DNA from: a virus
Length of the DNA: 37,264 bases
Direction: 5' to 3' (one strand)
Virus genome (UHGV): UHGV-0087839
Shown here: in pieces, positions 1 to 37,264 of the stretch
How the letters are laid out: every line of letters begins with the position of its first letter
Numbering within the stretch: position 1 is the first letter of the stretch
The notes under the pieces: model-generated
Told to the model about the DNA's origin: nothing
The model's input: the letters and a program-made list of their open reading frames with translations, nothing else
The model's database searches: none
Made by a program: the position numbers and the translations under genes

Positions 1-18
1 TTACCTTGGCAACCGATT

Positions 19-40
19 GACGGGGGATTGCTCCCCCGTC
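19..40 (-). terminator. Stem-loop immediately 3' of the hok-like ORF (GACGGGGGA-TTGC-TCCCCCGTC); no clear U-tract
   Basis: Perfect 9-bp inverted repeat with 4-nt loop read directly from the sequence, 10 nt downstream of the ORF stop on the minus strand. Confidence 0.3.
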
Positions 41-49
41 GCGGTTTCC

Positions 50-190
50 TTACTGCTTACACTGTAAGAACGCCGCAAACTCCGCTCCCCAGAAGCTCAT
101 CCGTATTTCACACAGCGAACCGTGCAACATCCAGATGATGAGGATTGCCGTCACGCAGAACGTGATGGCCGTAAGCGATTTTTGCGACAT
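50..190 (-). CDS. hok: Hok/Gef-family type I toxin (46 aa), absent from the supplied ORF track
   Basis: Reverse-strand translation MSQKSLTAITFCVTAILIIWMLHGSLCEIRMSFWGAEFAAFLQCKQ: N-terminal hydrophobic helix followed by the SLCEIR...E.AAF motif typical of Hok/Gef peptides; stop is followed by a stem-loop. Confidence 0.6.
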   Translation of the reverse strand: MSQKSLTAITFCVTAILIIWMLHGSLCEIRMSFWGAEFAAFLQCKQ

Positions 191-320
191 AGCACTTGCT
201 CCTTTTCCGGAGAGGCGCTAACCTTTCACTTGTCAAGGTAATGCGGTTAGGGCCTCGGTTAAACAGAGATGTTTTCCGGGGCCTTTCCACATCTGGCCTT
301 CGGGTATTCCCTCCGACCAT
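108..320 (-). CDS. Possible mok-like overlapping reading frame upstream of and overlapping hok
   Basis: 70-codon ORF in a different frame, starting upstream of hok and ending inside it, matching hok/mok architecture; no sequence-level support beyond position. Confidence 0.3.
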   Translation of the reverse strand: MVGGNTRRPDVERPRKTSLFNRGPNRITLTSERLAPLRKRSKCYVAKIAYGHHVLRDGNPHHLDVARFAV

Positions 321-380
321 CAGCCGAAAGGCACCCGCGCGTAATCTATCGCTTTTTTGTTACTCCGGCAATTCTGCCTG

Positions 381-641
381 TTAATTCTGAGGTAAAGGCA
401 AGCTCATCTGATTGTTTCCCCTGTGTGAAGCTGGCAGCTCATGCCACGGGATACCTTCTGAAGAGTGAACGCCGGAGGTGTGTTTCGATGTGAATTTATG
501 GAAAGCTTCCAGTGTTGAGAAGCATACGCCGCATTCCAGATTGTTACACTGGTAATACTTTTGCCGTACGGTGTTTGAATCATTTTCCGGGCGACTAGTG
601 CGGATACGGGCAGATGCGCCACAAAGCGGACAACGGAACAT
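381..641 (-). CDS. ogr: Ogr/Delta-family zinc-finger late transcription activator
   Basis: Translation starts MFRCPLCGASARIRTSR...YYQCNNLECGVCF, i.e. CPLC...C..C zinc-finger pattern closely resembling P2 Ogr; GGGAGG ribosome-binding site upstream of the ATG. Confidence 0.85.
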   Translation of the reverse strand: MFRCPLCGASARIRTSRPENDSNTVRQKYYQCNNLECGVCFSTLEAFHKFTSKHTSGVHSSEGIPWHELPASHRGNNQMSLPLPQN

Positions 642-903
642 AGCGACCTCCCTTAACGTGGTGCAGTCACTATTCTAAGATTTACTTGCTCGGACTCCAA
701 CTGGCAGTTTGCGTAGCCAGAATGCAATCAAACCTGACAGTCCGCTTTGAGTTGTGAGTTCAACGGGTCGATGTCAGAAATGTCATTTTGCGATTGAATT
801 TCGCAATATTGAATTCTGTAAGAATGAAAAAGAATATATAGTGTTTATGGCTGTGACGGTGGCGGTCTTTTGTGTGTTTCACTGAGCGCCTGGGGAAAGA
901 TGT

Positions 904-926
904 AAAAAACCGCCCAGCGGCGGCTT
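904..926 (-). terminator. Rho-independent terminator downstream of the PRTase/SLOG-like operon
   Basis: On the minus strand: CCGCC-GCTG-GGCGG stem-loop followed by TTTTTT, about 30 nt after the stop of the 954..1511 gene. Confidence 0.5.
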
Positions 927-953
927 TGACTACAGAGAAAAAAGATTTGCACG

Positions 954-1511
954 TCAGATTAGGGCTATCTGCTGATTATTTAGCTTCTCCAATCTTTCAG
1001 ACAGTTTTATCTTATCTTCAACTTTTTCCAGCGATGATGCTGACATAAAGCTAATCAGCTTATCAATATCTTTAGGTTCTTTGATAAGAACAAACTCCCT
1101 TGTCTTATTAATGAAAACAGCTGAGTTTTTCTTTCTTGATAGCAACTCAATGACGTTGCTCAGTGTTCCCGGACTTTTTGTATCCCAAACCATAAGGCCA
1201 CAGTCTGCTGTTTCTGCCATCTTTATATCTTTGGCTGTGTAGAAATCTCGAGTTCCGGGTCGGAAGTTTGATTTAACGAGTTTCACGGGCCATGCACCAA
1301 AATTGTTTCGTGGCTTGGCATCACTAGTGAACACAGTGGTTGCGCTATAACCCAATTGTTTTAGTTCCAGCTGTACGGAAGAGTCAACGCCAGAGGCGTC
1401 ACCGACGATAACATTAAAGTTCTTGTCAACAATCTTCTTTAAGCGCTCAACGATAAGCGGGTCGAGCTTTTTAATGGTTATCGAGCCAGCAACGAAAACT
1501 GTCGTTGTCAT
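954..1511 (-). CDS. Rossmann-fold protein with SLOG/DprA/LOG-like signature (tentative); second gene of accessory cassette
   Basis: 185-aa ORF; N-terminal VFVAGS...VIVGDASGVD glycine-rich strand-loop pattern resembling DprA/YpsA/LOG (SLOG) nucleotide-binding domains; AT-rich relative to phage backbone; GGAG ribosome-binding site 6 nt upstream of the ATG; start 2 nt after the stop of the upstream gene. Confidence 0.6.
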   Translation of the reverse strand: MTTTVFVAGSITIKKLDPLIVERLKKIVDKNFNVIVGDASGVDSSVQLELKQLGYSATTVFTSDAKPRNNFGAWPVKLVKSNFRPGTRDFYTAKDIKMAETADCGLMVWDTKSPGTLSNVIELLSRKKNSAVFINKTREFVLIKEPKDIDKLISFMSASSLEKVEDKIKLSERLEKLNNQQIALI

Positions 1512-1513
1512 GG

Positions 1514-2101
1514 TTATCTCCAGGTTAGTGCTGCTACATAAATTTTATTGATTTTATTATAACCGCGTAACGCTGTAACTGCAGCTTCCATGGATGCTCC
1601 TGTATGGAAGAGATCATCAACGATGAGGGCATTAAAAGGGCCATCCCCGACAATTTGGTTTTGATAAGAAAAAGCGTCAGCAACAGCAGCTTCTTTCTCT
1701 TCTTTAGTGTTCAGATTTTTCAAAGACACGCCACCAGGTGCTTTGATTAATAACTCATTGAAGCTAAACATGTTATTTCCCATTTTTGATGCCAGAGCGT
1801 CAGTAATTGCTGTCACGGGTTGAATTTTTCGAACATTTGAAGCTGCCATTGGGATGATTAATTGTATGTTTTGAAAAAGAGGCACAGCATTAACTAATAG
1901 GCACTGGGCAAGCGCATCAACTTGGTCCATGTCATTTTGATATTTTAACTGGTATACGGCTTCTCCAACCTCCGTGCGATCGTTTTGAAACATAGGCTTG
2001 CCATACTCGTTATCACCTAAATAAGTACTCTTAATCAAATGCTTATCCATCGCGTAACCTAAATCCCAGTTACCCGTAATTGGCTTGATGTTTACTTTCA
2101 C
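1514..2101 (-). CDS. Phosphoribosyltransferase (PRTase, ComF-like) domain protein; first gene of accessory cassette
   Basis: 195-aa ORF with C-terminal PRPP-binding signature ALIVDDLFHTGASM (hydrophobic-DD-hydrophobic-x-TGxT); GTG start preceded by AAGGAAAG; AT-rich. Confidence 0.75.
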   Translation of the reverse strand: MKVNIKPITGNWDLGYAMDKHLIKSTYLGDNEYGKPMFQNDRTEVGEAVYQLKYQNDMDQVDALAQCLLVNAVPLFQNIQLIIPMAASNVRKIQPVTAITDALASKMGNNMFSFNELLIKAPGGVSLKNLNTKEEKEAAVADAFSYQNQIVGDGPFNALIVDDLFHTGASMEAAVTALRGYNKINKIYVAALTWR

Positions 2102-2334
2102 TACGCTTTCCTTGTTTGTTGTAATTGTTAATGAAGATACGCTAATTGGGAGTAATCCTAAAAGAAATCTTTAGTGAATTGTGAAGGCCGTTCGATCTTA
2201 TAGGGGAATTGAGTATTTTCTATTGAAGTACAATAGTTAGTGTCCGATCTTGGCATAGAGCGAACTGTTAGATTAGGTTTGGTTCTGTGCCGTAAGCGTG
2301 TCAGCTCTGAGCTGGGCTAATGCATCTAAATTGC

Positions 2335-3444
2335 TCACTCTGTTTCTGCTATCCATTCCGGGATTTTTGCTTCAAGCTCAAGCCGCGTGGTAAAACCGCT
2401 GTTATCAATAGAGTGCTCCGCTTTTGCAATAATCCAGTCCTGATTATCAATGTCGCTTTTGAAGCCTGTCACCGTGCCATGCATTTCGGGGTAGAGTTCT
2501 GCGCGGCCACGCGCCAGCGTGATGGAAAAAGATGCCGCTCCGCGCTGTAGCTGCTGCCACTTTGCAGCTGCTGCGCGCCTTGCTGCCTGCTCGTTCTGAT
2601 AAGTCTTGCGTAACACAAACACATTGCCTTCCGCGCCTTCCATATAATCACCTTCACGGCTGCTGCTTTTCTCCTTTTTGGGTTTTGGCGGTTTACGGCG
2701 TTTCACGCTGACTTTTTTCTTTTTCCCGTAATTAAGATCAAGCCAGTAGGCGCGTACCCCCGTATACGCCTCGCGGTCAGCAATGCGGAACTGATGGCGA
2801 TCGCCGCTGCTGCGTGTGATGGCGAACGATGGCAACGGCTGGCCCTGTGCGTTCACGCCACCGCCTGGCATGATGAATAACAGATTACCGCTTTTTACCG
2901 TGGTGATTGCGCCCAGCATTTCCGCCATGCGCGTAAGGAAGGACATGTCGCTTTCTTCGGTCTGGTCGGCGTGGTCGATTTCGATATCCATCAGCATTTC
3001 GCTGATTTGCGGTTTCAGACCGTACCGATGAGCGATGGCGGATACCACGCGCTCGACGGTCACATCATGCCAGGACACCTCACGTTTAACGTTAAATTCA
3101 TCCCGAAAATCTGCGCTTCTGGCTGAAACAGTCAGCCTGTCCGGCGGTCCTTCGTGAGCGATTTCATCAACAATGTAAGTGCCTTTTTCTGTCAGCGGTT
3201 CTCCCTTCCAGCCAATGAGAACCGTCAGGCGCGCGCCCCGTGGCGGTAGCTGCAACTGACCATCCGCATCATCCAGCGTGATGGTGAGCTGGTCCGCCTC
3301 AAATCCCCGGTTGTCGGTCAGTGACAGGCTCATCAGGCGCTCTGCCACGCCTGACAGCGTTTTACCCTCCGCGAGAATATCAAAATCCGGCATTTTTACG
3401 GGGTCTGTGCCCTGACTGAGCAATTGCATGGTGGTGTCGGTCAT
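2335..3444 (-). CDS. D: P2 gpD-like tail protein (late gene D)
   Basis: Translation closely resembles P2 gpD; start placed at the internal ATG (MTDTTMQLLSQ...) preceded by GGGAGGGAG; the track ORF extends further upstream to 3576. Confidence 0.85.
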   Translation of the reverse strand: MTDTTMQLLSQGTDPVKMPDFDILAEGKTLSGVAERLMSLSLTDNRGFEADQLTITLDDADGQLQLPPRGARLTVLIGWKGEPLTEKGTYIVDEIAHEGPPDRLTVSARSADFRDEFNVKREVSWHDVTVERVVSAIAHRYGLKPQISEMLMDIEIDHADQTEESDMSFLTRMAEMLGAITTVKSGNLLFIMPGGGVNAQGQPLPSFAITRSSGDRHQFRIADREAYTGVRAYWLDLNYGKKKKVSVKRRKPPKPKKEKSSSREGDYMEGAEGNVFVLRKTYQNEQAARRAAAAKWQQLQRGAASFSITLARGRAELYPEMHGTVTGFKSDIDNQDWIIAKAEHSIDNSGFTTRLELEAKIPEWIAETE

Positions 3445-3601
3445 CTGCTCCCTCCCTGTGTGGCATGGTCGCATGTGCGTGCGGAGGGGGTTACTGCTTT
3501 TTGTTGTCGCCGTGGCGGGAGAATGGCGCAGGGGTGAGATTACGCGCGTGGTGGGTGATGATTGTTGCCGAATCATTTAACGGATACAAGGGGCTGAAGC
3601 T

Positions 3602-4786
3602 ATGAGTGAAACTCGTTTTCATGGTGCCCGTGTTACGGAAAATACCGACCTGGTAACAGCGATTAACGATGTTGATTCCAGCGTTATCGGTATCGTGGCA
3701 ACGGCGGATGATGCGGACGCGAAGCTGTTCCCGCTGAACAAGCCCACACTGCTGACCCGCGTCAATGACGTGCTGGGAAAATGCGGGACAACGGGGACGC
3801 TTTATCGTGCGCTTAAGGCCATCGCAGACCAGGTGAGCACAAAGGTGATCGTCGTTCGCGTGGCTGAACACAAAGAAGAAGACGGAAAGACGCAGGATCA
3901 ACTGGTTATCGGTGGTTCTGAGGATGACGGCAGCTATACGGGGATGTATGCGCTGCTTGTTGCAGAGCTGGATGAAAGCATCGGATACCGTCCGCGTATT
4001 CTGGCCGCGCCGGAGCTGGACACGGAGGCTGTAACAAAATCCCTGTGCGTGATTGCAGGTAAACTGCGCGCGTTTGTGTATGCCTCATGTCACAGCTGTA
4101 ACACGATGGCTGAGGCGATTACCTACCGCCAGAAATTCAACGAACGTGAGGTGATGCTCTTATGGCCGGACTTCATCGCCTACAACCCGAAAAGTGGCAA
4201 AAACGAAACGTTCCCCGCGCCTGCCTATGCGTGCGGCCTTCGTGCGTACATTGACCATGAGCAGGGATGGCACAAATCACTGTCCAACGTTCCGGTTAAA
4301 AATGTGCTGGGGATGTCGAGGCATGTGTTCTGGTCGTTGCAGGCCGAAGACAGCGATGCCAACAGCCTCAACAACAAAGAAATCACGACCATTATTCGTC
4401 GCAACGGGTTCCGCTTCTGGGGCAACCGCACACCGGAAACGAACGCCTACATCTTTGAGGTGTATACCCGAACCGCACAGGTGCTGGCTGATTCAATTGC
4501 GGAAGCGCAGTTTGAAACCATCGACAGTCCACTGACGCCTGCGAACGTGAAGGATGTTATCAGTGCCATCAGGGCAAAACTGGATTCACTGGTTACTGCC
4601 GGGAAACTGATTGGCGCGGAGTGCTGGTATGACGTGGTGGATAACAGCACCACGGATTTACGTCAGGGGCGTGTGCGTATTCGCTACAAATATACGCCCG
4701 TTCCGCCACTGGAAGACATGGAGCTTTACCAGACGTTTACTGATGAATACTTTGAACCCGCATTTGCGGTTCTGGGAGGTGCCTGA
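3602..4786 (+). CDS. FI: Contractile tail sheath protein (P2 FI-like)
   Basis: 394 aa; long collinear similarity to P2 FI (e.g. FPLNKP, LRAF.Y, WPDF, GWHK.LSNV, IRR.GFRFWGNRT, YTPVPPLE). Confidence 0.9.
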   Translation: MSETRFHGARVTENTDLVTAINDVDSSVIGIVATADDADAKLFPLNKPTLLTRVNDVLGKCGTTGTLYRALKAIADQVSTKVIVVRVAEHKEEDGKTQDQLVIGGSEDDGSYTGMYALLVAELDESIGYRPRILAAPELDTEAVTKSLCVIAGKLRAFVYASCHSCNTMAEAITYRQKFNEREVMLLWPDFIAYNPKSGKNETFPAPAYACGLRAYIDHEQGWHKSLSNVPVKNVLGMSRHVFWSLQAEDSDANSLNNKEITTIIRRNGFRFWGNRTPETNAYIFEVYTRTAQVLADSIAEAQFETIDSPLTPANVKDVISAIRAKLDSLVTAGKLIGAECWYDVVDNSTTDLRQGRVRIRYKYTPVPPLEDMELYQTFTDEYFEPAFAVLGGA

Positions 4787-5298
4787 TGGCTGTGCCAAAA
4801 CATCTTCGCTTTTTTACGCTGTTTGTGGATGGAGAAAACGAAGTGGGTAAGGTGACGTCCGTCACTCTGCCCAAACTGACGCGCAAAACCGACAGCTACC
4901 GGGGTGGTGGCATGATGGGGGCGGTAAGTATTGATCTCGGTCTGGACGACTCTGCGCTTGATGCGAGCTTTGTCATGGGGGGCGCAGTTCGTGAGCTGTT
5001 CCTTAAGTATGGCGGCACGATTGACGGCACGCTGCTGCGTTTTGCGGGTGAATACTACACCGATGCAGAAAGCGACCTGTATGAAGTCGAAATGCGCGGA
5101 CGTGTGACGGAAATTGATATGGGGGAAGCCAAACAGGGCGAAGCCACATCACACACTTACGCCATTAAAAACACCTACTACAAGCTGAGTGTTAACGATC
5201 GCCCGTTGTGGGAGATTGACCTGCTGAACTTCATTTACCGGAAGGACGGCAAGGACATTGTGCCCGATCGCATCCGTTCCGCGCTTGGGCTTGGCTGA
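4786..5298 (+). CDS. FII: Tail tube protein (P2 FII-like)
   Basis: 170 aa, immediately follows FI with overlapping stop/start; size and position match P2 FII. Confidence 0.85.
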   Translation: MAVPKHLRFFTLFVDGENEVGKVTSVTLPKLTRKTDSYRGGGMMGAVSIDLGLDDSALDASFVMGGAVRELFLKYGGTIDGTLLRFAGEYYTDAESDLYEVEMRGRVTEIDMGEAKQGEATSHTYAIKNTYYKLSVNDRPLWEIDLLNFIYRKDGKDIVPDRIRSALGLG

Positions 5299-5352
5299 TA
5301 AGTAATATGCAGGCGGCGCAGTGCGTCGCCTCTGACTGAAAGGAGTTTCCTG

Positions 5353-5718
5353 ATGAAAGAGACGAAAAACATCGATACCGAAAACACGGTAGTTACTGAC
5401 ACTGTGAAAGAAACCAGTGAGCGTGGCGTAAAACTTACCCAACCAATTGAGCGAGGCGGCGAAAAAATCACGTATGTGGAGATCACCGGGGCTATTGAGC
5501 AGGCTGGATCTCTGCGAGATTTGTCGCTGTCTGATGTGCTGAATCTGAAAGCGGAATCCATGTTTACGCTGCTGTCACGCGTGACATCACCGCGACTGGA
5601 TGAAGTGACGATCAAAAAAATGGCATCCCGTGACTTTATTCAGTTATGTGTGGTTGCCGTAAATTTTTTGAGCGGTGCGGACTCTGGCGGGAAGAACGAA
5701 CAGGCGACGGAAGCCTGA
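5353..5718 (+). CDS. E: Tail assembly chaperone gpE
   Basis: 121-aa ORF between tube and tape-measure genes; contains slippery TTTTTTG near its 3' end. Confidence 0.75.
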   Translation: MKETKNIDTENTVVTDTVKETSERGVKLTQPIERGGEKITYVEITGAIEQAGSLRDLSLSDVLNLKAESMFTLLSRVTSPRLDEVTIKKMASRDFIQLCVVAVNFLSGADSGGKNEQATEA

Positions 5719-5882
5719 TCACGGTTGTGTGCTTTGAGCACATAGAAGACTATGTGGCAGATATTGCCGTTATTTTTAACTGGTCGCCCGCCGAAATCTT
5801 CATGATGACGCCCGGCGAAGTGGTTAGCTGGCGTGAGCGGGCGGCACTTCGCAGCGGGAATGCAGATAATGAAGACTCTTGA
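5646..5882 (+). CDS. gpE' extension frame (expressed as E+E' by -1 frameshift)
   Basis: ORF in the -1 frame relative to E, overlapping the E 3' end and ending just after the T start; canonical P2 E/E' arrangement. Confidence 0.65.
   Translation: MCGCRKFFERCGLWREERTGDGSLITVVCFEHIEDYVADIAVIFNWSPAEIFMMTPGEVVSWRERAALRSGNADNEDS
5664..5670 (+). other. Programmed -1 ribosomal frameshift slippery site TTTTTTG (E to E')
   Basis: Heptamer T-TTT-TTG positioned so that the E frame reads AAT-TTT-TTG and the E' frame reads TTT-TTT-GAG. Confidence 0.6.
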
Positions 5883-8676
5883 CATCCGGGTCGCTTTCAG
5901 CGCCGTTGACAGGCTGACCCGGCCTGCCGAAAACGCCCGCCGCCTGATGGGGCAGTTTGGTGACTCCATCCAGCGAACGCAGGGGGCGATCAAAAATCTC
6001 GAGCGTCAGGCGCGATCATTTGAGCGCGCCCGCGACGCTGTCAGTAAAGCGGATGCTGGCATCGTGAAAGCACGACGCCAGCTTAACGCCCTTAATCAGT
6101 TACAACGCACGGGTACAGTGCTCAGCGAAAAACAACAAAAGCTGATGCAGCAGTTAAGCACCCGGCTTGAACGCCTGAATGAATCGCGCACACGGGAAAT
6201 TCAGAAAATGCGGGAACTTGGCGGAGAGCTGAAACGCCACGGCATTTCCCTGACAGGCAGCGATAACACCATCCAGCAGGCCATCAGACGCACCGAACAG
6301 TACAACAACCAACTTGAACGCGAACGGCAGGCGCTTGCGCGTGTAACGCGGGCGCGTGAGCGGTATTCGCGCGCGCAGGAAACCGCGGGAAAACTGAAAA
6401 CAGGTGGTGCGCTGGCAATTGGTGCTGCAGCGGCTGGCGGCTATGCTGCTGGGCGTTTTTTGCAGCCTGCGATCGGGTTCGGCAAAGAGATGTCCCGCGT
6501 TCAGGCACTGACGCGAATCGACAAAAACAGCCCGCAGTTTAAGGCGCTGCGTGAGCAGGCGTTAAAACTTGGTTCTGAAACACAGTTTACTGCGAGTGAT
6601 GCCGCCAGTGGGCAGAGCTTTCTGGCAATGGCTGGTTTTACTCCGCAGGCCATTCAGGCCGCATTGCCCGGTGTTCTTAATATGGCGCTGGCAGGTGGCG
6701 TCGAACTCGGCGAGACGGCGGATATAGGCTCCAATATCCTCACACAGTTCAACCTGACAGCCGATCAAATGGACCGGGTGGGCGATACGCTGACAGCGGC
6801 ATTCACCCGGACCAATACTGATTTACGCGCGCTGGGCGAAACCATGAAGTATACCGGTCCGGTTGCCGCAAAACTTGGTATCAGTCTTGAAGAAGCGGCA
6901 GCCATGGCCGGGATGCTTGCCAATAATGGTCTTCGTGGAAGCGATGCTGGTACGGCCATGCGCGCAAGTCTGTCCCGCCTTGCATCACCGCCAAAAGCTG
7001 CGGCTGATGCGCTGAAAGAGCTGGGGGTGTCAGTTGCTGACGCCAGAGGCAAAATGCGCCCGATGGAGGATGTGCTGCTTGATCTCTATAAGGCGACACA
7101 AAAATACGGACAGGTGGACCAGGTCTCCTTCTTCAAGGACATCGCCGGAGAAGAGGCGTTCGTTGGTTTGCAGACGCTTGTTGCGGCGGCTGGTTCAGGA
7201 GAGCTGCAAAAACTGACCAGAGAATTGCAGGGGGCAAGGGGAGAGGCCGATCGCGTTGCAAAAGTAATGGCCGATAATCTTGATGGGGACCTGAAAAATC
7301 TCGACAGCGCATGGGAAGGTCTTCGTATTCGCATCAGTGATCTGGTTGACGGTCCGCTGCGTTCTGTCACGCAGTGGCTCACGTGGGTGCTTGAAAAAAT
7401 CACCTCGCTGGCGCAGGCCCATCCGGTACTGACGCGCCAGCTACTGATAGCAGGCGGTGCGTTGCTGGCAATGACTGCAACGGTTGGCTCGTTGTCGCTG
7501 GCTATTGGTGTGCTTGCTGGCCCGCTGGCAAAACTGCGTCTTGGCTTTTCCCTCCTGACCGGTTCAATGAATGCTGTCAGACTCCTGCCAGCACTATGGG
7601 GAATGGTGACGGGTTCCGTTTCGTTACTGGGGGGCGCTATCGGGGCGTTGTTCAGTCCGGTCGGTCTTATCGTGGCTGCGCTTGCCGGAGCTGCCGTTCT
7701 CATCTGGAAATACTGGGATCCCATCAGGGCATTTTTTGCCGGGGTGTTCAGCGGGATTATGGAAAGGCTGACCCCGTTGCGCGAAACCTTTGAACGGTTT
7801 GGTCCTGTTTTTGACGCAATCGGAAGCGGGATCAGCCAGGTGTTTAACTGGTTTAAATCGCTGTTGTCACCGATGGAGTCCAGCAAGGAAACGCTGGATA
7901 AATGTACCAGTGCTGGCGAGATATTCGGTAACGTTCTTGGCGGTGCGTTACAACTTGTTCTGACACCTGCAAAAATGCTACTGGATACGCTGGCGTGGAT
8001 ACTTGAAAAACTTGGCGTCCTTCCGGATGAAGCGGAAAGGGCGCGCAAGAAAATCGAAGACGCACAGCGTGCGGCCATTCTTCAGGACAAGGTTGCCTTA
8101 CTTCAGGGGGACCTGGCGAAAATCAATCCACCTAAGCCTGTGGAAAATGGCAATGGCACCGGAGGTGATAAACCCAAAGACAACAAACCGCTCACAGACA
8201 GCAATACTGGGACGCTACGCAGACTCAGCAAAATTGCTGATAACACAGGTAAGTTGGTTGATGAGACGAAAAAACGCATTGGCCCCGGCGATATTGTCTT
8301 TAAGAACCTGCCCCGCGCACTTGCTGTTCGTGGGGAGTGGCAGGAGCGGAAGATTGCACAGGTCAGTAAGCCTGCCCCCGCAATTAATATCACCCCCGTG
8401 GTCCCGGCTCCGCTGCCTCCGGCGCTGGTCCCTGTTGTTGCGGCCAGCTCCCGCCCGGTGGCGGAGGCCATACGATCTCCAGTGGCATCAGTTCCTGTAA
8501 CTTCCCGTAACCGGGAGCCTGTTGCCTCCGGATTTGGTGGTGAAATTCATGTTCATCTGCATAACGTTGTTACGCAGAATCCCCGCGAACTGGCGAAACT
8601 GGTCGGTGAAATGGTCAGGGCAGAAATGGAACGGCGCGCCCGTGCCGGGCGTGGCAGTTTTTACGATAAAGATTGA
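5863..8676 (+). CDS. T: Tail tape measure protein gpT
   Basis: About 940 aa, coiled-coil-rich N-terminus and Gly/Ala-rich hydrophobic central segments typical of tape measure proteins; lies between E/E' and U. Start approximate (ATG at 5863 or 5872). Confidence 0.85.
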   Translation, partial: QIMKTLDIRVAFSAVDRLTRPAENARRLMGQFGDSIQRTQGAIKNLERQARSFERARDAVSKADAGIVKARRQLNALNQLQRTGTVLSEKQQKLMQQLSTRLERLNESRTREIQKMRELGGELKRHGISLTGSDNTIQQAIRRTEQYNNQLERERQALARVTRARERYSRAQETAGKLKTGGALAIGAAAAGGYAAGRFLQPAIGFGKEMSRVQALTRIDKNSPQFKALREQALKLGSETQFTASDAASGQSFLAMAGFTPQAIQAALPGVLNMALAGGVELGETADIGSNILTQFNLTADQMDRVGDTLTAAFTRTNTDLRALGETMKYTGPVAAKLGISLEEAAAMAGMLANNGLRGSDAGTAMRASLSRLASPPKAAADALKELGVSVADARGKMRPMEDVLLDLYKATQKYGQVDQVSFFKDIAGEEAFVGLQTLVAAAGSGELQKLTRELQGARGEADRVAKVMADNLDGDLKNLDSAWEGLRIRISDLVDGPLRSVTQWLTWVLEKITSLAQAHPVLTRQLLIAGGALLAMTATVGSLSLAIGVLAGPLAKLRLGFSLLTGSMNAVRLLPALWGMVTGSVSLLGGAIGALFSPVGLIVAALAGAAVLIWKYWDPIRAFFAGVFSGIMERLTPLRETFERFGPVFDAIGSGISQVFNWFKSLLSPMESSKETLDKCTSAGEIFGNVLGGALQLVLTPAKMLLDTLAWILEKLGVLPDEAERARKKIEDAQRAAILQDKVALLQGDLAKINPPKPVENGNGTGGDKPKDNKPLTDSNTGTLRRLSKIADNTGKLVDETKKRIGPGDIVFKNLPRALAVRGEWQERKIAQVSKPAPAINITPVVPAPLPPALVPVVAASSRPVAEAIRSPVASVPVTSRNREPVASGFGGEIHVHLHNVVTQNPRELAKLVGEMVRAEMERRARAGRGSFYDKD

Positions 8677-8682
8677 GGAGTC

Positions 8683-9177
8683 ATGGCCATGATGATGATC
8701 TACGGCATGTTTGTTTTTGAGCTGCGCACGTTGCCGCATCAGCAGTTACAGCAAAACAAAAGCTGGCGGCATGTGAAAAATGAACGCGTTAACCGTTCAG
8801 CAAGCTGGCAGTATATCGGGGCAGGCGATGATCGCATCGTTCTTTCTGGTGTGCTTTATCCTGAAATTACAGGTGGCGAAGTGTCGCTTTCGTTGCTGAC
8901 CACACAGGCATATACAGGACGCCCCTGGCCTCTGATTGATGGTGTCGGGCAGATTTACGGCATGTATGTCCTGACCGGAACGAATACGACCCGCTCCGAG
9001 TTTGATCGCTACGGTAAGGCGAAAAAGATAGAATTTTCACTGTCTCTTGAACGCTGTGATGAGGATTTGCGGGAGCGCCTGCAATCCTCATCGTTCAGTG
9101 ATATGCTGTCCGGCTTCAAAGATAAGGTCACATCATCCCTTAACAGCGCGGCCAGCTCCGTTAAAGGGCTGTTTTGA
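8683..9177 (+). CDS. U: Tail protein gpU
   Basis: 164 aa; N-terminus MAMMMIYGMFVFELRTLPHQ resembles P2 gpU; follows T. Confidence 0.85.
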   Translation: MAMMMIYGMFVFELRTLPHQQLQQNKSWRHVKNERVNRSASWQYIGAGDDRIVLSGVLYPEITGGEVSLSLLTTQAYTGRPWPLIDGVGQIYGMYVLTGTNTTRSEFDRYGKAKKIEFSLSLERCDEDLRERLQSSSFSDMLSGFKDKVTSSLNSAASSVKGLF

Positions 9178-9188
9178 TTAACGCAAAA

Positions 9189-9214
9189 CCGCTAATGGTC
9201 AGATTAGCGGTTTT
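9189..9214 (+). terminator. Hairpin with T-tract between convergent U and invertase genes (possibly bidirectional)
   Basis: CCGCTAAT-GGTCAG-ATTAGCGG followed by TTTT; A-run on the 5' side gives a T-run on the opposite strand. Confidence 0.45.
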
Positions 9215-9803
9215 CATTTTCCTGAGTCTGCCTGGTTGTTTCTTCAGCCTGTATATCGCCTACAGGGTGATAACGATAAATCGTCGATATGCCGATGTCG
9301 TAAATGATCGCCAGTTGTTTCCTGTCATGACCGTTTTTAATCAGCCTCGCTATTTGCTCGTGTTGTTCTTTTGTCAACTTCGGGCGACGTCCGCCAATGC
9401 GTCCTTGTGCGCGTGCTGCTGCCAGCCCGGCCAGTGTACGCTCTACAATTAATTCACGTTCCATTTCGGCTAAAGCCCCCATGACGTGAAAAAAGAAACG
9501 CCCCATGGGTGTTGATGTGTCAATGCTGTCCGTCAGACTACGGAAATTAACACCTTTTTCCCGCAATTCCTCAATAAGCGTGATCAGGTGTTTCATACTT
9601 CTGCCCAGTCTGTCCAGCTTCCAGACAACCAGCGTATCTCCTTCTGATAGCGTTCTGAGCAGTTTTTTCAATCCCGGTCTGGCTGATTTCGTTCCGCTGA
9701 TTTTATCTTCAAAAATCAGTTCACATCCTGCGCAGTTCAGTGCATTGCGTTGTAAATCCGTGTTCTGGTCATTTGTTGACACACGAATATAGCCAATTTG
9801 CAT
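9204..9803 (-). CDS. Serine DNA invertase, Hin/Gin/Cin/Pin family
   Basis: Translation MQIGYIRVSTNDQNTDLQRNAL... matches the resolvase/invertase catalytic N-terminus (serine in RVST); C-terminal HTH; AAAGAGG ribosome-binding site 9 nt upstream of the ATG at 9803. Confidence 0.9.
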   Translation of the reverse strand: MQIGYIRVSTNDQNTDLQRNALNCAGCELIFEDKISGTKSARPGLKKLLRTLSEGDTLVVWKLDRLGRSMKHLITLIEELREKGVNFRSLTDSIDTSTPMGRFFFHVMGALAEMERELIVERTLAGLAAARAQGRIGGRRPKLTKEQHEQIARLIKNGHDRKQLAIIYDIGISTIYRYHPVGDIQAEETTRQTQENENR

Positions 9804-9857
9804 AAAAAACATCCTCTTTGTTTCGTGAAAAATACATAGTTGGTATAGGTAGGGATA

Positions 9858-9883
9858 AAGACGAAAACGTTGGTTTGGGGGAA
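9858..9883. repeat. Invertase crossover site (gix/hix-like), copy A
   Basis: 26-bp sequence whose reverse complement TTCCCCCAAACCAACGTTTTCGTCTT resembles hix/gix sites; sits at the 5' edge of a roughly 200-bp segment repeated three times. Confidence 0.55.
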
Positions 9884-10303
9884 GGCTCTGCGCTGCCCGT
9901 TGGTGTGCCCGTTCCATGGCCCTCAGCCACGCTGCCAACGGGGTGGCTGAAATGTAACGGCGCAGCATTTTCTTCTGAAATGTACCCCAATCTGGCAAAG
10001 GCCTACCCCACCAATAAATTACCGGATTTACGGGGCGAATTTATTCGTGGCTGGGATGATGGACGTGGTGTGGACAATGGGAGAGCATTATTAAGCAGCC
10101 AAGAGGCTACAAATTTTTCTCAGCGTGCCGGAAATATAGGCGATGGTGCGGGCCACGCAATTAATTTTCATGATGGCATAGTCGGAAATCAGCCAGGATT
10201 TTCACGATTTAATTTCACCAGTAACTCTGTAGGCGATGGTATAAATTTTGTTGCTGTCAGGCCGCGAAATATCGCATTTAATTACATCGTAAGGGCAGCA
10301 TGA
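9884..10303 (+). CDS. Promoterless alternative tail-fibre C-terminal cassette A
   Basis: Encodes GLGEGSALPVGVPVPWP...KLPDLRGEFIRGWDDGRG, near-identical to the C-terminal region of H on the opposite strand, then a divergent core and the shared ending RPRNIAFNYIVRAA. Confidence 0.65.
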   Translation, partial: GSALPVGVPVPWPSATLPTGWLKCNGAAFSSEMYPNLAKAYPTNKLPDLRGEFIRGWDDGRGVDNGRALLSSQEATNFSQRAGNIGDGAGHAINFHDGIVGNQPGFSRFNFTSNSVGDGINFVAVRPRNIAFNYIVRAA

Positions 10304-10322
10304 AAACGTTGGTTTGGGGGAA
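10297..10322. repeat. Invertase crossover site (gix/hix-like), copy B
   Basis: Second direct copy of the site; contains the stop codon of cassette A. Confidence 0.55.
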
Positions 10323-10772
10323 GGCTCTGCACTGCCCGTTGGTGTACCTGTTCCATGGCCCTCAACCACGCCGCCAACGGGGTGGCTGAAATGTAACGGC
10401 GCAGCATTTTCTTCTGAAATGTATCCCAGACTGGCAATGGCTTACCCCACCAATAAATTACCGGATTTACGCGGTGAATTTATCCGTGGCTGGGATGATG
10501 GGCGCGGGGTGGATGCCGGAAGGGGCATCTTAAGCATGCAGGGGTGGTTAACAGGAAGTCATTATCATAATATTCGGTCATGGGACGCGTGGGATAACAC
10601 GGTACTGGTGCCAAATGACAAAGGAGGGGATAGTCTGTTGTCGACAGATAACGCCGTCCGGCAAGGTGCAATTAACGGTAGATTTACCAGTCAATACAGA
10701 ACGGAATCCTCAGGGGGGAATGAAACCCGCCCACGCAATATTGCCTTCAATTATATTGTGAGAACCGCATAA
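10323..10772 (+). CDS. Promoterless alternative tail-fibre C-terminal cassette B
   Basis: Same conserved 5' segment and RPRNIAFNYIVRTA ending as cassette A and H, with a different central core. Confidence 0.65.
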   Translation, partial: GSALPVGVPVPWPSTTPPTGWLKCNGAAFSSEMYPRLAMAYPTNKLPDLRGEFIRGWDDGRGVDAGRGILSMQGWLTGSHYHNIRSWDAWDNTVLVPNDKGGDSLLSTDNAVRQGAINGRFTSQYRTESSGGNETRPRNIAFNYIVRTA

Positions 10773-11383
10773 TGAATAACGCGATATTAAATGATGACCT
10801 TATTGCCGTACAGGCAGGAAACATCGTCGTTTATAACTATGATAGTGAGACACGGGAATATATTTCCGAATCAACTGAATATCTTGCTGTGGGTGTCGGT
10901 ATTCCGGCAAATTCCTGTTTAGATGCCCCGGGCGCACATAAAGCGGGCTATGCTATCCGCCGTTCGGAGAATTTAAGTTCATGGGAGTATGCGCCAGACC
11001 ATCGTGGTGAAACCGTCTATAGCACTGACACGGGAAACACCGAAGAAATCACGGCGCTGGGTGACTACCCGAAAAATACAACCACTATCGCCCCGTTAAC
11101 ACCATACGATAAATGGGATGGTGAAAAATGGGTGACAGATACTGAGGCACAACATCGTGCCGCAGTAGAAGCGGCAGAAACCAAGCGCCAGTCACTGGCT
11201 GATGCGGCAATGGCTTCCATAAGTCTGATTCAGTTGAAGTTGCGGGCCGGGCGGAAGTTGACGCAGGCAGAAACCACCCGGCTTAATGCCGTGCTGGATT
11301 ATATAGACGCGCTGAACGCAATGGATATAAACATGGCACCAGATATCAACTTGCCGGAAATACCACTGGCAGCAGCCAGTTGA
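10772..11383 (+). CDS. Tail fibre assembly protein (Tfa/gpG-like)
   Basis: 203-aa ORF whose start overlaps the cassette B stop (TAATG); position and size fit a fibre chaperone within an invertible segment. Confidence 0.7.
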   Translation: MNNAILNDDLIAVQAGNIVVYNYDSETREYISESTEYLAVGVGIPANSCLDAPGAHKAGYAIRRSENLSSWEYAPDHRGETVYSTDTGNTEEITALGDYPKNTTTIAPLTPYDKWDGEKWVTDTEAQHRAAVEAAETKRQSLADAAMASISLIQLKLRAGRKLTQAETTRLNAVLDYIDALNAMDINMAPDINLPEIPLAAAS

Positions 11384-11389
11384 ATATAA

Positions 11390-13003
11390 CTAAGCCGCCC
11401 TCACGATATAGTTAAATGCAATATTGCGGGGGCGGGTTTCACTACCACCTGTGTTACCAATACTTCCTCGTGAATGAAGCGTTGGTGATGGAATCAAACT
11501 CCCTCCTGTATTTGCGGCATCAAGCCCCCTGCCTTGTGTATATGTTTTTTTGAAAATCGTAGCCAACTCCCATTCATCTTTTGTGTCATATCCATCGTTA
11601 GCTACAACAATATGGCGGTGTTTTTCCAACATCCCGTTTTGAATGCTCAATAAAGCGCGTGCCGCATCAATTCCTCGCCCATCATCCCAGCCACGGATAA
11701 ATTCACCGCGTAAATCCGGTAATTTATTGGTGGGGTAGGCTTTTGCCAGTTTGGGGTACATTTCAGAAGAAAATGCTGCACCGTTACATTTCAGCCAGCC
11801 CGTTGGTGGTGTTGCTAAGGGCCACGGAACGGGCACACCAACGGGCAGTGCAGAACCTTCTCCTAAACCAAGGTAATCAAGAACTCCCTGAGTGCTGGTT
11901 TTACCAAGAATGGCACGTCCAACACTTGTCAACGCGGTTAACGCGGCACGATCTGCCCCTGTAAAATATGGGAGTTTATCTGCTGATGTAGCAAGCTCCG
12001 CCAGCGCCGTCAGGGTGGCATCCTTCGGTTGCTTACCCGCAAGCGCGTTAGTCATGGTGGTCGCAAAATTCGGGTCATTGCCCAGCGCCGCAGCCAGTTC
12101 GTTCAGCGTGTTCAGTGCATCAGGTGACGAATCTACAAGTGCGGCAATCGCGGCCATAACGAAAGCCGTGCTTGCGATCTGGGTACTATTAGTCCCCTGT
12201 GGCGCTGTTGGTGTTGTTGGCGTTCCGGTCAGTGCCGGGCTGTTTAATGGTGCTTTCTTGTTCGTTTCATCCATTACCGCCTTAACAGCTTTTGGTGTCG
12301 CTGCCAGCGTTTCAGACGTGCTGTTCGTGGCGCTACTGAGCTGAACAATTCCTTTTTGTGTAGTGGTGGCGTTCTGGGCGGTATATTTCCCGTTAGCCAA
12401 GTCATATGCAGCCTTAACCGCTTTCGGTGTTGCGGCCAGTGTTTCTGATTCACTGTTAATTGCACTGCTTAACTGAGTAAAACCTTTTACGGTCAGCGAG
12501 GCGTCCGGGTGACGTCGTGACTGTTCGTGCTCTGAGATTTTATCATCCACATATTTGCGGGTTGCCAGAACCACAGACGGGTCGATTTTCAGCGTGATGG
12601 CTTCGGTGTTCGTGACAACCAGAATCATGCGGATAGTCTGGGTGCGTCCACTGCCTTCCTGCAACTGCGGTTTGTACGTTTCCGGGCAGTTTGCCACCGC
12701 AATGAGTACACCTTCATCATCATAAAGACCAATCTCACGGATCCAGAATCCTCCCTCGTTTTCAGGGATGATTTGCTCCGCAATAATCTGGCTCTGATTG
12801 TTAGGGTCAACACTCAGAAGATTCAGCGGTGCAATGCGTTTCTGGTTAATCAGTTTTGTTTGTGCAGGGTCTGGTGTTGGTAACACACCATTTGCATCAC
12901 CAACGGCCATTTGCGTCAGATTCAGCTTACTGCCGAGCATCGTCGCGTTAGCCAGTCGTGCCGCGCCCTGATTAGTCAGAATGGCGTAGTATTTCACTGT
13001 CAT
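11390..13003 (-). CDS. H: Tail fibre protein gpH (currently expressed variant)
   Basis: 537 aa; N-terminus resembles P2 H (MAVGD...LP.PD..QT.LI, GGFW.RE.GLYDD.G.LIAVAN, EHEQSRRHPDASL); internal SETLAATPKAVKA tandem repeat; C-terminal part shares the conserved segment with cassettes A and B. Confidence 0.9.
   Translation of the reverse strand: MTVKYYAILTNQGAARLANATMLGSKLNLTQMAVGDANGVLPTPDPAQTKLINQKRIAPLNLLSVDPNNQSQIIAEQIIPENEGGFWIREIGLYDDEGVLIAVANCPETYKPQLQEGSGRTQTIRMILVVTNTEAITLKIDPSVVLATRKYVDDKISEHEQSRRHPDASLTVKGFTQLSSAINSESETLAATPKAVKAAYDLANGKYTAQNATTTQKGIVQLSSATNSTSETLAATPKAVKAVMDETNKKAPLNSPALTGTPTTPTAPQGTNSTQIASTAFVMAAIAALVDSSPDALNTLNELAAALGNDPNFATTMTNALAGKQPKDATLTALAELATSADKLPYFTGADRAALTALTSVGRAILGKTSTQGVLDYLGLGEGSALPVGVPVPWPLATPPTGWLKCNGAAFSSEMYPKLAKAYPTNKLPDLRGEFIRGWDDGRGIDAARALLSIQNGMLEKHRHIVVANDGYDTKDEWELATIFKKTYTQGRGLDAANTGGSLIPSPTLHSRGSIGNTGGSETRPRNIAFNYIVRAA
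11858..11883. repeat. Invertase crossover site within H (TTCTCCTAAACCAAGGTAATCAAGAA), inverted relative to copies A and B
   Basis: Resembles hix/gix consensus (TTCT...AAACCAAGG...); at the constant/variable junction of H. Confidence 0.6.
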
Positions 13004-13608
13004 GCGTTTACTCTCAGATTATCAATTAAATGAATGGCTGGGGCAGGGAAATAATCCCCTTCGACAATAATGGACTCCGGGGTGTAGGGATAAACCGTCA
13101 GGGCATCGCCGTGATAGCATCCCGTACCAACGAAAATCTTTCCGTTCACACTCAGGCTGATCGCCAGCCCCGTCAGATGGCGACTTACTGGTTTTGCATC
13201 CGCAATAAGGCGCTCAAGTTCCTGATACATTTCATCGGTGATGCCCTGATCAAGTACTCCGACAACAATGCGAAATGTTCCCGGCTCCTCGTTGAGTTGC
13301 CACCACTCCTTTACTTCAATCAGGTAGCCGAGAGGCTCCACGGCTCTTCGCAGTGCGCTGATGGTCCCTTTGTGTCGGTGTATCAGCCATGCATCACGAA
13401 TCACCTGTCGCTTTGTCTCTTCCGGCCAGTTGCGATCCCAGCGGTCAACGGAAAACGCCCAGGCGAGATAAGGCAGCAGATGCACCGGGCAGGTGTCCGG
13501 CGACCACAGCGTGTTGAGGTCTACCGGAATGTCTGTAATGCGTGTTCCGACGGCTTCGGCACAACGCATGAAATTGCTGGCTGATGGTGGTAACAACGAA
13601 TTACTCAT
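13000..13608 (-). CDS. I: Baseplate protein gpI
   Basis: Translation from the internal ATG (MSNSLLPP...) resembles P2 gpI (W.PDTCP..LLP.LAWAFSVDRWD..WPE..KR.VIRDA); start overlaps the J 3' end. Confidence 0.85.
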   Translation of the reverse strand: MSNSLLPPSASNFMRCAEAVGTRITDIPVDLNTLWSPDTCPVHLLPYLAWAFSVDRWDRNWPEETKRQVIRDAWLIHRHKGTISALRRAVEPLGYLIEVKEWWQLNEEPGTFRIVVGVLDQGITDEMYQELERLIADAKPVSRHLTGLAISLSVNGKIFVGTGCYHGDALTVYPYTPESIIVEGDYFPAPAIHLIDNLRVNA

Positions 13609-14497
13609 TGCGTCCACCTTCGCTGATGGTGAATGACTCACAGCGCGCCGCCTGTATGTCGCTGATGGCCATATTCTGTGTGGGTTCGATTATCTCCACG
13701 CGTTGCACACCGTGCACATGCAGTGCGGCAGCAATGGCGGACAACGCCACGTCCTGACCGATAAGCCCCTGCTCAGCCAGCCACTTCCTGAACGACGATT
13801 CAGCCGCGGCCAGAATAGGTTCGGATTCCGGGCCGGGGTAAAAGTACAGTTTTGCATTCAGCCGCCATGTCACGATTCTGGCGCTCTGTACGGTCAGGCG
13901 GTCGGCCACCGGGCGGGTATCCTCTGCATTCAGAACGGCGCGAACGGTATTAAGCAACGCCTCCGTTGCTGTGCCGTCGCCTTCAGTGGACAGGATGGAA
14001 ACCGTCACACAGGCCGGAGACGGGCTGATGGCCCGCGCATCACGCACCAGACCGCTGGCGCTGCGTGCAAAATACTCGTATGCACCTGACGGGCCAGCAA
14101 CACTCAGGCCGTCATACGCCCGTTGCGCCCGCAATCTCAGCGAGGTGTCACTCTCCATCACCGCGTCGGTGGTATCCGTTGCCGGAGTGATAACCAGGCG
14201 CTTTGTGTTCATATTGCCCGCGAGGTTGTCCAGGTTTGTCCCTGAACCGTGGCTTAACATGCAGGCGCGTGCGCCCTCGTTAACCCGCTGGCGTAACAGC
14301 ATTTCACGAAAAGACATGGTTTGAGCGATAACGTTCAGGGGTTCCGATTCCAGCTCCAGCGCGGCGGAGACGGCTTCACGCTGTTCGGCAGGATAGGACG
14401 CAATCATCATGGCCTTTGTGTCAGCCAGAATTGCCTCAAAATCAGGCTCCGCGATGATGGCGGGTTCCGGTAACTGGGAAAGGTCAACAGCAGGCAT
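13601..14497 (-). CDS. J: Baseplate protein gpJ
   Basis: 298 aa, positioned between W and I as in P2. Confidence 0.8.
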   Translation of the reverse strand: MPAVDLSQLPEPAIIAEPDFEAILADTKAMMIASYPAEQREAVSAALELESEPLNVIAQTMSFREMLLRQRVNEGARACMLSHGSGTNLDNLAGNMNTKRLVITPATDTTDAVMESDTSLRLRAQRAYDGLSVAGPSGAYEYFARSASGLVRDARAISPSPACVTVSILSTEGDGTATEALLNTVRAVLNAEDTRPVADRLTVQSARIVTWRLNAKLYFYPGPESEPILAAAESSFRKWLAEQGLIGQDVALSAIAAALHVHGVQRVEIIEPTQNMAISDIQAARCESFTISEGGRNE

Positions 14498-14500
14498 GAT

Positions 14501-14851
14501 TTACTCTCTCAGCGTGATGGTTAATTCAACATTCTGCATGGTCTGCATGACAATGCCCGACAGCGTCACCCCGGCGCGGCCTCCTGCCTTCCAGACAACG
14601 TCGATGGCGTCCAGGGCAATGCGGGGTTCCCATCGTGTCAGCGCAATCACGGCAGCACTCATGCATTGCAGACGAGTTGTGTTATTCATGGGTTCGTCAA
14701 TCAAATCAGGCACAAGGCTGCCATATTCCCGTCGCATAACCCGGCTTGCCAGCGGGGTGATCAGGATGTCCCTGACTGACTGTTTCAGGTGCTCCATATC
14801 GTTCAGGTTTCCCGTCCCGTCCGGATTCATTCCTGTGTAGCGGGTTGTCAC
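14501..14851 (-). CDS. W: Baseplate wedge protein gpW (gp25-like)
   Basis: 116 aa, size and position as P2 gpW. Confidence 0.8.
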   Translation of the reverse strand: MTTRYTGMNPDGTGNLNDMEHLKQSVRDILITPLASRVMRREYGSLVPDLIDEPMNNTTRLQCMSAAVIALTRWEPRIALDAIDVVWKAGGRAGVTLSGIVMQTMQNVELTITLRE

Positions 14852-15429
14852 TGCGGGCCTCCTGTCGAATCGCTGCCACCTTTCACGCCACCGTGTTTAT
14901 GCGTATGCACGGTAATGCCGTTTGAGGTGAAGTTGCCGCCGCTGTGCGTGATATTGCCGCTCATCTTTCCTCCTTTTGTTACGTCAAGCGTCGCCGTTCT
15001 CAGAAGGTTTGTGCATTCCACGACGGGCGTGTCCAGTTTCACGCTGACGGATGCCTGTAAAGTGGCCGTTTTCATGCCGCTGGCGCTCAGTGCGCCTGCG
15101 TCCGCGTCGTAGCGGAACACCGCGCCGTCCGGCGCCCTGATCACGATTTCTTTCAGGCTTTTGCCGGGGGCCGGATTGGCATCACTCCACAGGCTGCCAA
15201 TTATCATGGCGGTTTCCGGGTTGCCGCCAATGCAGGCAATTACCACCTGTTCGCCTGGTGATGGCGGCAGCCACACATTGAAGGCTCCCGCGCGCGTGGT
15301 GTTCCAGCGCAGCCAGCCTGTTTCCAGTTCGCCGCTGCGAACGCGCACGCGCCAGGACTTCTCATCAACTTCAGAGATGATCCCGGTGCGGATGATATTG
15401 CTCAGCAGTCGCATGAGTTCTGCGCTCAC
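14848..15429 (-). CDS. V: Baseplate spike/assembly protein gpV
   Basis: 193 aa, overlapping stop/start with W; position as P2 V. Confidence 0.8.
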   Translation of the reverse strand: MSAELMRLLSNIIRTGIISEVDEKSWRVRVRSGELETGWLRWNTTRAGAFNVWLPPSPGEQVVIACIGGNPETAMIIGSLWSDANPAPGKSLKEIVIRAPDGAVFRYDADAGALSASGMKTATLQASVSVKLDTPVVECTNLLRTATLDVTKGGKMSGNITHSGGNFTSNGITVHTHKHGGVKGGSDSTGGPQ

Positions 15430-16070
15430 CGTACAGCCTCCGCAATCCGGCCCAGCACCGTGTTATAAATCAGGCGTTCATCTGCCTGACTGATGCCCAA
15501 CAGCTCACGTACCGGGTAATCGGTGAAAATGCCCGGCGCAACCTGATCGCGCTCACCGAACTGATGAACGCGGGCAATACGTGCGGCCACGCCGCTGTAA
15601 CCCACCGTCACACCGGAAGCATCTGCACGGGCTTTCAGGTAGCGGGCGGTGCGCAGTTTTACGAACATGGGGACGCGCTTTGTGCTGTCCTGGTTGATGC
15701 GCCGGGTGCGTATTTCCAGAAAACGGTCGATGTCATCCCGGTAAAACGTGCGGATATTGTTTTTATCCTCATCCCACCCGGTAATGGTTCGCCCGTATTT
15801 CCCCGTGTCGTGATGCCAGTTTTTCAGCGTGCGTGCTTCGTTATTCCAGATAAAGCGAATGCGTTCCTGTATCCGGGTTACGCGGCGTCTGCGCGGTGTC
15901 CATGCGGTCCCGCCCGGCGCTTTCTGTGACCGGATGCGCGCCTGCTGGGCGCGGCGTAAATCCTGTGCCAGCTTTCTGGCGATGTTATTGATGGCCTGCT
16001 GATTCAGGCTGTCGCGGATGGCCTCAAAGGTTTCATCCACGCGGGTGAATGCCTTATCCATCGCTTTCAC
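15426..16070 (-). CDS. S: Tail completion / virion morphogenesis protein (gpS-like)
   Basis: 214 aa, between R and V as in P2. Confidence 0.65.
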   Translation of the reverse strand: MKAMDKAFTRVDETFEAIRDSLNQQAINNIARKLAQDLRRAQQARIRSQKAPGGTAWTPRRRRVTRIQERIRFIWNNEARTLKNWHHDTGKYGRTITGWDEDKNNIRTFYRDDIDRFLEIRTRRINQDSTKRVPMFVKLRTARYLKARADASGVTVGYSGVAARIARVHQFGERDQVAPGIFTDYPVRELLGISQADERLIYNTVLGRIAEAVR

Positions 16071-16521
16071 ACCACGTCACATCCTGGAATACATGCGACC
16101 AGTCGCCTTCGGAAGATGGCAGGCGGGGTTTTGGCTCCGGCAGGTGTTCTGCCTGCGGTGTGCCCTGACTGCTGCGCGTGATGCGAACGCGTTCCCGCAG
16201 GGGGAGCGTAAACAGGAGATCGGCGCTGTCATCGCCATTGATAACGGCGGAGAATTTGATGTCCTGATTACGCTCAGGGTTGAGCAACAACTGTGGCTGA
16301 TTTTCGGATAACCACGCCAGCAGCGGCAGCGTGAGGTCATCCAGCTCCCCGGCGTAATCCATGACAAACATCACCATCTGATAGCGGTAAACAAACGATG
16401 GGGTTTCTCCTGTCGTTTCAATGTTGCCGCTCTCCACGAAAATGGTGAATTTTTCCGGGTTGGCCTGACACCATCGGCATGAACGGGTCATGGCTTCACG
16501 CAGGGAATCAGTTTTCAGCAT
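16054..16521 (-). CDS. R: Tail completion protein gpR
   Basis: 155 aa; resembles P2 gpR (LAWL.ENQP motif region). Confidence 0.75.
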   Translation of the reverse strand: MLKTDSLREAMTRSCRWCQANPEKFTIFVESGNIETTGETPSFVYRYQMVMFVMDYAGELDDLTLPLLAWLSENQPQLLLNPERNQDIKFSAVINGDDSADLLFTLPLRERVRITRSSQGTPQAEHLPEPKPRLPSSEGDWSHVFQDVTWCESDG

Positions 16522-16798
16522 GGTTGTTGTCCTCGTTGTTCAGTCGTTGCAGCCTGCGCTGTTCCAGTAATTCAATGGCCCGTTTATCCGCGTTACAGGT
16601 TTCCAGTGCATCCAGAAGGCGGTCGCCCCATATACCGAGATTTCCCCATGTGGGAGTGTCAGGGAAGGGGGGAGGTGTTACCGGTATGGTCAGCGTCTGC
16701 GGTATAAGCCGGACTGACGGCGCTGGTCGTGGCGCGTTCTGCGTGCCTGCGCAACCTGTCAGTAAAACGAGCGTCAGGCAAAGCGTGGGCGCATTCAT
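16508..16798 (-). CDS. lysC: Rz1-like outer-membrane lipoprotein (LysC-like), partly embedded in the lysB frame
   Basis: MNAPTLCLTLVLLTGCAG signal peptide with lipobox LTGC, then a proline-rich region; overlaps the 3' end of lysB in another frame. Confidence 0.7.
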   Translation of the reverse strand: MNAPTLCLTLVLLTGCAGTQNAPRPAPSVRLIPQTLTIPVTPPPFPDTPTWGNLGIWGDRLLDALETCNADKRAIELLEQRRLQRLNNEDNNHAEN

Positions 16799-17066
16799 CT
16801 TTTGCAATATCGTTGCGTAACTGTTCACGTCTGGCCTCTCCGTCCTGATTTCGCTGTTGATTTTCCACGCGGAGTTGCGCCAGCACCTGCTGCATATCCT
16901 GTACCCCGGTGCTGATGATATTCAGGTTGTCGACGGTGCTTTTCAGGGCGCTGGCCTGCGCTTCGTTTCTGGCGTTCTCCCGGCCCAGCGACCACGACAG
17001 ACGCATGGATGTTCCCCATGCGGCAATCAGAAGGAAAGCGACGCCCAGCGTGGGCCAGAGCTTCAT
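16659..17066 (-). CDS. lysB: Rz-like spanin (LysB-like)
   Basis: MKLWPTLGVAFLLIAAW N-terminal transmembrane segment followed by a coiled-coil-like region; ATGA overlap with the endolysin stop. Confidence 0.7.
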   Translation of the reverse strand: MKLWPTLGVAFLLIAAWGTSMRLSWSLGRENARNEAQASALKSTVDNLNIISTGVQDMQQVLAQLRVENQQRNQDGEARREQLRNDIAKDECAHALPDARFTDRLRRHAERATTSAVSPAYTADADHTGNTSPLP

Positions 17067-17455
17067 GCCGGATAGGCTCCGTGTGGTAACTGAAAATGCG
17101 GTCCGTCTTTCAGGGTCTTCCAGTCGCCGCCCCATTCCACCGGAATATTCAGTTCCCGGCTGGCCTGTCTGAATGCTGCTGCGATTTTTTCGTACAGCGG
17201 CCATTCCCATGACACCTGGCTGCCGATATAAGCCACAACATCCACGGCATGTCCCGTAAGGTGGCGGCTGTTCATGGTCTGGCTCTTACCTGTGGCCACA
17301 AGTTGCTTCTGGCGGTAACGGCTGCGCAACCCTTCGGTGATACCAAAATCCACTTCCGAAATTTCCAGTGCCCGTCGGGTCACTTTCACCAGATCAGGAT
17401 TTACGCCCTGCAAATTCTTTTCGCTCCGGCTGCTGAATTTAAATGTGTTGCTCAT
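17063..17455 (-). CDS. Endolysin, peptidase M15 (L-alanyl-D-glutamate peptidase) type
   Basis: 130 aa; SRHLTGHAVDV motif (H-x6-D) characteristic of VanY/M15 peptidases; sits in the lysis cassette between holin and spanins. Confidence 0.75.
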   Translation of the reverse strand: MSNTFKFSSRSEKNLQGVNPDLVKVTRRALEISEVDFGITEGLRSRYRQKQLVATGKSQTMNSRHLTGHAVDVVAYIGSQVSWEWPLYEKIAAAFRQASRELNIPVEWGGDWKTLKDGPHFQLPHGAYPA

Positions 17456-17775
17456 TCGTCCTTCTCCTTCACCCTGCGATTAAAGGCTGCAATAACCTTG
17501 TCGCGTGCTTTCTCTGCGCCCATAAAACCGATTGATGCGCCGATAAACGTCACGGCATCTTCAGGAAAACCGAAGAAGCGCAACGACCCGGCCACGGCCA
17601 TGGCAAGAACGCCGCACGCCAGCGATCCCGTTACGGTCTGAACCAGTGTTCGTCCGTCATAAAGACTCATCAGCGCGGAAATGCTGACCGCCGCGCCTAC
17701 TGCATACACCGTTGGCAGGTGGTCAAAGAGCCACGCAATAACCTGCTCTGTGATCCCTGTTTGAATGGTGCTCAC
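17452..17775 (-). CDS. Putative holin
   Basis: GTG start preceded by GGGGGGAG, directly after the X stop; about 107 aa with two to three hydrophobic segments and a charged C-terminus; ATGA overlap with the endolysin start. Confidence 0.55.
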   Translation of the reverse strand: MSTIQTGITEQVIAWLFDHLPTVYAVGAAVSISALMSLYDGRTLVQTVTGSLACGVLAMAVAGSLRFFGFPEDAVTFIGASIGFMGAEKARDKVIAAFNRRVKEKDE

Positions 17776-17777
17776 TG

Positions 17778-17978
17778 CTACTCCCCCCACAACTGAATCA
17801 TTTCTCGTTTCTTCTTCTCCGGCTCCGGCATCTCCACTTCCTGCCCGGCGTCCAGAAATACCTGCTGACAGAGTCCGGGGTTGGCATCCAGCACCTTTTC
17901 GGTGACGCCCTGCATCGTGCCGTAGTACCGGAAACAGAGCGAATCCACGGTGTCGCCTTCCAGTGCCTTCACTTTCAT
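17778..17978 (-). CDS. X: Tail protein gpX (LysM-like)
   Basis: MKVKALEGDTVDSLCFRYYG...ANPGL resembles P2 gpX; start overlaps the L stop (TGATG). Confidence 0.85.
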   Translation of the reverse strand: MKVKALEGDTVDSLCFRYYGTMQGVTEKVLDANPGLCQQVFLDAGQEVEMPEPEKKKREMIQLWGE

Positions 17979-18481
17979 CAGCACAACTCCGCAAAGATTC
18001 GCGGGCGGCACAGAATGTCAGAGATGGCCCAGCTCACATCGCGCCACAAATCCGATGTCTGTATATCCAGTGCGTCCGCCCGGCGGTCGCCCTTGTCCGT
18101 TGTGTCCGCATCGCGGTAACGCTCCAGAATCAGGGCGCGTGTGGCGGTGTAAACCGCATTGCGCCAGTGCCAGAGATTGACGCTTTCTCCGTTAATTACG
18201 GGTGCCGGAACATCGGCCAGCGTCTGATGGCCAGCCGCCTGCTGTTCCTGCTGCCACGCTTCCAGCTCGCGGGTAACGTGTGCCACGGCCCCGGTGGCGG
18301 TATGCAGCAGGCGGGAGGTGGTCACACGGCCCGGCAGTCGTACCGCCAGACGCAGTTCACGCAGCACAATATCCGGCCAGAATGCACCCGCTGAAATACG
18401 GGTATCACCATCATCGGTATCGGTGATGTCGTCCTCTGCGGGTCCGGGGTTGGTTCTGGCAACCATACTCATGGGGTTCAC
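17978..18481 (-). CDS. L: Head completion/stabilisation protein gpL
   Basis: 167 aa, position and size as P2 gpL. Confidence 0.8.
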   Translation of the reverse strand: MNPMSMVARTNPGPAEDDITDTDDGDTRISAGAFWPDIVLRELRLAVRLPGRVTTSRLLHTATGAVAHVTRELEAWQQEQQAAGHQTLADVPAPVINGESVNLWHWRNAVYTATRALILERYRDADTTDKGDRRADALDIQTSDLWRDVSWAISDILCRPRIFAELC

Positions 18482-18573
18482 TCCTGAAAAAATCGGGCGG
18501 TGGGTGCGCGGTGTAAACGGTCACGGAGTCAAACCAGAACACCGCGCACGCCGCCCGCTGACGGGGTCAGTCG

Positions 18574-19374
18574 TTAACCGCGCTTCGCCTTCTGCGTCGC
18601 GGTGGTTTTTCGTGTTGCAGGCTTCCGCGTTGTCTTTTTACTTTTGCTGCTTTCGTCCTGCGCCTGCTGTGCGCTGGCGTCTTCTGGTGCGGCTGCGGAA
18701 TCGGCTTTTTTCAGGGCGCGGGAAAGGGTTGCAATCTCGCGTTTCACACCTGCGTTCGGGTTCAGGTGCATTGCTTCGCGCAGCAGCTTCAGTGACAGGG
18801 CCATGCTGTCCGCATCACTCAGGCCACGGCGGGCAAAGGCGCACGCTTTGCATAATTTGGCGCGCACTTCGTCCGGCATGTCCTGGTCGGTGACAATCTC
18901 CCGGAGGGTGTCCAATGGTTCGATAAAGGCGGACAAATCCGCGTCGGCATCCGTCCCGGCCTGCGTCAGTACCGGATTACAGATTTCTTCGGTCAGTACC
19001 GTGGCAGCAGTACGGCCAAAGTTATCCGGCATGATGAGGTTGTGACGGACCACATACGCGCCGATACGCAGCGCAAGCGGAAGATCGCCACAGTCAATCG
19101 CCCACACCATCAGCGTGGCAATCACTTCATCCTGCTGCCCGCCGTCAGCCTCCAGCGTTCCCTCAATCCAGCCGGAAAAATCCGGCAACAACTCTTTTTT
19201 GATGGCGGCTTTCGCGCTTCTGGCCTGTACGCCCTTAAGCCGGGCTTGTGCCAGACGCAGACGATACAGCACCTCTTCATGCGCGGTACGCGCGGCGTGG
19301 TCCACGCCTTCATTCGCCCGGCCTGCGCGCTGTGCCATCACGTTCTGCCAGTGTTGCTGTGCAGGAGTAATCAT
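18574..19374 (-). CDS. M: Terminase small (endonuclease) subunit gpM
   Basis: 266 aa between N and L, as in P2. Confidence 0.8.
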   Translation of the reverse strand: MITPAQQHWQNVMAQRAGRANEGVDHAARTAHEEVLYRLRLAQARLKGVQARSAKAAIKKELLPDFSGWIEGTLEADGGQQDEVIATLMVWAIDCGDLPLALRIGAYVVRHNLIMPDNFGRTAATVLTEEICNPVLTQAGTDADADLSAFIEPLDTLREIVTDQDMPDEVRAKLCKACAFARRGLSDADSMALSLKLLREAMHLNPNAGVKREIATLSRALKKADSAAAPEDASAQQAQDESSKSKKTTRKPATRKTTATQKAKRG

Positions 19375-19419
19375 TTGTTCTCTCCGTTACTGGCGGGCAT
19401 GATGCCCGCCGTGAGTTGA

Positions 19420-20472
19420 TTAGCTGTCGGCGAACTTCAGGCCAGTGACCATCGCGCACTTGCCATAGTCTTCAACGACATAAGCGTCATTGATGGACTG
19501 GTAGGTGGCGATGCGGTTGTATTCCGGCTCGTCTTTCATCAGGCGACGCATTGAACCTTTCTGCCAGTAAATCGACAGGTTGTTGAACGAGGTGATCAGC
19601 ATCGTTGCATCCGGGAAGAACGGTGCAAGGAACACGCCCAGCCCGCCAATGGTGCGCGATGACAGGATGAGCTGCCCGGCAAGTAATTCCGCATTGGGAT
19701 TCTGGCCGCTGATGCTGTTCAGCACGGGCAGGCGCAGCGAGTTAAACAGGTTGCGCCCCATAATCACCACAAGGTCGTCAGCTTCCTTGTGCCATTCATC
19801 CAGCAGGGATGAACGCGCGTCCTGTACCAGTGCATCAGCGTTCGCATACTTACCCGCGTGCGCCACGGTGTTGTCCATGTTGCGGGAGGTCAGCGTCACG
19901 TCATTCATAACGCGTTCGCTGGCGTCGGTTCTGATGTGCTCCAGCCATCCCACGTTAACGTCCTGAAGCAGCTTGTTGGTGCTGAAGTTGGACTCATCCG
20001 CGTGAGACGTGCCGTTGAAACCAATCATGATGCGGTCAAGCGCCACCTGCCGGGCAATCTGTGCGCTGATGCGGGACTGAAAATCAGGATGTGCCGCCCA
20101 GGCATCAAGCTGCGGATATGAAATAAACGTGTCGTAGTTCACCTGTTCGCACTGGTATTTGCGGTTTTTCAGATCAACCACGTTATTCGGGTTACGGCGT
20201 TTTGTGCCGTCATAACTGGTATTCGTGCGTGCAATTGGCCCGGTGGTGTCCAGGAGGATTTTTTCGCCTTTCTGGTCGGTCACGCCGATCACGTTAATTC
20301 TTTTTGTAAATTCGGTGCTTTCCTTTGAGGCGTTTTCAAAACGCTGCTGCACCGAGGGTTCCACGGTAAATCGCGATACCAGTGCGGAAACCGGAATATT
20401 ATTAAGCGACGCCTGCTGCGCCATATAGCAACCCAGCTTGTTGCGGGTAATATCTGACATCACCAGATTCAT
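19420..20472 (-). CDS. N: Major capsid protein gpN
   Basis: 350 aa, position and size as P2 gpN. Confidence 0.85.
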   Translation of the reverse strand: MNLVMSDITRNKLGCYMAQQASLNNIPVSALVSRFTVEPSVQQRFENASKESTEFTKRINVIGVTDQKGEKILLDTTGPIARTNTSYDGTKRRNPNNVVDLKNRKYQCEQVNYDTFISYPQLDAWAAHPDFQSRISAQIARQVALDRIMIGFNGTSHADESNFSTNKLLQDVNVGWLEHIRTDASERVMNDVTLTSRNMDNTVAHAGKYANADALVQDARSSLLDEWHKEADDLVVIMGRNLFNSLRLPVLNSISGQNPNAELLAGQLILSSRTIGGLGVFLAPFFPDATMLITSFNNLSIYWQKGSMRRLMKDEPEYNRIATYQSINDAYVVEDYGKCAMVTGLKFADS

Positions 20473-20495
20473 AAAAAATTTGCTCCTTTGTCTTA

Positions 20496-21365
20496 TCAGA
20501 AGTCAGCCAGCTGGTCGGAGGCTGCACCTGTTGCGGTGAACCGGTTCTGCGGATCGCCGTCCTGCGTGCGCAGTTTTTCCTTCAGTGCTGCCAGCTCTGT
20601 GGTCAGTGACGTAATTTTCTGGCGGTCCTGCTGATGGCGGGTTTCCAGCACATTAAAACGGTCGATAATGTCGGCCTGTGACGTTGCGACGCCTTCCACC
20701 GCTTCCTGAATACGGGAAAAACTGGCGTCATCCGCTTTGCGGCCACGGCCAATAATCCCCATTACGCGGTTAAACCACTGGGTGCCTTCTTCCTGGCGTT
20801 GTTCTGCCATTTCGATGATTTCAGACTCGATGGCTTCGGAGATAAGCGGCGCTTCACCCTGGATACTGTTGAACGTCATCACCGCCTGACGTTGCTGTGC
20901 CGTGAATTTCAGGCGCTCAGTGCCCAGGCTTGCCGGGGTGTCGGTCATCGCCAGCCCGACCAGATAGGCGCGCCCGTTAACGGAGAACTGCGGGTGCAGT
21001 TCGATACTGGAATAGATTTTCTTGCCGTCCGCGACAAGCTGCTTCATGCGCTCGGTCGGTTCGATTTCTGCATACAGCGCAGTACGTCCGGCCAGCGGAC
21101 CTTCCGTAATGTCTTCCGTACTCAGTGCGGTGACATCGCCCATTGCGGAAAATTCGCTTGACGGGCATGGCGAGAGATAGTGCTCAACGTTCACGCGGGC
21201 AGCGTAAACATCCGGGTCGAAGTTCTCGGCGGCTTCACGCAGATGCACCGGACTGATTTCACGGCCATCAACAGTTGATCCGGAGACAGCCACGCGAAAC
21301 TTTTTGCGGGATGTCTTTTTTTCATTAGCCATAGTTTTTGCCCCTCTGACTGGTTCTTCAGTCAT
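20496..21365 (-). CDS. O: Capsid scaffolding protein gpO
   Basis: 289 aa, divergent from P as in P2. Confidence 0.8.
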   Translation of the reverse strand: MTEEPVRGAKTMANEKKTSRKKFRVAVSGSTVDGREISPVHLREAAENFDPDVYAARVNVEHYLSPCPSSEFSAMGDVTALSTEDITEGPLAGRTALYAEIEPTERMKQLVADGKKIYSSIELHPQFSVNGRAYLVGLAMTDTPASLGTERLKFTAQQRQAVMTFNSIQGEAPLISEAIESEIIEMAEQRQEEGTQWFNRVMGIIGRGRKADDASFSRIQEAVEGVATSQADIIDRFNVLETRHQQDRQKITSLTTELAALKEKLRTQDGDPQNRFTATGAASDQLADF

Positions 21366-21486
21366 GATGGCAAAGCGTAACAGGCTGATACAAAGGGCTT
21401 TTGTTGTAAGAAAACGGCCAGAACAGGGGGTTAAGGAGAACAGTTTCGCGCGCGGGTAATCTTCCTGTAATTACTCAGGGGGAGCA
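21366..21486. promoter_or_regulatory. Divergent late promoter region between O and P (Ogr-dependent promoters expected)
   Basis: 121-bp intergenic region between divergent late operons; only imperfect TGT...ACA dyads seen, so sites are not pinpointed. Confidence 0.35.
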
Positions 21487-23238
21487 ATGATTCAGGACGC
21501 TTTTGTGCGCCAGCGTGCGCGGCAACTTTACTGGCAGGGTTATCCGCCCGCAGAAATATCACGTCTGATGGGAATAAACCCGAACACGATTTATGCGTGG
21601 AAAAAACGTGACCAGTGGGATGAAACGCCACCCGTGCAGCGTGTCACGCAGTCCATCGATGCGCGCCTCATCCAGCTTACTGAAAAACAGAATAAAACAG
21701 GCGGTGACTTTAAGGAAATAGACCTGCTGACCCGGCAGCTTAAAAAGCTGCATGATGGCCAGCCGGATGCGACGGCCGCAGGAAAGAAAGGCCGGGCGAA
21801 AAAACTCAAAAATCATTTCACGCCGGAACAGATTGCCGCACTGCGGGAAAAAATCATCAGCAGGCTGGAGTGGCATCAGCGGGGCTGGTTTGACTCCCTG
21901 ACCCTTTGCAGGGAAGCCGGGATACGTAACAGGATGATCCTGAAATCCCGACAGATTGGGGCGACCTGGTATTTTGCACAGGAAGCACTGCTGATGGCGC
22001 TGCGTGACGATGTGGCGCAACCTTACCAGCGTAACCAGATTTTTTTGTCTGCGTCGCGTCGTCAGGCGTTCCAGTTTAAAAGCATTATTCAGAAGGCCGC
22101 GGCTGAAGTTGATGTGGAGCTGAAAGGGGGCGATAAAATCATCCTCTCCAACGGCGCAGAGCTGCATTTTCTCGGCACTTCTGCTGCGTCGGCACAGTCC
22201 TATACGGGCAATTTTTATTTTGATGAATTTTTCTGGGTCAGTCGCTTTGCTGAACTGCGCAAGGTGGCTGGCGCTATGGCAACCCTCAGCGGACTGCGGC
22301 GCACCTACTTCTCCACGCCATCCACCGAAACGCACGAGGCATACGCCTACTGGAACGGCGACCGCTGGAATGAGAAAAAGGCCTCGCATAAACGCCAGCG
22401 TTTTTCTGTGGACTGGAAAACGCTGCATAACGGGCTTATCTGCCCTGACCGGACGTGGCGGCAAATTGTCACGCTGGAAGATGTGGTTAATCACGGCTGG
22501 AAACACACTGATATCGACGAAATTCGTGATGAAAACACCGAAGACGAGTTCCTCAATCTCTATATGTGTGAGTTTGTCCGCGAAGGGGAATCGGCATTTA
22601 ACCTGAATATCCTGATTGGCTGCGGTGTTGACGGATACGACGACTGGAAAGACTGGAAACCTTTTGCTCCCCGCCCGATGGGGAATCGTCCGGTATGGAT
22701 TGGGTATGACGCAAACGGCAGTAGTGGCAACGGCGACAGCGGCGCTGTGTCCGTGGTGGTTCCTCCGGCTGTTCCTGGTGGCCGTTTTCGAACGGTGGAG
22801 ACGCGACGCGTTCAGGGGCTGGAGTTTGAAGAACAGGCCAGAGTCATTGAAGAGTTCACGTATCGCTACAACGTGGAACACATCGGCATTGATGTGACGG
22901 GCGGGAACGGGGAGGCTGTTTATCAGATAGTGAAACGGTTTTTCCCTGCTGCTATTCCGTACACCTTCACGCTGTCATCAAAACGGTCGCTGGTACTGAA
23001 AATGCTGCAAATAATGCGTGCCGGGCGGTGGGAATACGATCGCGCCGAACGCGAGCTGGTCGCGGCCTTTAACGCCGTGCGTAAGGTGAAAACACCGGGC
23101 GGCTTTATCACTTACGAAACGGACCGCGCGAGGGGGATCAGCCACGGCGACCTTGCGTGGGCAACCATGCTTGCTGTCATTAACGAACCGATTGGCGGCG
23201 AAGGAGAAAACGAGCGTTTCACGGTTATGGAGTTCTGA
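21487..23238 (+). CDS. P: Terminase large (ATPase) subunit gpP
   Basis: 583 aa, position and size as P2 gpP. Confidence 0.85.
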   Translation: MIQDAFVRQRARQLYWQGYPPAEISRLMGINPNTIYAWKKRDQWDETPPVQRVTQSIDARLIQLTEKQNKTGGDFKEIDLLTRQLKKLHDGQPDATAAGKKGRAKKLKNHFTPEQIAALREKIISRLEWHQRGWFDSLTLCREAGIRNRMILKSRQIGATWYFAQEALLMALRDDVAQPYQRNQIFLSASRRQAFQFKSIIQKAAAEVDVELKGGDKIILSNGAELHFLGTSAASAQSYTGNFYFDEFFWVSRFAELRKVAGAMATLSGLRRTYFSTPSTETHEAYAYWNGDRWNEKKASHKRQRFSVDWKTLHNGLICPDRTWRQIVTLEDVVNHGWKHTDIDEIRDENTEDEFLNLYMCEFVREGESAFNLNILIGCGVDGYDDWKDWKPFAPRPMGNRPVWIGYDANGSSGNGDSGAVSVVVPPAVPGGRFRTVETRRVQGLEFEEQARVIEEFTYRYNVEHIGIDVTGGNGEAVYQIVKRFFPAAIPYTFTLSSKRSLVLKMLQIMRAGRWEYDRAERELVAAFNAVRKVKTPGGFITYETDRARGISHGDLAWATMLAVINEPIGGEGENERFTVMEF

Positions 23239-24284
23239 TGAGCAGAAAAAACAAAAAAGTGCGCATGAGTTCACGCATTGATCTCGCTGATGCGCTCAGG
23301 AAAGAATCATCGCTCAGTGCATTCACATTTGATGGTCCTTATCGCCTGACTGGGCATGACCTGCTGGACAATATGTACTGTGCTGATAACGGGCGGTGGT
23401 ATGAAACCCCGGTGGACTGGTACGGTCTGGCAAGAGCAGCCCGGCAAACGTCCTGGCATCAGTCTGCGCTTTACTTTAAGCGCAATGTATTACTCGGTTG
23501 CTACATCCCGCACCCGCTGCTTTCCCGGCAGGATTTCTCGGCGCTGGCGCTGGACTGGTTTGTGTTCGGTAATGCATTCCTTGAGCTTCGAAGCAATATG
23601 CTCGGCGAACCGCTTAAATTACGGCACGCCCTGGCGAAATACATGCGACGCGGAAGCGATCTTGAATCATGGTGGTATGTGCAGGATGGTAAGGACGCGT
23701 TTCAGTTTCGCCCTGGCAAAGTATGCCACCTGATGAATCCGGATATTAACCAGGAAATCTACGGCATGCCGGAATATCTTGGCGCATTACTCTCGGCCAG
23801 CCTTTCTCATTCGGCGGACATGTTCAGAAAACTGTACTACGACAACGGATCCCACGCCGGGTGCATCATCTACATCGGTGCAGCGCAGGTAAACCGCGAA
23901 AGCATGGACTCCCTGAAAGAAACGTTACAGGGTGCGCGTGGTGGTGGTGCATTTAAAAACGTGCTCATTCATGCGCCCAACGGGGGCAAAGAGGGGGTGC
24001 AAATTTTGCCGTTCCAGCAGATCACCGCAAAGGATGAGTTCATGAATGTTAAGGCGGCATCCCGTGATGATGTACTGGCTGCGCACCGCGTTCCGCCGCA
24101 ACTGATGGGGGCGATGCCGGGCGAAAAAAGTGCGTTTGGTGATGTGGAGAAGGCCGCGCGGGTTTATGCAATTAACGAGCTGATGCCCGTTATGGAGGCT
24201 ATGAAGCACATCAATGACTGGCTTGGCGAAGAGGTGATCCGCTTTAACCCTTACGCACTGTTAGACACCCAGCCCACATCCTGA
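23238..24284 (+). CDS. Q: Portal protein gpQ
   Basis: 348 aa; start overlaps the P stop. Confidence 0.85.
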   Translation: MSRKNKKVRMSSRIDLADALRKESSLSAFTFDGPYRLTGHDLLDNMYCADNGRWYETPVDWYGLARAARQTSWHQSALYFKRNVLLGCYIPHPLLSRQDFSALALDWFVFGNAFLELRSNMLGEPLKLRHALAKYMRRGSDLESWWYVQDGKDAFQFRPGKVCHLMNPDINQEIYGMPEYLGALLSASLSHSADMFRKLYYDNGSHAGCIIYIGAAQVNRESMDSLKETLQGARGGGAFKNVLIHAPNGGKEGVQILPFQQITAKDEFMNVKAASRDDVLAAHRVPPQLMGAMPGEKSAFGDVEKAARVYAINELMPVMEAMKHINDWLGEEVIRFNPYALLDTQPTS

Positions 24285-24310
24285 CGCGCTTCGCTTGTCT
24301 GCTGCTTCGT

Positions 24311-24335
24311 CGGGGCATAAAAAATTTATGCCCCG
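24311..24335. other. Perfect palindrome GGGGCATAAAAAATTTATGCCCC just downstream of Q (hairpin; cos-proximal)
   Basis: Read directly; 10-bp arms. cos is expected in 24285..24780 by synteny but the cohesive-end sequence was not recognised. Confidence 0.4.
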
Positions 24336-24613
24336 ACTCTCCAGCTCCTGTATCAATCAGATAATTTCACGACGTCTTCCAGCTTATCGCCATCATCGAC
24401 GGTCAGGCTCTTACGCAATCCCACCGCGTTGACTGCATGTTCTCGCCGCCTCAGTGCGATTTTGACGGCCTTATCTGTCACCCCATCAAATCAAAAGCCC
24501 TCACGTCTTTTTCACGCTCAGCGTGAGAAATACAGCCATTCTGTTGTGTCGCTGCGACATCGTTCAGGGGATGCTATTTACCCCCTGAAACGCGGGCTGT
24601 TCCCCCGTCACCT

Positions 24614-24638
24614 GCGCGCAGAAAAAGCGCGTTTTTTT
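24614..24638 (+). terminator. Rho-independent terminator (GC stem + T7)
   Basis: CGCGC-AGAAAAA-GCGCG followed by TTTTTTT on the plus strand. Confidence 0.5.
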
Positions 24639-24764
24639 GTGCACGCACGGATCCCTGACGGATCCAGCCGCCACGCGGGCCAGAAGGGCAAAAATTCGTT
24701 CAAAAAATTGTGCAAATTTGTGCACTATCGTGCATGTAAATTCATAAAAAAATTACAGAAAAAA

Positions 24765-24780
24765 GGCCGCTTTCGCGGCC
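24765..24780 (-). terminator. Rho-independent terminator downstream of the S8 protease gene
   Basis: GGCCGC-GAAA-GCGGCC followed by TTTTTT on the minus strand, 8 nt after the protease stop. Confidence 0.55.
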
Positions 24781-24787
24781 ATAAAAA

Positions 24788-26992
24788 TTACGTGTCGAGA
24801 GAAATTTGTGTGCGCAGTTGAATAGGATTCAGAATTGTATATCGCTGGCGAATAACATTATATAAATCAAAGTCTTTTACCCTTACGCTTATTACCATCG
24901 CATATCGCATATCAGGGGCTGAAACTCCCTTAACATGGCGCGAAGAATCTCGGGCATGATACCGTATATCAAAAACTGGATCGCTTAATAATGTATCAGC
25001 ACTGAACTTTTTGCTTCTGTGCAAACAAGTTTCCCACTTATGACCTTCACTCCTACACTCCCTTTCAGTCTTATACTGGCTTTTTTGACCAAAGAAATCA
25101 TCTGTATCGGTATCGTCAAGGCCGAATCTTGGGCGGAAAGTTACCTGCATACCGGCCCTTGTATAGTTTACTGAATGTTCAGGATCTACTGGGGTTTGAA
25201 TGCATAAAGTAGCGGTAAGCTCAAATGCTTCGTCAAAGGGAACATCAGGGAATGGGATCGGTGCCCTTAAATATTTATTTTTTGCTAATGAACCATAGTA
25301 AATTACTGTAGCAGTATCATTTGGACAATCGATTAAAACGTTAGGATCCTCACTAAACCGTCCCCAACCGATATGTTCACGCGAATATTTTCTTGATGTT
25401 TCAGCATGATGAACAAGCAACGCTTTCAATGCAATGGTGTTCAATGGAGTTCCTGATAGAGCCGCAACTCCAGCGGCCGTTCTCAATGCTAATGGAGAGG
25501 CATAACTGGTTCCTTGAACTCCAACTATAGAACCAAGCAGAGGGTTGTAAGTGTAAAAAGGCTCGTCGTCGCTTCCACCAAAAATAACACCATCAGGTTT
25601 AACGAATCCGGGGCTTCTGCCTGGCCCAATACAGCTATATGGTGCCCGCCCCCATTTTTCATCGCTACGATCAGCAGCACCAATCGCTAGCGCGTTTACC
25701 ATATCAGAAGGAGGTTGTATTCTCGCTGCATCACCGTCCTCATTGCCATCATTCCCAACAGCAACAGTAAGTAATATCCCATGTTTAGCACAGATTTGGT
25801 CTAAAACAGCAGTCCATACATGAACCTCATCATCACCAATTGGAAGATGAGGACCAATACTTAGATTAGCGAACTTATAGTCACCACTATCAAGAACGGA
25901 CTGTATTTTCTTAAGGACATCAAATAAATCCCAATTGCCATTGTCACCTGATGTCGGTGAAAGAACTCTATAATGATCTACATTCATAAACGGTCTTTTA
26001 AAAGAAGGTGCATTTTCCTCGACACGTCCGAATAAGAAAGTGGATGTCACTTCATTACCGTGCTGCAATAATAATCCGCTTGTTTCTTTGGTGTCTGGAT
26101 ACACGTATTCCGTAACCCAATTACTCAAGTCAGCTGTCCCCAAGCCACCATCAAAAATGGCAATACGTTCGGATTCAAGAACAGCTTTAGAATTAGGGAG
26201 CTCCGGTGTAACTATATTAGATAACTTTCTGACAATGTTCGGCTGAGTACACCTGAGAGACGGCATCGGCCGCACAACGCGGATTAATGAAAAATCGAGT
26301 GTTTTTTTCATATCTTCAGGTCGCGCGTGTGCAACGATGAAAGTCAGCCCACCAACTTGGATTCTACTTTTGTAATCAACAGAGACATCATATTGTGCCG
26401 CATAGCTAATATAGGCTTTAACGATATCATCGTCTTCAACCCCAGCATGAAGAACCACTTCAAATTTTATCAAATCACTTTTCGCATGCTCAAAATTGCG
26501 TGCTCTCTCTTTTCCTTCAAAAAAGCTAACACTTTCAATTTCGATCAAATCCTTTTGTACGCCCTTCGGAGCTGTAGGGGAATTTAAAATTTCCTTAAAT
26601 CTTATAACGGCATCATCATCACCGCTAACAAACAGTTGCGCCGTTACTAAGTCCTTATTCTGATCGCACTGACGTGCCGCTTTCCGTGGGCGAATGATTA
26701 CCTGACGGCTACCGACATCCCGTAAACCTGTCGCTCTAAGCAATCCTTCCGGAAAGTAGCTTTTACCCAAAAACGCTGGGTGTAAAGTTAAATTGAATAC
26801 ACTCTCCCCCCTTGGCTTAGCCGCATCATCCAAACTGCGAAAGCGTGAGAGTAAAGTATCAATCTCTGGGTTTAAATGCTCCCTTACTTCTTCAAGAGTA
26901 TAGGGATAGCGCTTACCATCCCTTCCTTTAGGCAAAGGTTCCTTTTTTGTCAGAACATGACCGTTACCTAAAAGTAAGTTCCTTTCCATCAT
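24788..26992 (-). CDS. Subtilisin-like serine protease (peptidase S8) with N- and C-terminal extensions
   Basis: 734 aa; ordered Asp (IAIFDGG), His (VHVW) and Ser (GTSYASP) catalytic motifs plus oxyanion GN; AT-rich; start overlaps the upstream ATPase stop (ATGA). Confidence 0.8.
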   Translation of the reverse strand: MMERNLLLGNGHVLTKKEPLPKGRDGKRYPYTLEEVREHLNPEIDTLLSRFRSLDDAAKPRGESVFNLTLHPAFLGKSYFPEGLLRATGLRDVGSRQVIIRPRKAARQCDQNKDLVTAQLFVSGDDDAVIRFKEILNSPTAPKGVQKDLIEIESVSFFEGKERARNFEHAKSDLIKFEVVLHAGVEDDDIVKAYISYAAQYDVSVDYKSRIQVGGLTFIVAHARPEDMKKTLDFSLIRVVRPMPSLRCTQPNIVRKLSNIVTPELPNSKAVLESERIAIFDGGLGTADLSNWVTEYVYPDTKETSGLLLQHGNEVTSTFLFGRVEENAPSFKRPFMNVDHYRVLSPTSGDNGNWDLFDVLKKIQSVLDSGDYKFANLSIGPHLPIGDDEVHVWTAVLDQICAKHGILLTVAVGNDGNEDGDAARIQPPSDMVNALAIGAADRSDEKWGRAPYSCIGPGRSPGFVKPDGVIFGGSDDEPFYTYNPLLGSIVGVQGTSYASPLALRTAAGVAALSGTPLNTIALKALLVHHAETSRKYSREHIGWGRFSEDPNVLIDCPNDTATVIYYGSLAKNKYLRAPIPFPDVPFDEAFELTATLCIQTPVDPEHSVNYTRAGMQVTFRPRFGLDDTDTDDFFGQKSQYKTERECRSEGHKWETCLHRSKKFSADTLLSDPVFDIRYHARDSSRHVKGVSAPDMRYAMVISVRVKDFDLYNVIRQRYTILNPIQLRTQISLDT

Positions 26993-28071
26993 TTAATCCC
27001 CCACTTTTGTAATTTATTCGCGATTGTTGGATGTGAAACACCAACTAATTCAGCTATCTTCCTATTTGAAAAACCGTCAAAATGATATTTAATTATATTG
27101 AGATCATTATCGCTAAACTCATCCAATGAAACCCTCTCCGTAATTACGGCTTCTATTAATGAGCTTTCAAATGGAATATTTCTAAGTACCTCATTCTTTT
27201 TGGAGAAATTCAAAATACGGTTAATGATGGCAAAGGACATGCCATCTAATAATGGTGCAAGTTTTTTAGATAGTTCAGGTTCAATATTATGATTGACTAA
27301 ATATCTATCTATCAGTTCTACTGATGGCATATTAAATTTAAGGATGTGCTCAAATCGACGCCAAACAGCCGGATCTAAGATATCAGGGTGATTAGTCGCA
27401 GCAACAAGAAGCGAGGTCGCTGGCCACTCATCTATGGTCTGTAGGAGTACAGTAACTAAACGTTTTAATTCTCCAACGTCCCTGTCATCATCACGTCTTT
27501 TTGCAACAGCATCAAATTCATCAAGCAAAAGGACACATGGTTTCTCTTTGGCATAATCCATAACGGATTTAATATTATTACCTGTTTTTCCCAAAAGAGA
27601 ACTCATTACAGATGAGAGATCCAATGTTAAAAGAGGTAAATTTAACTTTGCAGCAAGCCAATGTGCGGACATTGTTTTGCCTACGCCTGGCGGGCCAGAA
27701 AGTAAAACCGTCTTCACAGGTTCAAGACCAGCTTTGAACAAAGAAACCGCATTCTCTCTTTCGTTAACAATTGACTCCAGCTTCTTTGAGATATCCGTAT
27801 TCCATACAGGTTCTTCAACAATTGCGTTGACAGATGTTTCCTGCAAAAGGTTTCGTCTGGAGTCTCCATCCACAGGCATAGGAGCCTTACTAGATGCCCC
27901 ACGTAATACTGTTCCCTCAGCAACTAACGAAGCCAGCTTAGAAGCTAAAGCCTCATCATTTTTACGGATGTTGTTAATCATCTTTCTGCATAGGAGTGTA
28001 AATGCATTTGCGTTGCCTTTGATGCCTTGCTCGATGAGTTTGAAAAGTTCATCCTCCCTCACGTTTACCAT
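26989..28071 (-). CDS. AAA+ ATPase with C-terminal helix-turn-helix
   Basis: 360 aa; Walker A GPPGVGKT, Walker B VLLLDEFD, second region of homology ATNHPDILDPAVWRRFE; C-terminal NRKIAELVGVSHPTIANKL HTH-like segment. Confidence 0.85.
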   Translation of the reverse strand: MVNVREDELFKLIEQGIKGNANAFTLLCRKMINNIRKNDEALASKLASLVAEGTVLRGASSKAPMPVDGDSRRNLLQETSVNAIVEEPVWNTDISKKLESIVNERENAVSLFKAGLEPVKTVLLSGPPGVGKTMSAHWLAAKLNLPLLTLDLSSVMSSLLGKTGNNIKSVMDYAKEKPCVLLLDEFDAVAKRRDDDRDVGELKRLVTVLLQTIDEWPATSLLVAATNHPDILDPAVWRRFEHILKFNMPSVELIDRYLVNHNIEPELSKKLAPLLDGMSFAIINRILNFSKKNEVLRNIPFESSLIEAVITERVSLDEFSDNDLNIIKYHFDGFSNRKIAELVGVSHPTIANKLQKWGIK

Positions 28072-28449
28072 AAAACCCCCAATAAAACATCAGCTTGTGT
28101 AAGCTGGTAACTACATTAATGAAAATCATTGACTAATGTTACCACTCTTGCTGGCGTAATTCAAAGAGTATCCTCACTTTTTTACTGTATGGATAATCAG
28201 CATAAAATCTATCCAGTTGGGTTACTCGAACATACTGTCAATACTTGTTTCCAACGATTGATCAGTTCTACAGTTTTATCTCCTTCACTTGTGTTGGCAG
28301 CATGCTTATTCCTGAACCAGCTCGATTACTTGGCCATTTGAGAAAGATGTGTAGGTCTTCTGATGGTTTGTATTGGAACGGGGTGCATAGTGATTTGCAC
28401 CCCGTTCTTTATGTTATGGGGTTGGCGGCAGGGCGAATACGCCCTGATG

Positions 28450-28761
28450 TTATTCAGGAAATAACGCCCGGATATTTCCGGCCATCTGACTGGTTATCTG
28501 TGCGGTTGATACTGGCTGTGACGCGGGGCGTTCTGTCTTGGTTTGTGTCACTGATAACACCTCATCATCAGCCCATGCAGCCAGTCGGTAAGCCTCTGCC
28601 GGATTCATTTTCAGAAGTGCCAGCCCGGCCAGAAAAGCCACGCGTTGGCCGCTTTTGCGGGCTTCTGGTGTAAGGCTGTCCAGCCAGGCGCATGCTTCTC
28701 CTTCGTTCTTGACGGCGGTGGGCTTCAGATAGAAACTTATCCGTCTGGTTGGAGTCGTCAT
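28450..28761 (-). CDS. parR: ParR-like partition adaptor (ribbon-helix-helix)
   Basis: Translation from the internal ATG (MTTPTRRISFYLKP...AWLDSLTPEARK...AFLAGLAL) resembles plasmid R1 ParR; AAGGAG ribosome-binding site; follows parM by 4 nt. Confidence 0.7.
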   Translation of the reverse strand: MTTPTRRISFYLKPTAVKNEGEACAWLDSLTPEARKSGQRVAFLAGLALLKMNPAEAYRLAAWADDEVLSVTQTKTERPASQPVSTAQITSQMAGNIRALFPE

Positions 28762-28765
28762 TGGT

Positions 28766-29725
28766 TTACTCCTTGTCCATTGCGTACAGCCCATTAACCA
28801 GAGCAAACTGTGGCACCCCGTCCGCGATGAAAGTCGCATTAACTCCGCAGGCTTCGCGGATAGCGGGTGCCACAATCTCCGCCCCTCCACCGACAACCAT
28901 CACCCGCCCGTAACCCGAAAAAACCGCCAGCGCGCGGATCACGCGTTGTTTCAGTGTTTCTTCCTTTTCACGAATAACCGCCATCAGGCTGGCGTAATGC
29001 GCGTCATTGTGGATGTGCTGGCGCAGCCAGGCTTCATCATGGCGATGTTCGATAATGGTATTGGCGATGTGATGACTGGTGCGCATACCGTTAGTGGCCA
29101 TCACCGACAGTACGGCATCGGCCATCAGAGAAACGCCTACGTGTGGATCGCAAAACACCTGGCTGATACCTGCCAGTTGCCCCTGAACCTTTGCCACATC
29201 CAGCGTGGTTCCGCCCAAATCCACAATCAGCAGGGATTCAAACGGACTCATGTCAGCCAGTGCCTTAAAGCCAGCCGGAATGGATTCAGGCATAACCCGC
29301 ACGTTACGGATAGTGAATGCCTCACCGTTCTGGTACTCCACCGGGCGCATAACGTTCGCTTTTTTGCGGTTGATGTTGGCCATGTCCGGCTGGGCGTTAG
29401 TGTCGAAATATTCGCTCAGTGGCAGGGTGACAACCACATCCACTTCCTGTGGCGTGATGCCTGATTTGACCAGCGCGTGATGAATGGCAATGACATTCAC
29501 ATCGCTGTACTGGTATTGCGTGTCGGTCGTCTGGACAAAGCGATCGCTGACCGGATCAAAACCATAGCGCACGCCATCAAGCATGTAGTTCGCAGGCTGC
29601 GAGCCACCGAACGGCGCAGACCATTCCGACTTGAAGCTGTTCGGGCTGATGGCGTTGCGGCGTTCGCCGTTTTCAGTCCATGCCAGCTTGATGTTGGTGG
29701 AGCCGTCGTCGATACAAATTTTCAT
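28766..29725 (-). CDS. parM: ParM/StbA actin-like segregation ATPase
   Basis: 319 aa; strong collinear resemblance to R1 ParM (IDDGSTNIKL, ISPNSF, QYSDVNV.A.HHAL, ERKKAN, TI..VKVMPESIPAG, SLLI.DLGGTTLD, GVSL, SGY..VMV.GGGAE). Confidence 0.85.
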   Translation of the reverse strand: MKICIDDGSTNIKLAWTENGERRNAISPNSFKSEWSAPFGGSQPANYMLDGVRYGFDPVSDRFVQTTDTQYQYSDVNVIAIHHALVKSGITPQEVDVVVTLPLSEYFDTNAQPDMANINRKKANVMRPVEYQNGEAFTIRNVRVMPESIPAGFKALADMSPFESLLIVDLGGTTLDVAKVQGQLAGISQVFCDPHVGVSLMADAVLSVMATNGMRTSHHIANTIIEHRHDEAWLRQHIHNDAHYASLMAVIREKEETLKQRVIRALAVFSGYGRVMVVGGGAEIVAPAIREACGVNATFIADGVPQFALVNGLYAMDKE

Positions 29726-29760
29726 GTCGATTTTCCTTATGTTGGTTAATTAACCGTTTA

Positions 29761-29851
29761 CGGGATTTTTAAATCCCGCTTTCGCCTGTTTTGTGCGCGC
29801 TTCATATATCGCGGCGCGTTTTTTGCTCATTTGCGGGATTTGTGAATCCCG
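29761..29851. promoter_or_regulatory. Candidate parC-like centromere/promoter: two 18-bp palindromes CGGGATTT..AAATCCCG about 73 bp apart upstream of parM
   Basis: CGGGATTTTTAAATCCCG (29761..29778) and CGGGATTTGTGAATCCCG (29834..29851) read directly; the second lies inside the 3' end of gene A. Confidence 0.4.
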
Positions 29852-32669
29852 TTTCTGTCTGTTTTTTGTTGCCACTGGTCAGGCTACCCCGCAGCAGGTC
29901 TGCTTTGCGGCGGGCGCGTTCAGTGGTTTCACTGATTCTCTGTGCGTGCTCTGCGTCACGAATGGCGCGCAGCATGTCAGAAAGCACGGTAACGGGTGTT
30001 TTCATGGTGTTCTGGTCCTGCTGAAGTGTGGATGCCAGGCGTGCGGCGGCTTCGGGGTCTGATGCCCCGAGCTGTGCCAGATAGCTGGCGACCGGGTTAT
30101 GGCGGATCTCCGTGCTGCTTACGCCGTGATTACGGCTCAGGCGCTGCCAGAGCTGCGTGATTCGGCTGTCCGGGCGGGTATCCGGTTTGCGTACAATTTC
30201 AAATCCCTGCGGTGCAATGATGCTGCCGTCAACGTACAGGCTGCCGCCCCGTAACAGGTGCTGCATCTGCTGTTCACCGATATGCAGGCCGAGAGATTCG
30301 GCAGACTCCCGCCATTCTTTAGCGAGTAATTCGTGGTTATCAGGCAAAGGCTGTGGCTGTTTGCGGCTCTGTGTCCAGTTCTGCATTTCATCACTGCTGT
30401 TTTTGGCCTGTTTGTCACGCAGCGAACGCATCAGTGCCCGGCGTTCGTGCCGTTTCAGTGAGCGCATCCATTCATTCACTTCAATGCCGTCAGGGAGCTG
30501 CGGCCACGGTGCTGGCCGTTCTTCCGGCTGTTCTGTCCCGTTGTTGTCCGTTTCCTGTACACGGGGACAGTTATTGCCACGAGTCCAAGGGGCGGCAGGG
30601 CCGCCCTGAAGGTCAAAACCATTTTCGCGGGCGCTGTCTTCCGCTTCCGGTTTACGTCTTACCAGCTTCCAGTTATCCGGATGCGTGCACACACGGGAGG
30701 ATTCCCCGATGAGTGGTGACCAGATCCCGTAAATCTGTACGCTCTGTTCGCCGTAATCGTTCAGCTCATCTGCGAGGTCGTAGGCAGTGCGAATCAGGTA
30801 GTCTTTGCGTGGAACAAGTACGCCGCCCTGTTTTTCAATGTAGGTGGCAAAACACCCGGCATCGGCGGCAGCGAGTACCGCATCCATTGCGTCATCCTTC
30901 AGCCGTTGCGGGCCTTCCGGGTTGCGTGCCATCTGGCTGGCAAGGCGGCGCAGTTCACGCCACACCTGACGGGAGGGGATGCCAAAGAACTGGAACTGGC
31001 GGACCCGATGAAGGCGCGCCCAGCCGATGGCGCGCTCCACGCTCTCGGCCATTGATTTTCCGGTTTCGTGGTCAACGCGTGGTTTGCCCGTTTTCGGATC
31101 GATTCCATCCACGGCGCGGCTGTCCAGGTTTTTTCCGATGTAGGTGGCGATGTAGCTGGTTGGCGTGCCTTTGGAGCCGTCGACGTACTCCACCTTAAAG
31201 CGCGGAGTAATATCATTGCCCAGCTCGTGGCGGTCTTCCTGAATGGCAATATCGCGGGTGATGGCCACGATGCTGTCGATTTCTTCCGGATGAGCAAAGA
31301 CCATCATATGCCAGTGCACGGTGCCGTCATGGTGAGGCTCCACCGTGCGGATGCCATACCAGCGCAGGCCGTCGCGGTTCAGTTTTTTGCGGACCGCCGC
31401 AAAAAACGTGTTAACCAGGTAATCGCTGGAGTCGCGCATGGTGGCCCCGTTCCATTTGGGATTCGGATGACCGTTCTCTGTTGTGGCGTGGTATTTTGAC
31501 GGGCAGGTGACAGTCAGAAACACCGCTTTGTCGCCACGGGCTTCGGCCAGAAGTTCCAGTCCCTTCATGGTGGCCATCATTTCTGCCTTACGGTGAACCG
31601 GGTTACTTACTCCCGCGTAATACACTGTCTCGAGATCAATCGTGAAGCCGTCTTCGTTTTCCAGTTCGAAGCTCTTCAGGAAGTCGCGGGTTTTCTCGCG
31701 CTGTGCGCGAAACTCGCTTAACGCGTCCTGGCTCAGATAGGGTGATGTTTTTCTGGAAACCAGACAGGCGGCGCGGAGTTGTTCTTCTCTCCACTCACAA
31801 CGTAACAGCCACAGTTTGCGTTTCCACCAGTCCGCACAGGTCAGGCGAAGGATTGCGCCCGGCAGCAGCTCCGTGTCCGGTTCGTTCCTCCGGTCTTTGT
31901 CTGTTGTCAGTGCGTCATAATGTGGAGGCATGGCGTGCAGGTGTAACGCCATGCGGGCCAGCATCTGATACGCCTTCAGCGTTACATCCATGGTCAGTTC
32001 GCCATCAGTCGCGCCAAAGCCATAGCAGAGTTTTTCGAAGGTGCTGCTGAACATCGCCGCCGTCATGGTGGCCAGCGTCTGTATCTGGTGTTTGTTGAGC
32101 TGCGGCAGGTAAAGCAAATCGTCCAGGCGTTCGCGTCCGGCAAGGGAGCGATAACCCGGTGTCAGCCAGCGGTGATCGGTGCGGTCCAGACGTTCGAATA
32201 TTTTGCGCAGGGTTCCGCGCGCGTAGCGTTCAGCCTGCCAGCTCTTTTTGCCTTTCCGGCGATCGGCTTCCTGTTTTTTGCGCAGGAAAGAGAGGTGGCG
32301 GCTCAGAGGTTCACGCAGATAAACGGGAAGCACCTTCAGTGTGGCAAAAGCACGGGCCATCGGGTCTTGTTCTGTTGCCTGACGCTTGCTGATGATGCTT
32401 TGTGCCAGCTTTTCACGCTGTCCGGCTTCCTCAAGGGATGCCATGAGTTTTTTACCCACGGTGGATTGTGCGAAAAAGGCTTCCTCCTTCGCTTCCTGTT
32501 CTTCCAGAGCCTTTTTGTCTGCCTCAAGGTAGTAACGGATGGCGCGTTGCAGGTCGGTTTCAGTTTCCTGCCTGTGCTCCGTAAATCTGGCCGGATCAAT
32601 GGCTGGCCGTGGTTCATTCCAGCTCCATGCAAACTCATTCATGGCTGGTATCCTGTCACGCGCTGCCAC
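29802..32669 (-). CDS. A: Replication initiation protein gpA (rolling-circle HUH endonuclease), 955 aa
   Basis: Large ORF at the P2 A position with HWHMMVFA HUH-type motif; longer than P2 gpA as I recall it. Confidence 0.8.
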   Translation of the reverse strand: MAARDRIPAMNEFAWSWNEPRPAIDPARFTEHRQETETDLQRAIRYYLEADKKALEEQEAKEEAFFAQSTVGKKLMASLEEAGQREKLAQSIISKRQATEQDPMARAFATLKVLPVYLREPLSRHLSFLRKKQEADRRKGKKSWQAERYARGTLRKIFERLDRTDHRWLTPGYRSLAGRERLDDLLYLPQLNKHQIQTLATMTAAMFSSTFEKLCYGFGATDGELTMDVTLKAYQMLARMALHLHAMPPHYDALTTDKDRRNEPDTELLPGAILRLTCADWWKRKLWLLRCEWREEQLRAACLVSRKTSPYLSQDALSEFRAQREKTRDFLKSFELENEDGFTIDLETVYYAGVSNPVHRKAEMMATMKGLELLAEARGDKAVFLTVTCPSKYHATTENGHPNPKWNGATMRDSSDYLVNTFFAAVRKKLNRDGLRWYGIRTVEPHHDGTVHWHMMVFAHPEEIDSIVAITRDIAIQEDRHELGNDITPRFKVEYVDGSKGTPTSYIATYIGKNLDSRAVDGIDPKTGKPRVDHETGKSMAESVERAIGWARLHRVRQFQFFGIPSRQVWRELRRLASQMARNPEGPQRLKDDAMDAVLAAADAGCFATYIEKQGGVLVPRKDYLIRTAYDLADELNDYGEQSVQIYGIWSPLIGESSRVCTHPDNWKLVRRKPEAEDSARENGFDLQGGPAAPWTRGNNCPRVQETDNNGTEQPEERPAPWPQLPDGIEVNEWMRSLKRHERRALMRSLRDKQAKNSSDEMQNWTQSRKQPQPLPDNHELLAKEWRESAESLGLHIGEQQMQHLLRGGSLYVDGSIIAPQGFEIVRKPDTRPDSRITQLWQRLSRNHGVSSTEIRHNPVASYLAQLGASDPEAAARLASTLQQDQNTMKTPVTVLSDMLRAIRDAEHAQRISETTERARRKADLLRGSLTSGNKKQTETGFTNPANEQKTRRDI

Positions 32670-33028
32670 TCCTGCGAGAAGAGGGCAGAAAGGCGGTTAA
32701 ATTCAGCGGTGTATTCACTCAGCGAGGCACACCCGCCAGCAGTGCGATGCGCCAGCATTGCCGCAAATACGGAGGCCGGGGAGTCGTAATACGCCAGCAG
32801 TGATTCTCCGTGTGGTGTCAGGCAGTGCAACGCCAGCCCGTGTGGTGTGAAGTCCACGCGGTAGCAGTCGTCTACTGTGAAATAAAGGGTGTCCGCATTC
32901 TCCGGTTTTGTGGTGCGTGCTCTGTTGTCACGACCACGAATGTAGAGATCAAATAATCCCCGAAGAATGGGAGCCAGACGGGTGTCCTGTGTGCGCACCC
33001 ATCTTGTGAAGTCATGAGCGTCAATCAT
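32639..33028 (-). CDS. Hypothetical early-operon protein
   Basis: 129-aa ORF immediately upstream of A on the same strand. Confidence 0.5.
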   Translation of the reverse strand: MIDAHDFTRWVRTQDTRLAPILRGLFDLYIRGRDNRARTTKPENADTLYFTVDDCYRVDFTPHGLALHCLTPHGESLLAYYDSPASVFAAMLAHRTAGGCASLSEYTAEFNRLSALFSQEWQRVTGYQP

Positions 33029-33118
33029 GCTGCAATTCTCTCTACTAAGGATGTGCGAAGGCTTCCTGCCAAAAAACTCAGAAGCGGTCGGTTACAGAAA
33101 TTGGCGTTCTACGAGTAG

Positions 33119-33355
33119 TTATTGCTGGCTTGAGGTTCGTTTCTGTTTAATTCCGTGCATGCTGTAGAAGAAATCAAAAGTGTTATCTATGCGTATCATG
33201 AGCTCACGCTGCATCGCTTCTGGTGTTTCTGGTTCACCTAGTGAGCCAACTCCCGCGAAGAAATCACCGATCTCGCTTTGAATAAGTGCCTTTAGCGTTG
33301 CTGAGGAATTCAGGTGTGTGCGGTGATGTCTGCGAGTGATTCTTCTCCTGCTCAT
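33119..33355 (-). CDS. Hypothetical early-operon protein
   Basis: 78-aa ORF; start overlaps the stop of the upstream ORF. Confidence 0.45.
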   Translation of the reverse strand: MSRRRITRRHHRTHLNSSATLKALIQSEIGDFFAGVGSLGEPETPEAMQRELMIRIDNTFDFFYSMHGIKQKRTSSQQ

Positions 33356-33555
33356 TTGCGTGGATCCTGTACCTGTCGGATAAGATTCACCCGCGCCACG
33401 TTGGTGGCGCAGAAGTAAGTGCCGTCAGTGAGGTAGATGTGGTGTGCATCCTTTTCCGAACGATGTTTGTCGATAGTGGTAATCAGGCGTTCGTCGACCT
33501 CGTATTCGCGCCCTCTGGAGGTAAAGCGAACGACGGGAAAATGCTTAATTGCCAT
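33352..33555 (-). CDS. Hypothetical early-operon protein
   Basis: 67-aa ORF, co-oriented in the early operon. Confidence 0.45.
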   Translation of the reverse strand: MAIKHFPVVRFTSRGREYEVDERLITTIDKHRSEKDAHHIYLTDGTYFCATNVARVNLIRQVQDPRK

Positions 33556-33578
33556 TGCGCCCCCTTTGTCCAGTAACC

Positions 33579-33995
33579 CTATGCGTTAAATACGGCACGT
33601 TGCGCGTCATCAATGAATACAGCTTGAGATCGTTCTATCAAGCGGAGATTTGTCAGAAGCTCTGACTCTTTTGTGTGGTAAGGCGTTATCAGGTATTTGC
33701 CGTGCAGTTCGGCAATAATGGTGTATTGCGTCATTATTGCCGAACCAAGAATGTAAATGCGGCGTCCAATGCTGGACGGATTCATGGCTGCAACTGTTGA
33801 CTGTGTTTTAAGAGTGTCGATTTCTTTGCCCTGTTCCTCAATAATTTTGGCTGCGTCAGCGGTGATTTTTGCAATGGTCAGTGCGTGAAGTGCTGCCATA
33901 TGTTGGCTACGCTTCACGGCATCTTTAGCCATTTCATCTTCCGCTTCTGATATTTTTTTTAATGTGTCGATAATGCCTTCTTCTTTTGCGTTCAT
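33579..33995 (-). CDS. Hypothetical early-operon protein
   Basis: 138-aa ORF, co-oriented in the early operon. Confidence 0.5.
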   Translation of the reverse strand: MNAKEEGIIDTLKKISEAEDEMAKDAVKRSQHMAALHALTIAKITADAAKIIEEQGKEIDTLKTQSTVAAMNPSSIGRRIYILGSAIMTQYTIIAELHGKYLITPYHTKESELLTNLRLIERSQAVFIDDAQRAVFNA

Positions 33996-34094
33996 TTTAT
34001 ATCTCCGTTATTTACGTGTGCGAATACCTCCGTTAATACGGATGGTTTTCACGTTTTCTTATTTAATTTGATGTTTTATTTGTATTGTTATTCA

Positions 34095-34199
34095 TCAGAG
34101 AAAAACGCTCGATCGTTTCACTGAATTAATAATTCGCATAATCCCAATGGCGCAGACCACCGAAATAATCAGAATAAGCCATGAAATAAATATACTCAT
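34095..34199 (-). CDS. Small hydrophobic peptide (34 aa), ATGA-coupled to the upstream ORF; absent from the ORF track
   Basis: Translation MSIFISWLILIISVVCAIGIMRIINSVKRSSVFL: single predicted TM helix and basic tail; its ATG overlaps the TGA of the 34196..34441 ORF. Confidence 0.4.
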   Translation of the reverse strand: MSIFISWLILIISVVCAIGIMRIINSVKRSSVFL

Positions 34200-34441
34200 G
34201 CGATATTTCCCAGCTTATACGGTTCAATATGTTCCCCGCATTCTGCGGCACAGATCAGCTCGGAAAGTTCGTTAAGTGCATCCAGATCATCAGCGTAAAA
34301 AGCCACGTCATACAGACTTCGGATTGCCCTGGTCAATGAGTCACGGGCCGCACGTTCAGCATGAGCGCCTGATGCACTTAAGCGAAAATAAAAACGCTCA
34401 AGTGCTTTGTTAATGAGAGTTTTATATTCTTTGCCCATCAC
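34196..34441 (-). CDS. Hypothetical early-operon protein
   Basis: 81-aa ORF. Confidence 0.5.
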   Translation of the reverse strand: MMGKEYKTLINKALERFYFRLSASGAHAERAARDSLTRAIRSLYDVAFYADDLDALNELSELICAAECGEHIEPYKLGNIA

Positions 34442-34449
34442 AACGCCCT

Positions 34450-34740
34450 TTAATCTGCTTTCTGTATTTCAGCTTCTGAATCCATACAAATAATTTCGAT
34501 ATAGGGTTCATCGCCATTAACCTGGCGTGCCTTTTCAGCTTCGCTAATGATTTCTCGTACGGTCTGGTACGGAAGTTCCACAAGCAGTAGCGTGCCGTTC
34601 AGATAAACGTAAGTGGCTTCGTCGGCTCCGTTTTTACCCGCCGGAGTCACTCCGTCAATAGCGGATGCACGTAATAACAGTTCACCGCGAAAATCAATAA
34701 AACGGATAAATACACCTTGTGCATGGTCTTTGGTCATAAA
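34450..34740 (-). CDS. Hypothetical early-operon protein
   Basis: Internal ATG (MTKDHAQG...) chosen to avoid overlap with the upstream ORF; 96 aa. Confidence 0.45.
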   Translation of the reverse strand, partial: FMTKDHAQGVFIRFIDFRGELLLRASAIDGVTPAGKNGADEATYVYLNGTLLLVELPYQTVREIISEAEKARQVNGDEPYIEIICMDSEAEIQKAD

Positions 34741-34747
34741 GCACCTG

Positions 34748-35086
34748 TTATAAATCAGCCTGTTTAATAAAACTTTGCCCGCGAAGCAGACGATCAACCG
34801 TGCGAAGTGCTTCGTATAATGTGAAATCCTGCCCGAACTGATTGTCGCCACAGCTCAATGCAAAAATGCGGTTTCCGGTAAACGGATTGCGTGGGCATTT
34901 GTGGATCACGATTCCAGCTTTCTCAATCAGCCAGGCGTGCTCGCCGATTTGTTTTACTGGGTAGCCATCCGGCGTTGCGTGTGTATCACTCAGGCTGTAG
35001 CGGATGTTGCTGCGTGATGCACTGGTAGTGAAACGGTTAGCGTGGCGTTCTGTTCCGGTACGAAAATTACGGCGTTGCTTCAGCAT
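34748..35086 (-). CDS. Hypothetical early-operon protein
   Basis: 112-aa ORF downstream of the cox-like gene. Confidence 0.5.
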   Translation of the reverse strand: MLKQRRNFRTGTERHANRFTTSASRSNIRYSLSDTHATPDGYPVKQIGEHAWLIEKAGIVIHKCPRNPFTGNRIFALSCGDNQFGQDFTLYEALRTVDRLLRGQSFIKQADL

Positions 35087-35100
35087 AAAATGACACCTCG

Positions 35101-35379
35101 TTATTTTGTCATCTGTACGTATTTTTCTGCGCTCCTGATTGTTTTCAGGAAAAGAGCGAAGAGATTTACTGTGCGTCTTGAGTTCTTTTCATCCTGGTTG
35201 ATGGGAATTGAACCTCTGTCAGCCTGTCTTTTCACTGTGTTAACAGCTTGGTTGGTACGCTTTGCGTAATCTTTCAGGCTTTCTTCAAGTACTGGTAACC
35301 CATGCTCATCGCGGTAGGGATAGAACGCTGCTAAACGCTCAAAGTCTGCCTGTTCGTGTGTGTTCAGGACTTTTGCCAT
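35101..35379 (-). CDS. cox: Cox/Apl-like excisionase/early-operon regulator (HTH)
   Basis: 92 aa, first gene of the early operon divergent from C; HTH-like segment YAKRTNQAVNTVKRQADRGSIP resembles the P2 Cox DNA-binding region. Confidence 0.6.
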   Translation of the reverse strand: MAKVLNTHEQADFERLAAFYPYRDEHGLPVLEESLKDYAKRTNQAVNTVKRQADRGSIPINQDEKNSRRTVNLFALFLKTIRSAEKYVQMTK

Positions 35380-35417
35380 GTGTGATAACCTGCGCTATCT
35401 GTGGTTGTTTGTGACTT

Positions 35418-35464
35418 GGTGTACTTATAAGTACACCTTGTGCGCAAGCTTAGTGTACTTATAG
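35418..35464. promoter_or_regulatory. Immunity-region operators: 20-bp palindrome GGTGTACTTATAAGTACACC plus a direct repeat of GTGTACTTATA
   Basis: Read directly in the cox-C intergenic region where P2 Pe/Pc promoters and C operators lie. Confidence 0.5.
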
Positions 35465-35475
35465 GAACACTGTCA

Positions 35476-35784
35476 ATGCTTATCGGTGAAAAAATTAGAG
35501 TGATTCGTGAATCAGAGGGTTTAACGCGCGAAGAATTTTGCGGCCTGATTGATGTGCCTATCGGCACTTTGCGTCGTTATGAAACGGGGCGGATTGAAAA
35601 CATAGGGGGCGAAGTGCTTATCAAGATTGTTAATCACCCTCGCTTTTTTAAGTACATGAATTGGCTTATGACAGGAAAAACGAATGAGGCTGCTGGGCAG
35701 ATCAGTCCCTCTCTCTCCCCTGATGGGCCAGAAAACACATCGTCTTCTCAAAAGCCCCGCAAGACTGGTACACAGCCCGGCTAA
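35476..35784 (+). CDS. C: Immunity repressor C
   Basis: Translation from the internal ATG (MLIGEKIRVIRESEGLTREEF...) resembles P2 C repressor (ISEKIVLMRKSE.L.R..L, GQI.P.L motif region). Confidence 0.8.
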   Translation: MLIGEKIRVIRESEGLTREEFCGLIDVPIGTLRRYETGRIENIGGEVLIKIVNHPRFFKYMNWLMTGKTNEAAGQISPSLSPDGPENTSSSQKPRKTGTQPG

Positions 35785-35833
35785 TCATGGAACGCTGGGG
35801 GCATGGTGGTCTTGTAACGCTGGGGTTTCACGA

Positions 35834-36808
35834 ATGAGCATAAAATCAATTCCGGGAGGGTATCTTCTTGACATGCGCCCGGAGGGGCGTAAAGGCAAAC
35901 GCATTCGCAAAAAATTTAAAACGAAATCGGATGCAGTTTTATATGAGCGGTGGGTGCTGGCGCAACAGCATAACAATGAGTGGAAAGGAAACTCCATTGA
36001 TCGCCGCCCGCTGTCAGTGCTTATTGACTTGTGGTGGAAATACCACGGTCAGCTAATGAAGTCAGGGCATAACACGCGCCTTAAATTGCTGCGCTTGAGT
36101 GAGGCAATGGATGACCCGTGTGTGCATAAACTTAATACAACGATGCTCACCGAGCTACGTGTGTCCAGGATAGAGCAGGGGATACAGCCCAGCACCATTA
36201 ATCGAGAGATTGGGGCGTTAAGCGCGATGTTTACCGCACTCATCTCATCCGGCCATTTTCTTAACGATAACCCCGTTCAAGGCCTTAAAGGAATGAAGGT
36301 TAACGAGCGCGAAATGGGATATCTGAGTAAGTCTGAATGTGTTCAGTTGCTGGATGCACTGGCTGAAAATCCCGATGAACGGCTGGCTGTCGAAATCCTT
36401 CTGTCGACCGGGGCGCGATGGGGCGAGGTAGCGGCACTGGAGCAGCGCCGTGTTCTTCATTGTCGAATCACTTTTTCAAAAACGAAGAACAGCAAAAACC
36501 GTACCGTTCCTATTTCTGAAAGCCTGTTTGAAAAGATCAAAAAACGGGGCGGGAAACTGGTGTTTCCGACGCTGGATTATCCATTAGTTCGCGATGTCAT
36601 CAAAACGGTCGCACCTGATGTTCCTGACGGCCAGGCTGTTCATGCGCTGCGCCACACCTTCGCCAGTCATTTCATGATGAACGGCGGCAATATTCTGACG
36701 CTCCAGAAAATTCTGGGGCACGCAAAGATTCAGACAACGATGATTTATGCCCATCTTGCGCCGGATTACTTGCAGGATGCGGTGAGATTTAATCCTATTG
36801 CTGGGTAA
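35834..36808 (+). CDS. int: Tyrosine integrase (P2 Int-like)
   Basis: 324 aa from ATG at 35834; C-terminal HxLRHT...Y catalytic region (HALRHTFASHF...MIYAHL). Confidence 0.9.
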   Translation: MSIKSIPGGYLLDMRPEGRKGKRIRKKFKTKSDAVLYERWVLAQQHNNEWKGNSIDRRPLSVLIDLWWKYHGQLMKSGHNTRLKLLRLSEAMDDPCVHKLNTTMLTELRVSRIEQGIQPSTINREIGALSAMFTALISSGHFLNDNPVQGLKGMKVNEREMGYLSKSECVQLLDALAENPDERLAVEILLSTGARWGEVAALEQRRVLHCRITFSKTKNSKNRTVPISESLFEKIKKRGGKLVFPTLDYPLVRDVIKTVAPDVPDGQAVHALRHTFASHFMMNGGNILTLQKILGHAKIQTTMIYAHLAPDYLQDAVRFNPIAG

Positions 36809-36818
36809 GGAGGATGTT

Positions 36819-37214
36819 GTGGAAAAAACAGTTAATAGCGATTTGCATCTAGGTCAGTACTGGAGAATAGACATTGTATGCGATCCAGAACTTCGAGATG
36901 AGGTTGAGCAATATTTTTCTCTACACGATGTTGGTTTTAGCAAAATTGAAGTTTTTTCCGTCGAAAATCCATATAAACTTGCTCTGTTCTTTGATTTCGC
37001 GAAGAAGGGTGTGGAGGTTGCAAAAGCCATTATGGGACTCTTAGACCGAAATGATATTGAAATAACGATGTATCGTGCTACGGACAGTAGCCCGCAGTCT
37101 GTAAAAAGCATCAAATTGCGTAAGTCTGAAGACGTAGAGAAATGTAAAGATTTGCTTAGTACGTGTGTCGCAATTGGCGTTCAACGAAATAAGGAAAAAG
37201 AGGGGAGCGAATGA
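36819..37214 (+). CDS. Hypothetical protein immediately downstream of int (AT-rich cargo)
   Basis: 131-aa ORF from a GTG preceded by AAGGAGG; its stop overlaps the ATG of a following ORF. Confidence 0.45.
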   Translation: MEKTVNSDLHLGQYWRIDIVCDPELRDEVEQYFSLHDVGFSKIEVFSVENPYKLALFFDFAKKGVEVAKAIMGLLDRNDIEITMYRATDSSPQSVKSIKLRKSEDVEKCKDLLSTCVAIGVQRNKEKEGSE

Positions 37215-37264
37215 TCCACAAAGTGACCACATCCCTGTTATTTGTTGTGGTTGGCTGTGTTTTT
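37211..37264 (+). CDS. 5' end of a further ORF (MIHKVTTSLLFVVVGCVF...), truncated by the window
   Basis: ATGA overlap with the preceding ORF; hydrophobic N-terminus. Confidence 0.3.
   Translation, partial: MIHKVTTSLLFVVVGCVF

Follow-up and report, generated by a model that had tools for sequence, protein, structure and literature searches.

Described hok systems and their relation to the locus

The hok/sok (parB) locus of plasmid R1 and the hokW-sokW locus of Sp5/933W are the described systems to which the module reported here is best compared. In R1, translation of mok up to the hok Shine-Dalgarno (SD) sequence is mandatory for Hok translation, and a stem at the 3' end protects the truncated hok mRNA (PMC9841398). 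As for prophage Sp5, sokW has been shown to be the antitoxin; after mitomycin C treatment sokW vanishes and HokW appears, and deletion of hokW-sokW halved phage release (Takada et al., 2021, PMC8621323). More generally, hok genes are reported to be enriched in prophages, in a study that explicitly left Mok unanalysed (bioRxiv 10.1101/2025.08.07.668861).

We examined a hok locus at the left end of a 37,264-nt stretch of viral DNA (UHGV-0087839; the whole stretch is referred to below as the window), and we found that it is very probably a hok/sok-type type I toxin-antitoxin module with all its parts, which a P88-like (Xuanwuvirus, P2-family) prophage carries as accessory cargo. Its DNA can be aligned with both R1 hok/sok and 933W hokW/sokW from the mRNA 5' end through the fbi element. 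The locus has in common with R1 the overall layout, the tac/fbi closure, the tac/ucb hairpin, the target hairpin with its GAGG arm, the 3' stem-loop and the placement of a predicted antisense promoter over the hok SD (TTGC-C, 17 nt, TA-CCT), while the two toxins share a transmembrane (TM) helix and the LCE...E motif. In contrast, R1 Hok is 52 aa long as opposed to 46 aa here (28% identity), R1 possesses mok, which is not conserved at our locus, and R1 is a plasmid whereas the present locus belongs to a prophage. In turn, hokW-sokW is also phage-borne, with an antisense -10 hexamer (TAACCT) and spacing identical to those of the promoter predicted here, yet HokW is a HokC/D-like protein of 51 aa with 28% identity to the 46-aa Hok, and its gene is located elsewhere in the phage and preceded by an ATG at -57 (mokW).

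A 46-aa hok positioned beside lom in Stx phages, e.g., Shigella phage 75/02 Stx and Escherichia phage Lyz12581Vzw, falls into one subfamily with our gene, having 82% DNA identity over window positions 3-357, the same protein length and equal 5' and 3' ends. These copies differ in being carried by lambdoid phages, downstream of lom, and in their recognition loop and leader length. The 'MokW-like' label and the 82% match to Stx phages might suggest that our locus is hokW-sokW itself; this identification was rejected, as hokW lies elsewhere according to both the primers of Takada et al. and the annotation of 933W, its 51-aa product being only 28% identical. We observed that Stx-converting phages carry two unrelated hok loci, partly in different phages (L008 2548-2688 and L010 872-1027), namely the studied hokW (51 aa) and the 46-aa hok just downstream of lom, and that databases call both 'MokW-like'. 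The closest characterised toxin is HokA of E. coli K-12 (43% identity, common WM..SLCE and AAFL.CK motifs), whose leader is truncated in K-12 by IS150.

The toxin gene

The 46-codon ORF that the preliminary description had designated a Hok/Gef toxin translates exactly as MSQKSLTAITFCVTAILIIWMLHGSLCEIRMSFWGAEFAAFLQCKQ, and profile searches bore this assignment out. The Pfam family HOK_GEF (PF01848) matches residues 7-44 with 29.9 bits against a gathering cut-off of 22 (E 4.1e-7), and PHROG 251 ('MokW-like host killing') matches the peptide with an E value of 1.3e-22; together with the Rfam leader match described below, the Hok signal is far above chance. The best NCBIfam match is the HokA equivalog NF007290; since it reaches 34 bits and the equivalog cut-off is 89, the peptide should not be taken for a HokA orthologue.

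The family hallmarks noted earlier, i.e., an N-terminal TM helix and the SLCE motif, were likewise recovered. Hydropathy indicates one hydrophobic helix at about residues 6-22, and alignment with seven sequences (HokA-E, Hok of R1 and HokW) revealed that all residues invariant among the seven are kept in the peptide (C12, T14, L26, E28, E37), as is C27, which among them HokB alone lacks. The six conserved positions of the Hok family logo, C16, T18, L30, C31, E32 and E41 (bioRxiv 10.1101/2025.08.07.668861), are thereby all accounted for. Identity amounts to 43% with HokA and to 22-28% with the other aligned Hoks. One comparison of the hok codons gave six synonymous and no non-synonymous changes. 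PADLOC returned no match for Hok, and a search for a second copy of the module within the window found none. Judged by these sequence features, the ORF is a genuine member of the Hok/Gef family of type I toxins, presumably toxic as its relatives are.

Genomic context and origin of the module

The neighbor of hok on the inner side is ogr (381..641, minus strand; Pfam Ogr_Delta, E 5e-14), so the gene indeed lies between ogr and the window edge, a position that had left two origins, prophage cargo or flanking host DNA. For the flank outside the window we used strain 19AR1321 (99.97% identity over 6.7 kb) and ETEC1746, in which the prophage is complete. We determined that the prophage is inserted at the ihfA terminator, between ihfA and btuC, and that comparison with K-12 defines a 25-nt att core, GGCCGCTCTGCGGCCTTTTTTCTTT, which is the ihfA terminator itself and is repeated at both prophage ends (an exact search with a 30-nt core found a single copy only, the repeat being 25 nt). 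The left core lies about 190 nt outward of the hok locus, and the window is wholly inside the prophage, starting 212 nt inside the left core and stopping 57 nt before the right one. The empty site of K-12 consists of a 100-nt ihfA-btuC spacer with no hok. Because the att core flanks the locus and the empty site is devoid of it, and with the module also present in phage genome records, hok is phage cargo, located between ogr and the attP arm. That it is instead host DNA adjoining the prophage might be read from its being the last gene before the window edge, and from the many prophage predictions that stop at the hok stop codon; against the att core repeated beyond the locus, a K-12 spacer of merely 100 nt and the copies in phage genomes, the chance of this is negligible.

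A candidate att core overlapping fbi, suggested by homology to P88_4B11 that stops at L001 5977, was rejected, as this break is a mosaic junction and the true core lies about 190 nt outward. Downstream of the locus, at least six unrelated sequences are found among different phages, and homology between flanking contexts always ends a few bases past GGCACCC (the fbi element); thus, the mobile unit ends where the functional RNA ends. In L023, L025, L029 and about 45 other IMG/VR loci, the predicted prophage contigs end 3 nt past the hok stop codon, so automated boundaries drop the hok 3' UTR, fbi and the terminator, as is nearly the case for our window. Strain 19AR1321 is the genome nearest to the window at its left end. 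Its prophage (L006, 1-18700) is truncated, with no early region or integrase, and stops after the portal gene; it retains the ogr-hok end and a copy of the att core.

Other accessory genes occur in the same prophage. At 28450..29725 (minus strand) we found a ParM of 319 aa typical of R1-type partition (StbA_N, E 2e-82; ParM_N, E 6e-69) together with ParR/StbB (Plasmid_stab_B, E 2e-23). With hok/sok at its end, this integrative P2-family phage therefore has counterparts of both loci that stabilise R1, parMRC and hok/sok. One complete P88-like genome has been deposited as a 34,461-bp circular 'plasmid' (L110; NZ_CP148288.1, 1-34461) comprising hok, ogr, tail and head genes, parM/parR, a replication gene, cox and int; the circle may represent an episome or just an excision product. 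Other P88-like copies are located inside large plasmids of 142-272 kb (H104-H119). Between ogr and tail gene D, positions 954..2101 (minus strand) hold a two-gene cargo, whose first product (195 aa, 'ComF family') is matched in PADLOC by PsyrT (E 1e-7) and ShosT (E 2e-3) and whose second (185 aa) has no Pfam match; by these similarities the two genes resemble a defence pair of the Shosta/PsyrTA type. Pfam gave no match for a 138-aa ORF (36798..37214, plus strand) that separates the integrase gene from the right att core; in P2-like phages this position has been reported to be a minor cargo/defence hotspot (PMC13586616).

The predicted hok mRNA and its alternative structures

The extent first given for the locus, 19..330, proved too small, for the module runs from the promoter at 343-371 to elements situated 1-72 nt left of base 1 of the window (Table 1).

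Table 1. Features of the hok/sok-type module; positions refer to the window unless given as nt left of base 1.
Feature	Position	Strand	Remarks
Predicted hok promoter	343..371	minus	-35 TTGCCG (366-371), 17-nt spacer, -10 TAGATT (343-348); read from sequence
hok mRNA 5' end (G336) and tac element GGGUGCCUUUCGGC	323..336	minus	RF01794 alignment; folds; compensatory changes
70-codon 'mok-like' ORF	108..320	minus	other frame than hok; present in this lineage only
ucb-like box	278..290 (mRNA nt 47-59)	minus	folds; compensatory changes
Sok-target hairpin	212..256 (mRNA nt 81-125)	minus	5' arm with invariant GAGG; loop nt 93-113 is the recognition site
hok Shine-Dalgarno AAGGAG	199..204	minus	8 nt upstream of ATG
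hok CDS	50..190	minus	46 aa; single N-terminal TM helix; C-terminal SLCE...AEFAAF...C motif
Conserved 3' stem-loop of hok mRNA	18..41	minus	10-bp G+C-rich hairpin just past the stop codon
3' UTR running off the window	1..17	minus	fbi and terminator lie left of base 1
fbi element GUCGAUAAGGCACCC	1-15 nt left of base 1 (L001 5999-5985)	minus	read from 19AR1321
Rho-independent terminator	37-64 nt left of base 1 (L001 5963-5936)	minus	U tract to about 72 nt
Sok-like promoter	196..224	plus	-35 TTGCTC (196-201), 17-nt spacer, -10 TAACCT (219-224); homology
Predicted Sok-like antisense RNA, about 55 nt	about 231-286	plus	ends predicted

The predicted hok promoter starts 10 nt past the ogr stop codon (381-383), with no terminator between them, and Salmonella copies possess a TAGAAT -10 hexamer at an equal distance from GGGTGCC. 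A consensus promoter scanner detected neither this promoter nor the Sok-like one, both being poor sigma-70 matches; given this weakness, the hok and sok transcripts and their ends are to be read as predictions. The Rfam model RF01794 ('sok', sok/CssrC), the single one with a significant match, aligns with the leader over its full length on the hok strand, from 336 to 177, with an E value of 2e-9 and a score of 48.4, below the gathering threshold of 59; a scan of the whole window at gathering thresholds found nothing. This model is in effect one of the hok leader, and the mRNA 5' end was placed at G336 because model position 1 aligns there. An SdsR/RyeB match at 1048-1134 (E 0.88) was dismissed as due to chance.

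Structure prediction, which had been proposed as a check for fold-back elements, recovered both states known from R1. The full-length RNA of 352 nt (-160.6 kcal/mol, z -7.7) is closed by a helix of nt 1-15 with the final 16 nt (GUCGA-U-AAGGCACCC), and across homologues this tac/fbi closure is paired in 97.4% of cells, with compensatory changes at four pairs. The same fold places the hok SD, spacer and start codon (nt 135-147) in a helix with nt 117-128; here the 3' arm of the target hairpin, GGUUAGCGCCUC, doubles as an anti-SD for hok. Upon truncation to the 18-41 stem-loop, the 5' end instead refolds with nt 47-59 (tac/ucb), and nt 81-92 (GAGGCCCUAACC) join nt 114-125 in the target hairpin. 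Accordingly, tac has two alternative partners, fbi at the 3' end and ucb, while the ucb-like box pairs with the GAGG arm in the full-length mRNA and with tac in the truncated one. The tac/ucb helix is paired in 95.4% of cells, with four compensated pairs, and the target hairpin in 98.8%, with one-sided changes only. The predicted gain in accessibility on truncation is modest (SD from 0.33 to 0.40, spacer from 0.32 to 0.51), the hok start codon staying partly paired, and accessibility of the ribosome-binding site (RBS) drops again once the Sok-complementary stretch is blocked.

When the two structures are projected onto 31 homologues, pairing amounts to 97.1% for the full-length one, with ten doubly changed pairs, and to 97.8% for the truncated one, with nine, against 33-57% in slid controls, over which both are favoured in advance since they were derived from the window sequence itself. 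At pair 54-86, 25 sequences have GC and six have AU, and the tac/ucb pairs 10-51 and 11-50 are compensated in eight. Moreover, tac positions 10 and 11 covary with both their fbi and their ucb partners, which is the signature of two mutually exclusive helices. These compensatory changes represent few independent events, because they mostly separate the E. coli-phage clade from the Salmonella clade.

The strong hairpin noted past the stop codon is present, not as a terminator on this strand but as the conserved 3' stem-loop of the processed hok mRNA, with compensatory changes in five of nine pairs and 99.6% of cells paired; by analogy with the R1 stem, it would be the expected end-point of 3' trimming. 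The terminator proper is strong and starts 21 nt past fbi, and R1 is alike in this respect. Its symmetric hairpin is scored as a terminator in either direction and may also shield the end of the prophage from transcription coming in from ihfA. As for the hok SD, nearly every homologue retains the GGAG core, in some cases displaced by 1 nt, and one S. diarizonae copy reads ACGAG.

The mok-like reading frame

The preliminary description drew attention to a 70-codon ORF comparable to mok. Such an ORF does exist, starting upstream of hok and ending inside it, but it is not a conserved mok. It has no match in Pfam, NCBIfam or PHROG, and since ORFs of 62, 74, 72 and 86 codons fill other frames of the same 400 bases, its length is not above chance. 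In 23 of 54 unique leader variants, including P88, P88_4B11, both Stx-phage copies and most Salmonella copies, no ORF beginning with ATG, GTG or TTG reaches the hok SD in any frame, whereas an upstream-ORF scan of the positive controls, an R1-type plasmid and 933W, found the ATG at -57 in both. Close relatives with an identical toxin carry stop codons, frame-shifting indels or no start in the 70-codon frame; the distance from ATG 320 to hok differs by non-multiples of three in 16 of 41 sequences, and the variable leader sites are spread over the codon positions as 31/28/24, with no third-position bias. The ATG at 320 lacks an SD, is only 16 nt from the 5' end and falls inside the tac region, and the position of the R1/933W mok ATG reads AAC here. 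Thus, neither an overlapping mok of the R1 kind nor a coding signature was found, and to judge from the variants compared, a mok-like ORF is not a conserved element of the 46-aa hok subfamily.

The reading that the 70-codon ORF is nevertheless a true mok, whose translation from ATG 320 makes the hok start site accessible in the manner of R1, draws on the existence of the ORF, on the 31 of 54 variants in which some upstream ORF reads through the hok SD, and on the constant frame relative to hok of such ORFs in E. coli variants. Set against the missing ORFs, the frame-breaking indels, the uniform codon-position variation, the unfavorable setting of ATG 320, the AAC codon and the behavior of the controls, it is unlikely. 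Since no mok is conserved and mok is mandatory in R1, it follows that the subfamily either initiates directly at its own SD or that many copies are silent. We favor direct initiation, which would be gated by the anti-SD arm.

The second option, that we are dealing with an inactive relic, comparable to the hok loci of E. coli K-12, that hitch-hikes on the phage and never yields toxin, would agree with the lack of a conserved mok-like ORF in view of the R1 requirement (PMC9841398) and with the partly paired start codon of the predicted truncated structure. However, about 1550 E. coli genomes have an uninterrupted ORF, and so do Salmonella, Citrobacter and Klebsiella; pairing in each of two mutually exclusive structures is maintained through compensatory changes; conservation extends to the SD core, the two promoters and the boundaries of the module; and the one codon comparison shows synonymous changes only. 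These observations make a relic decidedly improbable.

The putative antisense gene and its recognition loop

A Sok-like antisense RNA had been expected on the plus strand at about 190..330, and a candidate gene was indeed found inside this interval, at 196-286. Its promoter was located by homology, the layout being equal to those of sokW of 933W (TTGCCT-17-TAACCT, the annotated RNA starting 7 nt past the hexamer) and R1 sok (TTGCGC-17-TATCCT), though not by the consensus scanner. The hexamers, their spacing and the terminator hairpin are conserved across homologues (one Salmonella copy has TATCCT), while the match to the consensus promoter is weak. The predicted RNA, from 231/232 to about 286, starts with an unpaired 5' tail, complementary to the target loop, followed by a hairpin at 249-285 and a short U tract, and folds with -26.4 kcal/mol (z -3.4); this placement agrees with the annotated SokW ends, which map onto about 238 and 286 of the window.

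We found that the Sok-recognition loop (mRNA nt 93-113, window 224..244) is hypervariable. Among 81 loci encoding an identical Hok peptide, its per-site diversity is 0.184, compared with 0.015 for the coding region and 0.008-0.067 for other leader segments, i.e., about 3-20 times that of the other module segments and 12 times that of the coding region; as the loci were chosen for an identical protein, the fair contrast is with the other non-coding segments. Nine loop alleles occur among these 81 loci, e.g., GCATTACCTTGACAAGTGAAA and GTCTACCCTAAGCAAGTGATA. This pattern would fit a diversification of antisense specificity. On a tentative view, possible but on balance doubtful, the subfamily works altogether without mok: the 3' arm of the target hairpin (nt 114-128) would act as the anti-SD, the tac/fbi switch would free the RBS and Sok would sequester it again, while the loop would diversify into orthogonal alleles, so that competing P2-like prophages could not neutralise each other's toxin.

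Distribution and annotation

The 345-nt module, adjoining ogr, is present in 1548 of 5426 complete E. coli genomes, i.e., in more than a quarter of them, and strain STEC409 is identical to the window over positions 1-345 (100%). P88-like phages (genus Xuanwuvirus, Peduoviridae) carry it with 95-97% identity, and protein relatives with 59-98% identity are found in Shigella, Salmonella, E. albertii, Citrobacter and Klebsiella oxytoca. A contig scan of genomes retrieved seven loci only, some labelled Planococcaceae, Vagococcus or Xanthomonas, for which contamination is suspected.

The gene had been described as missed by the ORF track of the window, yet it is not a new one: the protein is WP_000078916.1, all listed RefSeq records of the module are annotated as 'Hok/Gef family protein', and phage records name the gene 'MokW-like host killing'. 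The 'MokW-like' label that RefSeq and PHROG attach to the 46-aa hok is a family label only. The module is thus an ordinary representative of a known kind of system that is already annotated.

In Salmonella enterica contigs (L103 2501-3987, L104-L107), the 46-aa hok subfamily forms tandem arrays of two or three complete copies, adjoining DUF4875 and DUF1131 genes; a transposase gene (rve family) splits one of these arrays. Another Salmonella copy (L099) is situated at the end of a prophage tail-fibre region, beside fieF/pfkA.

Proposed mechanism and biological role

By homology with R1 hok/sok, the following course of events can be proposed. The weak promoter past ogr would give rise to a stable hok mRNA of about 352 nt to fbi and about 400 nt to the terminator. 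In its full-length form, the 5' tac would pair with the 3' fbi, and the RBS and start codon would be helical with nt 117-128 and the coding region, so that no toxin would be made. Slow 3' trimming to the 18-41 stem-loop would strip fbi, whereupon tac would capture the ucb box, the GAGG arm and nt 114-125 would form the Sok-target hairpin, and the hok RBS would be freed. The Sok-like RNA, short and presumably unstable, would pair through its 5' tail with the hairpin loop and neutralise the processed mRNA by RNase III cleavage and/or renewed sequestration of the RBS. Should Sok no longer be transcribed, because the element is lost or host transcription is shut off, the mRNA pool would be translated, and the 46-aa Hok would insert in the inner membrane and kill the cell.

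As for its role, we slightly favor that of an addiction (anti-curing) module maintaining the phage genome, since the prophage possesses R1-type parM and parR/stbB and P88-like elements are found on plasmids, one of them as the 34,461-bp circle. Exclusion of other phages and help with lysis after induction are possible alternatives. R1 hok/sok has been reported to exclude phage T4.

It has also to be considered that the module speeds host lysis and phage release after induction rather than maintaining the prophage. The findings on hokW-sokW in Sp5 (Takada et al., 2021, PMC8621323) point in this direction, P88 itself was obtained by induction (PMC5285337), and, with no terminator separating ogr from hok, ogr transcription could read into the locus. 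Yet HokW is a different Hok, 28% identical and encoded at a different locus, and the prophage-borne parM/parR as well as the P88-like genome found as a 34.5-kb circular plasmid accord with maintenance, so that we regard a lysis function as rather unlikely.

The analysis settles that the module is phage cargo, and the putative antisense gene and every RNA element are now placed for the 46-aa hok subfamily, whose fbi and terminator are routinely cut off by prophage and window boundaries. If regulation without mok and the diversification of the loop both hold true, the subfamily would lend itself, as a simple variant provided by nature, to studying the control of Hok translation where a leader peptide is missing, and it could also reveal what keeps co-resident addiction modules from cross-talk.

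Follow-up and report, generated by a model that had tools for sequence, protein, structure and literature searches.

The closest described counterpart of the locus reported here belongs to a P2-like prophage of EPEC E2348/69, in which Goldberg et al. (2014, Genome Med 6:112, PMC4272514) demonstrated flipping at three repeats by sequencing and PCR. They described three 215-bp inverted repeats, two overlapping inversions (NC_011601.1 1891695-1893703 and 1892127-1893703), four PCR-validated coexisting DNA variants and three C-termini, and termed this double inversion 'complex phase variation' (PMC4272514). A three-cassette tail-fibre switch is therefore already known, since the same locus was shown experimentally in that strain in 2014 (PMC4272514).

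More distant relatives are the Gin-driven G segment of Mu, the Cin-driven C segment of P1 and the PinE-driven P segment of e14, each with two sites, two states and a tfa (U/U') of its own for every variable part. A multiple-inversion system, Min of p15B, was reportedly described by Iida in 1990 and by Sandmeier, Iida and Arber in 1992, and is reported to comprise six sites and 240 isomers. In Min, one Din-family serine invertase acts on more than two sites, and a single constant 5' part of a fibre gene is served by several 3' cassettes that lack promoters. If states are counted as 2(k+1)!, six sites yield 240, the number reported for Min. The design principle of inversion switches goes back to Mu, P1 and p15B, and the present locus opens no new question. 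It lies in the window, the whole 37,264-nt stretch of the viral genome UHGV-0087839 analysed here, and very probably represents a multiple DNA-inversion switch of the Min type, carried by a P2-like prophage (Peduoviridae) of E. coli.

Results

The features of the locus are collected in Table 1. Its invertase aligns over the full length with the Gin structures in PDB (3UJ3/4M6F, E about 1e-90) and keeps the catalytic Ser9 within YIRVSTNDQ. Its sequence shares 82.5% identity with PinE, 73.7% with Cin, 73.0% with Gin and 97.2% with the enzyme encoded by the P1-like plasmid pKOr024_2. Together with its Resolvase and HTH_7 domains, the Gin alignment confirms the Hin/Gin-family assignment made in the initial annotation; the 264-aa ORF with a TTG start that had been taken for the gene gives way to the 199-aa frame. 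In NCBIfam, neither H nor tfa matched a family, and all hits of the invertase fell below threshold.

Table 1. Features of the tail-fibre switch locus, in window coordinates
Feature	Position	Strand	Remarks
Terminator-like hairpin between the gpU and invertase genes	9185-9214		12-bp stem
DNA invertase gene (serine recombinase, Gin/Pin/Cin/Min family)	9204-9803	-	199 aa, intact; Pfam Resolvase 1.8e-45, HTH_7 1.3e-12
Putative recombinational (Fis) enhancer in the invertase 5' end	9714-9785	-	CDS nt 19-90; alignment to P1 cin
Crossover site A	9858-9883	+	AAGACGAAAACG TT GGTTTGGGGGAA; core TT 9870-9871; left half is invertase flank, right half cassette head
Repeat, first copy	9863-10097	+	
Silent cassette A, type gamma	9872-10303	+	143 aa; promoterless fibre 3' end; Pfam Collar 3.9e-14
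Crossover site B	10297-10322	+	AGCATGAAAACG TT GGTTTGGGGGAA; core TT 10309-10310; left half is tail of cassette A
Repeat, second copy	10302-10536	+	
Silent cassette B, type beta	10311-10772	+	153 aa; always directly upstream of tfa; Pfam Collar
Tail-fibre assembly gene tfa	10772-11383	+	203 aa, single copy; Pfam Caudo_TAP 1.8e-31
Tail-fibre gene H, whole CDS	11390-13003	-	537 aa
Cassette alpha, currently expressed	11390-11869	-	159 aa; tail-to-tail with tfa
Repeat, third copy	11640-11879	-	
Crossover site H, within the fibre gene	11858-11883	-	TTCTTGATTACC TT GGTTTAGGAGAA (read on the - strand); inverted relative to A and B
Constant 5' part of H (P2 gpH-like)	11884-13003	-	Pfam Phage_tail_fib 1.5e-62, Phage_fiber_2 repeats

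The 5' end of the invertase gene aligns without gaps with the annotated enhancer of P1 cin (NC_005856.1 31678-31749), with 57 of 72 positions identical, a value confounded by coding constraint; the adjacent next 72 nt share 43 of 72. Two blocks, TCAACAAATGA and GCAGGATG, are kept in the coding regions of gin, cin, pinE and the window's invertase gene. Judging by this alignment, a Fis-dependent enhancer may lie here, at the same position as the one annotated in P1; in Din-family systems such cis-acting elements are usually located near the start of the invertase gene.

A search with a degenerate 20-mer (up to 3 mismatches) found exactly three 26-bp gix-like sites across the 37-kb window and no fourth, where shuffles (n=100) lead one to expect 0. 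Each site consists of 12-bp half-sites flanking a 2-bp core, and the non-palindromic TT core is common to A, B and H. The right half-site, GGTTT(G/A)GG(G/A)GAA, agrees with the repeats that Goldberg et al. give for e14 and Mu (PMC4272514). It also forms the first 12 nt of the repeat, coding G-L-G-E; differences among the three sites are confined to their left half-sites. Site A aligns with Mu gixR, and the distance to the invertase start, about 55 bp, is the same in both. Every non-core cassette is a self-contained module that opens with a right half-site, continues with the sequence coding for the tip and has its stop codon within a left half-site; the TGA of cassette A falls within the left half of site B.

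The repeat itself is 235-240 nt long and its three copies are 85-89% identical. The two direct copies match over 235 nt (89%), and the inverted pairs 10301-10540 x 11640-11879 and 9867-10102 x 11639-11874 over 240 and 236 nt, respectively (85% each). The triplicate segment of roughly 200 bp noticed at the outset, twice direct and once inverted inside H, is thus real. A 26-bp site does accompany each copy, as had been proposed; it does not lie upstream, however, but straddles the 5' edge of the repeat.

Joined in frame to H, gamma would yield a 521-aa fibre and beta a 531-aa one. Such junctions exist in nature: gamma is fused to H in DLI.5a, 23CRST001 and CB9615, H is contiguous with beta in AR_0013, D72, KOr024 and the E2348/69 assembly CP059840.2, and between them related E. 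coli prophages display contiguous H-gamma, H-beta and H-alpha. The constant part of H is 98.8-100% identical across the five closest isomeric loci (L001-L005).

What a cassette encodes is suggested by the T4 gp37 tip (PDB 2XGF), which cassette alpha resembles in the collar (residues 6-72, E 2e-17) and at the extreme C-terminus, where NIAFNYIVR also matches within ...NIAFNYIVR.A. The needle and head of gp37 are unrelated to those of the cassettes and much longer. The parts conserved at the head and tail of every cassette thus match the two ends of the chain, which come together in the gp37 collar, and the cassette ends are conserved because each cassette resembles this fibre tip. A gp37-like collar fold is the better explanation for conservation of the tail RPRNIAFNYIVRAA. 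One detail needs correction: cassette B ends in ...NYIVRTA and not ...VRAA.

Only cassette B is followed by a co-oriented tfa, on which H converges, just as first described; among related loci, tfa occurs once per locus and always after beta (14/14). A sequence search of Tfa against PDB gave no match. In the arrangement of the window (state I), tfa is antisense to H, which, alongside the lack of a promoter match, counts against the switch explanation. A sigma-70 scan found no promoter-like site on the + strand between the invertase start and tfa, and promoter-like counts in 9100-13100 equal the shuffle background. A late promoter of the Ogr type, reading from the invertase flank into the cassettes and tfa, was considered and rejected: although a perfect TGT-N12-ACA dyad lies at 9819-9836, the window has 6 such dyads against 9.3 expected, and the motif is absent from the phage's own late-operon intergenic regions.

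In the switch favoured here, the single Tfa would serve cassettes that never share its orientation. In a further reading, cassettes would move in an integron-like manner, through rare invertase-mediated excision and insertion, and tfa, expressed irrespective of orientation, would encode a universal chaperone acting in trans. Arrays of up to 8 stacked cassette modules do occur, and the modules reappear, sometimes as identical proteins, in P1-like plasmids as well as P2-like prophages. Homologous recombination at the conserved heads and tails explains such sharing equally well, and we consider this further reading unlikely.

The E. coli DLI.5a prophage (L003) allowed the crossover points to be mapped, a check proposed in the initial annotation. 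It has an identical invertase protein and the same three cassettes (variable parts of gamma and beta 100% identical to the window's, alpha 99.6%) in an arrangement two inversions away (state IV). At all three of its junctions the left half-site remains with its flank, whereas, with the exception of three short patches (positions 76 and 128-146), almost every diagnostic SNP in the conserved 215-nt head moves along with its cassette. Each exchange is thereby located between site positions 12 and 20, in the 7-bp TTGGTTT that includes the core.

This pattern weighs heavily against a RecA-dependent origin of the rearrangements, by homologous recombination between inverted repeats of 215-240 bp, with the invertase incidental. 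The repeats are long enough and similar enough (85-92% identity) for such a process, and the small mosaic patches, notably at head positions 128-146, suggest that some homologous gene conversion between repeats also occurs. Yet all three DLI.5a junctions change parentage in the same 7 bp, and of roughly 40 diagnostic positions downstream nearly all stay linked to their cassette. Moreover, sites of the gix/cix/pix type adjoin an intact Gin-family enzyme, and variants present at 10-50% within single colonies (PMC4272514) require rates far above those of mutation-like events. We therefore regard RecA as a highly improbable driver of the rearrangements.

The orthologous E2348/69 locus, 97.9% identical over 95% of window positions 8600-13100, shares with the window the three-site layout, the alpha and beta cassettes, the single tfa, four DNA states and three C-termini. 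The published coordinates (PMC4272514) coincide with, or lie within 8 bp of, the site cores that we mapped in this locus (L005). Its two assemblies encode identical cassette proteins and differ in arrangement by one whole-segment inversion; neither shows state I, the state of the window. The invertases are one residue apart, and the third cassette is a different one, gamma' (GTSFSHYGGNF...) in E2348/69 versus gamma (ATNFSQRAGNIG...) in the window.

That the arrangement is frozen in the window's strain, with the cassettes mere silent remnants, has very little probability: H-fused gamma is frameshifted in 19AR1321 and CB9615, 19AR1321 is without the middle site and the tfa of 23CRST001 carries an IS, but in the window the invertase, three sites, three cassettes and tfa are all intact, and loci in other states (L001, L003 and L004) encode an identical invertase protein.

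Discussion

Taken together, the data favour a Min-type switch that would operate as follows. A single Gin/Pin-family serine invertase would recombine the three 26-bp TT-core sites. The fixed 5' part of H terminates in a left half-site, and promoterless alpha, beta and gamma each open with a right half-site and code for a whole tip of the gp37 type, with a collar, a variable needle and head for receptor binding, and a strand that returns into the collar. Recombination of site H with either oppositely oriented site would invert the intervening DNA and place another cassette in frame with H. Three sites would thereby give four DNA states and three fibre proteins (537, 531 and 521 aa). In state I, that of the window, H is joined to alpha and tfa is antisense; in state II, beta is joined to H and tfa comes next; in states III and IV, gamma is joined to H, with beta and tfa behind it in III, and with alpha behind it and tfa again antisense in IV. 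From each state, two others would be reachable through a 'small' or a 'big' inversion.

The predicted swap of the H C-terminus by inversion with site A or B is upheld by the in-frame fusions, the natural isomers and the published flipping of the E2348/69 ortholog. In the window's own strain, the identical invertase and intact sites suggest that the switch is active, and a change of tip would probably alter host range. Nothing here supports a lower fitness of the present orientation; a lysogen population holds a mixture of orientations.

Among known systems, Min is the proper comparison: the window has three sites for one invertase, one constant 5' part and three promoterless 3' cassettes, although it is a P2-like prophage, and Min sits on a P1-like plasmid with six sites. 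Related loci with 2-9 cassettes and one tfa occur on both P2-like prophages and P1-like plasmids. One such plasmid, with a 97%-identical invertase, has 9 cassettes of the same types and an identical H-side half-site. An invertase of a P1-like plasmid is 98.5% identical to that of Min (PMC6906374). The Mu, P1 and e14 systems share with the window the enzyme family (73-82.5% identity), the 26-bp site type and the fusion of alternative fibre 3' ends. The window differs from the two-state G/C-segment layout of two sites and two Sv-tfa pairs in having three sites, four states and one tfa. The label 'shufflon-like' is apt for a multi-state switch by analogy only. Like the R64/IncI shufflon, the locus would choose among C-termini of one adhesin by multi-site inversion, but the shufflon uses the tyrosine recombinase Rci, 19-bp sfx sites and a pilV target, whereas here a serine recombinase, gix-like sites of 26 bp and a phage fibre are involved.

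The phages P88 (Xuanwuvirus) and 500465-2 (Gemsvirus) share the tape-measure/gpU/invertase order with the prophage, yet keep a two-cassette, two-tfa layout. That the T-U and V-W-J-I-H operons point in opposite directions was considered as a sign of a large invertase-driven inversion, an idea rejected because this is the normal gene order in both phages.

If the switch operates as proposed, one prophage could release virions with three receptor-binding tips, which would amount to a host-range bet-hedge. This is relevant to predictions of phage host range and to the interpretation of genome annotations: assemblies of one strain differ at the switch locus, and RefSeq annotates each silent cassette as a 'phage tail protein' gene in its own right.

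Repeats, crossover sites and cassettes

The initial annotation described a segment present three times, two copies being direct and one inverted. A repeat finder and a three-way alignment agree on this, and the three-copy observation is confirmed: the segment measures 235-240 nt, the direct copies are 89% identical and the inverted copy shares 85% identity with each of them. Every copy does come with a 26-bp gix/cix/pix-type site; however, this does not precede the copy as proposed, since the copy begins inside the site. The right half-site, which codes for GLGE, makes up the repeat's initial 12 nt. As for the left half-sites, that of site A is part of the invertase flank, that of site B part of the tail of cassette A and that of site H part of the constant region of the fibre gene H, and the TGA stop of cassette A sits within site B. 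Searching the 37 kb with a degenerate 20-mer (up to three mismatches) returned all three sites and no others, against a chance expectation of 0.

Each of the three cassettes is intact and can be read in frame with H, the fusions being 537 aa long for alpha (the current state), 531 aa for beta (cassette B) and 521 aa for gamma (cassette A). The reported common ending needs a small correction, as cassette B reads VRTA rather than VRAA. In every cassette, a variable middle part containing HxH motifs lies between a head of ~65 aa and a tail of 14 aa, both conserved. Two stretches of alpha match the receptor-binding tip of T4 gp37 (PDB 2XGF): one at the collar (residues 6-72, E 2e-17) and one at the very C-terminal end (...ETRPRNIAFNYIVRAA vs ...NTVKNIAFNYIVRLA). 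In the published gp37 structure the chain follows the needle out to the head and then turns back, and because its two ends meet in the collar, head and tail of the cassettes are conserved. The fold itself calls for the 14-aa tail, which does not have to serve as a chaperone tag. RefSeq gives the silent, promoterless cassettes CDSs of their own, named 'phage tail protein' (loci L001-L014), and in the window they appear as ORFs with TTG starts; these separate entries are annotation artefacts of the switch.

Coordinates of the switch and of other prophage features in the window
Feature	Position	Strand	Remark
195-aa protein	1514-2101	-	PADLOC PsyrT-like, weak (E 1e-7)
Tail sheath	3602-4786	+	
Tape measure	5833-8676	+	
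gpU	8683-9177	+	
Invertase (CDS proper)	9204-9803	-	199 aa; Resolvase + HTH_7
Putative Fis enhancer	9714-9785		CDS nt 19-90
Cassette ORF	9818-10303		TTG start
TGT-N12-ACA dyad	9819-9836		perfect; P2 Ogr-box form
Site A	9858-9883		AAGACGAAAACG-TT-GGTTTGGGGGAA
Direct repeat	9863-10097	+	
Site B	10297-10322		AGCATGAAAACG-TT-GGTTTGGGGGAA
Direct repeat	10302-10536	+	
Cassette ORF	10314-10772		TTG start
tfa (tail-fibre assembly)	10772-11383	+	
Baseplate V-W-J-I and fibre H	H, 11390-13003	-	
Inverted repeat	11640-11879	-	
Site H	11858-11883	read on -	TTCTTGATTACC-TT-GGTTTAGGAGAA
Capsid, terminase, portal	19-24 kb		
IetA/IetS pair	24788-28071	-	
IetS (S8 subtilase)	24788-26992	-	PADLOC E 2e-41
IetA (AAA ATPase)	26989-28071	-	PADLOC E 3.6e-89
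ParM-like actin	28766-29725	-	StbA_N + ParM_N, E 2e-82
gpA	29802-32669		
Integrase	35684-36808		

Invertase and putative enhancer

The invertase aligns end to end with Mu Gin crystal structures (E ~1e-90), keeps the catalytic serine and is 82.5% identical to e14 PinE, 73.7% to P1 Cin and 73.0% to Mu Gin; the enzyme of the P1-like plasmid pKOr024_2 is 97.2% identical. Site A, ~55 bp from the invertase start codon, has a similarly placed counterpart in gixR of Mu. Early in the invertase CDS, 72 nt align without gaps to the annotated P1 cin enhancer with 57/72 identities, compared with 43/72 for the next 72 nt. This fits a putative Fis enhancer, but falls short of proof since the region also codes for the catalytic motif. 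The Ogr-type dyad that lies between the invertase start codon and site A is probably due to chance: the window contains no excess of the motif (6 seen, 9.3 expected), and it is absent from the late intergenic regions of this phage.

Rearrangement of the segments among relatives

E. coli DLI.5a carries the same prophage, with flanks 99.4-99.5% identical, an identical invertase protein and the same three cassettes (variable parts of gamma and beta 100%, of alpha 99.6% identical). Its order is H|gamma> alpha> <tfa <beta | invertase and that of the window H|alpha> <tfa <beta <gamma | invertase, two inversions apart. The left half-site remains with its flank at each of the three DLI.5a junctions, and the 215-nt conserved head moves with the cassette at almost every diagnostic SNP, the exceptions being three short patches (positions 76 and 128-146). 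The change of parentage falls between site positions 12 and 20, a TTGGTTT stretch containing the TT core; confinement to this stretch is the signature of site-specific, not homologous, exchange. Likewise, two E2348/69 assemblies with identical cassette proteins, NC_011601.1 (H|gamma'> alpha> <tfa <beta) and CP059840.2 (H|beta> tfa> <alpha <gamma'), are one whole-segment inversion apart. When 5,426 complete E. coli genomes were queried with synthetic junctions, contiguous one-piece matches were obtained for H-gamma (three at >=99%), H-beta (five at >=96%) and H-alpha (five at >=98%).

The number of possible arrangements can be derived from the layout. The region is bounded by two fixed left half-sites, those of H and the invertase flank. 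These enclose one double-headed core, in which beta-tfa and alpha stand tail to tail, together with k single-headed modules, each running from a head to a stop within a left half-site. The arrangements number 2(k+1)!, which for six sites amounts to 240; the p15B Min system reportedly has 240. With k = 1, the window would have four states: H-alpha with tfa antisense (I, observed), H-beta followed by tfa (II), H-gamma followed by beta and tfa (III), and H-gamma followed by alpha with tfa antisense (IV). A small inversion would link I with II and III with IV, and a big one I with III and II with IV.

This predicted graph reproduces the published one for EPEC E2348/69, whose single-colony populations were sequenced by Goldberg et al. 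2014 (PMC4272514). Its P2-like prophage locus shows 'two interlaced funnels', partly homologous 215-bp inverted repeats (n=3) and four coexisting, PCR-validated variants, with forward fractions of ~90% for the big and 49 +/- 37% for the small inversion (NC_011601.1 1891695-1893703 and 1892127-1893703; PMC4272514). These coordinates coincide with, or lie within 8 bp of, the three site cores that we mapped there, and the printed repeat starts ACC-TT-GGTTTGGGGGAAGG, which is the H junction. Window 8600-13100 is 97.9% identical to that locus over 95%; the two are orthologs, the sole difference being the type of the third cassette. The suggestion that more than two sites make a multi-state switch rather than a Mu G-type flip holds, with four predicted states matching the E2348/69 variants. 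The reading as a fibre switch driven by a Hin/Gin-family invertase is likewise supported by the intact enzyme, natural isomers, core-mapped crossovers and this precedent. As a class, such switches are established knowledge (Mu, P1, e14, p15B Min), and in E2348/69 this very locus has been described before.

Orientation of tfa

H and tfa are co-oriented in states II and III only, and alpha is intact in all loci examined though never upstream of tfa. Window promoter and Ogr-type dyad searches found no tfa promoter for the antisense states. Either unrecognised transcription supplies a Tfa that acts in trans, or these tips depend on Tfa less than Mu S and P2 H do. There is precedent for a broadly trans-acting chaperone: phage lambda Tfa can substitute for T4 gp38 in trans.

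The wider family and the prophage

Our survey covered 12 chromosomal loci and two P1-like plasmids, with at least eight cassette types and always a single tfa directly 3' of beta. There are two cassettes in STEC1590 and AR_0013, three in the window, DLI.5a, E2348/69 and 19AR1321 (decayed), four in Z1323CEC0018, five in CB9615 and 266917_2, at least five in 23CRST001, six in GF66.2 and nine in pKOr024_2. CB9615 and pKOr024_2 share one identical cassette protein, WP_059279521.1. Matches to the module are present in 245 PLSDB plasmids from Escherichia, Salmonella, Klebsiella and Shigella; most of these are non-mobilizable, and the top ones measure ~90-97 kb. The window accordingly represents a Min-type system that is widespread, in one of its smaller forms.

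Individual members have their own peculiarities. The pKOr024_2 array (1395-9070), a tail-fibre gene with nine cassettes and one tfa, has an identical H-side half-site, TTCTTGATTACC, and a second, frameshifted recombinase fragment nearby (962-1139). Decayed switch copies occur in 19AR1321 (L001, 5776-5790 and 5992-6227) and CB9615 (L010, 4230-4453), where the H-fused gamma is frameshifted, leaving 73 aa beyond GLGEG; in 19AR1321 a ~56-bp deletion took out the middle crossover site and the system is partly locked. In the state III-like array of 23CRST001 (L009, 5132-7081), the single tfa is split by ISVsa5 (IS4-like).

As a whole, the window represents a complete E. coli prophage of the P2-like type (Peduoviridae). 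An invertase likewise separates the opposed T-U and V-H operons in the related phages P88 (Xuanwuvirus) and 500465-2 (Gemsvirus), where this is the normal layout. The anti-phage defence pair IetA/IetS adjoins the portal gene, the usual P2 accessory hotspot. The ParM-like actin gene adjoins the gpA replication gene of this integrating, P2-like prophage, and the 195-aa protein gene adjoins the gpD-like gene.

What the first reader, a model, noticed from the sequence alone, without database searches (positions are those of the whole stretch)
24765..28071. AAA+ ATPase + S8 subtilase operon at the P2 old/tin hotspot (Iet-like architecture)
Between cos/Q and the replication module, where P2 carries old and tin, there is an AT-rich two-gene operon. 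It encodes a classical AAA ATPase (Walker A GPPGVGKT, Walker B LLLDEFD, SRH motif) with a C-terminal HTH, ATGA-coupled to a 734-aa subtilisin-like protease with the Asp/His/Ser triad in S8 order and large flanking domains, ended by a terminator. To my recollection an ATPase plus S8 protease pairing of this kind has been reported as the Iet anti-phage system, so this is probably a member or distant relative rather than something new. The fused HTH and the protease extensions may still mark a variant.
Basis: partly seen in the sequence, partly recalled or inferred. Interest (0 to 1): 0.7.

Follow-up and report, generated by a model that had tools for sequence, protein, structure and literature searches.

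The report
Known IetAS defence pair in prophage
This is an intact copy of IetAS, a known two-gene ATPase-plus-protease anti-phage and toxin-antitoxin system, in the usual defence-gene slot of a P2-family prophage of E. coli; the same proteins were catalogued there in 2022, so it is ordinary.

Summary
Two minus-strand genes overlap by ATGA. ietA (26989..28071, 360 aa) is a classical AAA ATPase with a C-terminal HTH. ietS (24788..26992, 734 aa) is an S8 subtilase with catalytic residues D281/H311/N414/S496. A terminator follows at 24780..24765. The pair lies in a low-GC (0.39-0.44) cargo block, about 24742..28331, between portal gene Q plus cos and parR/parM/gpA of a P88-like prophage.

Both proteins match PADLOC IetA and IetS profiles over nearly their full length (3.6e-89 and 2.1e-41). 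Its IetA sequence is 100% identical to the window's. The 399 IetS residues held in the stored table are also identical.

The HTH and the protease's flanking domains are conserved across this subtype, so they do not mark a new variant. The founding pTiC58 IetA does lack the HTH.

The likely mechanism is partly taken from the literature and partly inferred. IetA uses ATP to restrain the toxic protease IetS. A phage trigger releases IetS, and infection aborts.

Verdict: already known, low interest.

The parts
26989..28071 (-). ietA: 360-aa classical-clade AAA+ ATPase (the antitoxin/regulator partner) with an N-terminal helical region and a C-terminal HTH (about 321-356)
   Evidence: ORF. Pfam AAA 9.6e-31 and HTH_50 26.7 bits. 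PADLOC IetA PDLC02196 3.6e-89, residues 7-356 against profile 5-370 of 374. Best PDB sequence matches are p97/Cdc48 D2 at about 1e-38. Invariant motifs. AF2 model pLDDT 78. 100% identical to protein 2 of system 7 in Rousset Table S5B.
24788..26992 (-). ietS: 734-aa S8 subtilase (the toxin/effector partner). N-terminal beta-alpha-beta-beta-alpha-beta prodomain-like modules (about 60-245), catalytic domain (about 270-550; D281, H311, N414, S496), C-terminal beta domain (about 560-730)
24755..24780 (-). Intrinsic-terminator-like hairpin plus T-run that ends the ietAS operon
   Evidence: stem 24780..24765, GGCCGCGAAAGCGGCC followed by TTTTTTCTGT, 7 nt after the ietS stop codon.
28136..28164 (-). 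Candidate sigma-70 promoter of ietAS: -35 TTGAAT, 17-nt spacer, extended -10 TGgTAACAT
   Evidence: Read from the sequence. The block is conserved upstream of ietA in phiT5282H and in the 85%-identical Plesiomonas pair. It falls below the scanner's 9-of-12 threshold, so it is a candidate only.
28091..28106 (.). Perfect 6+6 inverted repeat (CAGCTT-n4-AAGCTG) between the candidate promoter and the RBS; possibly an operator for the IetA HTH or a 5'-UTR hairpin
   Evidence: In phiT5282H the repeat is kept through a symmetric G>A / C>T change (CAACTTA..TAAGTTG). It is only partly kept in Plesiomonas. This is weak evidence.
24742..28331 (.). Variable cargo block of the hotspot; it holds only ietAS and its control region
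   Evidence: blastn. P88 matches the window up to 24741 and again from 28400. Shae_phiSM matches up to 24734 and again from 28332. phiT5282H shares 24591..28332 at 95.7%, while its portal gene is only about 70% identical.
24285..24741 (.). Conserved segment next to portal gene Q, presumed to hold cos; left border of the hotspot
   Evidence: Conserved at 92-95% in P88-like phages. The cos assignment (CCGCCACGCG near 24668) rests on my recollection of the P2/186 cos sequences and on the statement that the hotspot is near cos. It was not tested.
23238..24284 (+). Portal gene (gpQ); left flank of the hotspot
   Evidence: ORF. Annotated as portal protein in P88, Shae_phiSM and phiT5282H at the aligned position.
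28450..29725 (-). parR (28450..28761) and parM (28766..29725); right flank. Rousset counts this pair as hotspot system #1.
   Evidence: Plasmid_stab_B 1.7e-23; StbA_N 2e-82 and ParM C-terminal domain 6e-69. Table S5B system 1 has 4592 occurrences.
29802..32669 (-). Replication endonuclease gpA; outer right border of the hotspot
   Evidence: Phage_GPA 7.3e-130.

Best explanation
The locus is an intact IetAS system: an AAA+ ATPase IetA plus a subtilisin-like protease IetS. It is carried as accessory cargo in the cos-proximal gpQ-gpA defence hotspot of a P88-like (Xuanwuvirus, P2-family) prophage of E. coli. Identity and location are shown here.

Mechanism, taken from the literature on other family members: IetS is a toxic protease and IetA is its antitoxin; the pair protects against phages by abortive infection once a phage protein triggers it.

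Mechanism, inferred here: IetA forms a p97/PAN-like ring that uses ATP to keep IetS harmless. IetS looks like a zymogen, with prodomain-like modules in front of the catalytic domain. IetA may hold or remodel it, or keep the prodomain engaged. When an infecting phage disturbs this restraint, IetS cleaves host or phage proteins. The cell stops growing before the phage completes, which protects sister lysogens. The conserved C-terminal HTH of IetA most likely autoregulates the operon at the palindrome upstream of its RBS, as type II antitoxins do.

I put identity at about 0.95 and the mechanistic sketch at about 0.5.
For: Profile membership: PADLOC IetA 3.6e-89 and IetS 2.1e-41, both near full length. 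NCBIfam IteA and IteS are the top hits.

Identity to a catalogued system: Rousset 2022 Table S5B system 7, 'Occurrences in P2 hotspot' 400, note 'ietAS (Gao et al, 2020)'. Its IetA is 100% identical and the 399 stored IetS residues are identical.

Hotspot: the flanks are about 97% identical to P88, Chuche and Shae_phiSM, which carry other cargo at this site. PMC13586616 states that the main P2 defence hotspot lies between GpA and GpQ.

Mobility: the same cassette occurs at 95.7% in Enterobacter phage phiT5282H, a different genus with a 70%-identical portal. 32 of 5426 complete E. coli genomes carry it, each as a single chromosomal copy. 1112 genomes match only part of the wider 24400-28500 query, which includes the conserved hotspot borders.

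Intact catalytic motifs. Classical AAA clade. S8 core plus prodomain-like fold.

Literature: toxin/antitoxin roles (PMC5006074; PMC13069673). Abortive infection triggered by SPbeta YosG (bioRxiv 10.1101/2022.08.27.505566). Protease activity is required and an ietA mutant could not be cloned. ietAS in E. coli is often prophage-borne.
Against: NCBIfam equivalog cutoffs are not reached: IteA 253 bits against a cutoff of 510, and IteS 116 against 900. The pair is therefore a different subtype from NCBI's seed sequences, at 34% and 24% identity to a named iteA/iteS pair.

IetS shows no significant pairwise similarity to the founding pTiC58 IetS (E 0.099).

I found no phage-challenge or toxicity data for this exact allele. 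Rousset's tables of tested systems contain no S8 entry. I could not establish which allele Wu et al. cloned from ECOR52.

The mechanism of IetAS was described as unknown as late as April 2026. The ATP-dependent restraint, the zymogen idea and the HTH autoregulation are inference. The IetA pore-loop position lacks the usual aromatic residue (SLLGKTG), which weakens a simple substrate-threading model.
Confidence: 0.9

Rival explanations
1. The pair serves mainly as an addiction (post-segregational killing) module that stabilises the prophage. Any anti-phage effect is secondary.
For: The founding members were characterised as stabilisation toxin-antitoxin systems: pTiC58 IetAS, and SGI1 SgiAT at 50% and 36% identity to IetA and IetS (PMC5006074). 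Here the cassette sits directly beside a plasmid-type ParR/ParM partition module.
Against: ParR/ParM is present in P88-like phages whatever the cargo, and phiT5282H carries ietAS without it. The site is a documented defence hotspot. Other Iet systems give phage protection by abortive infection. SgiAT under its own promoter gave no post-segregational killing. The two roles are not mutually exclusive.
Confidence: 0.2
2. A phage life-cycle function: a protease and chaperone pair for capsid maturation, lysis or replication of the P2-like phage itself.
For: The pair is encoded in a phage genome next to morphogenesis and replication genes. In Plesiomonas the homologous pair sits inside a lysis cassette.
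Against: It is absent from most close relatives, which are otherwise about 97% identical in the flanks. 1112 genomes match part of the wider hotspot query and only 32 carry the cassette. GC is atypically low. It has its own candidate promoter and its own terminator. P2-type phages already have the gpO protease/scaffold.
Confidence: 0.02
3. A housekeeping ATP-dependent protease or chaperone pair (FtsH, PAN or Clp-like) captured by chance. One phage record annotates the ATPase as 'ftsH'.
For: The AAA domain resembles FtsH, PAN and Cdc48. phiT5282H annotates gp20 as ftsH.
Against: The FtsH equivalog scores 66 bits against a cutoff of 600, and PAN about 84 against 500. There is no M41 peptidase domain. 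IetA profiles fit far better, at 298 bits. The partner is an S8 protease, and the pairing is conserved on mobile elements.
Confidence: 0.01

Closest known systems
P2-hotspot system #7 'ietAS' of Rousset et al. 2022 (Cell Host Microbe, PMC9122126, Table S5B)
   Same: IetA is 100% identical over 360 aa. The 399 IetS residues held in the stored table are identical. Same hotspot, same host species.
   Different: Nothing detectable. The stored table truncates IetS after 399 residues, so the remainder was not compared.
Enterobacter phage phiT5282H gp20/gp21 (NC_049429, Novemvirus)
   Same: Same cassette at 95.7% nucleotide identity over 24591..28332. Same position between the portal gene and gpA.
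   Different: A different Peduoviridae genus: its portal is about 70% identical and it has no ParR/ParM. Annotated only as 'AAA family ATPase/ftsH' and 'S8 family peptidase'.
NCBI-named anti-phage IteA/IteS (NF042959/NF042956), for example on Acidovorax sp. T1 plasmid p1-T1
   Same: Same two-gene order and overlapping genes. The proteins are colinear over the full length, including the IetA C-terminal HTH-like tail and the IetS N- and C-terminal domains.
   Different: Only 34% (IetA) and 24% (IetS) identity. Our proteins score well below the equivalog cutoffs. It is plasmid-borne, next to Shedu and between IS21 copies.
Founding IetA/IetS toxin-antitoxin of Agrobacterium pTiC58 (Yamamoto et al. 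2009, as cited in PMC5006074) and SgiAT of Salmonella genomic island 1
   Same: An AAA ATPase antitoxin upstream of an S8 protease toxin. IetA is 32% identical (E 1e-45) with the same Walker and arginine motifs. Both pairs hit PADLOC Iet profiles.
   Different: pTiC58 IetA is 328 aa and lacks the HTH tail. pTiC58 IetS is 836 aa, has no significant pairwise similarity to ours, and best fits a different IetS profile, PDLC02198. It was described as a plasmid or island stabilisation system, not as phage cargo.
ietHAS (Liu-DS4; NAR 2026, PMC13069673)
   Same: An IetA plus IetS core. The protease is required for defence and ietA behaves as an antitoxin.
   Different: ietHAS has a third, essential SNF2-type helicase gene, ietH. 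No such gene lies in or next to this cassette.

Membership tests
IetAS (Iet) anti-phage / toxin-antitoxin system | AAA+ ATPase that matches IetA profiles over most of its length | tested here: met
   PADLOC PDLC02196 3.6e-89, 298 bits, residues 7-356 against profile 5-370 of 374. Three further IetA models also hit.
IetAS (Iet) anti-phage / toxin-antitoxin system | S8 subtilisin-like protease that matches IetS profiles over most of its length | tested here: met
   PADLOC PDLC02197 2.1e-41, 140 bits, residues 22-707 against profile 24-718 of 749. Five further IetS models also hit. Pfam Peptidase_S8 2.3e-17.
IetAS (Iet) anti-phage / toxin-antitoxin system | The two genes are adjacent and co-oriented, with ietA upstream of ietS | tested here: met
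   4-base ATGA overlap at 26989-26992. The same order occurs in Chromobacterium, Acidovorax, Plesiomonas and pTiC58.
IetAS (Iet) anti-phage / toxin-antitoxin system | Intact ATPase motifs (Walker A, Walker B, sensor-1, arginine fingers) and an intact Asp/His/Ser triad | tested here: met
   K132, D184/E185, N227 and R238/R239 are invariant. D281, H311, N414 and S496 are invariant.
IetAS (Iet) anti-phage / toxin-antitoxin system | NCBIfam equivalog thresholds for IteA (510 bits) and IteS (900 bits) | tested here: not met
   253 and 116.5 bits. The pair is a distinct subtype and not an equivalog of NCBI's seed proteins. This does not remove it from the broader family as PADLOC and Rousset et al. 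define it.
IetAS (Iet) anti-phage / toxin-antitoxin system | Detectable homology to the founding pTiC58 IetA and IetS | tested here: inconclusive
   IetA is 32% identical, E 1e-45. The IetS pairwise comparison gives E 0.099, although both proteases hit IetS profiles.
IetAS (Iet) anti-phage / toxin-antitoxin system | IetS is toxic, IetA neutralises it, and the pair protects against phage | not testable with these tools
   These properties are known only for other members. I found no data for this allele.
Cargo of the P2-like cos-proximal (gpQ-gpA) defence hotspot | Located between the portal gene (with cos) and replication gene A | tested here: met
   Portal at 23238..24284, gpA at 29802..32669. 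The hotspot is defined in PMC13586616 and PMC9122126.
Cargo of the P2-like cos-proximal (gpQ-gpA) defence hotspot | Conserved flanks with interchangeable cargo among close relatives | tested here: met
   P88, Shae_phiSM and Chuche share the flanks at 96-97% but carry other genes at this site. 1112 E. coli genomes match part of the wider query and 32 hold this cassette.
Housekeeping AAA protease (FtsH, PAN/proteasome, Clp) | Score above the curated family cutoff, with the cognate protease domain or partner | tested here: not met
   FtsH 66 bits against 600; PAN 84 against 500; ClpX 19 against 359. No M41 or ClpP-type domain.

The most novel reading that the evidence does not exclude
As far as the held literature shows, this HTH-bearing subtype has never itself been tested, although it is abundant in E. 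coli P2-family prophages. It could work differently from the tested Bacillus and Gao-type systems. One possibility is an AAA+-gated, prodomain-locked subtilase whose ATPase also reads DNA through its HTH. It might also double as a prophage-addiction module beside ParMR. Because the IetAS mechanism is unsolved, this allele could be a tractable model that reveals a new mode of protease-based immunity.
Probability: 0.1. Interest if true: 0.45.

Novelty: already known. Interest (0 to 1): 0.1.

Why it matters
It matters little as a discovery. The family has been named since 2009 as a toxin-antitoxin system and since 2020 as an anti-phage system. Standard tools detect it, and this exact protein pair is listed in the 2022 catalogue of P2-hotspot defence systems.

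Its residual value is practical. It is a clean, intact, naturally phage-borne E. coli allele of a system whose molecular mechanism is still unknown. It has well-defined cassette borders, and there is evidence that the cassette moves between P2-family genera. The predicted prodomain-like modules in IetS and the conserved HTH in IetA give concrete hypotheses for anyone working on the IetAS mechanism.

Tried and rejected
1. "HTH or protease extensions mark a new variant": rejected. Both are conserved across the subtype and are colinear with the NCBI-named IteA/IteS.

2. Solved structures of IetA or IetS: none found by sequence. Only generic subtilisins at E of about 1e-3 and p97-type AAA domains.

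3. Reading the primary papers. Gao et al. 2020 and Yamamoto et al. 2009 are not held, so their content is cited only as other papers report it.

4. The sigma-70 scanner found no promoter upstream of ietA at its threshold. A weaker candidate with an extended -10 was read by eye. It rests only on conservation in three sequences.

5. The operator idea for the palindrome at 28091..28106. One symmetric double change in phiT5282H supports it, but the Plesiomonas sequence keeps it only partly and Chromobacterium has a different palindrome, CCAGCTGG. It remains speculation.

6. A search of the main text of the 2026 P2/P4 hotspot paper for Iet found nothing, and its supplements are not held.

7. I could not determine whether the ietAS that Wu et al. 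cloned from ECOR52 is this allele.

Full report
**Observation.** The window holds two minus-strand ORFs exactly as described. One is a 360-aa protein at 26989..28071 and the other a 734-aa protein at 24788..26992. The stop of the first overlaps the start of the second in ATGA. The first protein has Walker A GPPGVGKT (126-133) and Walker B LLLDEFD (181-187). It matches Pfam AAA at 9.6e-31 and gives a borderline C-terminal HTH hit (HTH_50, 26.7 bits against a cutoff of 27). The second protein matches Peptidase_S8 at 2.3e-17 over residues 288-544. A GC-rich hairpin with a T-run lies at 24780..24765 on the minus strand, just after its stop codon. GC falls to 0.39-0.44 across the pair and is 0.53-0.59 on both sides.

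**What surrounds it.** The window is almost a whole P2-family prophage. Terminase (21487..23238) and portal (23238..24284) lie to the left. To the right are ParR (28450..28761), ParM (28766..29725) and replication protein gpA (29802..32669, Phage_GPA 7e-130). The flanks are 96-97% identical to Escherichia phages P88 and Chuche and to Citrobacter phage Shae_phiSM, all Xuanwuvirus in the Peduoviridae. Those phages carry unrelated small genes where this window has the pair. A blastn comparison puts the cargo borders at about 24742 and 28331-28399. In 5426 complete E. coli genomes, 1112 match part of the wider 24400-28500 query, which includes the conserved hotspot borders. Only 32 carry the cassette. 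Each copy is single and chromosomal, and 31 of them are at 99.5% identity or more. [quoted passage not shown] Rousset et al. 2022 place the hotspot at the cos site (PMC9122126).

**What it is.** Against PADLOC-DB the ATPase hits IetA at 3.6e-89 (PDLC02196, residues 7-356 on profile positions 5-370 of 374). The protease hits IetS at 2.1e-41 (PDLC02197, residues 22-707 on positions 24-718 of 749). Several further Iet models also match, and nothing else competes. NCBIfam gives IteA_antiphage and IteS_antiphage as the top hits, but far below their equivalog cutoffs: 253 bits against 510, and 116 against 900. Table S5B of Rousset et al. [quoted passage not shown] Its IetA sequence is identical to the window's over all 360 residues. 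The 399 IetS residues held in the stored table are identical too. The locus is therefore not only a family member but an already catalogued allele.

**Is it a variant?** IetS homologues from Gamma- and Betaproteobacteria at 41-86% identity are uniformly about 730 aa and align over 100% of the query. D281, H311, N414 and S496 are invariant, and so are many positions in the N- and C-terminal regions. IetA homologues at 48-57% identity are about 360 aa, and nearly all carry an annotated HTH. The HTH residues G333, S335, R337, I339, A340, H347, P348 and T349 are invariant in a 30-sequence alignment. A pair that NCBI names iteA/iteS, on Acidovorax plasmid p1-T1, is colinear with ours from end to end at 34% and 24% identity. 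That includes an HTH-like tail.

The founding pair on pTiC58 is more distant. I located it as the only ATPase plus S8 pair in the region I fetched. Its IetA is 328 aa, is 32% identical to ours, and stops before the HTH. Its 836-aa IetS has no significant pairwise similarity to ours and best fits another IetS profile. The family is therefore heterogeneous, and this is one of its populated, already modelled subtypes. The HTH and the protease extensions are canonical for that subtype.

**Mobility.**
- Enterobacter phage phiT5282H (Novemvirus) carries the same cassette at 95.7% nucleotide identity, between its portal gene and gpA. Its portal is only about 70% identical to the window's, and it has no ParMR.
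- An 85%-identical pair sits inside a lambdoid lysis cassette on a Plesiomonas megaplasmid.
- A 55%-identical pair lies next to Tn7-like genes in Chromobacterium.
- The Acidovorax pair lies beside Shedu, between IS21 copies.

This is the behaviour of a mobile defence or addiction module.

The IetA model has pLDDT 78. It shows a helical N-terminal region, the AAA core with its lid, and three short C-terminal helices at 321-356. By sequence IetA belongs to the classical AAA clade: p97/Cdc48 D2 at about 1e-38, plus PAN and FtsH. Its pore-loop-1 position reads SLLGKTG, with no aromatic residue, and this is invariant.

**How it most likely works.**
- *From the literature.* IetS-type proteases are toxins and IetA-type ATPases are their antitoxins. 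This was shown for pTiC58 IetAS and for SGI1 SgiAT (PMC5006074). IetAS defends against phage (Gao et al. 2020, as cited). A Bacillus cereus ietAS acts by abortive infection and becomes toxic when SPbeta YosG is expressed (bioRxiv 10.1101/2022.08.27.505566). In the ietHAS variant the protease active site is needed and an ietA mutant could not be cloned. [quoted passage not shown] In E. coli, ietAS is often prophage-borne and gave limited protection on its own in one study.
- *Inferred here.* An IetA ring spends ATP to keep a zymogen-like IetS inactive. A phage product breaks that restraint. IetS then cleaves cellular or phage proteins and the infected lysogen dies or arrests. The IetA HTH probably represses the operon.

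I found a candidate promoter: -35 TTGAAT at 28164..28159, a 17-nt spacer, and an extended -10 TGgTAACAT whose TAACAT hexamer lies at 28141..28136. A perfect palindrome lies at 28091..28106 between this promoter and the RBS. The promoter block is conserved in phiT5282H and Plesiomonas. The palindrome is preserved in phiT5282H through a symmetric double substitution. This evidence is thin.

**Rivals.** A primary role as a prophage-addiction module is plausible and not exclusive. ParMR is present whatever the cargo, though, and the site is a defence hotspot. A phage life-cycle protease is very unlikely, given the cassette's absence from near-identical relatives, its low GC and its own terminator. 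A captured housekeeping AAA protease is very unlikely for the same reasons, and because scores against FtsH, PAN and Clp are far below cutoff.

**Verdict.** The novelty class is "already known", because the identical proteins are listed as ietAS in the P2-hotspot catalogue. Interest is low, about 0.1. The only open matter is the unsolved mechanism of the family as a whole, for which this allele would be a convenient E. coli model.

Noticed in passing
window 9204..11383, next to tail-fibre gene 11390..13003: A serine recombinase/invertase (9204..9998, minus; Resolvase 3e-51 plus HTH_7) lies next to two short plus-strand ORFs with tail Collar domains (9818..10303, 10314..10772) and a tail-fibre assembly gene (10772..11383). 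All face the main tail-fibre gene on the minus strand. It looks like a Gin/Cin/Pin-type invertible host-range segment.
   Followed up: no
window 954..2101: A low-GC (about 0.41) pair of minus-strand ORFs of 185 and 195 aa lies beyond the gpD-like gene (2335..3576). The 195-aa product has a weak PADLOC hit to the C-terminus of PsyrT (1e-7). It may be a second cargo or moron locus near the prophage end.
   Followed up: partly
window 28450..29725: A plasmid-type ParR/ParM (Plasmid_stab_B + StbA) partition module sits between the ietAS cassette and gpA. Rousset's table counts it as the commonest 'system' of the P2 hotspot, with 4592 occurrences. It is an actin-type segregation module in an integrating P2-family phage.
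   Followed up: partly
window 28091..28106; L001 8498..8513: A perfect inverted repeat, CAGCTT-n4-AAGCTG, lies just upstream of the ietA RBS. phiT5282H retains it through a symmetric G>A / C>T double change. It could be an operator or a 5'-UTR hairpin. It is only partly conserved in Plesiomonas.
   Followed up: partly
IetA residues 156-164 (window about 27580..27606, minus strand): The pore-loop-1 position of this classical-clade AAA ATPase reads VMSSLLGKTG. It has no aromatic residue and is invariant across 30 homologues. This is unusual for a substrate-threading unfoldase.
   Followed up: no
L007 3366..6784 (Plesiomonas plasmid); L004 4921..8205 (Chromobacterium); L006 3986..7373 (Acidovorax plasmid): Homologous IetAS pairs ride on quite different mobile contexts: inside a lambdoid lysis cassette between the endolysin and a DUF2514 gene, next to Tn7-like TniQ/TniB/transposase genes, and beside a Shedu nuclease between two IS21 copies.
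   Followed up: no
window 28332: The right-hand break in similarity falls at the same base (28331/28332) in the comparison with Shae_phiSM (same genus, different cargo) and with phiT5282H (different genus, same cargo). This suggests a discrete recombination joint for cassette exchange. A TGGCCA palindrome lies at 28331..28336.
   Followed up: no

Follow-up and report, generated by a model that had tools for sequence, protein, structure and literature searches.

Why should a temperate phage that integrates into the chromosome of its host carry, beside its replication gene, a DNA segregation cassette of the kind found on low-copy plasmids? The question is raised by positions 28,450 to 29,851 of UHGV virus genome UHGV-0087839, the 37,264 nucleotides of which are referred to here as the window, and in which a preliminary description had noticed a ParMRC partition module of the type carried by plasmid R1. 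P2 itself is not known to have such a partition system. The features that bear on the question are as follows:

28375..28446, no strand assigned: two G+C-rich hairpins just 3' of parR, marking where the cassette ends and a variable hotspot begins
28450..28761, minus strand: parR, centromere-binding adaptor (by family), 103 aa (Pfam PF10784, PHROG 2515)
28766..29725, minus strand: parM, actin-like segregation ATPase, 319 aa (Pfam, phmmer, BLASTP, PHROG)
29757..29795, minus strand: putative parC repeat 2, intergenic, an A-rich tract plus GGGATT-TAAA-AATCCC (core 29762-29777)
29830..29868, minus strand: putative parC repeat 1, in the last codons of gene A, an A-rich tract plus GGGATT-CACA-AATCCC (core 29835-29850)
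29802..32669, minus strand: gene A, P2-type replication initiator/nickase, 955 aa (Phage_GPA, PHROG 91)

Both open reading frames of the module were found where they had been placed, on the minus strand and in the order parC-parM-parR. The ParM sequence matched the Pfam StbA_N (2.1e-82) and ParM C-terminal domain (6.3e-69) profiles, each of which was covered end to end, as well as PHROG 691 'partition protein' (3e-90), and it aligned through residues 2-316 with the solved structure of R1 ParM, i.e., 1MWK (phmmer E 6e-93). By BLASTP, it was 47% identical over its full length to the ParM of R100, the plasmid used here as the reference for the IncFII centromere and for ParR and ParM identity figures, while identities of 53% and 48% were obtained with the ParM proteins of an IncL/M plasmid and of phage-plasmid D6, respectively. 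In the alignment with R1 and R100 ParM, the nucleotide-binding and hydrolysis motifs (DDGSTNIK, DLGGTTLD, GGGAE and PESIPAG) were unaltered and, by this measure, the ATPase motifs of the protein are intact.

The parR gene begins 5 nt past the parM stop codon and encodes a protein assigned to Pfam PF10784 Plasmid_stab_B (6.7e-24), i.e., the ParR/StbB family, and to PHROG 2515 (2e-58). With R1/R100 ParR it shares the Pfam family and a three-part layout, consisting of a conserved N-terminal part (residues 1-64), a variable linker and a conserved C-terminal tail (N-I-R-x-L-F-P-E), whereas its 34% identity to R100 ParR is confined to the N-terminal 56 residues. These matches identify genuine members of the ParM and ParR families and, at the level of profiles and sequences, rule out membership of another actin or Hsp70 family. 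The N-terminus of ParR is a putative ribbon-helix-helix DNA-binding part, as expected of the family. In a 19-sequence alignment, RRISFYLKP and the residues N96, I97 and P102 were invariant, and the tail, in the form N-I-R/Q-x-L-F-P-E/D, was retained in 19 of 19 lineage members though the linker varied freely, which is the pattern expected if DNA binding and ParM binding were both under selection. The C-terminal motif is also common to IncL/M and D6 ParR; no conclusion is drawn from the R1 ParR row of that comparison alignment. A monomer model built from a 22-sequence alignment (mean pLDDT 58) contained a low-confidence helix at residues 86-100 and lacked the expected N-terminal strand, which we attribute to the modelling of a monomer. 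Foldseek comparison of this model with the PDB returned noise only, and ParR had no match at E<=1 among PDB sequences.

Directly upstream of parM lie two 16-bp palindromes of the form GGGAYT-N4-ARTCCC, 73 bp apart and spanning the stop codon of gene A (29802-29804). One of them, CGGGATTTTTAAATCCCG at 29761-29778, is intergenic, while the other, CGGGATTTGTGAATCCCG at 29834-29851, falls within the 3' end of gene A. The two palindromes noticed in the preliminary description are real. Each palindrome is embedded in a 39-nt direct repeat, with repeat 1 starting 73 nt, or approximately seven helical turns, upstream of repeat 2, and the palindrome of repeat 2 ends 36 nt ahead of the parM ATG. When up to three mismatches were allowed, these two were the only matches to the palindrome in the 37-kb window (0.26 expected), and two matches were reached in 2 of 100 shuffles. 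The candidate parC accordingly offers four half-sites, with no degenerate extras found. Among 104 viral loci scored, the 36-nt distance to the parM ATG was kept in all 104 and the 57-nt gap between the palindromes in 99. A pattern scan returned 120 viral contigs, in 119 of which the pair had gpA upstream and parM downstream; the invariance of the palindrome arms in these 120 loci is by construction, the scan having selected for them. The pair was also kept in divergent Hafnia loci, in which gene A has a different 3' end and an earlier stop. On the strength of their sequence and placement, the palindromes are good candidates for ParR sites.

The label "R1-type" is borne out by the proteins. The gene order and the placement of a candidate cis site directly upstream of parM are likewise shared with parMRC (parA/stb) of the IncFII plasmids R1/R100. 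The label does not fit the centromere, which in R1/R100 consists of 11-bp direct iterons, grouped in two clusters that flank a promoter, and not of two palindromes. Furthermore, no promoter-like site was found at this locus, one of the two sites falls within the last codons of a replication gene, and the cassette belongs to an integrating phage instead of a low-copy plasmid. With its two palindromes, the candidate centromere is much smaller than that of R1, which has ten iterons, and may be unable to support the assembly of a ParR-DNA complex like that of R1.

Such a small site invites the alternative that the ParM/ParR pair works but that the palindromes are weak intrinsic terminators, RNA stem-loops or sites of another protein at the end of gene A, with the true ParR site being elsewhere or less obvious. 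On the plus strand, the palindromes form hairpins (-9 to -10.5 kcal/mol) followed by U-rich tails, and one of the hairpins was called terminator-like; set against R100, moreover, a count of two sites is low for a type II centromere. However, no plus-strand genes need termination at this position, and stronger hairpins already follow parR. In addition, a T to C change at position 5 of a palindrome arm, present in 27 of the 104 loci, is uncompensated, which favours a binding site for a protein over an RNA stem. The spacing of the palindromes and their distance to parM are both fixed, the predicted DNA-contact strand of ParR and the half-sites are both invariant, and no other repeat family was found near parM. 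We consider this alternative quite improbable and treat the palindromes below as the putative centromere.

The element that carries the cassette had been described as an integrative P2-like prophage, and this was upheld by its gene A (Pfam Phage_GPA, 7.3e-130; PHROG 91 'nicking at origin of replication'), by an integrase at 35684..36808 with Int_N and Phage_integrase domains, and by synteny with phage P88. Outside variable segments, the window was 91-97% identical to P88 in blocks that include the structural, lysis, replication and parMR regions; the differences are mosaic only and concern the hotspot cargo (IetAS in the window), the tail fibre, the immunity/integrase region and a two-gene insert by ogr. 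By synteny and identity, the element belongs to the P88-like phages (genus Xuanwuvirus, Peduoviridae). P88 and other Xuanwuvirus members (phiSM, P884B11, 520873 and 503458) have the cassette at the same place, with ParM proteins 95-99% identical to that of the window (93-97% for DNA) and with annotations as ParM and a partition protein. The observation of an intact plasmid-type ParM and ParR with a two-palindrome candidate centromere in a P2-family prophage is confirmed by these data; as a database finding it is not new, the parMR genes of P88-like phages being already annotated in GenBank and RefSeq. Recent capture from a known plasmid was considered and rejected, given that the best plasmid DNA match, phage-containing records aside, had approximately 66% identity over 38% of the query.

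Within this lineage, parMR is not sporadic hotspot cargo but a fixed core pair at the A-proximal edge. This conclusion follows from its presence in 1307 of 5426 complete Escherichia coli genomes (about a quarter), as compared with 1355 that have a gene A of the same type at >=80% coverage, and from its constant position. At every locus examined, the order was A-parM-parR, then variable cargo, then the portal gene Q, with the cargo beginning after parR or inside its 3' half. In the window, terminator-like sites are present at 28375-28408 and 28429-28446, and the sequence becomes homologous to P88 and other relatives again at 28408-28429. The earlier suggestion of a plasmid-derived module recruited into the old/tin hotspot is at odds with this constant presence and position beside A and with the start of the cargo after parR. 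Carriers of the lineage include EPEC E2348/69 and O157 strains. In a wider taxonomic sampling, which consisted of a ParR protein search and contig look-ups, both the cis sites and the functional regions of ParR were conserved in Escherichia, Salmonella, Citrobacter, Cronobacter and Hafnia copies.

The cassette adjoins a defence hotspot, with IetA and IetS immediately downstream (PADLOC 4e-89 and 2e-41, respectively), and parR is mosaic, as is often the case for genes at the edge of a hotspot; in some pairs its dS greatly exceeds the parM value. Both points would suit an accessory, moron-type function in which prophage ParR and ParM act against incoming plasmids or superinfecting phages through incompatibility or exclusion, or serve in anti-phage defence. 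For such a function, however, variable rather than fixed presence and position would be anticipated, and neither ParM nor ParR matched a PADLOC model. Plasmid ParR proteins are also too distant for common sites: only seven plasmid records were matched by this ParR in tblastn (E<=1e-3), of which the six that could be judged contain P88-like DNA, with gene A beside parMR in five and P2-type phage genes in the sixth, while in the seventh only ParM and ParR lie under the match. The R100, D6 and IncL/M centromeres carry different repeats. Finally, the conservation of a candidate cis site beside parMR speaks for a system that acts on the DNA of the phage itself. A moron-type role is, in our view, very improbable. 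As a defence system in the strict sense the cassette was rejected: the PADLOC matches are to its neighbours, IetA and IetS, and it is found in nearly all members of the lineage.

Integrated elements do not need partition, and no function was reported for the cassette in the literature searched, which might suggest a functionless remnant, now in decay, of an ancestral plasmid or phage-plasmid. Against this, parM is subject to strong purifying selection, with dN/dS values of 0.04-0.09 against relatives, Hafnia copies (dS 0.57) included; the corresponding values for parR were 0.23-0.45. Of the 104 scored viral loci, 79 had a complete parM open reading frame of 319 aa; contig ends had cut most of the others, and a premature stop was present at three loci (133 aa in two and 35 aa in one). 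Decay is also contradicted by the conservation of the ParR functional parts and cis sites across the five genera named above, and we regard the relic explanation as extremely improbable. Instead, the cassette is best read, from its sequence and conservation, as a working type II (ParMRC-class) segregation system resident in P88-like P2-family temperate phages.

On which form of the phage genome might such a system act? One answer is that P88-like phages are facultative phage-plasmids, i.e., that they persist as low-copy circles for many generations, e.g., in hosts whose attachment site is absent or already taken, with ParMRC, perhaps together with a hok-like toxin locus, providing stability as in R1. 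An episomal state, one of the options in the preliminary description, is not a new idea: Pfeifer et al. (2021; PMC7969092) had flagged P88 for precisely this, suggesting that it occurs both integrated and as an episome. A hok/gef-like gene is indeed present at 50..190 (PHROG 251, 1e-22), as it is in P88; the strong selection on parM and the related ParM of D6, a true phage-plasmid, point in the same direction, as does NZ_CP148288.1, a circular record of 34,461 bp that comprises an entire P88-like genome with int.

The distribution of parMR in the 5426 complete E. coli genomes, however, was 1453 chromosomal places versus two on plasmids, so that lysogens were not found to hold the phage as a separate replicon, rare episomal states remaining conceivable. 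The point at which NZ_CP148288.1 is opened coincides with the att crossover, and a sister strain carries a 99.9% identical copy integrated beside pdxB, a pattern that fits an excising prophage; the record looks like an excised copy that was assembled as a loop. The other "plasmid" hits were records of 0.2-1.4 Mb, a 26.8-kb linear Shigella boydii record of IS1-interrupted phage genes or, where inspected, IS26-scrambled fragments. The integrase was kept in every copy examined and, judging from P2 biology, replication would rely on gene A, the sole replication gene observed, in a repressible early operon. A stable plasmid state of P88-like phages is thus possible but poorly supported, and the facultative phage-plasmid explanation appears unlikely to us. 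Of the roles initially envisaged for an episomal state, service to excised or replicating copies agrees best with the data, whereas stable phage-plasmid behaviour finds little support in the 1453 to 2 distribution.

We therefore favour, with modest confidence, the reading that the cassette is probably a segregation system for extrachromosomal phage circles after infection or excision, and not for a long-term plasmid prophage. Gene A is located directly upstream of parM on the same strand, with parC repeat 1 in its 3' end. A crude consensus scan of 28200-30200, which a ParR-regulated parC promoter like that of R1 could escape, found no sigma-70-like promoter, and inspection by eye yielded poor candidates only (TTTAAA-N17-ATTAAT, 8/12, not conserved in the commoner TTTCAG variant). 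Between A and parM, the minus strand showed no terminator-like site. Since the cassette stands at the end of the early replication operon with neither promoter nor terminator detected after A, and since the element is nearly always integrated, we infer that parMR would be expressed together with the early genes and would act on circles. ParR dimers would bind the four GGGAYT half-sites, the ParR tail would capture the ends of ParM filaments, and the growing filaments would push paired circular phage genomes apart. In this manner, the cassette might spread or position the monomeric circles made by P2-type replication and prevent the loss of an excised copy when the cell divides. P2-type phages that lack ParMR replicate well, so any benefit of the cassette must be modest or conditional.

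A more specific proposal is that P88-like phages employ an R1-class actin motor in their lytic or establishment programme, with ParR loading onto the two-palindrome centromere and ParM filaments spreading the circles, resulting in a higher burst size or in better survival of excised or unintegrated copies. This is a serious possibility that falls somewhat short of probable. In a bolder variant, the cassette and the hok-like locus would together make genuine plasmid lysogeny possible in cells that offer no usable attachment site. If correct, the proposal would make this the first case in which a true plasmid-type ParMRC is shown to serve the life cycle of an enterobacterial phage that integrates; our literature searches found no experimental work on the ParMR of P2-like or P88-like phages. 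It would concern a segregation motor that is fixed and strongly selected in a prophage lineage of about one quarter of complete E. coli genomes, and a natural centromere as small as four half-sites would aid the study of ParR-ParM complex assembly.

Precedents for action on circles are known from SXT/R391 (srpMRC) and from prophage CGP3 (AlpAC), and action of the present cassette on excised or replicating circles would extend those findings to a common enterobacterial phage. The srpMRC system was shown experimentally to be expressed only on activation and to stabilise the transient excised circle (Carraro et al., 2015; PMC4489591). Like the cassette studied here, it is a ParMRC-class system fixed in a normally integrated element that replicates by the rolling-circle mode with a relaxase or nickase. 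SrpM and SrpR are distant from R1 ParM and ParR, whereas the ParM of the window is close to that of R1; moreover, the host of srpMRC is a conjugative element rather than a phage, and its function is experimental whereas the present one is predicted. AlpAC of the Corynebacterium glutamicum prophage CGP3 is induced early and is needed for efficient replication of the phage DNA (Donovan et al., 2015; PMC4446434). This system, AlpAC/alpS, also pairs an actin-like filament former with a DNA-binding adaptor in an integrated prophage, with sites upstream of the operon. AlpC is a distant actin-like protein and not a ParM of the StbA family, its adaptor belongs to another family, the genes are in a different order, and CGP3 is a large, cryptic prophage of a Gram-positive host.

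The P1-like phage-plasmid D6 likewise combines an StbA-family ParM with a downstream StbB-type adaptor. It differs in being a genuine plasmid prophage and in having TCTCA-type repeats upstream in place of GGGAYT palindromes; the D6 record itself mentions similarity to the StbA of P88.

Behind the replication gene A, at the end of the window's early operon, parM and parR follow on the minus strand in the order A, spacer, parM, parR, hairpins:

32669..29802, minus strand, replication gene A, 955 aa (Pfam Phage_GPA 7e-130)
76 nt, minus strand, spacer from gene A to parM
29725..28766, minus strand, parM, 319 aa
28761..28450, minus strand, parR, 103 aa, start 5 nt past the parM stop
28446..28375, minus strand, two G+C-rich hairpins after parR

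The preliminary description had recognized ParM and ParR from the sequence alone, and this observation was correct. ParM covered the two Pfam ParM domains over their full length (2e-82 and 6e-69), matched the solved R1 ParM structure (E 6e-93), and was 47, 53 and 48% identical to the ParM proteins of R100, an IncL/M plasmid and the phage-plasmid D6, respectively. ParR matched Pfam PF10784 (7e-24) and showed 34% identity to R100 ParR, with the N-terminal 56 residues aligned. The profile check, set beforehand as a possible refutation, gave no assignment to a non-partition actin family; the ParM and PF10784 profiles were matched.

The cassette finding is real and already known. Its genes are already named in the GenBank and RefSeq entries of P88 and of E. 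coli chromosomes, both families appear in PHROGs as partition proteins, and the D6 record remarks on a likeness to P88 StbA. The phiSM copy was listed as a plasmid stability protein (Magaziner et al., 2019; PMC6456863), and integrated P88 was noted to have partition genes and possibly both states (Pfeifer et al., 2021; PMC7969092). No functional study of the cassette was found in literature searches. What we add is that the parMR pair is fixed in the P88-like lineage, a description of how a minimal two-palindrome site is built and conserved, and evidence for a transient, not stable, extrachromosomal role.

Among the 5426 complete E. coli genomes, 1307 matched the cassette and 1355 carried a gene A of the window's type at ≥80% coverage. 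ParR relatives were found in Escherichia, Cronobacter and Hafnia, and related cassette copies also in Citrobacter and Salmonella records. Among sequenced phages, P88-like phages had ParM proteins of 95-99% identity, the only other match being the more distant D6. In every locus examined, A-parM-parR was followed by variable cargo, or by no cargo, up to portal gene Q. Given this constancy, parMR belongs to the lineage as a fixed pair that borders the P2 tin/old hotspot on its inner side and is not cargo, contrary to the earlier suggestion of a module recruited into that hotspot. One assembly labelled Vagococcus sp., a Gram-positive (NZ_JBQPOM010000071.1), contained an enterobacterial ParM (98% identical) whose upstream region was also the same, most likely through assembly contamination or mislabelling.

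The window's own cargo (24788-28071, minus strand) lies after parR and before the cos/Q end and is an IetA/IetS-type anti-phage pair, whose scores well under the NCBIfam equivalog cut-offs mark it as a divergent variant:

26989..28071, minus strand, AAA ATPase, IetA-type (PADLOC IetA 3.6e-89)
24788..26992, minus strand, S8 peptidase, IetS-type (PADLOC IetS 2.1e-41)

With such a neighbor, an exclusion or defence role for the cassette itself is a less likely rival reading, against which stand the fixed presence and position of the pair and the lack of a PADLOC match for either protein.

The dN/dS ratios were 0.04-0.09 for parM, a mark of purifying selection, and 0.23-0.45 for parR, and the nucleotide-binding motifs of ParM were unchanged; the rival view of the cassette as a relic has to be set beside these values. 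In an alignment of 19 lineage ParR proteins (52-94% identical), the N-terminal 64 residues were nearly fixed, with an invariant RRISFYLKP, the following ~28 varied freely, and the last eight were conserved as N-I-R/Q-x-L-F-P-E/D, a tail motif shared with IncL/M ParR. From the alignment, this is the pattern expected if centromere binding and ParM capture were both selected. The predicted ParR fold was not confirmed by PDB sequence search, structure prediction or structure search. In some pairs parR dS was up to ~10 times that of parM (0.87 vs 0.10 in one example; 0.87-1.2 vs about 0.09 overall), so a recombination boundary crosses parR or lies directly ahead of it. Behind nearly identical parM and parC stood two or more ParR types, ~52% identical. 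The boundary lies at the edge of the variable region, with hotspot breakpoints reaching into parR.

The candidate centromere comprises two palindromes, the only ones of their kind in the window. Each forms the center of a directly repeated 39-nt unit, in which GGGAYT-N4-ARTCCC is joined to an A-rich tract, and the copies are spaced 73 nt or ~seven helical turns apart. Both had been described as overlapping the 3' end of gene A; one lies within its last codons, the other in the intergenic spacer. The half-sites number exactly four, with no degenerate extra ones. This layout differs from the 11-bp-period iterons in two clusters of R100/R1, and from the D6 and IncL/M layouts. A pattern scan of viral contigs yielded at least 120 loci with the pair; among the matches listed, 119 of 120 were preceded by gpA and followed by parM, and the last was an unrelated G+C-rich match. 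The second palindrome ended 36 nt from the parM ATG in 104/104 scored loci and the gap between palindromes was 57 nt in 99/104; since the arms in this set are invariant by construction, the evidence lies in geometry, parM linkage and the Hafnia comparison only. In Hafnia-derived loci, both palindromes and their spacing were retained despite divergence of the surrounding sequence and of the 3' end of A (parM dS 0.57). A less likely reading is that the palindromes are terminators. Arm position 5 changed from T to C in 27/104 loci with no compensating change, a pattern that speaks more for a protein site than for an RNA stem. In another frame, a 41-aa GTG ORF (29750-29875, minus strand) runs across the gene A end, its terminus ...AGFKNPVNG resembling the gene A C-terminus ...TGFTNPANEQ; it is a by-product of the 73-nt duplication behind the two parC repeats and probably not a gene.

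We propose that ParR would bind the four half-sites, that its tail would capture ParM filament ends, and that filament growth would separate pairs of phage circles. No promoter-like site was found at the cassette in a promoter scan, nor a minus-strand terminator between A and parM; expression presumably follows the early operon, in which case the system would act after infection or excision. P2 replication produces monomeric circles, the packaging substrate, which makes a plasmid-style motor plausible here. In integrated elements, srpMRC of SXT/R391 (PMC4489591) and AlpAC of prophage CGP3 (PMC4446434) have been studied experimentally and work after this manner.

An episomal role had been suggested, either as a phage-plasmid or in excised or replicating copies. 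Facultative plasmid lysogeny, the former, would find support in NZ_CP148288.1, a circular 34,461-bp record of a complete P88-like genome including integrase. However, a sister strain (NZ_CP148378.1, 2666387-2687854) has a 99.9% identical phage integrated next to pdxB; this phage inserts into the pdxB 5' end and supplies replacement first codons, and the circular record starts and ends exactly at the attachment crossover, as expected where an excising prophage forms a loop in the assembly graph. The remaining "plasmid" matches were records of very large size, a linear 26.8-kb one from Shigella boydii with phage genes interrupted by IS1 or, in those inspected, pieces scrambled by IS26 within an IncC plasmid. 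Stable plasmid lysogeny of P88-like phages is therefore rare at best. In complete E. coli genomes, 1453 cassette places were chromosomal vs 2 on plasmids. Overall, our evidence favors a transient role in excised or replicating copies over a stable extrachromosomal one. The conjugative IncC KPC plasmid pC-Ec2-KPC (NZ_MK439959.1) carries IS26-bounded, rearranged P88-like prophage pieces including A-parM-parR, so insertion sequences have moved the phage cassette onto a real plasmid.

Beyond ogr (381..641), a 46-aa Hok/Gef-family toxin ORF (50-190, minus strand; PHROG 251 "MokW-like host killing", 1.3e-22) is also present in P88 and NZ_CP148288.1, so that the two classic stability loci of R1, parMRC and hok/sok, both have relatives in the lineage. 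An insert of two genes (954-2101, minus strand) that P88 does not have separates ogr from tail gene D. It encodes a 185-aa protein without a Pfam match and a 195-aa phosphoribosyltransferase-like protein weakly matching the C-terminal part of the PADLOC PsyrT profile (1e-7); the two genes could form a small pair with a toxin-antitoxin or defence function.
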